Positions 1-64,000 of a stretch of DNA of 64,000 bases are shown piece by piece; positions within the stretch are counted from its first letter, which is position 1; each line of letters begins with the position of its first letter. Source of the DNA: an uncultured delta proteobacterium (GTDB lineage: Bacteria; Desulfobacterota; Desulfomonilia; UBA1062); contig CAWAUM010000001.1 of assembly GCA_963785235.1 (NCBI GenBank), positions 448,001-512,000 of the forward strand. The letters are read 5' to 3'. Position numbers and translations under genes: made by a program. Under the pieces are notes generated by a model, which had not been told where the DNA came from, ran no database searches, and was given only the letters and a program-made list of their open reading frames with translations.

Positions 1-1
1 C

Positions 2-682
2 TATTTTTGCGATCATCGGATATCAGACCCAGAAAAGGGAGGTCTGAACTGGCTGACTATTGCCCAAGATCTGGCAAACTTATGCAAGGGGCTCGGACTT
101 GAGCGGCCTGCCATGGCAGGACACTCTATGGGCGCCACTATCATTACCATTGCCAATGCATGCTTCGGGGTCGATGCGCGAGGCCTAGTCCTTTTCGAAC
201 CCATATTCCTTCCAGATAATTTCTATGAGTCGCAGGTAACCATAGACCTCCACCCGCTCGCCTCAAAGGCCATACGCAGGAAAGACAAGTGGTCCGGCAA
301 GGACGAGGCGCATGCATATCTAAGATCAAAGGCCCTGTTCAAGAACTGGGATGAAGAGATGCTGGAACTATATATCGAATACGGCATGAAAAGACTCGAT
401 GCCGGAGGACTCCAGCTCACATGCTCGCCTATACGTGAAGCGTCACTCTTTATGGGTGGAATGCAGTATGATCCCTGGCCTGTGCTGCCTCAAATTTCAT
501 GTCCTACACTGGTTCTTGAAGGAGAAGAGAGTGAAAACCGCGCTTATATCGACTTGAAGAAGGTCACTTCACTTTTTAAACAGGGCACCTACAAGCTAGT
601 GAATGGAGCTGGTCACCTCATCCCACAGGAGAAACCCAGGGAGTCGCTCGAGATCATCAGGAGTTTCTTTAGTAACCGCTAA
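2..682 (+). CDS. alpha/beta-hydrolase fold protein, 5'-partial (frame open from window start)
   Basis: Nucleophile elbow GHSMG and C-terminal GAGHLIPQE. The frame reads open from nt 2 (YFCDHRISDPEKGG...). Confidence 0.85.
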   Translation, partial: YFCDHRISDPEKGGLNWLTIAQDLANLCKGLGLERPAMAGHSMGATIITIANACFGVDARGLVLFEPIFLPDNFYESQVTIDLHPLASKAIRRKDKWSGKDEAHAYLRSKALFKNWDEEMLELYIEYGMKRLDAGGLQLTCSPIREASLFMGGMQYDPWPVLPQISCPTLVLEGEESENRAYIDLKKVTSLFKQGTYKLVNGAGHLIPQEKPRESLEIIRSFFSNR

Positions 683-717
683 GAATGCAGGGTTGTAGCT
701 CCTATAGTAATAAACTG

Positions 718-2895
718 TTAACCGATAATAACGATTCCCAGATACCCATCAACGGTTAACAGGTCACCCGTTCGAATGAGGGTTGTTGCGTTCGGCACAC
801 CCGTTACGCAGGGAAGCCCGTATTCCCGGGCGATGATTGCGCCGTGAATCAGCATCCCGCCTCGGCGCTCGACGATTCCCGCACACAGCGGCACGACAAA
901 GGTCATGTTGGGCTCGACAGCATCGCAGACCAGTATTTCTCCTGCCTTGAAGTCAAAAAGGGAAGAGGCATCGAGAATCACCCTGGCCTTCCCCGTAGCA
1001 ATTCCCGGTCCTGCCGGCTGACCAACGATCTGTCGTGCCTTGACACCATCAAATTCCATGTTTTTCTCGGATGATGATCGGTCCTGCAGGGTGTGTGAGG
1101 GTTCGATCAGCACGTTGATCAACTCTTTTGTTTCGCCCGCGTCTGATTTTGACCCCTTTCGATTTGTCGTTCGACGCCTTCCCTCGTCCATCGCGTTCAT
1201 CACTTGCTTTTCAACTCTTCCCAGATAGATATTGTCGTCGTCTCTCATCTGGTAACTTGCACGTCCAAGATCGAGAATCTCCGACGCAAAGGTCTTCTGT
1301 TCGCCCTCAAAGTGCGAAAGAAACTCGGACATCAGGGCTTCGGGGTCCCGGGCACTCTCCTTTTTCTCCGCAGGGCGATGGGAAGCCATTTCGAGAAGAA
1401 GCCTTATGATACCCTCCTTCCCCTGGGAGCAGTAGTTCCCTTCCTCTACCGAACAAGACAGGTCTCCGAATGTTTCGATGAAGGTGTCGAGCACGTGACT
1501 GAACGTTTCGTCTGCGGACCCTTCTGAATTTCTTAAATACTCAGCGAGAGAGATGTTTCCTTGTATCATTGAGGCCATCTCATCCAGCATGCGGTTCCGC
1601 TCGAGGCTTGCCAGCCGTTTGTTTCCCAGAAGGTCCATGAACTCGTAAGGGTCCTGTGGCCTTACGGCGTCGTTATAAAATTGCCCGAACAGTCGCATCC
1701 CATGAGCAAACGGGATGAAGTCATTATTGTAGGTTTCCACCCAGCGATCGTAAATCTCTTTTCTCCGCCTGATCTCCTCGGCCAGATGATGACCCGAGAG
1801 CTCAGTCAGATCGAGACGTGAGAGATCGGCTGCATCTTCGATCATGGATGGAATCAGTTCCCCTTCAATTTTTCTGCGGAGTGTCTTGAGACTCTCAAAG
1901 CTTCTTCGGAGACTGAGATACCAAGGCCTTTTGTCTTCGCCTCGCTGAGAAGAAATCGTTGTGATAGGGCGGGATTGAAGGATGTAAAGACTATTTCCAC
2001 GAAACGTCCACTCAACGTCTTGCGGCGCTGCAAAAAGACTTTCAGTCTTCTTAGCCAGGTTGAAAACATCATGTACTTCCTCATCGCCCAACGGAGGTTC
2101 CTTCGATAATCTCTCAGGAAGGGGTTCGAGTCGAATTCCCAAGTCCGAGGGAAGTACCCGCTTCTCCCGGATCACCGGAGTCCGGGAAAGAATCTTTCCT
2201 GTTTTGCGGTCAAGAATCCACCGGTCAGGCTCAACCGTTCCGTCCACCATGCCGGCGTTCAGCCCGTAGACAGCCTCAATGACTGCCTGGGATTCGTTGT
2301 TCGGATTCTTTCCAAAGGCAACGCCCGATTTTTCCCCAGTGACAATTTCCTGCACCAGGACAGCCATTGTAGAGTTTTCGAAATCCAGCCCCAATTCCTG
2401 TCGGTAAAGAAGTGCTCCGTCTGACCAGAGGGATGCCCAGACCAATCGGATATGGTCCAGGATGGACTCTGCCCCTTTTACGTTCACGTAGGAGTCATGG
2501 AGGCCTGCAAAAGATGTGTGGGATGAATCTTCTCCTGGTGCAGAAGATCTCACCACCACCGGTTTGTCCTTGAACTTCTCGTCAATGGCTGCCCGCAGGG
2601 AGGAGAGAAGATCAGCAGGGAGAGAGGCATTGAGAAACATGTTTCGAATCCGCAGTGAAGTGTCCCACATCTCCTCCCAGCGCATCTCCTGGAAGTTTTT
2701 GCGATTCAATTCCAGCAGGATTCGCTCTCTCAAACCCTCCAAGGCTATGAACTGGTTATACGCCTCGGCCTTCACGCACAAGGCGTCAGGGACGTTCAAT
2801 CCCATCCGGATCATGGTCGCCAGAGAGGAGGCTTTCCCTCCTACCTGATCCCGATCCTCAGCTCGTATTTCATTCAGCGGAATAATCAGGTTCAT
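718..2895 (-). CDS. PEP-synthase/PPDK-like dikinase (ATP-grasp, helical middle domain, swivelling phospho-His domain), rifampin-phosphotransferase-like architecture
   Basis: VGGKA, VVVRSSAPGED, SFAG, QDVEW, LQSRPIT and C-terminal GGMLIHGAIIAREYGLPCV. No pyruvate-binding TIM barrel. Confidence 0.85.
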   Translation of the reverse strand: MNLIIPLNEIRAEDRDQVGGKASSLATMIRMGLNVPDALCVKAEAYNQFIALEGLRERILLELNRKNFQEMRWEEMWDTSLRIRNMFLNASLPADLLSSLRAAIDEKFKDKPVVVRSSAPGEDSSHTSFAGLHDSYVNVKGAESILDHIRLVWASLWSDGALLYRQELGLDFENSTMAVLVQEIVTGEKSGVAFGKNPNNESQAVIEAVYGLNAGMVDGTVEPDRWILDRKTGKILSRTPVIREKRVLPSDLGIRLEPLPERLSKEPPLGDEEVHDVFNLAKKTESLFAAPQDVEWTFRGNSLYILQSRPITTISSQRGEDKRPWYLSLRRSFESLKTLRRKIEGELIPSMIEDAADLSRLDLTELSGHHLAEEIRRRKEIYDRWVETYNNDFIPFAHGMRLFGQFYNDAVRPQDPYEFMDLLGNKRLASLERNRMLDEMASMIQGNISLAEYLRNSEGSADETFSHVLDTFIETFGDLSCSVEEGNYCSQGKEGIIRLLLEMASHRPAEKKESARDPEALMSEFLSHFEGEQKTFASEILDLGRASYQMRDDDNIYLGRVEKQVMNAMDEGRRRTTNRKGSKSDAGETKELINVLIEPSHTLQDRSSSEKNMEFDGVKARQIVGQPAGPGIATGKARVILDASSLFDFKAGEILVCDAVEPNMTFVVPLCAGIVERRGGMLIHGAIIAREYGLPCVTGVPNATTLIRTGDLLTVDGYLGIVIIG

Positions 2896-3344
2896 TGCTT
2901 GATGTGAAGCTCCATAACGTTCTGAAAATTGTTCACGATGTAGTAAGTATCCACGTCTACCTTGAGCAGGGCACAGGTAGGCGATGTAACAAACTCCTTG
3001 AGATACGGATGCCTAGAGAGATAGAGTTTCAGGAGAAGATCTTTTTCTGAGGCTCCGGCCTCTTTTACTGACCCAGTGGCCGTTACGGCAATGGCCCGAT
3101 GAAAATCCGTTTCCTGGTTGGCTCGGTTATCCATCACGAGTGCGACCATGGGATTAAGGGTCAGATTATCAAACTTGCGAGTATCGCGCGTGGTGGCGAA
3201 GAGCAGGTACTTGAGATCATCGGTTGCGGCGAAAGCCACTAAGCTGCCATACGTCTTTCCACTGCCATACGTCGCCAGGACGGCCAAAGACTGAGACGAG
3301 AATAAATCTTTAAGAAGCGTTTTAAGCTGGGTTGTATTTTTCAA
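2892..3344 (-). CDS. pyridoxamine 5'-phosphate oxidase-like split-barrel flavoprotein
   Basis: LAVLAT...YGSLVAF...FATTRDTRKFDNL..NPMVALV pattern. ATGA overlap with the dikinase gene. Confidence 0.8.
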   Translation of the reverse strand: MKNTTQLKTLLKDLFSSQSLAVLATYGSGKTYGSLVAFAATDDLKYLLFATTRDTRKFDNLTLNPMVALVMDNRANQETDFHRAIAVTATGSVKEAGASEKDLLLKLYLSRHPYLKEFVTSPTCALLKVDVDTYYIVNNFQNVMELHIKQ

Positions 3345-3370
3345 GGGTCCCTCTCCGTGGTGGTATCTTC

Positions 3371-4279
3371 TTACTGAGCGACAATGCTCTGCAGAGCCTT
3401 GTCAATCTCAGGATATTGGAATACAAAACCGCTGTCAAGCAACCGACGTGGAATGACTCGCTGTCCTCCGAGAAGGACTGACCCAAATTCTCCCAGCACC
3501 AACTTGATCATGAACCCGGGGGCTGGCATGAAAGAAGGCCGGTGAAGGGCTTTTCCCAGGGCCTTTGCCAGATCCTTGTTTCGTTCGGGTCCTGGAGCGC
3601 AGAGATTCACCGGTCCTGAAATCTCCGGATGTTTCATCAGGAAAACGAAAACTTCGGCAAGATCTTTGATGTGGATCCAGGAGAACCACTGGAGGCCGCT
3701 CCCGATAGGGCCACCAATAAACATCTTGAAGAGGGGTATCATCTGGCCGAGCGCCCCTCCATTTTTTCCCAGGACGATACCGAACCGGATTGTAACGACC
3801 CGTGCGCCATATTTTTCTGCTTTGAATGCTTCGGTTTCCCAATCATGGGCAAGCCTAGCAAGGAAATCGTTGCCAGAGGGCGAATCCTCAGTGAGCTCTT
3901 CGTCCTCATGCAAACCGTAGTAGCCTGTGCCAGAGGCGCTGAAGAGCCCGATCTGTTTGTCTGAACCAGCAGAGATTCCCTCCACAAGATTCCTCGTGGT
4001 GCTGATCCGGCTTTCTATGAGCAGCCTTTTATAAGCTTCGGTCCACCTGCTGAAGACGGAGGCACCAGCAAGATTGATGATGATGTCGTGATCCCTGATC
4101 GAATCCTGCCATGGCCCTTTTTGAGTGCAGTCCCCCTGTAGATAGGAGATGCCGGGGCAGCGCGCCTTCAATCCTTCATCAGATCTGGCAAGGATGGTGA
4201 CCTCATTTCCAAACTGGATTAAATGTGCGCAGAGGTAGGTGCCAATAAATCCGGTACCTCCTGTGACTAAAATTTTCAT
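3371..4279 (-). CDS. TIGR01777 family NAD-dependent epimerase (YfcH/SDR39U1-like)
   Basis: ILVTGGTGFIG, INLAGA, SRI, GYYG, DFLA..WE, GSGLQWFSWIH, GPVN. Confidence 0.9.
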   Translation of the reverse strand: MKILVTGGTGFIGTYLCAHLIQFGNEVTILARSDEGLKARCPGISYLQGDCTQKGPWQDSIRDHDIIINLAGASVFSRWTEAYKRLLIESRISTTRNLVEGISAGSDKQIGLFSASGTGYYGLHEDEELTEDSPSGNDFLARLAHDWETEAFKAEKYGARVVTIRFGIVLGKNGGALGQMIPLFKMFIGGPIGSGLQWFSWIHIKDLAEVFVFLMKHPEISGPVNLCAPGPERNKDLAKALGKALHRPSFMPAPGFMIKLVLGEFGSVLLGGQRVIPRRLLDSGFVFQYPEIDKALQSIVAQ

Positions 4280-4340
4280 CGTTACCCCTCCTGTTTTTCT
4301 ATGAAGAAAAGACTCATTACCAGTTTGAATTCCAGGATGT

Positions 4341-5696
4341 TTATGGCTTTAATCGGCTCATCAACCTCACGTATTCGTCGGCATCAAACTTCCGCTTGAG
4401 ACCTCCTTCGTTCATGTACCGGACATTCCCGAAGATCTCCCTTTCTTTCCATGGGCGGTCGTGTTTTCCGAAGCACCATGCCACGCCGGTGAATCCGCTC
4501 GGGTCTCTTCCATCCAGCTCGTATTTGTTGTTCAGGTAAAGGGCTGCCCGGAAGGCCTCATCGGGTGTCTTGCTCCATTCCAGAATTTTTTTGCCCCAGT
4601 ACATTCTCATATACCCGTGCATCTTCCCGGTAAAAACCATCTCCTTCTGGGCTGCATTCCAGTAGGGATCATGGGTTTTACCCGTTTCCAGTTCTTCAAG
4701 GGCATAAAGATAGGGTCGCTTGTCTTTCTGATGGGCCTTCAAGGTTTTTTGTGCCCATTGGGGGATTGCCCCTTCAAAAGAATCGTATTGCCCATTATAG
4801 AAAACGAAATTCATGCTTAGTTCCCTTCGGACGATGAGCTCTTCGAGATAGGCTTCTTTGCTCAGGCCCTGTGTCTGTGATACGGTTAGCGCAATGGACA
4901 GCGGTGAGATCTGGCCAAAGTGTAGGTATGGGCTCATGTGTGAAAGGAAGTCGACCGTGGGGTCATTTCTCATTTCCGGGAAACGATCCAGCTTGTCTCT
5001 CAAGAAGAGCCGAAGATGTTTTTTGGCTTCCCCGGCGCCGCCACGATAGCAAGAAACCTTCTTCACGCTCCGGTCAATATGAAGTCTGGAAACTGCTTCT
5101 TCCACATCGTCGATGTCAAAGGAATCAAAATCCAGAGACAGGGAATCCATGTCGGGATCAACCTCCTTGAGCGGACAAAGGAAATGATCCAGCTTCTTGT
5201 GAATCTTCGACCTGATGGTGGCTGCAGTGTATTCCTCTTTCGGAGAGGTCTCTTCAATGGGAACGATAACGTCACTTTCGACTTGAACCAGAGGGCAATC
5301 CATTCGGCCGGCTGCGTATTCTCTCCACGCTCTCTGGATTTTCAGGTACCCGCGGTCTACAACAACGAAAGACGCTCCTTTCGCGAACTGAACCACTCCT
5401 TGTTCAGGGGACGCGTGTTGGATCACAATCTGGATGCCTCTTTTCTCAAGAGAGAGTCTTACTTCCCTGAGGCCTTCGAGCATGAAGGTGTAATGCCTCT
5501 GAGAGCCCTGCGGGAAGTGATCGGTAATACCGAAAAAGACAACAAGGGGCTGGTGCAATTCATTGGCCTTAAGCACGGCATACTCAAGGGCATGGTTATA
5601 ATCCGTCCTTTGAGAGGCCTGCATCCAGTAGAGAACGTATCTTCCCTTTTTCGTCTCCTTGGCATTCAGGGCTTGGATTCGTTCTTTTTGAATCAT
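4341..5696 (-). CDS. phrB: class II CPD DNA photolyase
   Basis: VLYWMQ, SPYLHFGQIS, YLEELIVRREL, THDPYWNAAQ, GKMHGYMRMYWGKKILEW, YELDGRDP, DRPW. Confidence 0.93.
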   Translation of the reverse strand: MIQKERIQALNAKETKKGRYVLYWMQASQRTDYNHALEYAVLKANELHQPLVVFFGITDHFPQGSQRHYTFMLEGLREVRLSLEKRGIQIVIQHASPEQGVVQFAKGASFVVVDRGYLKIQRAWREYAAGRMDCPLVQVESDVIVPIEETSPKEEYTAATIRSKIHKKLDHFLCPLKEVDPDMDSLSLDFDSFDIDDVEEAVSRLHIDRSVKKVSCYRGGAGEAKKHLRLFLRDKLDRFPEMRNDPTVDFLSHMSPYLHFGQISPLSIALTVSQTQGLSKEAYLEELIVRRELSMNFVFYNGQYDSFEGAIPQWAQKTLKAHQKDKRPYLYALEELETGKTHDPYWNAAQKEMVFTGKMHGYMRMYWGKKILEWSKTPDEAFRAALYLNNKYELDGRDPSGFTGVAWCFGKHDRPWKEREIFGNVRYMNEGGLKRKFDADEYVRLMSRLKP

Positions 5697-5726
5697 GGTC
5701 GCCTCTTTTCTTTAAGTGTTGGTGAA

Positions 5727-5783
5727 CCCCAATGAAAAGATCGCCGGACTGCGTAAGCGGGTCCGTTGAATTATTTGTTTATT
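5727..5783 (-). repeat. imperfect palindrome resembling a degenerate integron attC site
   Basis: Minus strand directly after a stop codon: TAAAC-AAATA-ATTCAACGGAC-CCGCTTACGCA-GTCCGGCGAT-CTTTTC-ATTGGGG. It has AAC...(G>A)TT ends and a CGGAC/GTCCG stem. Confidence 0.3.
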
Positions 5784-7202
5784 TTATCAAATCTCTTGCT
5801 GCATAATAGCCGCAAAGGCCGTGAACACCGCCACCGGGTGGCGTCGATGAAGAGCAGATAAATATATTGTGCTGAGATGTCCTGTAGGGATTGAGGGATA
5901 CCACCGGACGGGTATAGAGCTGAAAGATATCCTGCACTCCGCCGTTAATATCTCCCCCGACATAATTGGGGTTGTACTGTTCCATCATTGTCGCCGACAT
6001 GGTGTTTCTTGCCAGGATGACCTCTCGAAACCCCGGGGCATAGCGTTCAATCTTTTTTTCTATACTATCGGCCATATCCGCTTTTGAACCATGGGGAACA
6101 TGGCAATACCCCCAGGCCGTGTGCCTGCCTTCAGGGCTCCGTGAAGGATCGAAGAGGCTCTGTTGTGCGAGCATCACATAGGGCGTCTTGCGATATTTCG
6201 CCCTTGTTTACGCAACAGACCGAAGCGGCTATCTCCTCATACGAATTGCCCAGGTGAACAGTCCCTGCCTTTCTACATATACCGGCCTTCCAGGGGATCG
6301 GTTCTTTCAGTGCCCAGTCCATTTTATAAACGCCTGGTCCGTAACGGAATCCGGCAAGTCTTTGCCGGTAATTTTCGGAAAGACCAAGGCCTTTCATATC
6401 CAACAACTGCCGGGGCGTGACGTCAAAAAAATAATAGGTTGCCCGCGGCATATCCTCCAAAGAACTGACCGGTTTGCCCGTTACGATTTCGCCTCCCCGG
6501 TCAATGAAAGCAACGGGACAGGGCATCGGCCAGATTCTGCGAGCCGCCTTGTACAAACGGCCACCCTACAGCATGGGCTAATGTCGCAAGTACAATGCCG
6601 AAGGCCGCCGTTGCGGGTTTGTGAAGGGGAATCATGGCATGGGCTGCAAGCCCGGCAAATAACGCTCGCGTCTGATGGTTGTGGAATTTTTTTTCTCCAA
6701 GACCTTTTGCGGAATAAAGTGCCTTTGATGCAAATCTGGCCATGAGAAAGGGATCAAAAGGAAAGGGAATCGGTCTTAATATGCCGGATAACAATCTTTC
6801 ATAGCCCTTTACAAAAGGCGTAAGAAGATCTTTGTATGCCGTGGCGTCGCGACCCAAAGCATCGGCTGTTATATCCAGGGACCGGTGGAGAAAAACAGCA
6901 GATCCATCCTCAAACGGGTGGGCAAGCGGTATTTCCGGATTGACCCAGGAAAGGCCATATTGATGAAGTTCAAGTGGTCTGAAGAAAGATGAGGAGGCCG
7001 CAAGAGGATGAGCGGTGGAACAGATGTCGTGAACAAAACCAGGTAGAGTTAATTCTGCGGATCGGCACCCCCCCCCGATGGTTTCTTTCGCTTCCAGCAG
7101 AATCACGGATGGAAATTTTCTGCTGAGGGTAATCGCAGCAGCCAGGCCGTTGGGACCACTGCCCACGACGACAGCATCATAATGTTGTTTCTTAGGCGTC
7201 AA
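5779..7202 (-). CDS. NAD(P)/FAD-dependent oxidoreductase, phytoene dehydrogenase-like family (3 ORF pieces, apparent sequencing frameshifts)
   Basis: AVVVGSGPNGLAAA, LPGFVHDICS, GWPFVQGGSQ, AGTVHLG, FDPSRSPEG, NPNYVGGDINGG, STPPGGGVHGLCGYYAA across ORFs 6501-7202, 6131-6556 and 5779-6177. Confidence 0.85.
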
Positions 7203-8332
7203 TGTTTTTGACCATCATTCATATTTTTCCGGGAAGAGAGAATTCTTCTCAGCAGATACAGCGGCATATAGAAAGAAGAGCGGATGGCACCGCAATACCA
7301 GACATTTCCCATCTCGCCCCACCGAAGACGGCTGTCGATCAGGACATTTTGCTGTTCGATCCTGCCTTCAACGCCCAGGCGTGAGGCAAGATTACCCAGC
7401 GTCTGATGCCAGAATTGATCCTCCTGCCGCGCCGCACCCAATCGAAAACCAAGTTCCATAACGGGATCGGCTGCTCTGAAGAGGGGATGCACCTGGATGA
7501 TGGTTTTATGATCCTGGCGAAAACTGCTGAAGGTTATCCAGCCACAAAGCATGTGACCCTGTACCGTCGAAAAACAAAAGGAGTCGTCATCGGCGTATAT
7601 AACCTGGATGCCTGTTGCCAGCACAAGCATGCCCCCGATGCTGAGATTCAAAAGCGCCGTCGCACCAGGGACTATGGGAGCGCCGCCGGAGGTGAACAGA
7701 TGGTTGCCTTTCGGCCAGAAATGGGGAAACTCGGACCGCCAGAGAGATACGATCTTTTGCGGCTCCATATCTGTGTTGTCGATCTGAAAGCGGTATTTCT
7801 TATCCCAAAGGCGACCGAATCCATTGACAGGGCTGGTAACTTTTCTGCCGTTTACGTTTATATTCATTGCCTCTGCAGGTACATCACCTATGGATATATG
7901 CTCAACATTTCCCGCCCAGCCAGGGACAAGGGGTCCCTTGTACACTTGGAACGCACCTGAGGCGGTTTGAACCCTTGTTGGGAAAGGCCGTTGGCGCAAC
8001 GCTTCATGTTCGTCTTCAAACAACGCTATGGCCTTATCAAGGCATGTCAGACGAAAGACATCCCGGAAAGGGTCTGCGAGATTGCTGGCCGCCAGCCCGA
8101 TCTTCTTTTGCGCAAGTCTGGTTGCATAAACGAGCAGAAGGCTTGCCCCTTCAGAATCCAGGTGGGTAAGATTGGCAAAATTCAAAAGAATGTTTTTATT
8201 TTTTCTCATTCCCTCATCATATAATCGAGACAAGGTATTTTCCCAGGTTCCATTGAGTGGTCCCTGTATATCCAAAATCAAAGTCTCCCCATCGGCAATC
8301 CTTGGTCTAATGGTACCTTTGTCTTCAGACAT
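7199..8332 (-). CDS. STAS (anti-sigma antagonist) domain fused to a DUF1990-like domain
   Basis: N-terminal ILLNFANLTHLDSEG...FRLTCLDKAIALFEDEHEAL (STAS). C-terminal VIYADDDSFCFSTVQGH..GWITFS resembles DUF1990-type proteins. Confidence 0.65.
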   Translation of the reverse strand: MSEDKGTIRPRIADGETLILDIQGPLNGTWENTLSRLYDEGMRKNKNILLNFANLTHLDSEGASLLLVYATRLAQKKIGLAASNLADPFRDVFRLTCLDKAIALFEDEHEALRQRPFPTRVQTASGAFQVYKGPLVPGWAGNVEHISIGDVPAEAMNINVNGRKVTSPVNGFGRLWDKKYRFQIDNTDMEPQKIVSLWRSEFPHFWPKGNHLFTSGGAPIVPGATALLNLSIGGMLVLATGIQVIYADDDSFCFSTVQGHMLCGWITFSSFRQDHKTIIQVHPLFRAADPVMELGFRLGAARQEDQFWHQTLGNLASRLGVEGRIEQQNVLIDSRLRWGEMGNVWYCGAIRSSFYMPLYLLRRILSSRKNMNDGQKH

Positions 8333-8742
8333 GGGATCTTCCTTTCCTCTTGCAATATTGTGTCAATCAAATGGTCTTGATATTCTATCACATCATGCAG
8401 GAGAATGCTTCCGTTCTCTCTTTATCTAATACCGTTGATCTCTTCGATATTGCTGGCCCCAATCTCAGATTATGAACCATTGATTACTGCAATAGATCAA
8501 GGTTTTGAGATGGCTGGAAACTGAATATCTTGTGTTGAACCCTATGCAGATAACCCCTCCACATCAAAGCGTGAAGACTGGCACATGAATCTATGGTGTA
8601 AGGCATTTAACAGCTTATTGCTTTACACCCAATATCTGGATATACTGCTATGGTTCATCAGATAGTGGGATATGCTTACAGAAGTGCTGTATATTTAGGA
8701 TGAATACCTGGAAGAATAAATAAATTTGTAAGGGAGTTTATA

Positions 8743-8928
8743 ATGGGAGATCTTAAAAAGGGCGATGTGGTTAAATTAAAGAGTGGAAGTCCTGCAATGA
8801 CGGTTGAAGATGTTACTTCCGATGGTACGCTAAGTTGTGTTTGGTATGATAATGACAAGAAGGAAATCATGGGTAGAAAGTTCTCGTATGAATGTCTTGA
8901 TCTTGCCACCCCCGTTAAGCCTGAATAA
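8743..8928 (+). CDS. YodC/DUF2158 family small protein
   Basis: KKGDVVKLKSGSPAMTV...CVWYD signature, with RBS AGGGAG upstream. Confidence 0.85.
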   Translation: MGDLKKGDVVKLKSGSPAMTVEDVTSDGTLSCVWYDNDKKEIMGRKFSYECLDLATPVKPE

Positions 8929-8992
8929 ATCAAAGCCTCTTCGATTGAATCATCATGAAAGAAAGGACCAGTGAAGAGCAGGGAGTATTTGA

Positions 8993-9721
8993 TCATCTAT
9001 TATAGCCATAAGCTGCCCATCCGGAAATATCGTCATTCCAGCCGTCCATTTCGATACCGTTGTCTTCGGCCAGCTTTTTACGGAAGGCAACCTTTTCCTC
9101 ATCCAGTAGCGGCCGGTCCATTCTGAAAACCAGGGCAACCGACGATTTACCACACTGCGCATAATAACCGTACTCTCGGGTGAACCGGTCGAAATATACA
9201 ATTACCTGGGGTTGGGAAGGATCGCTGCTGCCGGTGGCCATGTGGCCGTAGAAGGGTCGATGAGGGATATTGAACAGCTCGAAGGAGTTCTTGTTCAGAC
9301 CTGTTGCAACGATGGTTCCTGCCGGGAGTTCCGATATCTCCTTCATGGAGAGTTTCCTGCCCAGGATCACCTCTACACCTTTCTCCAACGCCTGCCTGTA
9401 GAGGACATTCTCCAGAGAGAGCTCTCCCTTTCCCCTCTCCATGGTGTAGGCCTCCGTCAGGTGAGGCAGGGCAAACTCAAATCTCTTTCCATAAGCCAAA
9501 ATCCGGGTGGATTTCCAGGGCTCGAGCGCTTCGCGGATGCTGATCCCAAGCTCCCTTTCCAGCACCGCCGGATACATGAGGGTGGCATCAGCAAAGGATA
9601 TATCTCCCCCGATAGTGTTCTTCGCCTCGTAAATTCTTACCTTGAAGCCCTGGCCGGCAAGGTTTATGCCCGCGACCAGTCCCGCCAATCCTGCCCCTAC
9701 AATATCTATCTCCCTTGACAT
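8993..9721 (-). pseudogene. FAD-dependent oxidoreductase (geranylgeranyl reductase-like), apparently C-terminally truncated
   Basis: IVGAGLAGL...VRIYE, IVATG. Ends at 242 aa without the C-terminal GD/DP..G-type FAD motif, and no continuation was found in other frames. Confidence 0.55.
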
Positions 9722-9809
9722 AACCTCTTCCTTTCATACCACCTTGTAACTCGCAACTCGCTGAATCCGGATTTATTCCGGGTATGAAGCCGCCTGGAGG
9801 GCGGAATTG

Positions 9810-10786
9810 TCACCGTCTGATCTTTCCCGGCAGGATGTAGGGATACGGCCTTTTGAGGATGTTGGTGCAGATGATGCGGTCCAGCCTCCTGAGGGCAAGA
9901 AAGAGTCTCCAGATAAAGGCATCCTCGCGATAGTACGATTTCACCTCGTTTTCGGTTATGGGTTTTATCTTGATGTCGGATGCCTCGTGAACAAAAAACG
10001 AGTTTGCCGCATCAATGAAATCCCTGATGAGATCGGGCCGCTGTTCCTTGTACAGGTTCGCAATAAGGTCGACTGCTACGAGATGGAAATCATAATACCT
10101 GTCCAGGACGCCCTGAAGGAAAAAGGCCCTGATGAGCCATACCAGGAATGACGGGGCGCTACGCAGGAAGAGCTCGGGCTCGAGCTGCTCCTTCCCATTG
10201 ATCCGGATCAGCGGTGTACTCGTGTCGATATAATAGAGTTCTGCATCTGTTTGTGACTGAAGGGGCCGCTGGATTCAAATCCTTCAGCGCCCAGTTGGAG
10301 AGCTGGCCGTCTAGCCCCATGAGTGTTGCACCGCTGTTTGCGTTGAATCTCCACACCTTGAGCATATGCCTGAGGATTACGAGAAAGAGCGTCTTCAATG
10401 AGGCTGTATCGAGACTGTGGAGAAGCCGGTGGCACAGGGACTCGGGCCGCAGCTTTTGCTGGATGATGTAGACGACCATATTCCCGGTCTCTGGATATAC
10501 CCTCGCTGTTGAATATTCAGGAACCATGATGCCGATCTCTTCACTCAGGAGCTTGTTATACTCGTATGAACAGGGCCTCGTACCGATCCATCTCATCCAT
10601 GCTCAGAAATATCGGCATACGTTTAAAGGCCAGGCCTCGCTGGTTCTCCTGGAGGATTTCAAAGATGGTGCTTATCTCCCCATAGCCGAGGATCCTGGCC
10701 GGGATCAGGCTTTTTTCCGGGGCCTTAGGGTTCAGGCCGTGCTCGAAACGATTGAGAAGATCAATGTCTATGCCTTTTTCGATCAT
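9810..10786 (-). CDS. DUF6206-like protein with protein-kinase-like motifs (3 frame pieces)
   Basis: Reconstructed: ILGYGEISTIF, LAFKRMP, VYIIQQKL, GLDGQLSNW, LYYIDTSTP, ...YILPGKIRR-stop. Confidence 0.7.
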
Positions 10787-10796
10787 GGTAACACCT

Positions 10797-12057
10797 TCAG
10801 GCCAGACCAAGAAACCTTTTGGTGTCGTCAAGGGCTTTGTCCACGCGCTCAATAATCTCATAGGCCAGTTCATCATCGATGATGAGCGGGGGCAGGAGCT
10901 GGCTTATCCGCGTATCGTTGTTGGCGTAGATGCTCAGGACACCGTTGTCGTAGCATGCCTTGGTCATGATGGGACCGCAGAGATCGTTTACCATCTCGAT
11001 TCCCATCATGAGCCCAAGCTGGCGCAGGCCCACGAGGATCTCGGGGTGCTTCTTCTTTAAGGTTGTGAACCCTTGGTTAAAGATTTCCGCAAGGCCCTGT
11101 ACGTGAAGGAGGAATTCACTCCGGGACGACTCTTCGAGCACGGCCAGCGCCACCGGGCAGCCCACCTCGGCCCCGCCGAAGGTGGAGATGTGGATGAAGG
11201 GGTTCTGGTGGAAGAATGGCTCCAGTTCTTCCCTGAAGCAGGTGGCGCTCATGGGGTATATTCCCCCGGACAGCCCTTTGCCGATGACGATGATATCGGG
11301 GACTACACCATAATGCTCTATGCCCCAGAGCCTGCCGGTGCGGCCAAGGCCGGTCTGGACCTCGTCCATGATGAGGAGCGCGCCGTTTTCCGTGCACAGT
11401 TCCTTTACCAGGAGGTAGTAGTCCGCCTCCGGGATGGGCATGCCCAGGGTAGCCGGAATGGTCTCGAAGATGACGGCTGCCGTATTGTGGTCAATGGCGG
11501 ACCTGATGGCGGCTTTGTCATTGAAGGGCACCTGGACGAATCCCTGGGGTTGCGGCCCGAAGGGTGACCGGTATTTCTCGTCTCCTGCGGCCAGCGCAAG
11601 TCCGGTATGTCCGTGGTAGCCGCCTTTGGCCGAGATGATCTTGTGCCTTCCCGTGTATCCTCTGGCGAGTTTTATGGCCAGGTCCACTGCCTCTCCGCCG
11701 GATACGCCGAATACGGTGCGGCGAAATGTCGCCGGGCATGAGCCGGGCGAGCCTTTCAGCCAGCAGTGCGCGCTGTTCGCTTATGAGATGGTGGTTGCCG
11801 ATGTCGAGCTCGTCGAGACTTTCCTTGAGAACCTGTATGATCTTGGGATTTCTGTGGCCCAGGTTGAAGACCCCGCCGTTGCAGTGGCAGTTGATGAGCC
11901 TCCTGGTGCCGGTGGCATCCCACACATAGGGGCCTTCCCGCCTGCCGAAGACAAAGTCGATGCCCACGCCGGTGAAGAAGGAAGCCTTGCCGCTGGAGAC
12001 ATGTGCAGAGAAGCGCTCAATGATAGCCTCTTTCGTATCAATGCCGGAGAAATTCAT
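10797..12057 (-). CDS. class III PLP-dependent aminotransferase family (putrescine/acetylornithine AT-like), one frameshift
   Basis: GVFNLGHRNP, GGYHGHT, LIMDEVQTGLGRTG, PDIIVIGKGLSGG (PLP Lys), HISTFGG. Confidence 0.88.
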
Positions 12058-12376
12058 TGCAAGCCCTCAAAGCCTTTCGATAGAGCGAAAGGGATTTTTA
12101 CCTGAAACCCTTTAGATGACCATACAGCCAAACCAGATGTGCGGTCAACACCCTGCAATGTTCTTGCACCTCCCTTGACCGATTTATGGGGTGCAGGTGG
12201 CCGTAAGCTATTCTTCGGGTTTTTATATGCAAACCATGTGATAATTTGTTAATAATCAGAAATTAAAAGGCCATGGTTATTGTGATGCCAAATAGTATGT
12301 CTTGTGGATGCCTGCTGCGTGCTCGAACATGGAAGCGTTGTCCGCTGCCCTTATGAGATTTAAAGGTATTTAACTT

Positions 12377-12676
12377 TTGACCTGCTGGTATCTATACATC
12401 GTAAAAACCGTTGATAACTCCATGTACGCAGGCATATCAACCGATGTTCAAAGACGCTTCAGAGAGCATCTTGCCCAGGGTAAGAAAACCGCGAAATATC
12501 TGCTTGCCCACAAGCCAGTGAGCTTGGCCTTCTCACAAGTGCTCGGAGACCGGTCCCTTGCCCTGAAGGTGGAGTACCATTTCAAAGAGCTTTCAAAAAA
12601 AGACAAGGACAGGATTGTAGATGCGCAAAACCTGATCTTTGAGCCGGAATCTGGACGTATCAGGGTTCCGGACTAG
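12377..12676 (+). CDS. GIY-YIG nuclease family protein (UPF0213/YhbQ-like)
   Basis: WYLYIV...MYAGISTDVQRRFREH..G..AKY, ALKVEY..K. Confidence 0.85.
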   Translation: MTCWYLYIVKTVDNSMYAGISTDVQRRFREHLAQGKKTAKYLLAHKPVSLAFSQVLGDRSLALKVEYHFKELSKKDKDRIVDAQNLIFEPESGRIRVPD

Positions 12677-12731
12677 GGATAAGACGTGTATTGGTTTTTT
12701 TGAAACACAGATGTTACAAAGGGTAATCTCT

Positions 12732-13079
12732 ATGGAAGCAAAGACAGTATATTCGACTGAACACGGAAGAATGTGTGCAAAGTGCAGCCGCGCAATCGCC
12801 CAATGTGAATGCGGCCGCACAAAGGCCGTTCCAAAAGGCAAGGGCAATGTCCGTGTAGGGCTACAGACAAAGGGGCGTAAAGGGAAAGGGGTGACCCTGA
12901 TCACCGGGCTCCCGCTTGACGAAGACGAACTCCAACGGCTTGCAAAAGAACTGAAGCAGAAATGCGGTACCGGTGGAACCGTGAAGAACGGCATGATCGA
13001 GATCCAGGGAGATCGCCGGGCCGTGCTCGTGGAAGAGCTCAAAGACCGGGGCTATCCTGCAAGGCTCTCGGGCGGGTGA
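12732..13079 (+). CDS. yciH: translation initiation factor SUI1/eIF1 homologue with N-terminal CxxC...CxC
   Basis: VYSTE, KGRKGKGVTLITGL, LKQKCGTGGTVK, IEIQGD. Confidence 0.92.
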   Translation: MEAKTVYSTEHGRMCAKCSRAIAQCECGRTKAVPKGKGNVRVGLQTKGRKGKGVTLITGLPLDEDELQRLAKELKQKCGTGGTVKNGMIEIQGDRRAVLVEELKDRGYPARLSGG

Positions 13080-13118
13080 ACACCAGGAACTCATCCAACA
13101 GATAAATGGAGGTTTCAG

Positions 13119-14556
13119 ATGAAGAACAGGTTCTGGTTTCTGCTGATCATTGCTGTTTTTGTCAATTGCATAAGTGCCTGCACCCATTACTCGCTTGATT
13201 CAGCAGGCGCCCTTGGCAAAAAATGGATATCTCATCAGGGATGTAAATGTCTTCACCGCTGTTGCGGGTACCCCGGTGCTTGAGGATATGGATGTGTATA
13301 TACAAGGTGAAACCATCTCCATGATTTCCAGTCAGAGGTTGGATGTCCCCGGGGCAGAGGTTATTGACGGCAAGGGGAAGATGCTCCTGCCTGGTCTCAT
13401 AGACTTTCATACCCACATCACCAGCGGCATGATCATTCCCTGGGGCGATATTACACCGACCATGCGCTTTAACATGGAGGCGTGCCTGTACAGCGGGGTA
13501 ACCGCAATTGTGGACATGAGCGGGAAATCAACGCCTGAGATGAAGGCGCTGACTGAGGACATCGAAGCAGGCAAGCTCGCGGGGCCGCATCTGTTCCAAT
13601 GCGGTATGGGGTTCACCGGAAAAGGCGCGCACCCCATTCCCATGATGGAGGAACTCAAGTCGACTTACCCCTGGTTTGTCCGCCCCTTTTTCCCTGAGGT
13701 TGTGATTCAGGTTCAGGACGTAACCGACATGGAACGGCTTGAAAAGCACCTTGATTCCGATCCTGATTTCACCAAGATCTTTCTCGATGACCTGCCCGAT
13801 GGTACGCCTAAAATGAAGCCGGAGATCGTCAAGGAAATAGTCAAGCGCTCGCATGAGCAGGGTATCCCGGTTGTCATCCACATAGGCAGGAATGAGGATG
13901 TGAAGGTCGCCATCGAAAGTGGTGCAGACGGTATTGGCCACGATGTCTACAAGGAGCCGCTTGATCCGGAGCTTGCCAGAGAACTTGCAAAAAGGAAGAT
14001 GTTTGTTACCCCGACTGTTTATGTGTTCCACAACCTGAATGACTTCATGAACAATAAGAACTACACCCACTATACGAAACTCGAATGGGAAACCATGTAT
14101 CCATCCGGTGTTAGTGCGTTACAGAATCCCAAACCGTACCAAGTCCCCCAAGGGGGCCCGTGGGGTAACTATTATAAGCATTTTAAGGATTCATATGCCC
14201 GGGTGCTGCATCCTAATATCAAAGTTTTGAAGGATGCAGGGGTGACGATCATTGCAGGGACCGATGCACCCAACCTGGGAATTGCAGCCGGCGGCTCGCT
14301 GCATGTGGAGCTTCAGCATCTCGTGGAAGGGGGGCTGACACCCACCGAGGCCCTGATATCGGCAACCTCCACACCGGCGAGGACACTGAAGCAGGTCTTC
14401 CACCGGAATGTGAACTTCGGGACCATTGAAAAAGGAAAGGCAGCTGACCTTCTTCTGGTGGATGGAGATCCAACAAAAAATATCAAGGACACGGAAAACA
14501 TTGTTGCCGTGTTTTATCAAGGGGTCCGTTTAGCCAGATCCAGAACAAATCATTAA
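13119..14556 (+). CDS. metal-dependent amidohydrolase, probable lipoprotein (signal peptide in a shifted frame)
   Basis: LLPGLIDFHTH, VIHI, GIGH, AGTDA, GTIEKGKAADLLLVDGDP. An upstream ATG at 13119 with RBS GGAGG encodes MKNRFWFLLIIAVFVNCISAC. Confidence 0.8.
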
Positions 14557-14667
14557 GAGTGATCAGCTCAAATCTCTGATTCTCCTTCCATTGACCGAGG
14601 GTAGAGGGAAGATTATATTTAGGTTAAGGTATTGAAGTGTCCGAAATGTCTATCAAGGGGGAACCTC

Positions 14668-17600
14668 TTGAGATTCGGGAAAGCCATCATTGCTGTTTTC
14701 ATCGGCGTTCTCATCTTCTTTATTGCTGCGCTCTTCGCTGTATACAATGATGTCAGGGAACGCACCATTGACGATCTGAACATGAATCAGATGGTTCATG
14801 CCCGGCAGGCAGCCCGGGGGATCCAGGATCATATAGCAAACATCATCAGCACAATGGAATTTTTTGCACACCTCCCTGAGATTATTGATATGAGCGATGA
14901 GGGAAAGCGCATCATGAAAGACTATCAGTCCCTTCACGCCGACGAGTTGAAGGGGGTGACCCGGGTCGATGCGAGAGGCCGGATCGTCTATACGTTCCCC
15001 TACAAGGCAGACGCGATCGGGAGGGACATCTCGTACCAGGAACATGTCAGAGAAATCCTTCAGACCCATAAAACCGTGATCAGTGATGTGTTCATGGCAG
15101 TCCAGGGATACAGGACCATTGCCATCCATGTCCCTGTATTCAAAAACAAGGCCTTTGACGGCACCGTCGCATTCCTGCTGTCGTTCGACACCCTGGCCCA
15201 CAGGCACATCGAAAACATCCGGATCGGCAAGAGCGGATACGCCTGGGTCATCAGTAAAAAGGGGATAGAGATATCGTGCCCTGTGCCCGGCCATGTGGGC
15301 AGGAGCGTTTACGATACCTGTAAGGACTTTCCCGACATCATCGTCATGGCCAGGGAGATGATGAAGGGCCACAAAGGCATCACGACCTATCACTTCGACC
15401 GTATCCGCGGGACAACGGTGGAAAAGGTTATCAAGCACGCCGTATATATGCCGATCCCCATCGGCAACACCTTCTGGTCCATCGTGATCGCCACGCCCGA
15501 AGACGAGATCATGACCTCCATGGCAGGCTTCAAGACAAAGTTCACACTCATCACCATGGTGCTGCTTTTCTTCGCCATAGCCTTCACCTATCTCCTGGTC
15601 AAGTCCCAGGTCATGATCCGGGAGAAGAAGAAACGCGAGTCCATCATGGACGCCCTCCAGGAGAGCGAGAAGAAGTACCGGACACTCATTGAGACAACCG
15701 GCACCGGGTTTGTCAGTCGTTGATCATGAGGGCATTGTGCTGGATGCAAACACTGAGTATGTACGCCTCACCGGTTATCAGGAGCTCAGCCAGATTCTCG
15801 GCAGGAGCGTTGTCGAATGGACTGCCGCCTATGAAAAGAAAAAGAACGAAGAGGCGGTTAAAACAGTGCTTTGAGCAAGGCTAAGTCAGAAATCTCGAGA
15901 TCGACTATATAGACCTGAAAGGGAATATCACCCCCATTGAGATCAATGCCACGGTAGTAGAACTGTGGCGGAACACCGAGGATCCTCACCCTGTGCAGAG
16001 ACATATCAGGGCGCAGGCAGGCTGAAGCCGCCCTTGCACCGGAATGAAGACATGCTCCAGAGATCCCAGAAGATCGCACATCTTGGATCATATGCCCTCG
16101 ATGCACAAAAGGGAACCTGGACCTGTACACCCACCTTGGATGAGATATTCGGAATACAGCAGGATTACCCGAAAGACATGCAGGGGTGGATAGCCCTTGT
16201 TCACCCGAACCAGAAGGAGGAGATGCTTCACTACCTTAAAGGGCATGTGCTGGAAGGTCATAAACGGTTTGAAAAAGAGTATCGGATAATCAGACACAGC
16301 GATCAGCAGGAACGGTGGGTTTCAGGGGTCGGTGAACTCGAATATCGACGGGCAGGGGAATGCCACCCGGATGATCGGCACGATTCAAGACATCACCGAG
16401 CGGAAACTCTCAGATGAGGCGCTCAAACAGAGCGAGTCCAAATACCGTATCCTTACTGAAAAGATGGAGGATATAGTCTGGACGGCAGACTTGAATTTCA
16501 ACGTGACCTACACCAGCCCCTCGGTGGAAAAGATCCTGGGATTTTCCATTGAAGACCGTATGAATCAGTCAATCATGGACAGGCTGACCCCGGAATCCCT
16601 TGCCATAGCGAATGATCTGATGAACACACAGCTCCGGCTGGAGCTGGAAGGGAACGCCGATCCCGATAGGACACTGAGGTTGGAGCTCGAGTACTATCGC
16701 AAGGACGGATCAACGGTATGGATGGAGAATATCATCAGCGCCATCCGTGATGATGCAGGGATATTGATGGGTGTCCACGGGGTGTCGCGTGACATAACCG
16801 GGCGCAAGAACTCGGAGGAAGAACGGGAGAGACTCCAGATGCAGCTGATGCAGGCGCAGAAGATGGAGTCCATCGGCAGGCTGGCAGGCGGTGTGGCCCA
16901 TGATTTCAACAATATCCTGCAGGCGATCCTGGGATACACGGAGATAGCACTGATGAAGGCGGCTCCATCAGATCCGCTCTATCAGACCCTGCAGGAGATC
17001 CACAAGGCCGGCAAGCGCTCCGCTGACCTGACACGTCAGCTGCTGGCCTTTGCCCGCAAGCAGGTGGCCAACCCCAAGGTGCTGGACCTGAACGACACCG
17101 TTTCCGGCATGCTCAAGATGCTCCAGCGGCTCATAGGCGAGGATATTGACCTGGTGCTGATCCCGGGGCATGGCCTGTGGAACGTGAAGATGGATCCCTC
17201 CCAGCTCGACCAGATCCTGGCCAATCTGGTCGTCAACGCACGGGATGCCATTGACGGGGCAGGCCGCGTCACCATCGAGACGGCCAATGTCATAATCGAC
17301 AAGGCATATTGTGTCGACCATCTGGAATGCGTTCCGGGGAAATATGTTACGCTGTCGGTGGAAGACACCGGGAGCGGCATGAACCTGGAGACATTGTCCA
17401 ACATCTTCGAGCCCTTCTTTACCACCAAGGGTGTGGGTGAGGGAACTGGACTCGGATTGGCGACGGTGTACGGCATCGTCAAGCAGAACGAGGGCTTCAT
17501 AACCGTTGCCAGCGAACCCGGCCATGGAACAAAATTCACGATCCACTTCCCCGGTATCATGGATACTGTTCGCAAGACACCCATTAAGGCGGATGATGAG

Positions 17601-17984
17601 ATACTGCTCAAGGGGACAGAGACAGTGCTCCTCGTTGAGGATAATGAGGTAGTCCTGGAACTCGGTACGCGTATCCTCGAAGGGCTCGGGTACAAGGTGC
17701 TCTCGGCAGGTATGCCGGGAGAAGCTTTGAAACTGACCGGCGAATATCCCGGAACCATAGACCTCCTGGTCACCGATGTGATCATGCCCGAAATCAACGG
17801 GAGGGAGCTGGCTGACCGCCTCATCTCCATGAGGCCTTCACTCAAGTGCCTTTTCATGTCCGGTTACACGGCCGATATTATAGCCCAGCACGGGGTGCTG
17901 GACAAGGGCGTGCTCTTCATCCAGAAGCCGTTTTCCATGAAGTCTCTGGCGGAAAAGGTCAGGGAAGCCCTCAGACAGGCTTAG
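14668..17984 (+). CDS. hybrid sensor histidine kinase (TM-Cache-TM, three PAS, HisKA, HATPase, REC), several frameshifts and one in-frame TAA
   Basis: Periplasmic Cache-like region, PAS/PAC motifs, LAGGVAHDFNNIL, NLVVNARDA, FEPFFTTK.GEGTGLGL, receiver DLLVTDVIMP...FIQKPF. Confidence 0.85.
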
Positions 17985-18074
17985 ACGACAAGACAAAGAA
18001 GAATCATCCCAATCCATTTTCAAGACCCTTGCATACCCCTTCAAATATTTTATTTCGAAATGAAAAAAACCTTA

Positions 18075-18125
18075 CCCGTTAAAAACATGCATCTTGGTGA
18101 AACCAAGATGCATGTTTTTAACGGG
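18075..18125. repeat. perfect 24-bp inverted repeat between convergent genes (bidirectional terminator or palindromic element)
   Basis: CCCGTTAAAAACATGCATCTTGGT-GAA-ACCAAGATGCATGTTTTTAACGGG, flanked by A- and T-tracts. Confidence 0.9.
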
Positions 18126-18201
18126 CCAATTTTTGGTTTGTATTTAAAGAGATCCTATAGTTGTGCAAAAGTCCCTTTTCAACAAAACCTAAGGTGATAG
18201 G

Positions 18202-21173
18202 TTAAGGCTTTTTCCGTTTTGGCGCCGGTCTGTACAACACCTTGACGATATTTTGCGCGTCCGGGTTGTGCAGGAGGGCCTCGGGATGTTCCATGTAAGG
18301 CTTCAGGAGATCCTTCACCTTGTCACCTAAGAGCACCAAAGATACGTTTGCGGTCTTCATCATCTATCTTCAGCAGGTATGCCGTGAGCACCCTGAGCTG
18401 GGTGTTGATGAATCCTGCGGTCTTCATGGATATACCGTGTACCCGGGAAAAGGCATAGTCCTCATTGACGGCTGCGAAACTGATATCCCGCATGACCATG
18501 TTCCAGCCTTTCGTGCTCTCGGGTGATTCGTCCCTGACCAGGATCTGTTTGATGCGGTCAGTGAACTCGGGCATGATGTACTCGTTGAGTACATCAGGGT
18601 TGAATTCCTTCCCATAGATCTTTTCCGCTTCATACCGGAAACGGTCGGTGAGATTCCTGAGCCATTCGAAGTACGAGGCGTTAACGCCCCCCTGGTTTGC
18701 CAGGAAATCATAGATCACTGCCACTTTGTTTCTTGCCAGGATTATCTCTGCCTTGGAGGTATGGGGTCCGTTGCTGCCGCAGGCAATAACCTTTGCCCTG
18801 ATCTTGGGGAGCATTGTGGATGGTGATGGCATTTTCCAATGCCGCAGGCACGAGGATGTCACATTCCAGCTCCAGGACGCATCCCCCTTCTCTGGCGCCG
18901 AAGATCTTCTGCGTAATGTTTTTTTCTGCATGCATGACTGAGAATCTCAGTCTACGCTCGGCTTCGTTGGCTGAATTGTTCACGGCTCTGAGCAGTTCAT
19001 CCACATCAAGATGGTCCCCGATGACAGCACCACCTGCATCGGCCACGGCAATGACATTGACGCAAAAGGGCTTCAACTCCTGCAGCAATGACCCTCCCAC
19101 CTTGCCTGATCCCTGGACCACGACCTTCTTGTCCTTTAAGAGCTTGGGGTAGATCTCTGTGGTCAGCTTAGCCCACTCATCATCGGTGAGCAGGTCGAGG
19201 CCCTTCTTCTCGATGATCAGTTTTTCCGTTATGGCTGCTGCCTTTTCCAGAAGAGTCTTTTCAGGAGGGGATAACTCTTCGTTCAAAGGCCAGTCGCCAT
19301 GCAGGTACATGTTAGTCGCCATGGAAAGAATGCTGAAGAGGAGCCCTCTGCCTGTAGCGCCGCTCCTTGCTGGGATTCCCATGCGCGGCTTTCCCGTTAT
19401 CTGGGGGGCAACCACCAGTTCAAGATACCTTTCGCTGGTAATGAGCTCGTGCAGTATGCGCATGTCATAGGGATTGATATGGAAATTCTTCTCCAGGAGT
19501 CGGCGCGCCTCTTCCACCGAGATGACCCTGTCGCCGATGATGCTCAGGCTCTTCTTGATGCCCGAGGCCATGAGAGCCAGGTCACGCAGCGCGGACTTGA
19601 AGCCTTCGAACATGTCGCCGATCTCCGGGCCACCGCATCCCACATCTCCGGCCGGGACATCCAGGGAAGGTCCGGTGACCAGGAAGAGCGACCGGCCGAA
19701 GCTGGCCAGCGTGTCGAAGAAATCGATCTTGTCGTCGAAATCTTTAGGGTTCAGAACAATGCCGCCCTTTCCACCTCCGTAGAGGATCTTGGAACGGGCG
19801 CACTTCCAGGTCATCATGAAGGCAAGCGCCGCCACCTCGACGAACTTCACGATGGGGTCGATGCGTAATCCACCCTTGTAGGCCCTGCCGCGCAGAGCAT
19901 TGTGCTTGGTCCTGAAACCGGGTTTATGGGATAGTTCTCCCTTATTTCTGCTGAGCACGAAGAACTCATCAAAATGGTCAAAGGCGAGAAAGAGCCGGAT
20001 GATCTCGTCGCTGTTGTCGAGTCCGAGGAAGGAGAGTCCCTCCATGAAGTCGGAAAAGCCATTGAGCAGGAAATCGCCGATCTCGTCTTGCTTGGACAGG
20101 TCGGTATTGATCCTCATGAGCTCTTTGAGTCCTTCCACGGTCTCGTGAACCTTTTTTTGCGGAAGGCCCGGATCGCTCAGTGAACGTACCAACTCCTCAA
20201 GCCTTTCCTCTATGCGTGCAATGCGGTCTTTTTCCGGGGCAATGACTGATTCGCCTGATATAAAGATCTTTCTCAGGTCCTCTTCAATCCCTTCCAGACG
20301 TGTTGTTCCAGGCACATAGAGCGAGATGATCCCTACCGAGAAGGGGAGATCCGGGCCGGAAAAGAGGTCATAGTATGATCTGCTCAAAGAGATACCTTTG
20401 TTCTTGAAACAGTCCAGGACCGCAATCACCGACCCCACATGGGGATTCATGATGCCTACGGACACCCTGGACTCGCTGATGGCGATCTTGTCTGTGTCGA
20501 TCTCCTGGGACGTATCCTCCCTGGAGATGAAGAGGCTGCCGTCGGCTATGGTGTCTTCAAACATCTTGAGGTGCCGCTTGATCCGCAACGGGTACATGGG
20601 GTTGTTGATCTCTTCAGAGAAATAGCACTCATCAAGGCAGTTCAAAAAGCCTTGGGTATGGCTGCATCCCTCTTTCTCTCCGAAACAGTTCATGGCCCAT
20701 ATCATCTTGTCCAGGGCTTCCTGGTCATAGAGCGGGTAGAGATCCCTGCCCCGAGTTCCTTTTTTCTGGATGGTGATGATCCTCAATCCCGAGCTTGTCT
20801 TTACCGAGTCGAAGGAGGATATGCCCATGTCGGCGTTCTCGCTGATGATCCTCTCCATGCGGCCCGGGAAATCCCTCCCGATATTGAGAAAATAGGTAAT
20901 GGTCTTCCCGTCATTGCTCACCTGGGTGCAGTACTCCTTGTTGGCATCCAGGAGCTGGCTCATGATCACGAAATGGCCTGCAATGTCCGCGGCCGTATTG
21001 CTCAGGAAGTACCACGGCGGCAGGTATTCCACGGAGAAGTAGGATTCCAGTATCTTGCTGGTGGTGTTGATGTCCAGTTTGTGGTCCTGTTCCAGATGAC
21101 CACGGACATCTGTGGCAAGGGACTCGAGATAGCGATCAATGGTTTTTGTGCTGCTTGGGCTGTTGATATTCAT
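18202..21173 (-). CDS. large (~990 aa) Glu/Leu/Phe/Val dehydrogenase with long N-terminal extension (2 frameshifts)
   Basis: GFRTKHN..RG.AYKGGLR, MTWKC, YGGGKGG, VPAGDVG, ITGKP, ATGRG, VQGSGKVG, CDILVPAALEN, ANQGGVNASYFEW. Confidence 0.85.
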
Positions 21174-21211
21174 AAGGCCTCCCTTTTGAAAAAGGCATAG
21201 GCGGTATTTCC

Positions 21212-22405
21212 TTATCCGAGCCCGGCAAGGGCCTGTTCGAGGTCGGCAATGAGGTCCGGAACGTCCTCGATACCCACGGAGTAGCGCACGAGCCCCTCGG
21301 GAATCCCCATGGCAGCGCGTTCTTCAGATGTGCATTCCACGTGGCTCGTGGTGGCAGGAGGGCCTGCAATGGTCTCCACAGCACCAAGGTTGGCCGCCCG
21401 GTGGGCGAGTTGCAGGCGCGGCAGGAAGGCCTTCACGGCATCCAGGTCACCATGAAGGGTAAAGCTCAGGACCCCGCCGAAGCCCTTCATCTGTTTTTGG
21501 GCAATGACATGTCCCTGATGGCTTTCAAGTCCCGGGTAGAATACCTCTTTGACCGCCTTGTGACCCTCCAGGTAACGGGCGATAGTCATGGCGCTCTCGT
21601 TCTGCCGTGAGATGCGCAGACTCAGGGTCTTCATGCCTCTGAGCAGCAGGTATGCGGCCATGGGATCGAGCGCTGCGCCGTTGATCTCCCGGAAGTGATA
21701 GATCTTCTTCACCAGATCCATGGGTCCGCATATGACCCCGCCCAAGGCATCGGCATGGCCCCCTAAAAACTTGGTGGCGCTGTGTATCACCAGATCCGCT
21801 CCCAGATGTAAGGGCCGCTGGTTGATGGGGGTGGCAAAGGTGTTGTCCACCACTACAATGGCGCCTGCATCGTGGGCCGCCCTGGCAAGCCTTTCTATGT
21901 CCACGACCTTGAGCGTGGGGTTGGTGGGGCTCTCCAGGTAAAGGACCTTGCACCCCTTCTTAACCTCGTTTTCGATCTGCTCATGGTCTGTTGTTTCGCA
22001 CAGGAAGGCCTCAATGTTGAATCTCGGGAGGAATTCAATGAAGAGCTTGCTCGTGCCGCCATAGCTGTCCTTGATGGACACCACACGGTCTCCTGGCGAG
22101 AGCAGGGTGAACAGGGTGTTGCTGATGGCAGCCATGCCGCTGGAAAAAGACGTTGCCGCCTGCCCCTCTTCCAGCAGACGGACCTTTTCTTCAAAGGCCG
22201 CCACCGTGGGATTGGTGTTCCGGCTGTAGATGTTTCCGGGTGCAAGGCCTTGACCCACCTTGATCCACTTTTCCATGTCGTCGTATCCGAAGGACACGCT
22301 CTGCACGATGGGGACCTGGGTGGGGTTCCCGGATGCGCCCTTGTCCTCGCCTCCCCACACTGCGATGGTGCCGGTGCCCTGCTGTCGTTTTTCTTCCATG
22401 TTCAA
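21212..22405 (-). CDS. Cys/Met metabolism PLP enzyme (cystathionine gamma-synthase/lyase family)
   Basis: YSRNTNPT, FSSGMAAI, ESPTNPTL, DNTFATP, HSATKFLGGHAD, RYSVGIED. Confidence 0.92.
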   Translation of the reverse strand: MNMEEKRQQGTGTIAVWGGEDKGASGNPTQVPIVQSVSFGYDDMEKWIKVGQGLAPGNIYSRNTNPTVAAFEEKVRLLEEGQAATSFSSGMAAISNTLFTLLSPGDRVVSIKDSYGGTSKLFIEFLPRFNIEAFLCETTDHEQIENEVKKGCKVLYLESPTNPTLKVVDIERLARAAHDAGAIVVVDNTFATPINQRPLHLGADLVIHSATKFLGGHADALGGVICGPMDLVKKIYHFREINGAALDPMAAYLLLRGMKTLSLRISRQNESAMTIARYLEGHKAVKEVFYPGLESHQGHVIAQKQMKGFGGVLSFTLHGDLDAVKAFLPRLQLAHRAANLGAVETIAGPPATTSHVECTSEERAAMGIPEGLVRYSVGIEDVPDLIADLEQALAGLG

Positions 22406-22431
22406 TGGGCCTTTCTAAAGTTTATCATGTC

Positions 22432-22590
22432 TTAAGGAGAAGTGCCTTCCCTCTTGAACACAAACAGTGAGATGCCTACCAGGAGGGCACCCATGCCCAG
22501 GCTTACCATGTCCGGCTTCATGATGCCGTAGATGAAGTCTATCACGCCGATGGCGACAAAGGCCAGTGGTACGATCTTATTCCTGGTCAT
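22432..22590 (-). CDS. 52-aa two-TM membrane protein (below ORF-track cutoff)
   Basis: MTRNKIVPLAFVAIGVIDFIYGIMKPDMVSLGMGALLVGISLFVFKREGTSP. Starts 3 nt after the upstream stop and is co-directional. Confidence 0.65.
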   Translation of the reverse strand: MTRNKIVPLAFVAIGVIDFIYGIMKPDMVSLGMGALLVGISLFVFKREGTSP

Positions 22591-22593
22591 TCA

Positions 22594-23052
22594 TCAGTAC
22601 CCTGATTTCTTGCCTGAAACTTCTGCAATCTGGATCCTGATGATGGCGATAGTCCCCAGTGCCTCTTCAGGGAAGTTGAATTGACCTTGAGTATACTGCT
22701 TCATGATGATCTCAAGGGCCTTGTGTTTGGCCTCGAGCCCTTCCACAAATGATGCCTCCCCATAACCAATGACACTGCGGTATCTCATGGAGAATGAACA
22801 GGGCTTATCCCCGATCTTAACCTCGCAGTCGGATTCGAATTCGAAGCAGACAGTGCTGTTGCTTTTCAGAAACTCGATCTTTCTGCCCTCCTTGGCGCAG
22901 TGAAGAAAGATAACGTTGCCCTCATACCCGAAACACATGGGCACGATATAGGGGATGCCATCGTCGCACATGCCCAGGCGGCATACCTTGGCGCTCTCGA
23001 TCACCGAGTCGATCATGGCCCGCTCGCCCATTTCCTTGTCTTTTCTTCTCAT
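22594..23052 (-). CDS. pyridoxamine 5'-phosphate oxidase family / NimA-like flavoprotein
   Basis: MRRKDKE, CRLGM..PYIVPM.FGY, FLHCAKEGRK, YRSVIGYG, GKKS. Confidence 0.88.
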   Translation of the reverse strand: MRRKDKEMGERAMIDSVIESAKVCRLGMCDDGIPYIVPMCFGYEGNVIFLHCAKEGRKIEFLKSNSTVCFEFESDCEVKIGDKPCSFSMRYRSVIGYGEASFVEGLEAKHKALEIIMKQYTQGQFNFPEEALGTIAIIRIQIAEVSGKKSGY

Positions 23053-23138
23053 GGAGGCCTCCCGCAAGAATTAAGTGGCCTTGCTTAGGGCTCATTTAAG
23101 AATACACATGACCCTTTTTTCTATTAGCATGAAATGCA

Positions 23139-23170
23139 GCGGCGGTTCCAGCAGGGCTTGGAGCCGCCGC
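23139..23170 (-). terminator. GC-rich hairpin downstream of gdhA
   Basis: GCGGCGGTTCCA-8 nt-TGGAGCCGCCGC, with only a weak U-tract. Confidence 0.45.
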
Positions 23171-23194
23171 CCCATGCATAAAATTAATTTCAGT

Positions 23195-24544
23195 CTACAC
23201 GATGCCCTGGGCCATCATGGCATCGGCAACCTTCACGAAACCTGCAATGTTCGCCCCGTTCACATAGTTACCGGGAGAGCCATAGGTTGATGAGGCATTG
23301 ACGCAGGCCGAGTGGATGGCCTTCATGATCATCCTGAGCCGGTTGTCCACCTCTTCGCTGGTCCAGTTGATCCTCATGCTGTTCTGGGTCATCTCCAGGC
23401 CGGATACCGATACGCCGCCGGCGTTTGCCGCCTTGCCGGGTCCGTAGAGGATCTTATGGTCGAGGTAGATCTCTACACCGTCAGGGGTGGTGGGCATATT
23501 GGCGCCTTCACTCACGACATAGACGCCGTTCTTGATGAGGTTTGCCGCATCTTTGCCGTTGATCTCGTTCTGGGTGGCAGACGGGAAGGCGCAGTCGGCC
23601 TTGTGGTTCCACAGGGGATTGAAATCCTTGGCCGGATCGATAGGGGTGTATACGACACCCTTATACTTGTCTGCATACTCCTTCATGCGGCCCCTGCGGA
23701 TATTCTTAAGCTCCATGACATAGGCCAGCTTCTCACGATCAATACCCTTTTCGTCGAAGATGTATCCGTTTGAGTCGGACAGGGTAACTACCTTTGCGCC
23801 GAGGTCCAGGAGTTTTTCCGTGGTGTACTGGGAAACGTTGCCCGAACCTGATACCAGGCAGGTCTTGCCTTCCAGGGTCTGATTCCTGGTGGAGAGCATC
23901 TCTGCTGCAAAATAGACGGAGCCGTAGCCGGTGGCCTCGGGCCGGATGAGGCTGCCGCCGAAATTCAGCCCTTTGCCGGTTAGCACCCCTACAAACTCAT
24001 TGCGGAGTTTCTTATACATCCCGAAGAGATACCCGATCTCCCGGGCGCCTACGCCGATATCACCTGCCGGGACATCGGTGAACTGGCCGACATGCCGGAA
24101 GATCTCGCTCATGAAGCTGTGGCAGAAACGCATGACCTCGCGGTCCGACTTGCCCTTGGGGTCGAAGTTGGAGCCGCCCTTGCCGCCGCCCATGGGCAAC
24201 GTGGTGAGTGAGTTCTTGAATACCTGTTCGAAGGCCAGGAACTTGAGGATACTGAGGTTCACCGAGGGGTGAAACCTGAACCCGCCCTTATAGGGCCCGA
24301 TGGCGCTGTTCATCTGGATCCGATAACCCCGGTTCACCTGGACATCGCCCTTGTCATCAACCCAGGGCACCCTGAACATGACCAACCGCTCCGGTTCCAC
24401 CATCCGCTCAAGGATCTTTTCCTTGCGGTATTCGGGGTGCTTTTCGAGGACCGGTTTCACTGATTTTACGACCTCAGAGACTGCCTGGAGAAATTCTTTT
24501 TCCCCTGGGTTGCATTCCTCACACTTCTGTAAAAAGTCTTCCAT
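23195..24544 (-). CDS. gdhA: glutamate dehydrogenase, GdhA type
   Basis: FRVPWVDD, GPYKGG.RFHPSVN, MGGGKGGSNFDPKG, DVPAGDIGVG, RPEATGYG, GKAANAGGV. Confidence 0.96.
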   Translation of the reverse strand: MEDFLQKCEECNPGEKEFLQAVSEVVKSVKPVLEKHPEYRKEKILERMVEPERLVMFRVPWVDDKGDVQVNRGYRIQMNSAIGPYKGGFRFHPSVNLSILKFLAFEQVFKNSLTTLPMGGGKGGSNFDPKGKSDREVMRFCHSFMSEIFRHVGQFTDVPAGDIGVGAREIGYLFGMYKKLRNEFVGVLTGKGLNFGGSLIRPEATGYGSVYFAAEMLSTRNQTLEGKTCLVSGSGNVSQYTTEKLLDLGAKVVTLSDSNGYIFDEKGIDREKLAYVMELKNIRRGRMKEYADKYKGVVYTPIDPAKDFNPLWNHKADCAFPSATQNEINGKDAANLIKNGVYVVSEGANMPTTPDGVEIYLDHKILYGPGKAANAGGVSVSGLEMTQNSMRINWTSEEVDNRLRMIMKAIHSACVNASSTYGSPGNYVNGANIAGFVKVADAMMAQGIV

Positions 24545-24739
24545 AGTTTTGAATCCTCCTTTTTAAGGTTTCGTATGCATGTTTCTTATTGTTACATCAT
24601 AGGCTGTGAACCTTTTTCTATTCAGCTTTTCCTGGTCATTTTGCCTGCTCACAGCATTTTGATGCTCCTTTTCTGCAGAAATAATCTCGTTCCTTTTTCC
24701 TACGTCCTTCGATGACTGGTTCGTGGTGAATTTGGGGGT

Positions 24740-24779
24740 GTTCAATCCATCCATCCTTTGAGAGATGGATGGATTGAAC
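24740..24779. terminator. perfect 16-bp hairpin downstream of the ABC operon
   Basis: GTTCAATCCATCCATC-CTTTGAGA-GATGGATGGATTGAAC. Confidence 0.55.
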
Positions 24780-24832
24780 GTTATGAAGAGAGGGCTAAGA
24801 GTATCTATCCGGTGCCATGTTCACCTTCGTGT

Positions 24833-25543
24833 TTAAATCCCCAGGTATGCTTCCCTGATCTTCGGGTTAGCCAGGAGTTCCTTGCCGGTGCCTTCCATAA
24901 CGATGCGGCCGTGCTCGAGCACATAACCGCGGTTTGAGAGGCTCAACGAGTGCTGCACATCCTGCTCCACCAGGAGCACCGTGGTCCCCTGGTCTGCGAT
25001 GGTCCGGATGGTCTGGAAGATCTCCTTGATGAGGACCGGAGCAAGTCCCAGCGACGGCTCGTCAAGCATGAGGATCTTGGGCATGGCCATCATGCCCCTG
25101 CCGATGGCCACCATCTGCTGTTCGCCGCCGGACAGGGTAATGGCCTGCTGTTTTTCCCGCTCTTCCAGCCTGGGCAGCAGTTTATAGACATCCTTGATGG
25201 TCTCGGTCTTGTGGGGGAATGCCCGGGTATTATGGGCCCCCACATCGAGGTTTTCCTTCACGGTCATGAGGCTGAACAGCCTCCTGCCCTCGGGCACATG
25301 GATGATGCCCTTCTCCACGATCTTCTCGGGGCGGAGCGCCTGGATGGGCTGGTTCTCGAAGAGGATCTCACCGGAGGCGGTCTTCATGAGCCCGGAGATG
25401 GTCCTGAGCATCGTGGACTTGCCGGCCCCGTTGGCGCCGATAAGGCTGATGACCTCTCCTTCCTCGATGTGCAGTGAGACGTCGTAGATTACCTGGACGT
25501 CGCCGTAAAAGCAGTTTATGTTTTTAATGTCAAGCAGCGCCAT
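24833..25543 (-). CDS. livF: HAAT/branched-chain-type ABC transporter ATPase (LivF-like)
   Basis: GANGAGKST, VPEGRR, LSGGEQQM, LDEPSLGLAP, AYLG. Confidence 0.92.
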   Translation of the reverse strand: MALLDIKNINCFYGDVQVIYDVSLHIEEGEVISLIGANGAGKSTMLRTISGLMKTASGEILFENQPIQALRPEKIVEKGIIHVPEGRRLFSLMTVKENLDVGAHNTRAFPHKTETIKDVYKLLPRLEEREKQQAITLSGGEQQMVAIGRGMMAMPKILMLDEPSLGLAPVLIKEIFQTIRTIADQGTTVLLVEQDVQHSLSLSNRGYVLEHGRIVMEGTGKELLANPKIREAYLGI

Positions 25544-26255
25544 AGCTCTCCCCCAGGTATGCCTTGATTACTCGTTCATCTTTCGCCACTTCTTGAGGCG
25601 TGCCGTCCATGATCTTCTTGCCGAACTGGATGACCGTGATCTTGTCGGAGACCGACATGATGGCGCGCATGATATGCTCGATCATGAATATGGTGACGCC
25701 CTTGTCCCTGATCCACCTGATCACGTCCAGCGTCTCGTCCACCTCGTTGGGGCGTAGGCCCGCCATGCATTCGTCAAGGAGCAGCAGTTCGGGGTCAGTG
25801 GCCAGGGCGCGTGCGAATTCAAGCCGCTTGCGGTCGGCAATGGTAAGGTTCTTGGCAAGCTGGTTACGCTTGTCTGCAAGGTGGAACTTCTCCAGGGAAT
25901 CCAGCGCCATATCTCTTACTTCAGCCACGTTGCTGGACCTGATGAATGCACCCACCATGGCGTTGAAGAGCACGGTCTTGGTCTGGAACGGCTTCACGAT
26001 CTGGAATGTCCGGGCGACCTTTATCCTGCAGATATCCCAGGGTTTCATGCCCGTGATATTCTGATCCTTGAAGAGGACGTTTCCGATGGTCGGTGCAAAT
26101 GAGCCTGCCACGCAGTTGAAGAGCGTGGATTTCCCTGCGCCGTTGGGACCGATGAGGCCGTATATCTGGCCTTTTTCAATGGTGAGGCTCACCTGGTCGA
26201 CGGCCTTCAGGCCGCCGAAGTGCTTGGATACGTTTTGGATGTCGAGTATAGCCAT
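25530..26255 (-). CDS. livG: HAAT ABC transporter ATPase (LivG-like)
   Basis: FGGLKAV, GPNGAGKST, ARTFQ, LLLDE, IEH, AYLG. Confidence 0.92.
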   Translation of the reverse strand: MAILDIQNVSKHFGGLKAVDQVSLTIEKGQIYGLIGPNGAGKSTLFNCVAGSFAPTIGNVLFKDQNITGMKPWDICRIKVARTFQIVKPFQTKTVLFNAMVGAFIRSSNVAEVRDMALDSLEKFHLADKRNQLAKNLTIADRKRLEFARALATDPELLLLDECMAGLRPNEVDETLDVIRWIRDKGVTIFMIEHIMRAIMSVSDKITVIQFGKKIMDGTPQEVAKDERVIKAYLGESYGAA

Positions 26256-26256
26256 G

Positions 26257-27298
26257 TTAAGCCTTCACCTCCTTTGCAGACTTTGCCCCGCTGAGCTTGT
26301 CGAGGGTCCAGTCGTAGAATCTCGTAAGCGGCAGCACCAGGCCCCGGGGCTGGAAGAGCATGACCAGGATCAGGACGAGCCCGTATATCACCAGGTGAAG
26401 ACCGGGCAGTACCGCGCTCAGGTAGATCCGTGAAAATTCGCCCACAGGCCTCAGCAGGAGCGCCCCGATCACCGGGCCGGCAATGGTGCCGCGGCCGCCG
26501 ATGAGCGCGATGAAGGCAAGCTCGAAGGAGAAGTCCAGGCTCAAGATCCCCTTGGGAAAGAAGTACAGGTTGAGCTGGGCATAGAAGGTTCCGGCAAATG
26601 CGGTGAGGAAGCAGCTCAGTGCCATGAAAAACTCCTTGTACCTCGCCACGTTTACGCCCAGGGCCTGGGCCGCCTCGGGCTCCTCTCCGCCTGCGAGGAT
26701 GTAATAACCCGGCCTGATCCTTGATACGTACCAGGTGATGAACAGCGCAATGCAGAGCATGATGAGGATGATGTAGTAGTAGGGGAGCTTGTCCACGAAC
26801 TGGTAATTGATGAGGTTTTCCATGGGTGTCCCCATCTTCAAGGGGACGCTGATCCCCCGGGGGCCGTTGATCTCAAAGGGCCCGAGTTTCATGGTGTTCT
26901 CCACCAGCACCCTCACCCCTTCACCAAAGGCCATGGTGGACAGGGCGAAGTATGCGCCGCGGAGCTTCAAGGTCGGTATGCCGATAATCAATCCTACAAC
27001 CGCTGCAAGTGCGCCCCCTACGAACATGCCGAGCCAGGGGCTTAACCCATAGGTCATGAACAGAACCGTTGAGGTATACGCCCCGATCCCCACATATGCT
27101 GAATGCCCCAGGGGCAGGACCCCGGCAAAGCCCCCGACCAGGTTCCATGAGGTGGTAAGGTAGGCATAGAAGAACAGCAGGATAATGATCTGCAGGTATG
27201 TGGGGCTCGTCATCCACAGTGGGCAATGTGAATACGACTCCGATCAGCACGATCTTCAGTGCATTGTCGATTAATTTTCTCTTTTTTGACCGAAGCAT
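26257..27298 (-). CDS. livM: HAAT ABC permease (LivM-like), N-terminal frameshift
   Basis: WNLVGGFAG..PLGH, LRGAYFAL.T, GGRGT..GP, QPRGL. Confidence 0.88.
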
Positions 27299-27319
27299 TC
27301 ATCTTCGTTGTCTCCTTTC

Positions 27320-28205
27320 TTACCAATCCCGCTTTTCACCGAAGAGGCCGGCCGGTCTGATGAACAGTACTGCCAGGAACACCACATAGACGATGAGCTC
27401 GGTCCATGTGGAGGTCATGTAAATGGCGAACAAGGACTCGATGAGTCCTACGATCAGACCGCCGATGAGTGCCCCTGGGATGCTCCCAAGACCGCCTAAG
27501 ACCACGATGATGAAGCATTTCACGTCAAAGACGACCCCCACCGAGGGAAATACATAGTAGAATGGAATGAGGACGCATCCAACGATCCCTGCAATGGCGG
27601 CCCCTATGCCGAAGGCGATATTGTACACGCGGTACTGGTTGATCCCCATGAGGCTTGCGGCATCCCTGTCCAAGGAGGCGGCCCTGATGGACTTGCCCAT
27701 CCTGGTGTATTTGAGGAACCAGAGGAGGAGACCCGATGTGACTGCCGTAGTAATCACTCCATAGAGCTGTGCCTTGGGGAAGATGAAGTCGCCGAGCATG
27801 AAGATCTGCCCCGACATACTGGTCTGGACAACCCGGTACTCGGCCCCGAAGAGCATGAGGGCAAGGTTGTCAAGGATGTACCACACGCCCGTGGTCACGA
27901 TGATGACCTCGGTGGGCTCGCGCACATCGCTCTGTGCGTCCAGGATCGGTTTGATCAGAACACCCTGCAGCGCATAGCCGAACACAGAAGAGCATGGGGA
28001 CGACCAGGAAAAGGGCTGCATAGGGGTTCCATCCGGTCAGCTTCACGATCCAGTATGCGGTGAACATGCCCACCATCAATAAGGAACCGTGGGCGAAGTT
28101 GATGACCTTTATGACACCGAATATGAGCGTGAGGCCCAGTGCTGCGAGACCATAATATGAGCCGGTCATGACCCCGTTTATGATTGCTTGAATAATAACG
28201 TCCAT
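27320..28205 (-). CDS. livH: HAAT ABC permease (LivH-like), one frameshift
   Basis: ALGLTLIFG..KVINFAHG, GKSIRA, VVLGGLGSIPGA, RPAGLFG. Confidence 0.9.
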
Positions 28206-28235
28206 GGTGACCTCGTTTCTGATTGGGTCGCGGGG

Positions 28236-28260
28236 GCCGGGCCCTTTTTAGGGGCCCGGC
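28236..28260. other. intercistronic hairpin after the substrate-binding protein gene (possible mRNA stabiliser)
   Basis: GCCGGGCCC-TTTTTAG-GGGCCCGGC between the SBP and permease genes. Confidence 0.5.
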
Positions 28261-28320
28261 TTTACCGCTTATGCTCCAATACGTTTTCTTCTCTTTACGC
28301 TCCGCTTGGTTATGACGTTC

Positions 28321-29595
28321 TTACGGCATGGGGAATACGGCCTTGACGCCCTTCCTTGCTGCCGCAACCGGCCACACCGTCACGCGCTCCATGGTGCCTT
28401 TGACATCGCGGAACTGCACCAGCACGATGCCGGCTTCCTTGTTCTGGCCTGTCTCGTCAAACGCGACGCAGGGGTATGAAAGGATGTTGATGCCCAGCGG
28501 TGCCTTGGGACCCTGGCATAGTTTGGTTGCAGCCAGTGCATCCCTGATCTTTTTCGGGATCTGTCTGATTTTGCCCGCTCCAATGCGTCAGCGATCACAT
28601 AGACCGATGCAAAGGCATCGACGGATTCGCCGGCCAGGTCATAGCCGTTGCGCTTCTTGAACTCGGCATTGAGTGTGGGGATCTCCGGCCTGCCAAGGTC
28701 GGTCTCCCACTCCACCACGTCGAACATGTATTCGCAGTTCTTGGCGGTGTTCTTGCGGAACATGGGGTCGGCATGGCCGCCGCCGGTTCCGATGATGGCC
28801 TTGACCTTCACCTTCATGGTGGCCATGGTGTTGGTGAGCAGGATGGCATCGGCTGCGTTAGACGTGAGCAGCAGGACATCGGGCTTGGCGTTCTTGATCT
28901 TCATGACCACCGGGGTCAGGTCGGACGCCGTGCTGGGATAGGGCTCATCCAGGACGATCTTGTAGCCGAACTGCGCTGGCAAGCTTTGTCCACTGGTCCT
29001 TCATGCCGGTGCCCCAGTCGCCGTTCTCATAGACAAAGGCGATGGTCTTGAGGTCGGTCTTTGTGGCCTTTTTCATGTCATCGAGGAACCGGAACTGGTC
29101 ACGCGCCCACCAGCCGTCCTTTGCAGCGATGCGGAAGGTGTACTTGAAGCCGCGCTCCGTGATCTTGTCTGCAACGGATACCGGGACCACAAAGGGGATC
29201 TGATAGCGCTCTGCAACCTGGGTGGATGGATAGGTGACCGCCGAGTTCCAGCAGCCGGACAGGACGCTGACCTTATCCGAGTTGATGAGCTGCTCTGCAG
29301 CGCTCACGCCCACCGTCGGGTCGCCCTTGCTGTCGGTGAAGATGTTCACGAGCTTGGCGCCGCCTAAAGACTTGATGCCGCCTGCCTTGTTGATGTACTC
29401 GGTGGCCAGTTCAATGGCCTTCTGGTTCTGGATGCCCACGGATGCAGACGGGCCGGACAAGGGCAGGATGTTGCCGATCTTAACCTCTTTCGCACCTGCT
29501 GCAAGCACGGATGTCCCTGTTACGAACACCAGCGCGCAGGCAAGGGCGAATACCAAGATACTCAGTTTCGTAAGCCAGAAAGTCCTCTTGTTCAT
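28321..29595 (-). CDS. HAAT ABC substrate-binding protein (LivK-like), 2 frameshifts
   Basis: Signal peptide, VKIGNILPLSG, INKAGGIKSLGG, ITERGFKYTFR, YENGDWG, ends ...AVFPMP. Confidence 0.88.
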
Positions 29596-29697
29596 ATAAC
29601 TCCCCCTTTAGATTTGTTTTGCATTCTTTCCCACTCTGGGATCGTTCTCTTAATCATAGTAGCCATTAAGAGGCCATATTCAATCTGTCTCCAAAAG

Positions 29698-31009
29698 TTA
29701 TTTTTTCTTTTTCAATGAGGCAAAGGCGTCGTCGAGTATGGAAACCCCTTTCTCGACCTGCTTGTCTGTGATCACGAGCGGCATCATGGTGCGGATCACA
29801 TTGCTGTACTGGCCGCAGGACAGGATGTTCAGCCCCTTCTCGAAGCAGTATTTTACCACTGCTGCAGTTGCCTCGGGTGCCGGCTCCTTGGTCTTGCGGT
29901 CTTTGACCAGCTCCAGGGCCAGCATCGGGCCAAGGCCCCTCACATCGCCGATGACTTCGTGCTTGGCCTTGAGATCGTTGAAATGTTTTCTGAGCTTCTT
30001 GCCGAGCTTCTCGCTCCTATCAAGCATCTTCTCTTCCTCGTACACTTCGAGGACTGCCAGTGCCGCTGCGCAGCACACCGGGTTGCCGCCATAGGTGCCG
30101 CCGACACCACCCGGATGGACACAGTCCATGATCTCCTGCTTGCCGACCACTGCGGAAACGGCATGCCTGCTGCCAGGCTCTTGGCCACCAGGAGCAGATC
30201 AGGCTCCACGCCCCAGTGCTCAATGGCGAACATCTGTTTGCCGGTCCTGGCCCATGCCGCGACTGGATCTCGTCTGCTACAAAGAGGATGTCATTGTCTG
30301 TGCAGATCTTGGCAAGTTTGGGGAAGTATTCCTTGGGAGGGGTGATGAATCCGCCTTCTCCCTGGACAGGCTCGACCACCAGGGCGGCGATCATATCCGG
30401 GGCGATCTTGCCGAAGAAATCCTTCATGTAGTCTGCACAGGCACAGTCGCACTTGGGATAGGTGAGCCCGAAGGGGCAGCGGTAGCAGTAGGCGTTCGGT
30501 ATCTTGTAAATTTCCGGGGCGAATGGTCCGAAACCCCATTTATAGGGTTTGACCTTGCTGGTCATGGTCATGGTGAGCAATGTCCTGCCATGGAATGCAT
30601 GATCCAGGGCTACAATTCCCTGCTTTTTCGTATAGTACCGGGAAATTTTTACCGCGTTTTCCACCGCCTCGGCGCCGGCGTTGATGAGGATCGCGCGTTT
30701 CGGGGTCTTCCCCGGTGCAAGCTTGCAGAGCTTCTCGGCCACCCTCACTGCGACTTCATAAGGTGTGACCATGAAGCAGGTGTGGGTGAACTTCTCGGCC
30801 TGGTCCTGTATGGCCTTGATCACCTTTGGGTTGGAATGCCCCACGTTCATGACCGCAATGCCGCCGCCGAAGTCGATGTATTCATTGCCTTCCACGTCAT
30901 AGATCATGGCCCCTTTGGCCGAGGCGATATAGATGGGCTTGCCGCTGGCAAAACCCTTTGCCATGACCTTGCTTCTCAATTCACCAAGTGACTTGTTATT
31001 GACCTTCAT
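29698..31009 (-). CDS. gabT: 4-aminobutyrate:2-oxoglutarate aminotransferase (2 frameshifts)
   Basis: YIDFGGGIAV, FTHTCF, GAEAVENAVK, FHGRT..TM..SK.KPYK.GFGP, EPVQGEGG, ADEIQ, AKSLA, GGTYGGNP. Confidence 0.9.
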
Positions 31010-31069
31010 CTTGTCAGTTCCTCCTGAAAGCGTTCTTTATCTTACGCCCATGTCCGGCTTTGTCTGTTA

Positions 31070-32223
31070 TTACAATGCCGCCTTATAGATCCTTTTTGCA
31101 TCATCCAGCGTGAGCGTGCGCGGGTTGTTGGCCAGCAGCCTGCGTGACTTTCATGACACCGTCTGCCAGCATGGGTATATCTTTCTCCTTTACGCCGAAA
31201 TCCGCGAGATGGCGCGGCACCCGAATGTCGTCGGCAAGGCGGTCGATGGCTGCGACTCACCTTGTCCACGATCGCTAAGTTATCGAGACCTTCAATGGGT
31301 AAACCGAAGGGTTTGGCGAGCTGGGCGAACTTTTCAAGGTTCCCGAGCACATTGAAGCGGATCACGTGCGGGAGCATGAGGGTATTCGCTATACCGTGGG
31401 GGATATGGAACTCGGCGCCGATGGGGTATGCGAAGGCGTGCACTGCCGTTACCCCGGCATTGGCGAATGCTATGCCTGCCAGGAGCGCCCCTTCCATCAT
31501 GGCGGTGCGGGCTTCAATATTGTCGCCTTTGGCAAAGGCGATACGGATATTCTTGTAGATGAGCTCGATGGCCTTGATGCAGTACATGTCGGTGATGGTG
31601 CCGGCATTAATGGATGTGTAGGCCTCGATGGCGTGGATAAGGGCGTCCATGCCCGTGGCCGCGGTTACATGGGGCGGAAGGCCTATGGTGAGCTCGGGGT
31701 CCAAGATACCGATGGCCGGGAAGAGATAGGGGCTTACGATACCCTTCTTGAGCTTCTCGCCTTCGTCGGAGAGGATGGCAATGGGGGTCACTTCGCTGCC
31801 GGTCCCGGCTGTGGTGGGGATCAGGATCGTGGGAAGGCCCGGTTTCGGGACCAGGTTGATGCCGAAGTATGCGCCGATGGGCCCCTTGTTGGTAAGCATG
31901 ATCGCGGCGGTCTTGGTGATGTCCATGGGGCTGCCGCCGCCGATGCCCACAAGCATCTGGGCGCGGGCATTCTCAGCCATCTTCACGCAATCGGCCACGA
32001 TCTCATAGCGGGGGTCCGGCTCCACCTTGTCGAAGATGGCATATTTGATCTTTGCAGCCTTGAAGGATTCTTCAATGGATTTCAGAAGTCCTGCACCGAT
32101 AACGCCCTTGTCGGTTACGATCAGAACCCTTTTTGCCCCCTTCGCCTTTACCTCGGCGCCGATGGTCTTTACCGAGCCGGGGCCCATGACAATCCGCGGG
32201 GTGGTGCTGAATATTTTCACCAT
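31070..32223 (-). CDS. iron-containing alcohol dehydrogenase, probable 4-hydroxybutyrate dehydrogenase (C-terminal frameshifts)
   Basis: GGGSPMD, PTTAGTGSEVT, DALIHAIEAY, HAFAY, PHG. Located between the CoA transferase and gabT. Confidence 0.85.
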
Positions 32224-32273
32224 GTCTTTTAACTCCTCCTTTGCTTACCGTTCTTTACAAGACCCACAAGTTT

Positions 32274-33580
32274 CTAGACCTTCCTGTTATAGATGCGCTG
32301 GAACTCCTTCTTCAGATCACCCCTGAAGTCCGGGTGGGCAATGGTGATGAGGGCCTTGGCCCTTGCCGGGACGGATTTACCCCTGAGATCTGCGATGCCG
32401 TATTCGGTCACCACGTAGTGGATGTCGCTGCGGGTGGTGGTGACAACGGCCCCCTCGTCCAGGTGCGGCACGATCCGCGAGATCTTGTCTCCCGATGCCG
32501 TGGAGTGGAAGGCCAGGATGGAGCGGCCGCCCTTTGACCATGCTGCGCCCCTGATGAAGTCGGCCTGTCCGCCGGTGCCGCTGAATTGTTTGTACCCGAT
32601 GGACTCGGAGGCCGCCTGTCCGGTGAGGTCCACCTGGAGCGTGGAGTTGACGGAGACCATGTTGTTGTTCTGGGCGATGATGGCAGGGTTGTTGGTGTAG
32701 TCCACGGAGAACATCTGGACCATGGGGTTGTTGTGCACAAACTTGTAGAGCTTCTCGGTGCCCATGAAGAAGGTGGCCACCATCTTGCCCGGGTGGAAGT
32801 TCTTCTTGGCGCAGGTGATGACGCCGGCTTCCACCAGGTCCACCACGCCGTCCGAGAACATCTCGGTGTGGATGCCCAGGTCTTTTTTCTGTTTCAGGAA
32901 ACCCAGGATGGAGTCGGGTACGGCGCCGATTCCGAGCTGGAGGCAATCGCCGTCTCTGATGAGCTCCGCACAGTAACCGCCGATCTTCTCGTCGATCTCC
33001 TGATATCCTTGGCGGCTGCAGTATGATGGGGCTGGAGTCGCGTCTCAACGATGCAGTCAATCTGTGAGACATGGATGAAGGCGTCACCCAGAGTCCTGGG
33101 CATGTTCGGCGTCACCTCTGCGATTACGAGCTTGGAGCTCTCTGCCGCGGGCTTGGTATAGTCCACCGAAACGCCGAAGGAACAGAAACCGTGCTCATCC
33201 GGCAGGGAGACCATGCACAGGGTGACATCCACAGGCAGGATCTTTTCAATGAACAGCCTGGGGATCTGGCTGAAATGGGACACGGTGAAACAGGCCCTGC
33301 CGTCATGGATGGCCTTGCGTGTTGTGGCGCCTGCAAACAGCGAGTTATGCACAAAGTGCTTTTCCATCTCGGGCAGGCAGTATTCAGAGGCGCCCATGGA
33401 GACCATGTGCACGATCTCCACGTTCTTGTAGGCATCTTTGTTCTTCACAAGGGCCTTTAACAGGACCTCGGGAGATCCGCTGGCATGTGCCACCACGACC
33501 CGGTTGCCGGACTTGATGCGGCTCACCGCCTCATGTGCACTGACGACCCTGCTTTTGTAGATCTCACGCCAGTTTTTCAA
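32274..33580 (-). CDS. abfT: 4-hydroxybutyrate CoA-transferase (acetyl-CoA hydrolase/transferase family), 2 frameshifts
   Basis: CSFGVSVDY, PNMPRTLGD, LQLGIGA.P, LGIHTEMF, SGTGGQADF.RGA, VVTEYGIA.LRGK. Confidence 0.88.
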
Positions 33581-33864
33581 CGCCTACTCCTTTGTTGTGG
33601 TTTTCAATTACCTTTATTTCCGCCATCCATCGCTCTGCATCTTCGGGGCTCGTGATGTAGCGTATGGGGACCTCGCTCACATTATCATCGAGTTTTGCAC
33701 AGGCGCTCGAACATCCGGTCACGATCACAATCATCTGTGCATCCTCGCTGTCCGCAGCAACAAATTCCACCTCTTGTGCAAGCCGTTCCCGTATGGAATC
33801 CACCATACGCGACACGGTCGTAGCCGGCCCGGCAGCCGCCGCAATACTTCAGGCCTACCTTTAT
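33564..33864 (-). CDS. small Cys-rich hypothetical protein (YCGGC...GCxxxC), frameshifted, start uncertain
   Basis: KVGLKYCGGCRAGYDRV joined to MVDSIRERL...VIVTGCSSACAK. Confidence 0.65.
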
Positions 33865-35319
33865 CTTTCCTTGTCGATCCCGCACAGGTACTTGGCAATC
33901 TTCTGTTTGCTCTTCATGTTTACCAGCCTGGCGATCATGATCCGCTGGGCCTGGGGTGAACCTGCCCCATGCATGGACTCGGTGAGGTAGCCCACTGCTG
34001 CGGTGCCCATGGTGATGTTCTCGATGAGCCTTAATATCCTCATCCTGTACTCTGTGGGGACGTCGGCCTTTGTCTGGTAATATTTCTTCACCCACTTGCC
34101 CACCACCGGGGAATTGATGTCTGCCTCCGATGGGCAGGTAACCACCAGACCGCCTGCGATATCCTGGGCAAGCCGGGCGATCTCATAGGGGAAACGCGTG
34201 ACATTCTGCTTGTGCACATTGGCCAGAAGCACATCCACCAGATAGGTCCCGCTTGCCTCCTTGTGGCCCTCTGACGCGCAGGCGATGCAGCCGCAGAACA
34301 GTGTCTCGTTCAGGTGGTTCATCTCCACGATCTTGTCTTTTACATGGGATGCCTTCTCCGCCCCGTTGTACTCCGCAATGGTCTGGGTTGCGCCGATCAG
34401 GACATCGCCCACGCCCACCTTGCATGCGTAGCTCTGGCGGTGGTAGGCGGAGAAGCTCTCCACGAGCTGCGTGGTGAAGTCATATTCCTTGTACATGAAG
34501 ACCCGCTCCCAGGGCACGAAGACATCCTCGAAGACCACCAGCGCCTCATGGCCGCCATAGTACATGTTGCCCCGGTCAAAGGTCATGCCTTCGAGCTTCC
34601 GGGTATCGCAGGACTGGCGGCCCATGATGTAGGTGATGCCGGCCGTATCGCTCGGGACCGCAAAGGCAACCGCATAATCCTTGTCCTCTTCCCTCATGGT
34701 GATGGTGGGCATCACGATGATCTCATGGGAGTTGACCGCGCCGGTCTGGTGGGCCTTCGACCCCCTGACCACGATGCCGTCTTTGCGCTCTTCCACCACA
34801 TGGAGGAACATGTCGGGGTCGAACTGCTTGTGGGGAGGCTGCGAGCGGTCACCCTTGGTGTCGGTCATGGCCCCGTCGCAGACCAGGTCGTTCTCCTGGA
34901 CGTATGCAAGGAACTTCAAAAAGCGCTTGTTGTACTCGCGTGCCGTACTTGGCATCGATGGCATGGGTGGTGATGGACAGGGCATTCATGGCGTCCATGC
35001 CCACGCAGCGCTGGAAGCAGCATGCGGTGAGCGAGCCCAGAAGCCTGCCCATCTTGCTCTTCTTCACCAGGTCATCCACACTCTGGTGGATATGGGTGAA
35101 GCGGTTGATCTTCTTGCCCGTGAGGTGGGACTTGGCCGTCATGATATCTTCATATTCAGGCCTGTGGGCAAATTCGTAGGTGGCTGCAACGGCATTCATG
35201 GATGGCCTTATGATAGGGTCATCCACCACGTTTTCCACCTTCTTGCCGAACATGTACACATTCAGCTTCAGCTTTCTCAAACTCTCTTCATATTCTTTAG
35301 CGTTCATAAGCTTGCTCAT
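33861..35319 (-). CDS. abfD: 4-hydroxybutyryl-CoA dehydratase/vinylacetyl-CoA isomerase (1 frameshift)
   Basis: INRFTH, CFQRCVGMDA, GAMTD.KGDR, KAHQTG, YHRQSY, HLNETLFC, TESMHGAGSPQAQ. The [4Fe-4S] ligand positions are present. Confidence 0.95.
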
Positions 35320-35420
35320 ACGATCCTCCGTTTGTGCTATTCCTTGGATCAGGTTTGATTCTTTAGGGTTGCTGTAAAGTTATTATCATTAGGATGTTCA
35401 AGTAACCCCTGCCACTTAGT

Positions 35421-35436
35421 TACAAGAAGGGTGCCA
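35421..35436 (-). promoter_or_regulatory. sigma54 (-24/-12) promoter of the abfD operon
   Basis: Minus strand TGGCAC-CCTTC-TTGTA (GG at -24, GT variant at -12), ~100 nt upstream of the abfD ATG and next to a bEBP gene. Confidence 0.7.
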
Positions 35437-35546
35437 TGGTGTGCCGTTTGTATGACAATAGTAAATAAGATTAATAAAGTTAGATAAATATGAGGGTGGT
35501 TCCTTGGTGAGGACGGTAAAATTAGAGAGAACAAAGGACTAATAAT

Positions 35547-35736
35547 AATGCAAAAAAGCATCGGCAATCGATTGACGCAGATCCAATAGCTTATTATTAT
35601 AGGTTATAGTTGAACATAATGCCCATCGATGCAAAAATGCATTTGATTTGAAATCGATGCCTTGTATCGAATCCGGAGATCCTGAGTCTCTATGGGGTTA
35701 TCAACTGATCTTTTCTTTATGATGTAAAAATGCATC
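35547..35736. promoter_or_regulatory. three palindromic boxes, candidate upstream activator sequences
   Basis: AATGCAAAAAAGCATC (35547-35562), GATGCAAAAATGCATT (35628-35643), GATGTAAAAATGCATC (35721-35736). Confidence 0.65.
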
Positions 35737-35792
35737 GAAACGGCATCTTAGTTTATTCCAGGGTTTGTGTTTAAGATGAGTAAAAAACTTGA

Positions 35793-35879
35793 TCCGTTAA
35801 AAATCTCAATCTTGCAGCCTTGAAGGACCGATAAAATCAGCATCCTGAGAAAGGCTGCAAGATTGAGATTTTTAACGGA
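35793..35879. repeat. perfect 29-bp inverted repeat with 29-nt loop, related to the 18075 palindrome
   Basis: TCCGTTAAAAATCTCAATCTTGCAGCCTT ... AAGGCTGCAAGATTGAGATTTTTAACGGA. Confidence 0.9.
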
Positions 35880-35931
35880 CCTATTTTAAAAGCAAGTTCA
35901 TCATTCTGATGCCGTATCTTTACATAAGCCT

Positions 35932-37731
35932 TCAGGAATACTTTTTGAGTTTCCGGGTGAGCGATGTGGAGTCCATGCCCAGGTGCGGTGCGGCCTTACG
36001 TGCGCTGCCGTACTTCTCAATGGCCTTCCTGATGATGGAGATTTCGATCTTGTCCATCTGTTCTTTGATGGTCAGACCGTTTTCAATGAATTCCTTGCCG
36101 GTTTTCTCAAAGATCTCTTTCGGGAGGTTATTGGGAAGGATGTAGTCGCCATGGGTGATGACCACCAGGCGCTCAATGACATTGGCTACTTCACGGACAT
36201 TACCCGGCCAGGAATAGGTGAGGAGATGGTCCATTGCCTCTTTTGAAATGACCTTCTTGGTGCCGTGTCTTTTATTATACCGGTTCAGGAAGAAGTGAAC
36301 AAGGTAGGGGATATCATCCCTTCGTTCACGCAGCGGTGGGATGTAGATGGGGATGACATTGAGCCGATAGAAGAGGTCGGCCCGGAACAGTTTCTTGGAT
36401 ATCATGTCTTTTAAATCCTGGTTGGAGGCGCAGATGAGCCTCACATCAACCTTGATGGGTTTGGTGCCGCCGACACGCGTGATATCAAAGTTCTGAAGGA
36501 CCCGCAGCAGCTTTGATTGGAGCAGCATGGGCATGGATTCGACTTCATCAAGGAACAAGGTGCCCTTGTGCGCCACCTCGAAGAGGCCCGGCTTCCCCTC
36601 TTTGCGGGCCCCGGTGAACGCGCCGCGGTCATAGCCGAAAAGCTCGCTCTCAAGCAGGTTCTCCGGGATTGCCCCGCAATTGATCTTCACAAAGATCCCG
36701 CTCTCCGCCCGGTCGGACTTCTCATGGATCTCTTCTGCGACCCGGTCTTTGCCGACACCGGTTTCTCCGTATATGAGCACCGTTGCGTTCGTTCTGCACA
36801 CGCGGTCCAGGAGCTCCTGGATGTGGAGCATGGGCTCCGAAACCATGATGATATCGTTGTCGCGGACCGAGGACTGCTGCAGCGACTTCAGGATATCCCT
36901 GTAGGCGGTTGTCATGCCCTTGGTATGCTCCAGCTGCTGTTGGAGCTCCACGAGCCCGGTCATGTCGCGGACATTGGTGACGATCATCTTGACCTTGCCG
37001 TTCTTGTCAAAGATGGGATTCCCGGTTACCAGGATGCTCTTGCCTGATTTCAGCGTCTGCTGGATCGTCACGGGCTTTTTCTGTTCTTTTACCTTCAGGC
37101 TCACGCTCTCGTCAAAGACCCCTTGTTTCACGAGATCCTGCATATTCTTACCTATGAGTTCGGAGGCCTTCATGCCAGTGATCTTTTCATAGGCCGAGTT
37201 GACCCGTATGGTGTTCGCATCACCATCGGTCACATAGATGCCGTCATAGGAAGACTCGATGATGGCCTCGATCTCGTGGGTATATTCTTTCATCTTGAAG
37301 ATGTCGTTGGCAAGCTCCTCATAGGTCTCCAGGAGTTTGAAGACGCTCATGACCCCGGCGATGTGTCCGTTTAAGAGGATAGGGAGTCGGTGGCTGACCA
37401 GAGGGGTCCCATCATGCTGGGCCGGCACATTGAGCTGAGGTTCGCCTGTTTCAATGATAGCAAGGTATTCCTTCCAGAGATCTTTGTCGATATCGTGGAT
37501 TCTTACCGCCCCATTCGACAGGTTCTGGTGAAAATTAAGTAAAGACCTTGCAAAAGGATTTATGAACAACACATATCCCTGACAATCTGTAGCAATAATC
37601 CCGAAATTGGCTGAGTTCAGGATCGTTTCGCAAAGGACCTCTGCCGGTATTGGTTGATCGCATTTCTGTGGGTGGTGATGCAGATCTGCATTTGAGTTTT
37701 TTAACGGGCTGTTTTCAGATTTTTTCTTCAT
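35932..37731 (-). CDS. sigma54-dependent activator (PAS-PAS-AAA+-HTH)
   Basis: GETGVGKD, INCGAIPENLLESELFG, GAFTGA, FRADLFYRLNV, WPGNVRE, C-terminal HTH. Confidence 0.95.
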   Translation of the reverse strand: MKKKSENSPLKNSNADLHHHPQKCDQPIPAEVLCETILNSANFGIIATDCQGYVLFINPFARSLLNFHQNLSNGAVRIHDIDKDLWKEYLAIIETGEPQLNVPAQHDGTPLVSHRLPILLNGHIAGVMSVFKLLETYEELANDIFKMKEYTHEIEAIIESSYDGIYVTDGDANTIRVNSAYEKITGMKASELIGKNMQDLVKQGVFDESVSLKVKEQKKPVTIQQTLKSGKSILVTGNPIFDKNGKVKMIVTNVRDMTGLVELQQQLEHTKGMTTAYRDILKSLQQSSVRDNDIIMVSEPMLHIQELLDRVCRTNATVLIYGETGVGKDRVAEEIHEKSDRAESGIFVKINCGAIPENLLESELFGYDRGAFTGARKEGKPGLFEVAHKGTLFLDEVESMPMLLQSKLLRVLQNFDITRVGGTKPIKVDVRLICASNQDLKDMISKKLFRADLFYRLNVIPIYIPPLRERRDDIPYLVHFFLNRYNKRHGTKKVISKEAMDHLLTYSWPGNVREVANVIERLVVITHGDYILPNNLPKEIFEKTGKEFIENGLTIKEQMDKIEISIIRKAIEKYGSARKAAPHLGMDSTSLTRKLKKYS

Positions 37732-37909
37732 AGTGAATAGCGGTTCATCAGGTAGTTAATTTTTATCAAATCTTAGTTCTCCTGTTTAGCTAATAGTTGC
37801 CATATGTCATGATGTCAATAATCAGTACAAACTGTTGTATTATGAAGATGAAGTTTTATAACCTAGTGACGGATTGTATGAGTGTGGCGATTGTGATAAG
37901 GGTGCGGCC

Positions 37910-38834
37910 ATGAAGGCGGCAGTCATTGGTGCGGCGAGAAATCATAATGGCATCGGAGAGTACATTGCCAAATATCTCCATGAAAACGATGTAGAGGTAG
38001 CGTGTATTCTGGGTTCAACGCACATCAGCGCGTCTTCAGCAGCGGCCAATCTCACCAAGCATGGCATTAAGGCAAGGGCCTATACAAGCTTTTCGCAGAT
38101 GATGCGGGATGCCCGGATAGATTGCGTTGCAATTGCATCACCCTCACATACCCACAAGCAGTTTATCGAGGAGTGCATTGATGAGGGTGTGCATATCTTC
38201 TGCGAAAAGCCGTTTATATCTCCGGATATGCCCCATCAGGATGCATGGATTGAGAATGCCTTCTTTCGGGCGCAAGAAAAGGGGATAGTGATTGCCATGA
38301 ACTCTCAATGGCCTTTCTGCCTGCCCTACTATGAAGAACTCTGCGGTATGACCTGACTCTGAAGGAATAAAGGAGTTCTCTATACGGCTATCCCCACTTT
38401 CCCTGGGAAGGGAGATGATCCCTGATTCCGTACCTCATGCCCTGAGCCTTTTGTATTCCGCAGCAGGCACTGGGACAATTGATGACCTGGCCTTTGACAA
38501 GGGAGATGATGCATTGAAGATAAGATTCAATTACCTTGCCGAGCAAAAAAGATGTGAAGTAATGATAGACATGGTAAGGGAAATTGAACAACCCAGGACG
38601 TTTTCCTTCGGGTTCAACGGCTTAATTGTAAGGAGGCACATCGATCTTGGGACATATACATTACACTTGACTTATAAGGATAAAATCCTGAAGATAGCAG
38701 ATCCGCTGGGGCTTTCCGTTCGCGATTTCGTCATTGCCGCTCGAACCGGGGGCGAACCGCTGCTGGGAACGCGGCACATAAGGCATACCGCCTCGATGCT
38801 CCGGCAGATCTATGCAGAATACTCAGGTGCATAA
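37910..38834 (+). CDS. Gfo/Idh/MocA family oxidoreductase (1 frameshift)
   Basis: MKAAVIGA, DCVAIASPSHTH, HIFCEKP, DSVPHALS. Confidence 0.82.
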
Positions 38835-38843
38835 GGGGAATCA

Positions 38844-40061
38844 ATGGAACGATTGGAACAAAAAGAGCATGACTTCAGCGCAAAACTCAGGCAGGCATCA
38901 GTGGTTGAGGGCCTGAAAGAATATATAACCTGGCAGCGTACTGTAAGGAAATCTCCCGATGGAGCCCTGTTTCCGAAATATGGCCCCCTTTCCATTAACC
39001 TGGACCTGACTACGGCATGCAATTTCTCCTGCCCTCACTGCGTTGATTCGAAAATACTCAACAGCGGCGATTACCTGGATCTGGAGACCGTAAAGCGCAG
39101 TATCGAAACATTGCACAAGAGCGGCATGCGCTCCGTTATCATTATCGGTGGCGGAGAACCTACAATCCATAAGAACTTCGAGGAGATCGTGAGGTTCATC
39201 AGTGATCACGGGCTTCAGGTCGGCCTTGTAACAAACGGTTCCCGGCTCGACAAGGTTGCATCCATAGCGGAAATGCTCAAGGATGGCGATTGGCTGAGGA
39301 TATCTATCGATGCCGGAAAAGAGAGTACCTTTTTCAAGTCTCACAGACCCCGGGGAAGAGTCTCTCTTGAGAGTATTCTGGGTAATGCGCGGCAGGTCAA
39401 AAGGCTTAATAGCAAAATAACCCTGGGCTACTCATATGTTATAGCATGGGAAGGGATTTCGGTGAATGGTCATGAGCTCACCGCAAACATCAATGAGATG
39501 GACCTGGCCGTGAACCTTGCAAAAGAATATGCCTTTGACTATGTTTCATTCAAGCCCTGTTTGCTGCGGCTCGAAAGCTCCCAGAAGGAGTCGCTCTTCG
39601 ATACTCCGGACCATGAGCGGGAGGCGCAGATCATCGAAGACATCAAAAACAAGCTGGCCCAAGTCAAGGAAGCAAGTGGAACTGATCTGAAAATATTGGA
39701 AAGTGTAAATCTGCATGCCATGTTGAATCAGAAGGTTCATGAGCTGAAAATTCAGCCCGAGGTATGCCATAGCCAGTTTTTCAGGACGGTCCTGGCCCCG
39801 GGCGGCATATTCCATTGTCCGGCTTTCAGAGGGGTGGAGCAGGCAAAGATCGGAGACGCATCCGGATATCGGGGCAAGGCGAATCTTGATTTTACCCAGA
39901 AACGTCTGGAACACTCCATCAGGGCGTTTAATGCACAACTCGAATGTTCGCAGATCGCGTGCTTCTATCATCATGTGAACTGGTGGATTGAGAATTTCAT
40001 AGAGTCTGACAATGATGTTGCTGATATTCCTGTTGTGGACAATAATAATTTCTTTTTATAA
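38844..40061 (+). CDS. radical SAM protein with C-terminal Twitch/SPASM-like Cys cluster
   Basis: DLTTACNFSCPHC, GGGEP, TNG, RISIDAG. C-terminal CHSQ...FHCPAFRG...CSQIACFY. Confidence 0.9.
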   Translation: MERLEQKEHDFSAKLRQASVVEGLKEYITWQRTVRKSPDGALFPKYGPLSINLDLTTACNFSCPHCVDSKILNSGDYLDLETVKRSIETLHKSGMRSVIIIGGGEPTIHKNFEEIVRFISDHGLQVGLVTNGSRLDKVASIAEMLKDGDWLRISIDAGKESTFFKSHRPRGRVSLESILGNARQVKRLNSKITLGYSYVIAWEGISVNGHELTANINEMDLAVNLAKEYAFDYVSFKPCLLRLESSQKESLFDTPDHEREAQIIEDIKNKLAQVKEASGTDLKILESVNLHAMLNQKVHELKIQPEVCHSQFFRTVLAPGGIFHCPAFRGVEQAKIGDASGYRGKANLDFTQKRLEHSIRAFNAQLECSQIACFYHHVNWWIENFIESDNDVADIPVVDNNNFFL

Positions 40062-41071
40062 TGGTCATTGATATCAAGGGCATCACTAAGATCTGCGTCA
40101 TACACCTGAACCAGATCGGCGACCTGTGCTTTTCGCTGCCTTTGCTGAAATCGCTGCGTGATCACTTTCCTGAAGCATCGATTCATTCCGTTCTCAGGCC
40201 CTACCTGGAAGGGCTGCTCAGGGACAGCCCCTATGTGGACAGGATTATTCTCCGCAGGGACAGCTATCCGGCCAGGTTCGGTCTTTTAATGACCCTTATA
40301 ATGCAGCATTATGACCTGATCATCACCCTACCGCGCTCTGAAGAGGCGCACATGCTTACAGGACTGAGCGGTGCAAGGGTCAAGGCCGGCTTTGCCCATT
40401 CTCCATGGGATTTGGGTCTGGATGTAAAAGAGGTTATCCAGGGGCACAATTCATGGTTTAACAATGCAGCACTTCTTAAGCGCCTGGGTATCCCCATTGC
40501 ACAGGATAATTATGTGAGTCTCCTGAAGGTTGATGAGCACTCGGAAGTCAAGGGATTACCATGGCGTTATGCCGTTTTTTCGCCTGGAGCATCCAGGCGC
40601 AGACTTGCCAAGGCATGGGATGAGCGGAAGTTTGCCGAAGTGATCTCACGACTCTCCATGGAATTCGGACTGAGTTGTGTTCTTGTGGGCGGGGATGACA
40701 CTGCCGAGTGCACCGGTGCCATCACGACATATGTTGAGAACAACCTGACCGGAGGAGTAAGGCAGGTGGTTGATCTGGCCGGGAAGATAAGCCTCAGGGA
40801 ACTCACCGTAGTCCTCAAAAAGGCAAAGCTTTTTGTAGGCATTGATTCCGGGGTTATGCATATGGCTTCATCGCTCGATATCCCCACTGTGGGGATTTTC
40901 GGTCCTACTGATCCGTTCTATGTGGCGCCTCAGAACAAAAAAAGCATGGTGGTGAGACAAGACCTCGCCTGTTCTCCCTGTTACCTGAAGACACCCTGCA
41001 ACAATAGAAGATGCCTTGAAGAACTTGACCCGCCGGCGGTTCTGGAGGCATGCAGAAGGGTATTGCAATAA
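40061..41071 (+). CDS. GT9 glycosyltransferase (LPS heptosyltransferase family)
   Basis: IGDL, PGAS..AKAW, DLAGK.SL.EL, GIDSGVMHMA, GIFGPT, CSPC. TAATG coupling to the radical SAM gene. Confidence 0.92.
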   Translation: MVIDIKGITKICVIHLNQIGDLCFSLPLLKSLRDHFPEASIHSVLRPYLEGLLRDSPYVDRIILRRDSYPARFGLLMTLIMQHYDLIITLPRSEEAHMLTGLSGARVKAGFAHSPWDLGLDVKEVIQGHNSWFNNAALLKRLGIPIAQDNYVSLLKVDEHSEVKGLPWRYAVFSPGASRRRLAKAWDERKFAEVISRLSMEFGLSCVLVGGDDTAECTGAITTYVENNLTGGVRQVVDLAGKISLRELTVVLKKAKLFVGIDSGVMHMASSLDIPTVGIFGPTDPFYVAPQNKKSMVVRQDLACSPCYLKTPCNNRRCLEELDPPAVLEACRRVLQ

Positions 41072-41082
41072 GGTATCGAGGC

Positions 41083-42055
41083 TTACATCCGCTCCTGCAG
41101 AATTTCCTCAAGAGCATCCAGCACCATCTCTGCAGTAATCCCTTTCATGCAAATCGGATTTTCGCATTGCCTCCGGTTACATGGCATGCAGTCCAAGTCC
41201 TGCCTGACGACCCTGCCTCTCAAAGGCCCTGTCCTCTTGGGATTGGTGGGCCCGATGAGTGCGATGACTTCTTTGTCCAGCGCCACTGCAAGGTGCATGG
41301 GGCCGGTATCGCAGGTAACGACGGCTGCGGCGCCTGACGATTATCTCAGAGAGATCCTGAAACGAGGTTTTTCCCACAAGGTTAACGATGTTATCCCCTG
41401 CCATGGACTCGATGCGGTGGGCCATGGGTTCATCCGCAGGGCCTCCGGTAAGAACGGCTTGCACTGCATAGCGATGCACGAGTCCTTGCGCGAGCGATGC
41501 GAATCCCTCAGGGGTCCATCGTTTTGCACTCGTGGTGGCGCCGATGTTGAGAACCACATATTTCCCCGGGAGATCGACCGGAATCTTTCCTGTAGTTGCT
41601 ATGTCCCATCTGATCTCAGAGGGGGTTGCTCCGAGATAGCGCGCAAATTCGAGGTACTGGTGCGCCATATGCACGGTAGGATCGGAGGCAGGGATTCGCT
41701 CGAAGGGAAAGAGCCAGGTAAATTCCTTGCACCTCGCCTTGTCAAATCCTATTTTCCGCTCACTTTTAGAGGCCATGCAGAACAGGCCCGACTTGATGAG
41801 ACGCTGAAGGTCAAGGGCAATGTCGAACTCCTCGGACTGGAGCTCCTTGAGAACAACGTTCAGCGCCCGGGGCCAATGCTTTTTATCAAAGAGGATGGCC
41901 CTTTCCACGCTTGAATGTGAGGAAACAAGCGGGTAGCTCAAAGGCTCCACAAGCCAGTGTATGCGCGCGTGAAGCTTCTCATGAAGCGTAATAGCTAAAG
42001 GCAGGGTATTGATGACATCGCCTAAGGCGCCGAGTTTAATAAAGAGGATTTTCAT
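41083..42055 (-). CDS. GT9 glycosyltransferase (heptosyltransferase I-like), 1 frameshift
   Basis: KLGALGDV, DLQRLIKS, AKRW, DTGPMHLAVAL, IGPTNP.RTGP, CMPC. Confidence 0.9.
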
Positions 42056-42236
42056 TGCATATCGTCTGTGAATGATTTTAGCACTCTATAGCACTGTTGG
42101 CATGAGAAACAAAGCATTGATAGGATATCTAAGGACATCAGTTGGTTGATGCGCTTGATTGCAGCACCGCTTTGATGGTATGCCATGCACGGCCCAAAGT
42201 ATGATTGGTGCGGATTCATGATGTCATGGAAGGGAT

Positions 42237-43001
42237 ATGGAAACGATAAAGTCATGTTCTCATCGGTCCACAAATAAGCGGGTCTTCAGTATTATCACAA
42301 CAGAAGACATCTCCGGAAAGCGTATCCTTGATGTCGGCGCGGGCATGGGATTCATGTCCCAGCTTCTCGGCAGCCATGTCCAGGATAGAGGCGGTATTCC
42401 TTCTGAGGTTATTACCGCATGCGACCTCTATCCCGAGTACTTCTCCTACAAAGATATCGTTTGCAAAAAGGTTGAATTCATTAACGCACTCCCTTTTCAT
42501 GAGGGTAGTTTTGATATTGCCTATGCCATAGAGGTGATCGAGCACCTTAAAGATCCCTATGGATTTATCCAGGAGATGTTCCGAGTAGTCAGGCCGGGTG
42601 GAAAGGTCATTATTACAACACCCAACATCTTAAACCTAGCATCGCGTTTCTCGTATCTCCTGAGAGGCTTTTTTGAGCTCTTTGGCCCGCTTTCATTCGA
42701 TACACTCGATGTGAGACATCAGTGGGGCCATATCATGCCCCTTAGCGCCTATTACCTGAATCATGCAATGAGGACATGCGGGTTTGTAAAGACCGAGTTT
42801 CATATTGACCGCATCAAGCGATCTTCTCTATTCCTCTTTTTCTTTTTTCTCCCTGTGCTGAAGCTATCCGCCTTCATGTATGCACGAAGATTTCAGAGAA
42901 AGAAGCCGGAAATCTATCAAGACAACAAGCAGGAATTGAAACTCATCAACGGATGGAAACTATGCTGTTCACGCAGTGTCGTTCTGGTAGGGTATAAATG
43001 A
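42237..43001 (+). CDS. class I SAM-dependent methyltransferase
   Basis: ILDVGAGMG, LPF..SFD, EVIEHL, RPGG..IITTPN. Confidence 0.88.
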   Translation: METIKSCSHRSTNKRVFSIITTEDISGKRILDVGAGMGFMSQLLGSHVQDRGGIPSEVITACDLYPEYFSYKDIVCKKVEFINALPFHEGSFDIAYAIEVIEHLKDPYGFIQEMFRVVRPGGKVIITTPNILNLASRFSYLLRGFFELFGPLSFDTLDVRHQWGHIMPLSAYYLNHAMRTCGFVKTEFHIDRIKRSSLFLFFFFLPVLKLSAFMYARRFQRKKPEIYQDNKQELKLINGWKLCCSRSVVLVGYK

Positions 43002-43026
43002 TACAATATACGAAGGGGAGGAAGAA

Positions 43027-43902
43027 ATGAGGCCGCAAACACTCATGAAACTGGCATTCTTTACGCGCAGGTTTTCGCGATATGAGAATCCCCTTATGTA
43101 TCGTCTTGTACGAAAATTTTTAAAGATCGTTTATCCAAGCAAAGGAAGTGATTCGAATTCGATCATTGCCCCGTACAGCCAGGGATTTATTAATATTAAC
43201 ACAGGGAACATGCACGAGTATGAATTATTGTTCCACAATTTATATGAACCGGCTATTACCAGCCTTATTAAGAGGATTGTACGGCAAGGTGATGGTTGCC
43301 TTGATATTGGTGCCAATATTGGCACCTTAACGCTGGTTATGGCATATGCAGCCGGTCCTGAAGGGAAGGTGATCGCTGTTGAGCCGAATCCGGCAATAGC
43401 ATCCCGGCTCCAAAAAAATATTGACCTGAACAGGGTAACAAATTGTCAGATAATCCAAGCGGCAATCTCCAATAAGGATGGGACAACAACACTCTTTTGC
43501 GCCCAAGACGATTCGTTTCATCAAGGTTGGTCAAGCCTCAAACCGTCAGAGAAAACACCAAACAAGATAAACATAGACCTCATGAGGGGGACGGCACTGA
43601 ATGAAAAGATAGGCAAGGGCCCGCTGACCTTTGTGAAAATAGATGTAGAGGGGCACGATTTTATTGTACTTCAGGAGCTGCATGATCTGATCTCATTCCA
43701 TAGACCTCATCTGGTGCTGGAATATGTCAAAGATCTTTGGGAAAGGCATGGCAGCACCATTGACGAGGCACTCCAATTCTTCAATGATTTGAAGTACAAC
43801 GTCTACTTCATCAAGAATGACCTCATCTTCCCACGAGAAACCGGTCTGCCTGATGTATGTGATCTCTTCTGTGTGCCAAGATCAAATGAAAGGGCTTTGT
43901 AA
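43027..43902 (+). CDS. FkbM family methyltransferase
   Basis: YEP, LDIGANIG, VIAVEPNP, KIDVEGHD. Confidence 0.9.
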   Translation: MRPQTLMKLAFFTRRFSRYENPLMYRLVRKFLKIVYPSKGSDSNSIIAPYSQGFININTGNMHEYELLFHNLYEPAITSLIKRIVRQGDGCLDIGANIGTLTLVMAYAAGPEGKVIAVEPNPAIASRLQKNIDLNRVTNCQIIQAAISNKDGTTTLFCAQDDSFHQGWSSLKPSEKTPNKINIDLMRGTALNEKIGKGPLTFVKIDVEGHDFIVLQELHDLISFHRPHLVLEYVKDLWERHGSTIDEALQFFNDLKYNVYFIKNDLIFPRETGLPDVCDLFCVPRSNERAL

Positions 43903-43982
43903 ATAACTCCGTGCTGTTTTGCCGTTTGGAAATGGGTCTGGGATAATTCTTCATGCAAATCAGAAAAAGTGGTTAAGGACAA

Positions 43983-45224
43983 GTGCAGCGTATGGGAATC
44001 CTGGAGATCATAAAAAGGCCGGCTACAGTGGGGCCAAGGATAATATTACTTGAGATCGCATTCCTCATGTTTATAAGCGGATTCTTTTTTGTGAACCAGA
44101 TCAAATGGCAAAACAATGTATTCTATGCACTTATACTCATCCCCTATCTCATCATGTTCAAACGCGAGAGTTTCGCCATGCTCTGCCGGTCAAGAATCTT
44201 CTTAATGGTACTGCTCTTTGTGGGATATTCAATGGCCACTCTTCTATGGGGGGCAAGGGGGACTTACAGCGATTATATTCATATGCTTATCAAGTCTCTG
44301 TCCGTGCTGGTTTTTTATGCCCTGACCATTGAGCTGTCGCTTGCGGATGAGCGTTTCCGGGGCAGGGTATTTTTTGTTTTGTGCTGGATATCTCTCGTTG
44401 GGGCGATATTAGCCATGTATCTTATTCATTATAATTTTGTTTATCCCCCAGTAAGGCTTATGGATTTCGGAACTTTTCGAAATCCAATACAGGCAGGGAG
44501 TGTCTATGGAATGATACTCATCATCATCTACTATCAGTTTCTCTCAAAAGGATGGAGATGGTATACTCTCTTGTACATACCATTATTTGTTGCCCTGCTA
44601 ACGATCCTCTTGCTGATCCAGAGCAGGGGGCCGCTATTAGCTCTTATCATTGCATTTTTTGTGGGATCTCTTGTTGCCCGTGATTTCAAGATGCTCAGCG
44701 TTCTTACCCTTATAGCAACAGGCGTGTGGATATTGGTTTCATCCGGTGAAAGGTTTTTCTACGATCTGATTATTACACGCGGTACGTCTTACCGTTTAGA
44801 AATATTCCAGTGTGTGTATGGAATGATAATGGAGAAGATGGTATTCGGGCATGGATTGCTTATGAAATTTACGTGTACCATGTCGGATGGCTCCTTGATA
44901 TCAAGAACGCATAATCTGTTTCTTGGCGCATGGCTCTATGGGGGGCTGGTGGGTCTGGTTTTACTTGTAACATCTTGCATCAAGTCCTTATGGTATAGCG
45001 GTGTGTATCTTGTTCGCAATAAGGATTGCTTCTATCTTACAGTGCTCATCTACAGCTTCATATGTGTATCTACAGGGAATCACAACGCTATCAGCAATCC
45101 CCATCCTCTCTACTTATTCTTCTGGATGCCCCTTGGATTTCTGTCGGCAATCGAGATAACTACAAGAAATACGGGTAATCAAGACACCGCAATAGACATT
45201 GCAAAGGAATATGAAGTCATTTAA
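43983..45224 (+). CDS. O-antigen ligase/Wzy_C family membrane protein
   Basis: Multiple TM helices, NPI, QSRGPLLA, R..IF, FGHG, THN..L...GLVG. Confidence 0.82.
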   Translation: MQRMGILEIIKRPATVGPRIILLEIAFLMFISGFFFVNQIKWQNNVFYALILIPYLIMFKRESFAMLCRSRIFLMVLLFVGYSMATLLWGARGTYSDYIHMLIKSLSVLVFYALTIELSLADERFRGRVFFVLCWISLVGAILAMYLIHYNFVYPPVRLMDFGTFRNPIQAGSVYGMILIIIYYQFLSKGWRWYTLLYIPLFVALLTILLLIQSRGPLLALIIAFFVGSLVARDFKMLSVLTLIATGVWILVSSGERFFYDLIITRGTSYRLEIFQCVYGMIMEKMVFGHGLLMKFTCTMSDGSLISRTHNLFLGAWLYGGLVGLVLLVTSCIKSLWYSGVYLVRNKDCFYLTVLIYSFICVSTGNHNAISNPHPLYLFFWMPLGFLSAIEITTRNTGNQDTAIDIAKEYEVI

Positions 45225-45244
45225 CCTTAAGGCGAGAATGAAGA

Positions 45245-46201
45245 ATGTCTAGAGTATTGGTATTCGGCAAATCGCAAAGGAAGACTCGCAAGGTTCGCCA
45301 CATAGCCAGGGCATTTAAAGACCTGGGCCATGATACTCTCTGGTTGAATCCGGCTACAATTAGGCGATGGATGAGGACCTGGGCAGATGGTTACATTCTC
45401 CACAGGGTGTACTCATTTAAACCCGATATCATATTCATCTATTCCCAAGATATACCACTGCCGGTGCTGGAAAAGATCTCCTCTGAGAATACTATCAAGA
45501 TCGTACTGTTCTATGTAGACTGGAGACCTGAGATTCTGCCTACCTTGATAGAGCGGGGTAAACTAGTGGACCTTTTTCTCGTGACCTCAAAAGGGTTACT
45601 TGATGAGTATCGAAAAACAGGTATTCGCAACCCCGTTTATTTTACTGATGCATGCGATACCTATGACCATAAAAGACAGACACCCATATTGCCCATCTGG
45701 AAATCAGATGTGGCATTTATCGGTGAGGCAAGACTCAATGAATCGCGGGTGAATATAATAAGTAAGCTCAAGGAGTCCTGCACAGTGAAGGTATATGGGA
45801 ATAACTGGGAGGATTTTCACATAAGACCTACCCTGAAATCCGTAGGGCCGAGAGGGTACCGCCTTATCTGTGGTGGAGCCAAGATCGTGCTGGGCGCCGA
45901 TATAGTGAATTATGTTGATGGATACTGGTCCAATCGACTCTGGTTGACGCTTGGATGCGGGGGTTTTTTATTAACGAACTATATACGCGGGTTAGAGGAC
46001 ATTTTTGAAAACAGGGAGCATCTGGTATGGTACCATGATGAAGAGGAATGTATTTCCCTGGTAAATGAATATCTTGCCAAGCCGCATGAGCGTAAGAGAA
46101 TTGCGGATACCGGGTATAAGTATGTGCATGAGCACCATACATTTCACCACTTTGCGGGCAAAGTCCTTGCTATTTGTGATACAATACAAAAGGGAGAATA
46201 A
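45245..46201 (+). CDS. CgeB-like glycosyltransferase (Glyco_trans_1_2)
   Basis: DVAFIG, R, VYG, SNRLW..LGCGGFLLT, R.RIA..GY..V...HTF. Confidence 0.8.
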   Translation: MSRVLVFGKSQRKTRKVRHIARAFKDLGHDTLWLNPATIRRWMRTWADGYILHRVYSFKPDIIFIYSQDIPLPVLEKISSENTIKIVLFYVDWRPEILPTLIERGKLVDLFLVTSKGLLDEYRKTGIRNPVYFTDACDTYDHKRQTPILPIWKSDVAFIGEARLNESRVNIISKLKESCTVKVYGNNWEDFHIRPTLKSVGPRGYRLICGGAKIVLGADIVNYVDGYWSNRLWLTLGCGGFLLTNYIRGLEDIFENREHLVWYHDEEECISLVNEYLAKPHERKRIADTGYKYVHEHHTFHHFAGKVLAICDTIQKGE

Positions 46202-46236
46202 CAGATCGTTGGATTTGCAGTAAGCCCTATTCTGAG

Positions 46237-47037
46237 ATGAAAGGTATCCATATGGAAAATGCCTCGCGTGTGAAATTAAGCGTCATTATACCTTGTTACA
46301 ATGAAGAGAATACTATTAGAGAATGCATCGAGAGTGTCACATGGGCTGATGAAATCCTAGTGGTAGATTCCTTCAGTACTGATAAGACATTGGAAATTGC
46401 ACGGAAATATACCGACCGTATCCTGCAGCATGAATATATCAATTCAGCTGCCCAGAAGAACTGGACCATCCCCCAGGCCCTTCATGACTGGGTTTTAATC
46501 GTAGATTCGGATGAGCGGGTCACACCTGAGCTGTGTAATGAGATAACCACTCTTCTCGCCCAGGCCCCATTGAAGGACGGTTACTGGATAAGGCGGAAGA
46601 ACTTTCTCTTTGGAAAGGAGGTCAGGCATTCGGGATGGGGGGCTGACAGTGTGCTGCGCCTTTTCAGGAAAGACCTCGGCCGCTACCAGGAAAAGAGGGT
46701 TCATGCCGAGGTCGAACTTAAAAATACGGAAATGCTTGGTGGATATCTTGAGCACATCAGTGTCTCTTCACTGACAGACTGGGTGAACAAGATAAACCGC
46801 TACTCATCATGGAAGGCCCGAGATAAATATGAGCAGGGTACTATAGCTCCGATCCTCCACATGGTCCTGCGGCCTCCTGTGCGTTTCATAAAAGACTACA
46901 TCCTCAGGCTGGGTATACTTGACGGATGGAGGGGTTTTCTTATCTCAGCACTCAGTGCCTTTGCCGAACTGGTTATGGCCGCGAAGGTCGTCCAGCTAAC
47001 CTTCGAGAGTCATCAGGAAATCCCGGAATCTCGATGA
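46237..47037 (+). CDS. GT2 glycosyltransferase (WaaE/LgtF-like LPS core)
   Basis: SVIIPCYNEE, VDSFSTD.T, WVLIVDSDE, VH, KINRYS, G.LDG..G. Confidence 0.9.
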   Translation: MKGIHMENASRVKLSVIIPCYNEENTIRECIESVTWADEILVVDSFSTDKTLEIARKYTDRILQHEYINSAAQKNWTIPQALHDWVLIVDSDERVTPELCNEITTLLAQAPLKDGYWIRRKNFLFGKEVRHSGWGADSVLRLFRKDLGRYQEKRVHAEVELKNTEMLGGYLEHISVSSLTDWVNKINRYSSWKARDKYEQGTIAPILHMVLRPPVRFIKDYILRLGILDGWRGFLISALSAFAELVMAAKVVQLTFESHQEIPESR

Positions 47038-48095
47038 GAATTGTCCACATCAACCTTGAGAGGACGTGGCGGGGTGGGGAGAGGCAGGTCCTTTACCTCA
47101 TGGAGGGTCTGAGGAGGCTGGGCCATGAATGCCACTTGGTTGCACGCACAAACGATATGTTTATTTCCCGCGTAAGAGATCAGGGTTTTCCTGTTCATGT
47201 CATAAAGAAACCGTTTGTTCTTTCAGGCCATATCTTTTCGGGATTCGATGTGGTCCATGCCCATGAAACCAGGGGTTTACAGGTTGCAGCCCTTTGGAAG
47301 GCATTGAATGGCAAGCCGCTCATATTTACCCGCCGGGTGGATAATCCCCCGTCGGGAAACATCCTGACCCGCCTTGTTTACAGCAGAATAGATGCCATGG
47401 CTGCCATCTCTGAGGCCATCAGCTCTGTCATGAAGGGGTGGGGATTCCATGCTTCACGAATTAAAGTGATCTACAGTGCAATTGAAACGCAGCGATGCGT
47501 ACGGCAAGATGCCGTTGAGAAGCTTAAAAAGAGGTTCAGCTCGAAGAAGGTCGTCGGATGCGTGGCATCTCTGGAAAAACGTAAAGACCATCATACCCTT
47601 CTGAAGGCAGCGTCTGTGATCCAACGGCAAAGGGATGATGTTGTCTTCGTTCTGGTAGGGGAAGGGGACTTGAGGGCCGATCTTGAGAGGGAGGCCTCCG
47701 TGCTGGGATTAAAGAATGTCATGTTCGAGGGGTACCAGGATGACCCGTATTCATACTATAAGGTCTTTGATGTCTTTGTGATGACCTCACGGCAGGAGGG
47801 ATTGGGAAGTTCGATTCTCGATGCATTCTCCTACCGGGTTCCTGTGGTGGCGACTGCTGCGGGTGGGATACCCGAGATCGTGAAGGATCATGAGACAGGT
47901 CTTCTTGCAGAGGTAGGCAATCCCGATACGGTAGCGCTCTCGATAATGCAGATGCTGGGTGATGAGGAACTTCGTAAACGTTGCACACTCAAGGCCTATG
48001 CATTCCTTCTGGAGAGATTTACCGTGGACCGGATGGCTCAATTTTATGAACTGATGTACCAAGATGTTCTTAGATGCTTTTCAACTTTAACTTGA
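47034..48095 (+). CDS. GT4 glycosyltransferase
   Basis: WRGGERQ, RKDH, EGLGSSILDA, PVVAT.AGGIPE. ATGA overlap with the GT2 gene. Confidence 0.9.
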   Translation: MRIVHINLERTWRGGERQVLYLMEGLRRLGHECHLVARTNDMFISRVRDQGFPVHVIKKPFVLSGHIFSGFDVVHAHETRGLQVAALWKALNGKPLIFTRRVDNPPSGNILTRLVYSRIDAMAAISEAISSVMKGWGFHASRIKVIYSAIETQRCVRQDAVEKLKKRFSSKKVVGCVASLEKRKDHHTLLKAASVIQRQRDDVVFVLVGEGDLRADLEREASVLGLKNVMFEGYQDDPYSYYKVFDVFVMTSRQEGLGSSILDAFSYRVPVVATAAGGIPEIVKDHETGLLAEVGNPDTVALSIMQMLGDEELRKRCTLKAYAFLLERFTVDRMAQFYELMYQDVLRCFSTLT

Positions 48096-48147
48096 CGTAC
48101 AAGCTTAACTTGCATAGTCATTTTATGAGAGATCCTATGGAGGTGCA

Positions 48148-48618
48148 TTGATGGAGGAGGAAAAGAGTCACACACGGGCAATTGTGGTTACCCTCCTTTT
48201 TATTTTTTTAGTCGGATTGTTCGCAGGGTATTACTTCTGGGGCTACCGGAAGCAGCTGCATCCTGATTACAAAGAAATGCTCAAGCAGACCATCTCCTAC
48301 ATTTCCACCCTGGAAGAAAAGAACCAGGAGCTCTCAAGCAAGCTCAGTACCCTGGAAAATGATATCGCCTCCTTGAAGAAACAGCAGGGTGTCCCTGAAG
48401 AAAGCCAGATGGCGCGCCTCAATGAAAGGCTGTCAGTCTTGGAAAAGGAGAATGCCGACCTCAAGACAATTGCCGGCCAGAACGAGGCCCTTGTCCAGGA
48501 AAACCAGCAATTGCGTCAAAGGGTCCAGACCCTGGTGGAACAGATGAATTCAAGGCCATCAAAGGGCGTCGGGAACGCGCCTGTCCAGCTCCCTGCCCCC
48601 CAGGGGACAGTGCCTTAA
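48148..48618 (+). CDS. membrane-anchored coiled-coil protein
   Basis: Single N-terminal TM helix followed by heptad-rich sequence, RBS GGAGG. Confidence 0.7.
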   Translation: MMEEEKSHTRAIVVTLLFIFLVGLFAGYYFWGYRKQLHPDYKEMLKQTISYISTLEEKNQELSSKLSTLENDIASLKKQQGVPEESQMARLNERLSVLEKENADLKTIAGQNEALVQENQQLRQRVQTLVEQMNSRPSKGVGNAPVQLPAPQGTVP

Positions 48619-48627
48619 GAGGCGTTA

Positions 48628-50054
48628 TCAGCCACTGATCACTTTACTGATGAATATCTTTGCCAGTTCAGGGTCGAACTGGCTCCCCATGCAGCGCACG
48701 ATCTCTTCAATAGCCTTGTCCATGGGTAGCCCGTTCCGGTAAGGTCTGTCCGAGGTCATGGCATCGTAGGAGTCGGCAAGGTTGATTATGCGTGAAAGCA
48801 GCGGGATTTCTTCACCCCCGATACCAGAGGGGTATCCTTTGCCGTCATATCGTTCATGGTGATAGCGAATGACTTCTGTCTCACGAGACATGGGCGGAAT
48901 GGGCTTTATGATATCAGCCCCGATATCGGGATGGCGCTTGATGATCATGAATTCTTCATCAGTTAGTCTGCCGGGCTTTAAGAGGATGCTGTCGGGTATA
49001 CCCACCTTACCGATATCATGGAGAGAAGCAGCTATATACAGTACATCCTTTTCATCATCGCGAGAGCTTGAGGATATTGGCCATAGAAACAGATAAGTTG
49101 GTGACCCTGGTGGAATGCTGTGATGTGTGAGGGTCTCTGGCATCGAGTATCTTGGCCATGCTGTTCAGGGTAGAGAGCATGTTTTCATACAGACCCTCAT
49201 AGAGTGCAACGTTCTCCATACGTTCGGCTGATCGGTTGAGGAGATAGAGGATCTTGCCTTCCTTTTCTTCGCCGAGCATGGAGTCCGAATGGATATCAAG
49301 GGTCCCGAACACCTGTCCCTCGATCATGAGCGGGAAGATGGTCGCGAAATTCCGCTTTGAATTTCCTGAAGAGTTGTTCGTCCTTACGATCTTACCCTCT
49401 ATCAACTCGGTGCTGATGATTCTGTCCTGCCCATTGCTTGTATCAATAAGTGTCTGGGTTTTCCGGTTTAAGGGGTAGAAGCGCACGTCGACATCTTCGA
49501 GAAGTTGCTTGGAGACATCTACAATGGCCCCCACCAGATCGCGGATCCCTTTTAAGCTGATTATCTTTTCCGAGATGGCCTGGAGAGAAGTGAGCTCCTG
49601 GTTTTTATCTTCCAGCTGGCCTGCAAGGTTGTCGATAAGGCGGTGAAGCTGCAGGGTATCGGAGAATTTTTTGTTCTCCTCAAGCAGGAGTTTTTCTCGC
49701 TTTACCTTACTGAGCAGCAGCTGGATCTGGCTCACCTTGAAGGGTTTCGAGATGAAATCCGAGGCGCCGCATTTCATGGCATCAATGGCTATCTCTAAGG
49801 ATGCATAACCCGTAATCACAATGATGGGCAGCGATATATCGCGGGTCTTTATCTTTTTAATAAGCTCGATCCCGGTCATCTTGGGCATCATGATATCGGT
49901 GAAAACGCACAGGTAAGATCCAGTATCCAGCATGGCCAAGAGCATCCAGACCATCGGCTGCAGTATCAGGATTATATCCAAGCTCTTCGATAATCTGTGA
50001 TATGGTCTCCCGTATCCCGGGATCATCGTCAACGATGAGAACCCTGTTGTACAT
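48628..50054 (-). CDS. response regulator with HD-GYP phosphodiesterase domain (2 frameshifts)
   Basis: VLIVDDD, TDIMMP, FISKPF, ARDPHTSQHS.RV, LHDIGK, HHERYDGKGYP, GSQFDP. Confidence 0.9.
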
Positions 50055-50669
50055 CAGGCTATCCTTTTCAATATCCGGCCCTTGTATTCACCGAATTCCC
50101 TTTCGGTAAGAAGGCCGTCGGTCTTGAGCCTGCCGAGATATTCAATGGCTGAAAAGGCCTTGCTCATGTCATTGGGGCCCTGCAATGCAGTCATCACCGG
50201 GGGCAGTGCCGTGTTCGGGAATTCGTCGGCCACCTCTTTTGTGAGTTTTGACTGCAAATATTCCACTTGCCTCTTGAGCTGAATAATCTCCTCCAGGAGG
50301 TCCTGCCTCTGCCTGATCCGGTTGACCACAAATCGTATCTCTTCAATGTTGAACGGCTTCTTTATATATGAGAAGGCCCCCCGATTCACCGCTTCTATGG
50401 CCGTATCCAGTGATGCATATCCGGTAATAAGGACAAATGGCGTAGTAATACCCTTGCCGTGAAGTCGCTCCAGGAGATCGAGGCCCGTAAGGCCGGGGAG
50501 CATGAGGTCGGAGATTATGATATCGAATGATTCCTTCTCTGCAATCTCAAGGAGTTCCTCTGCCTTGTGAAACCTTTTTGTCCTGAGTCCTTCCTCAGTG
50601 AGGATTTGCTCGATAAGATCGAGTATTTCGTCTTCATCGTCAACAATGGCTGCACGTGACTTTTGCCAT
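50054..50669 (-). CDS. response regulator receiver with coiled coil and SHOCT-like C-terminus (frameshift near start)
   Basis: AIVDDEDE, IISDLMLPG, ITGYA, YIKKPF. C-terminal LGRLKTDGLLTEREFGEYKGRIL. Confidence 0.8.
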
Positions 50670-50727
50670 GACTTCCCTTATCGAAAGCCGACAGGTCACA
50701 ACTTTAGAGAATTCCGGGCTTTTTCTA

Positions 50728-51716
50728 TTACTTTGTGTTGTTTGAAATGGCGCGGTTATGCTCTTGAAGTGTGCGAGAGAACACATGTGTCCCATCACCT
50801 TTTGAAACGAAGTAGAGGTATTCGGTTTTGGCGGGCCAAAGTGCGGCCTTTATGGAATCGAGGCCGGGGTTGCATATGGGGCCTGGAGGAAGACCCTCAT
50901 GCCGGTAGGTGTTGTATGGGCTTTCGCGGAGCAGATCATCCGGACCGATCTTGCCTGTGAATCCATCGATGCCGTAGACGGCACTCGGGTCGGATTGCAG
51001 GCGCATACCTCAGTATCATCCTGTTGTGAAACACGGAAGAGATCAGGGGCTTTTCCAAAGGAGCAACGGCCTCCTTCTCGATGAGCGATGCCAGGGTGAT
51101 TACCTCGAGTTTTGACATGCCAAGTACCTTTGAGCGTTGCTCCATTGCCGGGGTGTATACACTCCTGAACCTCTCGATCATCTTTGCCATGATCTCCAGA
51201 GGTGTCATATGGGGGGCCAGGTAATAGGTATCAGGGAAGAGGAATCCTTCCATGGAGGGGGCCGGCACAGCGAAAAAGTCGGTCGTTTGCTTGCTACGGG
51301 TACTTCTTACAAAGCTATCCTTGGAAAGAAGACCGGTCTTTGAAACAACTTCTCCGATCTGGTAGATGGTATAGCCTTCCGGGATAGTTATTCGGTACTT
51401 TAACGTCTTGCCTCTGAACAGGATATTCATAATATCAAGGGGAACGTGATTGCCTTCAAAAACATATGCCCCTGCCTGCATATGTTTTGCCTTGCCCGTG
51501 AGGGCGGCAATGGTTATGAAGGTGCCCGCGTTTGATATGACGCCGGTTTTCTGAAGGATCTTAGTGATCTCCCAGGCGCCCTGCCCTGGATAGGATATCA
51601 AGGCGTACAGGTTTGGGAGGGGTAATGGGTGTTGTAAGGAATGAACAGGTATGGATGAAGGCAAGGACGAAAAGACACATGAGCGCTATAACAAAGATAC
51701 GTAGACGGGTACTCAT
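50728..51716 (-). CDS. mltG: endolytic transglycosylase MltG/YceG (2 frameshifts)
   Basis: TIPEG, EGFLFPDTY, LASLIEKE, LQSDP, SPYNTY..GLPPGPICNPG, YLYFV. Confidence 0.93.
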
Positions 51717-52127
51717 GTATTCTCCGAATCCAGATAACCTTTCAGGATAATGCTCGCAGCGATCTTGTCCACAATGGATTTTCGTTTTCTGCCTTTGACA
51801 TTGATCCCAATGAGCATTTCATGGGCCTCTGAGGTTGAAAGCCTCTCATCCCAGAAGATAACGGGTATACCCAGCTGCGCCTCGATCTGTCCGCCCCAGC
51901 CGCATCACCTCCCGAGCCCTGTCTCCGATGCTTCCGTCCATATTGTAGGGCAGCCCCACTACAAGCTTTACCACCTGATAGGCATCGATAATGGCCTTAA
52001 TATCCTTGACGTGTGATCCATCGGGCTTAACCTGTATGGTTTCAATGGGAAAGGCCATAGTCCCATCCGGGTCGCTCAGGGCGACGCCGATTCGTTTACT
52101 GCCATAATCCAGGCCTAAAAAGCGCAT
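51713..52127 (-). CDS. yqgF: Holliday junction resolvase-like / pre-16S rRNA nuclease YqgF (RuvX), 1 frameshift
   Basis: LGLDYGSKRIGVALSD, VVGLP.NMDG, WDERLST, VDKIAA..IL..YLD. Confidence 0.92.
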
Positions 52128-52132
52128 GACCT

Positions 52133-53154
52133 CTAGCTGTTTACAAGGGTCTTCATGGACCGAAGCGACTCGGTGTCACCTATGCAGACGAGTACGTCAT
52201 CCACTGAGATCTTCAGTTCAGCGCTGGGATTGAAGATCATCTTGCCGGTATGATCCCTCACGGCAACCACGATAAGGCCTATGTCCTTCCTGATGGGGGC
52301 GTCCTTAAGGGTCTTGCCCACGAGACGGGAGTCTTCCCTGATCTTAAACCCTTCCATCTGGATAACGAAGTCCCCGGTCTTTTCGCCGGAGGCCAGTTCA
52401 ATGAAGTCCACCACGGTAGGTTTGAGGATGATGTTCGCCATATGGCGGCCTCCGATGAGGTAGGGAGAGACCACCTTGTTCGCCCCGGCCCTCATGAGGT
52501 TCTTTATGGAATCCTCTGTCTCGGCCCGGGCAAGCACAAAGAGATTCGGGATTGAGCTCTTTGGCTATGAGGATGATATAGACGTTGGTCATGTCGGATG
52601 ATGCAGTGGCGATAAGGCCTTTTGCGCGCTTTATTCCGCTTTTCGTAAGGATATCCTCATCGGAGGCATCGCCTAAGATATGAGGGACGCCTGTGCGTTC
52701 CAGATGCTCAATGACAACAGGGTCCTTATCGATCACGAGGAACGTCTTATTGGAGTGAAGGAGCTCCTGGCAAATAAGAGATCCGATCCTTCCGTTGCCG
52801 CAGATGATGTAATGATTGCTCATCCGCATGATTGTCTTGTCCAACCGTCGCCTCCCGAAATAACGTTGCATTTCACCCTCTACTATGAATCTGGTGAAGG
52901 ATGCAAACACGTATGCAGCAGACCCGACCCCTAAGAAGATGAGGAATATGTCAAAGACCTTGCCTGCCTCGGTCAAGGGGTTGGATCTCCTGGTAACCGA
53001 TGGTGGTGATGGTGATGAGTGTCATGAAAAAGGAATCGAGGTAGGTCCAATCCTCGATGAAATGAAATCCCAAGGTCCCGATGATGAAAACGATACAAAG
53101 GAGCGCTGCCCCGTATTTTAACCGTGTTGCCGGTTCGAAGGCCTTTACTTCCAA
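52133..53154 (-). CDS. potassium channel with RCK (TrkA-N/TrkA-C) domains, 2 frameshifts
   Basis: Pore TITTIGY, HYIICGNGRIG, GDA, RAGANKVVSP, FNPS. Confidence 0.88.
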
Positions 53155-54071
53155 CGAATATCCTTCACTTCAACCTGGAACGATGACCCTTCCTGGGCGG
53201 GTTTTCCAAAAAACGCCACGGCAAATGGTATATCGTTGGCAGGAAGTGTTGATCCAGGAGAAGACGGATCAGAGGTGAGAAGTGCGTCGATATCCTTCTG
53301 AGGTTGTTTGATGAATTCGCTCGTATCAGGAACGATGCCAGCATAGGCAAGGCGGGATTCGATGAGCTTGCCGCCCTTGTCATATACCCGGGCCTCGACC
53401 ATTACCGATTCCACAGGTTTGGTTGAAATCTTTTTTATATTGCCTTTGATAACCAGCACGCTGCCCTCCTGTTCGTGGGTGAGCATCTCGTAAATGAGTT
53501 TCTGTTCATCAATGGTGAAGAATGGGCCCTTTTGTATAGGTGCTTGGACAATATCCGGTTTCACCTGTCCGAAGAAGCCGATCTTATCCCTTAATAACCA
53601 CAAGGAAGATAATGCTACTACGAAAAGGCAGATAATAAGGATAACGATTTTCAGCGGGCTCTTTTTTTTAGGCTCCTCGTCGACTGGTTCCTCTTCCTCT
53701 TCAAGTGCTTGAGAACCTGTCCCAAGGATCGAGTCGATTTCCCGTATGACTGATTCCGGGGCTGCTTGTTCTTCTTTCGATTCCGGCTCAGGTGATTTAT
53801 CATCTTCAGAGGTCTCGATAATCTCCATAGAGGCATCTTCAAAGACAGTATCCTGTGCCACAGGGGGTTCAGCTATTGCTGGAGTCTCCTGTGCAGGTGT
53901 GGAACTCAGGAGCATGTCAAATTCCTTTTCCAGGGAGACCTCGTCGGGTTCAATGGTGTAAGAAAATATATGCTGGCAGATACTGCAGCGCATCTTAATG
54001 GTGTCCTGGATAAGTCCTTCTCCGGAGAACCTGAATTTACTGTGACAGCTGGGGCAATTAACAATAATCAC
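53145..54071 (-). CDS. MJ0042-type zinc-ribbon plus TM plus DUF3426-like protein
   Basis: CPSC...RCSICQHIF, acidic linker, one TM, C-terminal VLVIKG.I..., adjacent to hpt. Confidence 0.75.
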   Translation of the reverse strand: MIIVNCPSCHSKFRFSGEGLIQDTIKMRCSICQHIFSYTIEPDEVSLEKEFDMLLSSTPAQETPAIAEPPVAQDTVFEDASMEIIETSEDDKSPEPESKEEQAAPESVIREIDSILGTGSQALEEEEEPVDEEPKKKSPLKIVILIICLFVVALSSLWLLRDKIGFFGQVKPDIVQAPIQKGPFFTIDEQKLIYEMLTHEQEGSVLVIKGNIKKISTKPVESVMVEARVYDKGGKLIESRLAYAGIVPDTSEFIKQPQKDIDALLTSDPSSPGSTLPANDIPFAVAFFGKPAQEGSSFQVEVKDIRWK

Positions 54072-54598
54072 AAGAGGTTCCTCCTGTCTTCGGCATCGAG
54101 TATGTACAACTGCGGCAATGCCCGGTAGTTCTCTGCGAAATCCAAGCCGTAACCAACGACAAACCCTTCGGTGATGCGGAAACCGTAGTAGTCGGGCGAT
54201 ATGGAGGCTTCCCTCCGCTGCGCCTTGTCTATCATCGTGCAGATCTTGACCGAGGCCGGTCCTTTTTCCTCAAGGTGTTTTTTAAATGCAAACAGGCTAT
54301 GTCCGGTGTCCATAATGTCATCGACAATAAGCACATGTTTGCCTGTTATTGATTCATGGATATCATCCACGATCATGACATCCCCCACTGGGCTGTCGGC
54401 ATTTGCATAACTGGAAAGTCTTACGAAATCGATTTTTACAGGGAGATTGATCCGGCGGACAAGGTCGGACATGAACATGAATCCACCTTTTAAGACGCCT
54501 ATGATGAACACCTCACTACCCTGATATGCCAACGAGATTCTATCTCCGAGTTCCGCGACCTTCTGCGCAATCTCGTCTGCGGTATAGAGCACTCTCAT
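54068..54598 (-). CDS. hpt: hypoxanthine phosphoribosyltransferase
   Basis: GVLKGGFMFMSDL, LSSY, VLIVDDIMDTG, FVVGYGLD..YR.LP. True start MRVLYT. Confidence 0.95.
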   Translation of the reverse strand: MRVLYTADEIAQKVAELGDRISLAYQGSEVFIIGVLKGGFMFMSDLVRRINLPVKIDFVRLSSYANADSPVGDVMIVDDIHESITGKHVLIVDDIMDTGHSLFAFKKHLEEKGPASVKICTMIDKAQRREASISPDYYGFRITEGFVVGYGLDFAENYRALPQLYILDAEDRRNLL

Positions 54599-54835
54599 GG
54601 CCTGATCTATAACGTATCGCTGCATGGGTGTCAACGTAGTGTTGGCTTCCTTGTGTAATATCCTTCGTTGTATCTGTGCATGATGGTATAAGATATTTAG
54701 TGAATGAAAGGGTATAGACTTTTGACAAAGATTGGGGTAAAAATTAAATATTGACCGGAGTGCAAAAGTGTCATTTCTTGGGTTGTATTGATTCAATATG
54801 GAATAGCAAGTCATTTTCTGGGGGTGCATAAGGCT

Positions 54836-55144
54836 ATGTCGGAACTGAGAACACATAAACGTGTCAGAGTGAACATGAAGGTCGCATATCGCAATAATGA
54901 CCAGGTCTATAAGATGGGTCGGGTCTATGATATCAGCAAGGGTGGCATGTATGTCCAGACCTCGAATAATCCTGATGTAGACGGATATGTGATCGCCAGT
55001 CTCGATGCCGAGGCATTCGGCAAAGTTATATGGGTGCAAGGCAGTGTCGTCTGGAAAACCCGCACCGGCATGGCTATCAAGTTTACGAATGCCGATGAAA
55101 AAGGGCTGAAGAACCTTCTGTCCTACCGGAGCGTGCCGTTCTAA
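54836..55144 (+). CDS. stand-alone PilZ domain protein
   Basis: RxxxR (RTHKR) and DISKGG motifs. Confidence 0.85.
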   Translation: MSELRTHKRVRVNMKVAYRNNDQVYKMGRVYDISKGGMYVQTSNNPDVDGYVIASLDAEAFGKVIWVQGSVVWKTRTGMAIKFTNADEKGLKNLLSYRSVPF

Positions 55145-55208
55145 AGACCCTTCCTAAAGCCTTCATGAATGGAGGTGTCAATATGAGCTGTCGAGTCCTT
55201 TAAAGCGG

Positions 55209-56237
55209 TTATCTCTTGCCGGTTACAGTGTTACCTCTTTCTACCTGCTCCTTGGATTCGACCAGAAGGCCCATAGAGGTATTCTCAAGGGTTTGCAGGA
55301 CAAGCACCAGACTGATATATTCATGGAACACCGCTACCTGTTCCTTTTCCTCAGAGCCCTCGATTCTGGTTGTTTTCGCTATGTTCAAGACCGAACCGAC
55401 TCCCACACCCTGGCTTTTACCGGCATTAATAAAGACCAGGTCGTCGTTGCTGCCGCCGGATATGCCGCCATAGATGTCAATGATCTTTGCCGGTGCGTTC
55501 AGGGTTGGCTCTGATACTGTCAGCATCAAGGGTTTGACTGAGGCGAGGTCATCCAAGATCACGCTCCCGACTTTTGCCTCCTGGAGGGAGTAGTTTATGC
55601 GGGCCTTTACGATGTCGGACTGAACCTCTTCAACCACTGCGGTGGCAACCGCCTTATAGAGGAAGCCCCCCGGGAGGAAGCCCCCCGGATTGAGGAAGCC
55701 CTTCGGAATTTCGCCATTTTTGATATCCTGGATCTTGGAGATAATGGTGATCGCCTGATTCGGTTTCAACTCCGATGTTGTTTTGAGGATAATATGATCG
55801 TTCTGGCAGATAAGGTCTCCACCCTCGATCTTTTTTAAGATCACCCCGGATCCGGAAAGGATATTGGGGCTGTAGATATAAGTGGAAAGTTGCGGAGAGA
55901 CCAAAATGGATTTTCCCTTAACCGCCGCGGCTTCGTCAATCGTCATTTTGGATTCGGTGCCCCCCCGGTCAGGAGAAGGGATGATTTTGATAATGGTCTT
56001 TCCACCTTCGCTGGTGATTACTACGATATCACCTGGGTAAATAAGGTGCGGATTTGTGATGTCCTGGTTATTAGCCCAGACAAGGGGCCATTTCCATGGT
56101 GTCTTCAAATATTTCATGGAGATGTCCCATATGGTGTCCCCTTTGACTACGGTGTGCTTTATCTCATCTGCTGAGCAGGGACTGATCAAGACAAGAAACA
56201 AAAAAAGGCCCATCATAATGAGAGCGTGTTTTTTCAA
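55209..56237 (-). CDS. secreted LysM peptidoglycan-binding protein
   Basis: Signal peptide, HTVVKGDTIWDIS..PWKWP.VW.N..NPHLIYPG. Confidence 0.88.
   Translation of the reverse strand: MKKHALIMMGLFLFLVLISPCSADEIKHTVVKGDTIWDISMKYLKTPWKWPLVWANNQDITNPHLIYPGDIVVITSEGGKTIIKIIPSPDRGGTESKMTIDEAAAVKGKSILVSPQLSTYIYSPNILSGSGVILKKIEGGDLICQNDHIILKTTSELKPNQAITIISKIQDIKNGEIPKGFLNPGGFLPGGFLYKAVATAVVEEVQSDIVKARINYSLQEAKVGSVILDDLASVKPLMLTVSEPTLNAPAKIIDIYGGISGGSNDDLVFINAGKSQGVGVGSVLNIAKTTRIEGSEEKEQVAVFHEYISLVLVLQTLENTSMGLLVESKEQVERGNTVTGKR
55659..55706. repeat. in-frame 15-bp tandem repeat within the LysM gene
   Basis: GAGGAAGCCCCCCGG x2 exact, plus ATT-GAGGAAGCCCTTCGG. Encodes PKGFLNPGGFLPGGFL. Confidence 0.85.
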
Positions 56238-56360
56238 AGCGGGTCCTCCTTTAAGTTCTGAAATCCAGGCACCTTATCTTTGTTTTCTTGTATCGGAGAA
56301 GTCAAGGATATTCTTGAATCTTAATTGCATTACGTAAACCTTTGGATTACAGTAACCATT

Positions 56361-56783
56361 ATGTCATCAGGCGATATCTATAGTCAGGCACACCTCTTCG
56401 TGGCTGCCACCAGGGTATTCGAACACCTCAACCATCAGCCCGCCTCCTTGAAGGGGCTGAAGGATCTTTTGCAGGTTTCGGAAGAGGAACTCTCCCGCAT
56501 ATCAAGGAAGCTTGAGGAAGCCGGTGCCATAAATGTCATCATGAGTGGGGGGGAGGCCAGATTCACCATACGGGATCATACGAAGATCGAGGAGTTCCCT
56601 AGGTCAATAGAAGCGCCCAAAATGGAAGAAGAGATCTCCCAGTTCAAGACAAAGCAAGAGTTGCGCCTGAAAGAGATCGAGCAGTCCATGGCAAAAAAGG
56701 GCGACAAGAGCAGCATCTTTTCGGAACTTGAAAAGGCACTCAAAGATCCATCTTCAGTCAAAAAGAAAAACCCCCTCGATTAA
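56361..56783 (+). CDS. hypothetical protein, winged-HTH-like with charged C-terminus
   Basis: PASLKGLKDLLQVSEEELSRISRKLEEAGAI pattern. Confidence 0.65.
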   Translation: MSSGDIYSQAHLFVAATRVFEHLNHQPASLKGLKDLLQVSEEELSRISRKLEEAGAINVIMSGGEARFTIRDHTKIEEFPRSIEAPKMEEEISQFKTKQELRLKEIEQSMAKKGDKSSIFSELEKALKDPSSVKKKNPLD

Positions 56784-56921
56784 ATCGATTAGATATCTTG
56801 AAGATCCTGATTACCAGAGGTTTTCGGGGTGCCTATTATGATCTTGTGTTTTGCCGGCCTCTATTGTATAGGAACGCAACTTAATCAGGAATACGGAACG
56901 ACGGATGGGGGGAAGGAAGCC

Positions 56922-58752
56922 ATGTATAGCGTAGACGAAACAAAAAATGAGCAGGAGAACACCGCTTCAACAAAGGAGGATCTCGTCGAAACCAAGACCG
57001 GCGGTCTTGAGACTGAGAGCACCAATTTTGAGGCCCTTTACGAGGGAACATTCGACAAGCGCATCACGCCTGGTTCGGTTGTGACAGGTACGGTTGTTCA
57101 GATAAGCTCGGACCATATCATGATCGATATCGGGAGAAAGATAGACGGACAGGCGCCCATAAGCGAGTTCATCGGTGATGACGGTGAGATCACCACTGCA
57201 GTCGGCCAGGAGGTCGAGGTTCTTGTTGAGAGCATAAACGCTTCCAGGGGCGTCATCAGGCTGAGCAAGGAAAAGGCTAAGCGCCTTAAGGTCTGGGATG
57301 ATATCGTTAATGCATATCAGGATAACACCTATCTGAGGGGCAAGGTCACCGAGAGGATCAAAGGCGGTCTCATTGTGGATATCGGCCTGCGGTGCATTCC
57401 TGCCGAGTTCCCAGGCCACGGTCAATCCCGTGAGCGAGGCCGATCTTGAAAAGATGATCGGCCAGGGCATTGATGTTGCCATCATCAAGTTCAACAGGAA
57501 AAAGAACAATGTTGTGGTCAGCCATCGTGAGGTGCTGGAAAAGCAGAGGGAAGAGAGCAAGAAGCACCTTCTCACTACCTTGGCCAAGGGCGACGTGGTA
57601 ACGGGCAGGGTCAAGAACATTATGAGCTATGGGGCCTTTGTGGATATCGGTGGTATTGATGGACTCCTTCATATCACCGACATGTCATGGGGCAAGCTCA
57701 AGGACCCCAAAGAAAAGGTAGCTTCCGGCCAGGAGATAAAAATTAAGGTTCTTGAATACGATCCTGCTACGGAGAAGATCTCACTGGGACTCAAGCAGCT
57801 CACGACTGATCCCTGGGAGGGATTGGAATATCGGTACCCCATAGGCAAGAAGATCTCCGGCAAGGTGACCTCGGTGACCAATTATGGTGCATTCGTAGAG
57901 GTTGAAGAGGGGGTCGAGGGGCTTGTCCACATCTCCGAGATGTTCTGGACCAAGCGCATGAGGCATCCCTCCTCGGTACTTGATGAAGGGCAGACCGTGG
58001 ATGTGGTCGTTCTGGGTGTGGATCAGGCGGGGCGGCGCATTTCGCTAGGTCTGAAACAGACAATGCCCAATCCCTGGAGACAGATCCAGGAGTTTTATCC
58101 CGAAGGCACGGTTGTGGATGCCACAGTCAAGAACGTTACCGATTTCGGGCTGTTTGTGAGTATCGATGACACGATTGATGTTGATGGTCTTATCCATGTA
58201 TCCGATCTCACCTGGGACCCCAAGATCAAGAACCCGCGTGAGCTCTACAAGAAGGGCGATGTAGTCAACGCCAAGGTTCTGGCCATTGATCCTGAAAATG
58301 AGAAGTTTTCGCTGGGCATCAAACAGCTCCAGCCCGATCCATGGCATCAGATAGCCCTGGAACACCCGGTGGGCAGCACCATTAAAGGAAAGATCACCTC
58401 ATTGACCGATTTCGGCGCCTTTGTCGAGATAAAGCCGGGCATTGAGGGTATGATACATATCTCCGAGGTCAGCAGCGATAAGATCGATTCACTCGCAGAA
58501 GTCCTTGAAATAGGCCAGGAGGTGGAGGCCGTGGTCTTGAGGATCAGCCCTGAGAACAAGAAGATAGGACTCTCCATCAAGGCCATTACTGAGGCGCACC
58601 ACAAGAAGGCTGCCCCGGTTCAAGAGAGCAAGCCCTCTGACAATAAGGTGGGCACCAACCTTGGCGACCTGATCAAGGGCCTGCGGGATTCCAAAACAGA
58701 AGGGCTAGCAGCCATCCGTAGTCGGAATAGGGGCAATACCTCAGTAAAATGA
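56922..58752 (+). CDS. rpsA: 30S ribosomal protein S1 (frameshift near 57390, C-terminus possibly shifted)
   Basis: Six S1 repeats: YGAFVDIGGIDGLLHITDMSW, GVEGLVHISEM, FGAFVE. Confidence 0.95.
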
Positions 58753-58861
58753 GGTACTTTGCCCTTATAGATAAGATGAAAGATATTCTATATACTCTGA
58801 CGGTAGGTATAGTTTTACTGCAACAGGTGTTTTAAACCCGGGGTTCGAAACCGCTAACGCC

Positions 58862-59738
58862 ATGAAACGAAGAACCAAATGGATACTCTATATCCTGATT
58901 GCCATAGGTGCAGTAGCCTGGGGGTTCGATGCAGTAAGGACATCCATGAAGCCTGCCATCGGCATCATGGATGTGGATGGTATCATAACCGAATCCATGC
59001 CCTATCTGGATACCATCAAACAGTTCAGCGATGATGATAACATCAAGGCGGTCGTTGTGCGCCTGGATAGTCCCGGCGGCAAGGTAGGGCCCTCACAGGA
59101 GATCTACAGCTCTTTATTAAAGCTGAAAAAGAAAAAACCCGTTGTCGCATCGTTCGGTGCATTGGGCGCATCAGGCGCTTATTACATTGCCTGTGCCTGT
59201 GATACCATTTATGCCCTGCCCGGGACCATGACCGGCAGCATCGGCGTAATCATGGAATTCTTCGATGCCAGCGAGGGTCTTAAAAGGCTCGGGGTGACGC
59301 CTAACAGCATAACCGCAGGCACCCTGAAGGATGCAGGCTCCCCTTTCAAACCCATGTCCGATCGGGAGAAGGACTATTTTAAAGCCCTGGTGGATGATGT
59401 CCATCTCCAGTTCATCGAGGCGGTATGCCTCAGGCAGGAAGCTGAAAATGGAGACGGTCGGGCAACTCGCGGACGGCAGGGTGTTCACCGGAAGGCAGGC
59501 ACGCACCGTAGGGCTGGTTGATAAGATAGGCGGGCTCGAAGATGCAATGGATGAGGCAAAGAAGAGGGCGCGCATTACCGGTGAACCTCGTATCATAAGG
59601 CCTGAAGGTCAGGAAGGCATCTGGGACCTGCTGAAGAAGATCCTCCCGTGGAGCAGTACACCGCTGCCGTTACGGGGAGATCTTTCTCAGGGTTTAGGCC
59701 TGGCGCGGCCGGTTCGCCTTGATTACAGCATCCAGTAA
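58862..59738 (+). CDS. sppA: signal peptide peptidase SppA (short form), 1 frameshift
   Basis: RLDSPGG, ASGAYY, TGSIGV, ADGRVFTG.QA..GLVD. Confidence 0.92.
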
Positions 59739-61217
<1,479 letters not shown>

Positions 61218-61225
61218 GACTTAAG

Positions 61226-64000
61226 ATGGGATTCGTCCATCTCCACTGCCACACCCAGTACAGCCTCTTGGATGGGGCCATCAGGATCGACGATCTCATA
61301 AAAACCACCAAGGACTTCGGCCAGGAAGCAGTGGCCATTACCGATCACGGCGTCATGTACGGCGCGTTGGAGTTTTACGACAAGGCCATCAAGGCTGGCA
61401 TAAAGCCCATTATCGGCTGCGAGGTATATGTCAGCCCGGGCGATATGGAAAGCCGCGAACTCATCCCCGGCATGCCGAAACACTATCACCTCATCTTACT
61501 GGCAAAGGATAACCAGGGCTATAGTAACCTCATGAAGCTAACCTCGCTTGGGCATACCAAGGGTTTCTACTACAAGCCCAGGGTGGACAGGCGTACCCTT
61601 GCGGAGTTGAGTGGAGGATTAATCGGACTCTCCGCCTGTCTTCAGGGTGAGATCCCTTACTGGCTGCTCCGCGACCAAGAGGACAGGGCGCAAGAGGCCC
61701 TGGATTTCTACCGAAAGGTCTTTGACGGCCGGTTTTACCTTGAGATTCAGCACAACCAACTACCCGATCAGGATAAGGTCAATCCATTAATCGTAGACCT
61801 GGGCAGGCGTAATAGTGTACCGGTGGCGGCCACAAACGACTGCCATTACCTCAAGAGCTCTGATGCCAAGGCCCATGAGGCCCTTCTGTGCATCCAGACC
61901 CAGAGCACCATCCATGACAAGGGGCGGATGAGTTTCGAGACCGACCAGCTCTATCTCAAGAGTCCCGACGAAATGGCAAGGAGCTTTTCGTGGGTCCCCG
62001 AGGCAGTGGATGTTACGTCCGAAATCGCCGGCCTCTGTAATGTTGAAATCCCCAAGGATGTCTTTTGTTTCCCGGTTTATCCCACAGGGGCTGATAAAAG
62101 CCTGGAGCAGGTCATTGATGAAAAGTCCTGGGAAGGGCTCAAGGCGAGGATGGGGGAGAGTATCCCCGAGGGCTATTCTGAAAGGCTCGCAGAAGAGCTC
62201 GAAATCATCAAATCCATGGGGTTTGCCGGTTACTTCCTTATTGTGGCTGATTATATCCAGTATGCCAAGGACCATGATATCCCGGTAGGGCCTGGCCGTG
62301 GCAGCGCCGCAGGGTCGCTGGCCGCCTACAGCCTCAAGATCACGGACATCGACCCCATAAGGTGGAACCTCCTGTTCGAGCGGTTCTTAAACCCTGAGCG
62401 CAGGAGCATGCCGGATATCGATGTGGACTTCTGCCAGAACCGCAGGGATGAGGTAATCGAGTACGTCAAGAACCGGTACGGCCCTGAATACGTGAGCCAG
62501 ATCACCACGTTCGGCAACATGAAGGCAAAGGCCGTCATCAGGGACGTGGGACGGGTCTTGGGCATGGGATATTCCGAGGTGGACAAGATCGCCAAGCTCA
62601 TCCCGACCGACCTGAACATCACCCTCGAGCAGGCCGTTGCGGCTGAGCCGAGACTGAAAGAGCTTGTGGACACGGACCCGGCGGTTGCCCAGCTCATAGA
62701 GATAGCCAAGGCACTGGAGGGCTTAAGCAGGCACGCCTCGGTACATGCGGGCGGTGTAATCATCTCGGATGACAGGCCTCTTACCGATCATGTGCCTGTG
62801 TATGTCGACAAAAAGGGCATGCTCATCAGCCAGTACGACATGAAGCGCATCGAGAGGGTAGGACTCATCAAGTTTGATATGCTGGGCCTCAAGACGCTGA
62901 CGGTAATCCAGAAAACCATCGAGATTCTGCGCTCGCAAGGCATTAACCTTGATATCACCGGTATCCCTCTCGATGACAGGTTAACCTACCAACTCATAAG
63001 CGATGGTGATACATCGAGTGTGTTCCAGCTTGAAAGCTCCGGCATGAAGGGTATGCTCAGGCAGCTCAAGCCGGACAAGTTCGAGGATATCATCGCTGCA
63101 GTGGCGCTGTACCGTCCGGGACCCATGGACCTTATCCCTTCCTATGTAGACCGCAGGCACGAAAGGCAGGTCATCGACTATCACCACCCTCTGCTGGAAA
63201 AGATCCTGAAAGAGACTTACGGTATCATCGTCTATCAGGAGCAGGTTATGCAGATCGCCCAGGAGATGGCCGGCTACTCGCTCGGCAAGGCCGACCTTCT
63301 GAGGCGGGCCATGGGCAAGAAGATCCGCGAAGAGATGGCCAAGCAGCGCGAGATCTTCACCGAAGGCGCTGTGGAGCGCGGTGTGGACAGGGACAAGGCC
63401 GTCGAGATCTTCGATCTCATGGAAAAGTTCGCAGATTACGGGTTCAACAAGTCCCATGCAGCGGCATACGCCCTGGTGGCTTATCAGACAGCCTATCTGA
63501 AGGCGCACCACTTCAAGGAATTCATGGCCGCAAACCTGACGCTGGACCTGAGCAACACGGACAAGGTCTCGCAGCATATTGCCGAATGCAGGAGGCGTGG
63601 TGTAGCAGTACTGCCGCCGGACATCAACGAGAGCAGCTTCGAGTTCGTGGTCACACAAGAGGGCATCCGGTTCGGCCTTGGAGCCATCAAGAACGTGGGC
63701 AGGGGGGCGGTGGAGGGTGTCCTTGCGGAACTTAAGGAGAACGGCCCCTTTAAGGATATCTCCTCGTTCCTGAACAGGATCGCCTTGTCCAAGGTGAACA
63801 GGAGGGTAGTGGAATCATTCATCAAGGCAGGCGCATTCGACAGGCTGCACACAAACCGCAGGGCCATGTTCGAGGTGCTCGATGGCCTTCTTGACCAGGC
63901 CCAGCGATCAGCCCGCAACAGGAATGACGCCCAGTGCACCTTGTTCAGTCTCGAGGAATTTGCGCAAGTTGATATCAGCAAGCCTTTTGTCATGCCCGAC
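61226..64000 (+). CDS. dnaE: DNA polymerase III alpha subunit, 3'-partial (runs off window)
   Basis: MGFVHLHCHTQYSLLDG, AITDHG, KPIIGCE, GPGRGSAAGS, FERFLNPER..MPDID.DF, KFD.LGL, YGFNKSH. Confidence 0.96.
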   Translation, partial: MGFVHLHCHTQYSLLDGAIRIDDLIKTTKDFGQEAVAITDHGVMYGALEFYDKAIKAGIKPIIGCEVYVSPGDMESRELIPGMPKHYHLILLAKDNQGYSNLMKLTSLGHTKGFYYKPRVDRRTLAELSGGLIGLSACLQGEIPYWLLRDQEDRAQEALDFYRKVFDGRFYLEIQHNQLPDQDKVNPLIVDLGRRNSVPVAATNDCHYLKSSDAKAHEALLCIQTQSTIHDKGRMSFETDQLYLKSPDEMARSFSWVPEAVDVTSEIAGLCNVEIPKDVFCFPVYPTGADKSLEQVIDEKSWEGLKARMGESIPEGYSERLAEELEIIKSMGFAGYFLIVADYIQYAKDHDIPVGPGRGSAAGSLAAYSLKITDIDPIRWNLLFERFLNPERRSMPDIDVDFCQNRRDEVIEYVKNRYGPEYVSQITTFGNMKAKAVIRDVGRVLGMGYSEVDKIAKLIPTDLNITLEQAVAAEPRLKELVDTDPAVAQLIEIAKALEGLSRHASVHAGGVIISDDRPLTDHVPVYVDKKGMLISQYDMKRIERVGLIKFDMLGLKTLTVIQKTIEILRSQGINLDITGIPLDDRLTYQLISDGDTSSVFQLESSGMKGMLRQLKPDKFEDIIAAVALYRPGPMDLIPSYVDRRHERQVIDYHHPLLEKILKETYGIIVYQEQVMQIAQEMAGYSLGKADLLRRAMGKKIREEMAKQREIFTEGAVERGVDRDKAVEIFDLMEKFADYGFNKSHAAAYALVAYQTAYLKAHHFKEFMAANLTLDLSNTDKVSQHIAECRRRGVAVLPPDINESSFEFVVTQEGIRFGLGAIKNVGRGAVEGVLAELKENGPFKDISSFLNRIALSKVNRRVVESFIKAGAFDRLHTNRRAMFEVLDGLLDQAQRSARNRNDAQCTLFSLEEFAQVDISKPFVMPD

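Follow-up and report, generated by a model that had tools for sequence, protein, structure and literature searches.

DUF6206, a protein-kinase-like family encoded as a unit with an atypical class III PLP enzyme, is a candidate for the kinase of an amino-alcohol route

The gene of a DUF6206 protein and that of a class III PLP enzyme, adjacent in a stretch of 64,000 nucleotides from an uncultured delta proteobacterium (contig CAWAUM010000001.1, positions 448,001 to 512,000; hereafter the window), form one unit that is kept together in distant lineages and inherited together among relatives. The structural model supports a protein-kinase-like (PKL) fold for DUF6206, whose catalytic residues are nearly invariant. 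The partner, judged from its sequence, belongs to a clade of its own among class III PLP enzymes, in which the cofactor residues are kept and both carboxylate-binding arginines are replaced. We give about even chances to the reading in which the two proteins act in turn on an amino alcohol, as a kinase and a phospho-lyase-type enzyme. That DUF6206 is active as a kinase, which step comes first, that the second step is an elimination, and what class of substrate the pair uses are what we infer from the evidence laid out below.

The features of the locus are collected in Table 1. Both genes are broken in frame. Stop-to-stop translation of the minus strand gave DUF6206 in three pieces (10786-10559, 10602-10162, and 10274-9813) and the PLP enzyme in two (12057-11521 and 11780-10800). 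The preliminary description had read a series of kinase-like motifs from the joined DUF6206 pieces, and all of them (LGYGEIST, LAFKR, DEMDRYE, YIIQQ, GLDGQLSN, and YID) were found in the translation; the short distance that it gave between the class III PLP gene and DUF6206 was also correct. The Pfam check confirmed both families. PF19709 (DUF6206) was detected on pieces 2 and 3 with E-values of 3e-8 and 2.6e-11 (33.6 and 43.7 bits, gathering cut-off 30.4), and PF00202 (Aminotran_3) was detected on the upstream gene with an E-value of 4.6e-68 and 230.2 bits, profile positions 11-86 and 87-403 being spread across its two pieces. The intact DUF6206 orthologues aligned to the window protein are 305-356 aa long. 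The translated PLP enzyme carries YHGHT, ETIPATLG, GKGLSGG, and SQLLPPL. Sigma-70-like sites numbered 4 in the region, and 2.6 were expected from shuffles.

Table 1: Features of the DUF6206 locus, in positions of the window.
Feature	Position	Strand	Basis or remark
Class III (fold-type I) PLP-enzyme gene, atypical, about 419 aa read-through	10797..12057	-	PF00202 on both pieces; one extra base
DUF6206 gene, about 324 aa read-through, protein-kinase-like putative small-molecule kinase	9810..10786	-	PF19709 on pieces 2 and 3; two extra bases
Spacer from PLP-enzyme stop to DUF6206 ATG, 10 nt	10787..10796	-	Stop 10797-10799, ATG 10786
1-nt insertion (frameshift) in PLP-enzyme gene	11720..11722	-	blastn against L024; letter absent in runs X1-X4
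First 1-nt insertion (frameshift) in DUF6206	10561..10564	-	Orthologue comparison and related-strain contigs
Second 1-nt insertion (frameshift) in DUF6206	10248..10250	-	Orthologue comparison and related-strain contigs
Sigma-70-like promoter match TTGACC-18 nt-TATGGT, about 60 nt 5' of PLP-enzyme start	12119..12148	-	Consensus match only, weak

When the window was compared with the orthologous DNA of a congener (G002, 91% identical), exactly three extra single bases were seen and no other frame-changing difference within the genes. Related-strain contigs from four public runs (X1-X4) each had one letter fewer at every one of these three sites, without any other in-gene indel. Frame-split genes occur elsewhere in the assembly, in 7 of 27 conserved genes including trmD (one of the 7 is doubtful), and at least three further split genes lie at 28-35 kb of the window. 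Because related strains are without all three insertions and many other genes of this assembly are split, the insertions are most likely assembly errors. It is improbable, in our judgment, that the pair are pseudogenes with three real frameshifts private to this lineage. Such a reading would account for a somewhat high number of breaks, three in 2.2 kb where simple arithmetic from the assembly-wide rate gives about 0.6, and for the ATA that the congener has at the position of the window's ATG start; it is opposed by the splitting of trmD, of other conserved genes and of several genes at 28-35 kb, by the absence of the insertions from the related strains of all four runs, and by the coding DNA itself, which outside the three bases is 91% identical to the orthologue and has no other frame change. 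Single-base indels are frequent in this assembly, and therefore its broken genes should not be taken as pseudogenes unchecked.

The association of the two genes was then examined in other genomes. A PLP gene adjoined DUF6206 in 19 of 20 loci of relatives, in 72 of 80 loci from genome contigs (a set that overlaps the 20), in 21 of 24 Actinomycetota loci, among them a clade only 25-33% identical in DUF6206, and in 10 of 16 loci sampled from the phylum to which the window belongs. The genome-contig, Actinomycetota, and own-phylum sets together make 120 loci, and same-strand pairing was present in 102 of them, over three or more phyla, with the PLP gene first in 81 and DUF6206 first in 21; the median spacer in these 102 loci was 27 nt. 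Among the remaining cases, nine had no PLP gene despite room on both sides, and in nine the locus was truncated by the end of the contig. The two genes were also found fused, as a 751-aa DUF6206-PLP protein, on five contigs from two sources. The conserved linkage to class III PLP enzymes, whose absence would have spoken against the preliminary description, is seen in several phyla, with either gene first, and also as a fusion. The distribution of the genes agrees with their arrangement: among 61 relatives, the orthologous PLP enzyme (at least 57% identity) was present in 22 genomes, all 22 with DUF6206, that is, in 22 of the 24 genomes that have DUF6206 and in none of the 37 that lack it.

The DUF6206 profile matches about 740 sequence clusters (50% identity) among 1.84 billion proteins, from Thermodesulfobacteriota, Chloroflexota, Actinomycetota, Spirochaetota, and at least one archaeal record. 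A conserved third partner was sought in the flanking genes and no general one was found; the flanks differ between lineages and hold no conserved hint of the substrate, and in the window's own family the pair is flanked by housekeeping genes. Some of the nine loci that have no PLP gene sit near genes for a glycyl-radical enzyme and its activase. Complex prediction for the PLP enzyme with DUF6206 returned a score of 0.00, which is no answer and has no bearing either way.

The fold of DUF6206 was modelled with AF2 on an intact orthologue (L041, 324 aa) using a 114-row alignment, and the model had a pLDDT of 96.3 and a pTM of 0.93. Its elements follow the order b30-35, b40-44, b52-56, helix 63-84, b91-96, b103-110, and helix 127-150, and then a loop and strands over 154-195. 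This predicted arrangement supports a bilobal PKL fold, with a five-stranded N-lobe carrying a C-helix and a helical C-lobe. Foldseek against the PDB gave at least 205 matches at E<=1e-3, and the listed ones were without exception protein kinases or small-molecule phosphotransferases, with 6ef6, an aminopropanol kinase, at rank 9. VIA-align over 48,161 representative chains gave 133 at Z>=8, and of the 50 listed nearly all were kinases or phosphotransferases by title. The top was a tie, formed by Bud32 8k20_B, the putative APH 3csv, and AmiN 6sum (Z 11.4 each, the last with 232 residues aligned), Rv3168 3att (11.2), 6ef6 (11.2, with 221 residues aligned and an rmsd of 4.7; Z 10.1 in another structural search), NahK and WaaP (10.8 each), MPH-E (10.6), and the choline kinase LicA (10.5). 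With Z at 10-12 and TM at 0.3-0.43, these are matches of moderate strength, and they single out no kinase subfamily. The PKL fold proposed in the preliminary description was in this way upheld by AlphaFold, Foldseek, and structural alignment, as a kinase fold in the model of an intact orthologue with kinases as its neighbours.

The extent of the alignments separates these neighbours. Only chains of the APH/choline-kinase type aligned as far as residue 324, while eukaryotic-type protein kinases ended near 270, and the modelled C-terminal lobe resembles the APH/choline-kinase small-molecule type. APH(2''), APH(3'), MPH, AmiN, NahK, and LicA have the same architecture as DUF6206, the helical C-lobe included, with Z values of 10.1-11.4 over 199-233 residues up to the C-terminus; they differ from it in that DUF6206 has no family-level sequence membership among them and no resistance context here. 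Bud32/PRPK of KEOPS and WaaP share the core (PRPK 6wqx_D, Z 11.8; Bud32 8k20_B as above; WaaP 6dfl, 10.8). However, Bud32/PRPK, RIO, and WaaP are shorter, and their alignments end at about residue 280-290. Their targets are proteins, tRNA-modification complexes, or LPS, and they have no PLP enzyme as a partner; in the scanned flanks of the DUF6206 pair, genes of KEOPS or of LPS were not conserved.

The residues that would form the active site of such a kinase are strongly conserved. In the alignment of 114 relatives, G36 is present in all 114, K55 in 112, and D159, N164, and D187 in 113 each, which agrees with the K/D/N/D set and loop glycine named at the outset; G34/G36, K55, D159, N164, and D187 are kept in 103-114 of the 114, and all of them are present in the window's own pieces. 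In the model the Gly-loop lies in the b1-b2 turn, K55 in b3, D159 and N164 after b154-156, and D187 after b183-185. As for the C-helix, the acidic residues at positions 57-84 all fall short of 75% conservation in the 114 sequences, with E65, E70, and E75 retained in the close clade only. Further along, Tyr, Trp, Asp, and Glu form a conserved cluster (Y230, Y231, D239, E247, Y284, Y285, D288, and W292). The catalytic loop reads G-(I/L)-D-G-Q-x-S-N-W in DUF6206, whereas the motif of APH is H-x-D-x4-N.

It is quite improbable, in view of these data, that DUF6206, instead of acting on a metabolite, regulates or activates the PLP enzyme as a protein kinase (for example by phosphorylating it), as a pseudokinase, or as a scaffold. 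The protein-directed atypical kinases Bud32/PRPK and RIO are among the top structural neighbours, and strict pairing together with a fused form would suit an enzyme with its regulator; on the other side, the helical C-lobe aligns in full length only with small-molecule kinases of the APH/choline-kinase type, and in nine loci with room for it DUF6206 has no PLP gene. The near invariance of the catalytic residues is a further argument, because of which we do not take DUF6206 for a pseudokinase.

Sequence comparison by itself mostly did not recognise the kinase fold. PF19709 matches all 114 aligned relatives, and intact orthologues score 52-103 bits. The only other family that recurred in the Pfam scan of these 114 was APH (PF01636), which appeared on the N-terminal half of 3 members in one register, with E-values of 3.4e-4, 5.2e-3, and 1.2e-2; its gathering cut-off of 23.2 bits was not reached by these three N-lobe matches (20.9, 17.0, and 15.8 bits). 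The nearest named ESM-Atlas clusters outside DUF6206 with a family or kinase name were all kinase-like (ABC1, RIO1, APH, YrbL, T7 kinase, and WaaY), with scores of 0.87-0.88 that serve as leads only. DUF6206 profiles made from 15 and from 114 sequences found no kinase among PDB sequences. By hhalign, the 114-row DUF6206 alignment against 28 APH-family orthologues from relatives, a single group, had a probability of 0.5, and an HMM of that APH group did not rank 228 DUF6206 proteins over 1,318 background ORFs (Mann-Whitney p 0.91). The DUF6206 HMM matched only DUF6206 itself among the 8,354 ORFs of the genome, and NCBIfam gave on DUF6206 single weak matches only (LanKC 0.0078, APH(9)-Ib 0.14, LanL 0.21). 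The N-terminal extensions of 120-200 residues of the longer DUF6206 proteins matched no Pfam family. Fusions of DUF6206 to BKACE (P0141) and to UPRTase (P0129) were single cases each and were set aside. A literature search on DUF6206 and PF19709 found no paper.

The partner enzyme was analysed by reference to GabT. In 24 of the 25 linked enzymes, as in the window's own (within YHGHT and SQLLPPL), His stands at the position of GabT R141 and Gln at that of R398, and the EPxQGEGG segment has become E(T/P/S)(I/V)PATxG in the linked enzymes. The equivalents of the PLP-binding residues K268, D239, Q242, and T297 are kept in them, and so is the switch Glu. E. coli GabT, ArgD, and PatA have Arg at the 398 position, and the residue after HG is Lys in PatA. 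R398 and R141 of GabT are presumably, from the match of the numbering, the counterparts of R413 and R180 of human OAT. In a review of human OAT (PMC13327489), the Arg413-Glu235 couple is called "highly conserved among all transaminases", Arg413, the Arg before the PPL motif, is given the role of binding the carboxylate of glutamate or 2-oxoglutarate, and Arg180 is said to bind the substrate carboxylate. Because both carboxylate-holding arginines are replaced in 24 of 25 enzymes, the linked enzymes have no evident site for 2-oxoglutarate or pyruvate.

In the phylogenetic tree the enzymes with the PAT segment and the Gln formed one clade (support 100/99), separate from canonical paralogues. Their nearest solved or curated relatives are true aminotransferases, namely putrescine aminotransferase 4uox (E 1.5e-67), PigE, and acetylornithine aminotransferase. 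PatA/YgjG, acetylornithine aminotransferase, and PigE have the fold and the PLP-binding residues in common with the partner; where these have Arg before PPL, Arg/Lys behind HG, and QGE following the switch Glu, it has Gln, His, and PAT, and the family of the window's enzyme forms its own clade. All curated NCBIfam cut-offs lie above the score of the PLP enzyme.

The preliminary description had offered as an alternative a putrescine aminotransferase feeding the GABA operon; as weighed here, this is the window's GABA/4-hydroxybutyrate operon, and DUF6206 would be an unrelated neighbour. Putrescine aminotransferase is indeed the best solved and the best NCBIfam match, and the GABA-type operon (23-38 kb) is on the same strand at a distance of 18 kb. 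The alternative is nevertheless weak, because this operon has its own class III aminotransferase (30023-31009). Besides, an intact orthologue scored far under the cut-offs (289.6 bits against 612 for NF008570 and 255 against 658.65 for TIGR03372), PatA keeps the Arg that is replaced here, many genomes carry the pair in unrelated surroundings, and the PLP enzyme is co-inherited with DUF6206. We regard the chances of this alternative as very remote.

A kinase accompanied by a genuine transaminase has to be weighed more seriously. In such a system the PLP enzyme would act on a phosphorylated or non-carboxylate substrate (amino sugar, aminocyclitol, or phosphonate-like) with an unusual amino donor or acceptor, the kinase working before or after it. 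The aminotransferases that are its nearest relatives, the retention of the PLP Lys, Asp, Gln, and Thr and of the switch Glu, and the presence of NahK, glucosamine kinase, and APH, which act on amino sugars or aminoglycosides, among the structural neighbours of the kinase all speak for it. With both carboxylate arginines replaced in 24 of 25 enzymes, and with no sugar or cyclitol genes conserved nearby, we consider it unlikely.

The loss of the arginines that bind the keto acid would fit any class III enzyme without a second substrate, and the partner might then be an aminomutase, a racemase, or another single-substrate enzyme for which the kinase traps or supplies the substrate, without elimination of phosphate. 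The segment around YHGH had glutamate-1-semialdehyde aminomutases among its best matches (4e77 at 1.6e-7 and several more); over the full length, however, aminomutases were absent from the best 60 solved relatives. We know of no kinase partner for class III enzymes of the aminomutase or racemase type, and our estimate for this explanation is low.

The preferred reading remains a kinase followed by a phospho-lyase. DUF6206 would be an active ATP-dependent kinase of the protein-kinase-like superfamily, and its target would be a small amine-bearing alcohol, phosphorylated on the hydroxyl beside the amino group. From the phosphorylated compound the PLP enzyme would then eliminate phosphate and ammonia (the phospho-lyase reaction), with an aldehyde or a ketone as the product. 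Both an amino-alcohol kinase with a phospho-lyase and a phosphorylate-then-transaminate sequence would be chemically consistent with the evidence, and the lyase version appears more likely because the partner has lost both carboxylate-binding arginines.

The logic of a kinase followed by a phospho-lyase has precedents in aminopropanol kinase with its phospho-lyase, hydroxylysine kinase with PHYKPL, and ethanolamine kinase with ETNPPL. The (S)-1-amino-2-propanol kinase belongs to the mycobacterial aminoacetone/aminopropanol microcompartment, with a class III phospho-lyase as partner. The aminopropanol kinase 6ef6 resembles DUF6206, a putative small-molecule kinase, in being protein-kinase-like and in having the gene of a class III-fold PLP enzyme next to its own, and its structure aligns with the model as given above. 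By contrast, identity in the structural alignment is 7-10% and DUF6206 is under the APH family cut-off, no microcompartment genes were seen among the scanned flanks of the DUF6206 pair, and the PLP partner here branches with putrescine and acetylornithine aminotransferases. The hydroxylysine kinase/PHYKPL and ethanolamine kinase/ETNPPL systems were reportedly described by Veiga-da-Cunha et al. in 2012. As in the route proposed here, in these systems the hydroxyl next to the amine is phosphorylated, and phosphate and ammonia are then removed by a PLP enzyme of the class III fold that needs no keto acid; unlike the present pair, they are animal enzymes and are not encoded as a pair. Human ETNPPL (6tor) reached about rank 35 for a 53-residue segment and was outside the best 60 solved relatives of the PLP enzyme over the full length.

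A further lyase of the same fold is PbfA. According to PMC8154272, it is an (R)-1-hydroxy-2-aminoethylphosphonate ammonia-lyase, a class III-fold enzyme annotated as a transaminase and in fact a lyase on a beta-hydroxy amine, which was recognised from mutations at key specificity residues; in contrast to the route proposed here, PbfA needs no kinase, and it sits in phosphonate operons. The NCBIfam PbfA model gave the partner 216.7 bits against a cut-off of 525.

The wider reading of these results, rather doubtful and put forward tentatively, is that the pair may represent a widespread degradation of amino alcohols in anaerobic bacteria and archaea, free of B12 and of microcompartments, by phosphorylation and then PLP-dependent elimination of phosphate and ammonia, unlike the ethanolamine ammonia-lyase route. 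Its kinase would belong to a family without a characterised member, and its phospho-lyase would have arisen independently in the ornithine/putrescine-aminotransferase branch, whereas the known phospho-lyases belong to the AGXT2-like one. Speculative examples of its substrate are ethanolamine or aminopropanol, derived from lipids and cofactors.

If the kinase and phospho-lyase reading is true, the Pfam domain of unknown function DUF6206 would become a new family of small-molecule kinases, and in its partner lyase-type chemistry would have originated a second time, independently, within the class III aminotransferase fold. The members of the partner clade are presently named "aminotransferase" or "putrescine aminotransferase" by similarity, and these names would therefore need correcting. 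The pair could then add a missing step to the turnover of nitrogen and carbon in anoxic sediments.

The class III PLP-enzyme gene of the pair is followed, after a spacer of ten bases from its stop to the next ATG, by the DUF6206 gene. The preliminary description regarded the DUF6206-like protein as an unrecognised small-molecule kinase paired with a class III PLP enzyme. The adjacency and all the kinase motifs that it quoted were borne out by translation and Pfam; PF19709 (DUF6206) was assigned above the cut-off, and the first piece of the gene (76 residues) had no Pfam match by itself. To this we add that the PLP gene, like the DUF6206 gene, is frame-broken. Because the window genes are broken, folds and profiles were built from intact orthologues and the frame pieces of the window were left unjoined. 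A search of the literature library used gave no paper on DUF6206 or PF19709, and the source records name these proteins just "hypothetical" or "DUF6206 family protein"; for archaea, a single member was encountered, its record being titled Euryarchaeota.

Location of the pair, its neighbours in the window and two features elsewhere
Feature	Position	Strand	Remarks
Class III PLP-enzyme gene	12057-10797	minus	PF00202 (Pfam) in two pieces, E 5.4e-8 and 4.6e-68
DUF6206 gene	ATG at 10786, stop 9810-9812	minus	PF19709 on pieces 2 and 3, E 3e-8 and 2.6e-11, each above cut-off
FAD/NAD(P)-binding Rossmann ORF	8996-9721	minus	242 aa; N-terminal motif
STAS-domain protein	7202-8332	minus	377 aa; flanked by both Rossmann ORFs
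FAD/NAD(P)-binding Rossmann ORF	6504-7202	minus	233 aa; N-terminal motif
GABA/4-hydroxybutyrate-type fermentation operon	23198-37731	minus
Sigma-54 activator	35935-37731	minus	GABA-type operon
AbfD/HpaB-like dehydratase	33864-35319	minus	GABA-type operon; two ORFs
CoA-transferase	32277-33580	minus	GABA-type operon; split
Fe-alcohol dehydrogenase	31045-32223	minus	GABA-type operon
Second class III aminotransferase	30023-31009	minus	GABA-type operon; truncated
Branched-chain-type ABC transporter	24836-29595	minus	GABA-type operon; binding protein split
Glutamate dehydrogenase	23198-24544	minus	GABA-type operon
Large GDH-like protein	18711-21173	minus	821-aa ORF; Glu/Leu/Phe/Val dehydrogenase domains in C-terminal half only
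Cys/Met-metabolism PLP enzyme	21215-22405		adjoins 821-aa ORF
Four-gene set, example	L055:4138-8500		Dehalococcoidia locus
trmD, frame-split	G000 C5:476791-477469		genome of the window, another contig

When 1.84 billion representative proteins were searched with a profile, 738 matched at E ≤ 1e-3; 106 of the best 150 of these, with 8 sequences translated from relatives' loci, make up an alignment of 114 relatives. With this alignment, AlphaFold2 modelled an intact orthologue of 324 residues with a mean pLDDT of 96.3 and a pTM of 0.93. The order of elements was that of protein kinases: three N-terminal strands, a long helix, two strands, and a helical lobe that includes short strands at 154-195. 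A Foldseek search of the PDB with the model yielded at least 205 matches at E ≤ 1e-3, with TM-scores of only 0.3-0.43; all those listed were protein kinases or small-molecule phosphotransferases (Wee1, haspin, MEK1, EGFR, APH(2'')-IIIa, PI4KII-alpha), and the aminopropanol kinase 6ef6 ranked ninth. The kinase-like fold expected in the preliminary description was thus recovered. VIA-align on the Foldseek chains gave a tie among PRPK (Z 11.8), WaaP (10.8), the amicoumacin kinase AmiN (10.7), and MEK1, APH(2'')-IIIa, Bud32 and MPH-E (10.6). Of 48,161 representative chains compared independently, 133 scored Z ≥ 8, among them Bud32, the putative APH 3csv and AmiN (11.4), Rv3168 and 6ef6 (11.2), NahK and WaaP (10.8) and the choline kinase LicA (10.5). 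The chains whose alignment continued to the C-terminal end (residue 324) were all of the APH/choline-kinase type, whereas eukaryotic-type protein kinases ended near 270. From these searches together the predicted fold is described as protein-kinase-like with a C-lobe of small-molecule-kinase type; no kinase subfamily is clearly closest. That DUF6206 is a regulatory or protein-directed kinase seems to us quite improbable.

The Lys/Asp/Asn/Asp set, whose conservation the preliminary description left to be checked, was kept in nearly all of the 114 sequences (K55 in 112; D159, N164 and D187 in 113 each), as were G36 (114), Q109 (113), W165 (110) and P191 (113). In the model the catalytic residues occupy the Gly-loop position (b1-b2 turn), the VAIK-Lys position (strand 3), that of the catalytic loop (joining b154-156 to b165-167) and that of DFG (immediately after b183-185), and the window's own pieces bear every one of them. 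A conserved C-helix Glu was not found among the 114. Sequence evidence for kinship with kinases is thin: Pfam APH matched the N-lobe of three members below the cut-off, in one constant register, the Atlas neighbours other than DUF6206 were kinase-like with scores at the level of a lead, and several further tests of this sort gave nothing. Long forms of about 500-527 aa (P0051 and its kin, several from records named Spirochaetota) are extended at the N-terminus by 120-200 residues for which Pfam has no match.

Among solved structures, the PLP enzyme came closest to the E. coli putrescine aminotransferase 4uox (E 1.5e-67) and next to PigE and acetylornithine aminotransferases, and it was far under the cut-off of every curated NCBIfam model. 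We aligned 25 linked enzymes with GabT, ArgD and PatA from the annotated E. coli K-12 record, in which R141, E211, K268 and R398 of GabT were confirmed. The linked enzymes retain the PLP lysine, the Asp and Gln of DEVQ, the Thr and the switch Glu; the R141 position is His and the R398 position Gln, each in 24 of the 25, and the segment past the switch Glu reads IPATxG as against QGEGG. The same His/Gln/PAT signature is present in the window. A review of human OAT describes Arg180 and Arg413 as binding substrate carboxylates and the equivalent Arg413-Glu235 couple as highly conserved among all transaminases (PMC13327489). In a maximum-likelihood tree all signature enzymes (24 linked, 3 unlinked) formed one clade with support 100/99, with phyla mixed inside it, separate from canonical paralogues of the same genomes. 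Judged by these residues, the window-type enzyme is not an ordinary aminotransferase; having neither arginine, it would offer no evident site for 2-oxoglutarate or pyruvate, which fits a reaction without a keto acid, such as elimination. A true transaminase acting on a non-carboxylate substrate is unlikely, and an aminomutase- or racemase-type partner, hinted at by a YHGH segment resembling that of glutamate-semialdehyde aminomutases, is very unlikely.

The linkage that had been proposed between the two families held widely. The PLP gene was directly upstream of DUF6206 in 19 of 20 loci from the window's family and class. On contigs of one genome per species it was adjacent in 72 of 80 loci (67 upstream, 5 downstream), a set sharing about ten places with the former and titled Thermodesulfobacteriota (including Syntrophaceae and Smithella), Chloroflexota (including Dehalococcoidia and Anaerolineae) and Actinomycetota. 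DUF6206 occurred in 24 of a sample of 401 Actinomycetota genomes, with the PLP gene at 21 of those loci, 6 of them from a clade in which DUF6206 shares just 25-33% identity with the query, and in 20 of 401 genomes of the window's own phylum, with the PLP gene within 1.5-kb flanks in 10 of 16 new loci. Over the last three of these four sets (120 loci) a same-strand PLP gene of at least 44% identity lay beside DUF6206 in 102, before it in 81 and after it in 21, with a median gap of 27 nt; of the other 18, nine had no PLP gene despite room and nine were cut by the contig end. The only longer relative found was a fusion of 751 residues, DUF6206 first and then the PLP enzyme; its cluster comprises five proteins, each on its own contig, drawn from two sources. 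An orthologous PLP enzyme (at least 57% identity) was present in 22 of 61 relatives, all among the 24 bearing DUF6206 and in none of the 37 lacking it, and within the window's genus in 6 of 7 against 0 of 7, a pattern that, even allowing for the non-independence of kin, calls for repeated joint gain or loss.

Amino-alcohol kinases of the kinase fold feed phospho-lyases of the class III fold, for aminopropanol in mycobacteria and for hydroxylysine and ethanolamine in animals. The kinase-like fold of the model, the conserved residues, the pairing and the altered active site are results of this analysis. Considering that the anatomy of the pair matches the logic of these systems, we infer the kinase activity, the order of the steps, the elimination and the substrate class: DUF6206 would phosphorylate an amino alcohol, and the PLP enzyme would then act on the product by phospho-lyase-type elimination, a route that we prefer to its rivals and put at about even odds. 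The alternative raised previously, a putrescine aminotransferase feeding the GABA/4-hydroxybutyrate operon, is hardly credible, since the operon at 23-38 kb has a class III aminotransferase of its own and the pair recurs in many genomes in unrelated contexts.

Neighbouring genes gave no substrate clue across the flanks of the window, its family, Dehalococcoidia and Syntrophaceae. In the window an amidohydrolase and sensor kinases lie upstream of the pair, and small FAD-binding ORFs and a STAS protein downstream, the Rossmann/STAS/Rossmann genes (6504-9721) directly following DUF6206; in the relative L039 a homologue of the first Rossmann ORF is about 6 kb from the pair. In the window's family the pair sits amid the housekeeping genes rimM, trmD, rplS, rnhB and uvrA. 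In Dehalococcoidia the pair is bracketed by an FMN reductase and an HpaB/AbfD-like gene, forming a four-gene set recurring at about 11-12 loci (L049-L063, L086, L099, L106), often with penicillin-amidase-like genes upstream. Some Syntrophaceae have the pair close to a DUF4147/MOFRL gene and to a protein of 435 residues without family. Several phyla have, in the vicinity of the pair, a protein of about 435 aa that lacks a Pfam family and begins M-C-D-T (L068:8359-9663 and 11 further loci), often beside a DUF4147/MOFRL (glycerate-kinase-like) gene; in the window's genome both are together on a different contig (C5:219896-221164 for the protein). At some loci without the PLP gene, DUF6206 is near glycyl-radical enzyme and activase genes. 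It adjoins a PFL-like glycyl-radical enzyme (745-990 aa) and a radical-SAM activase at L107, L113 and L115 (Anaerolineae, Actinomycetota and a Chloroflexota-named MAG) and also at L069, the PLP gene being absent at L107 and L115; this may reflect a different partner chemistry. At L032 and L036, of genus g10, the pair is followed closely downstream by two nitronate-monooxygenase-like genes and an aldehyde:ferredoxin oxidoreductase, an arrangement seen in one genus only; an enzyme that oxidises aldehydes would suit an aldehyde product.

A kinase with a class III lyase-type enzyme is a known kind of system, and both families here are uncharacterised. As for the frameshifts, the locus L024 of a congener (G002) is 91% identical to the window region across 2,295 bases, against which the window shows a single inserted base in the PLP gene and two such bases in DUF6206; the remaining gaps are one compensating pair and one intergenic gap. 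Contigs of related strains from four public runs each lack one letter at 11720-11722, 10561-10564 and 10248-10250 and show no further indels inside the pair's genes. Elsewhere in the genome, an assembly of 13 contigs in which single-base indels are frequent, 7 of 27 conserved genes are frame-split relative to relatives' proteins (one of the seven doubtful), essential trmD included; the AbfD-like, CoA-transferase and binding-protein genes of the window are each split into adjoining ORFs whose matches run on from one another along a single profile or protein. Since related strains are free of the extra bases and many other genes are split, assembly error is the most likely reading of the three frameshifts. 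That they are real, private pseudogenes is decidedly unlikely, and is retained because three breaks in 2.2 kb exceed the roughly 0.6 that we calculate from the split rate among those 27 genes. In the closest congener, the DUF6206 orthologue at L024 (G002:C17) has ATA in place of the window's ATG and lacks any alternative start codon upstream of residue ~55, which points either to a further assembly error or to a copy in decay. Broken genes of the window's genome should be called pseudogenes only with read support, and, probable assembly errors aside, the pair in the window is an unexceptional example of the DUF6206/PLP module.
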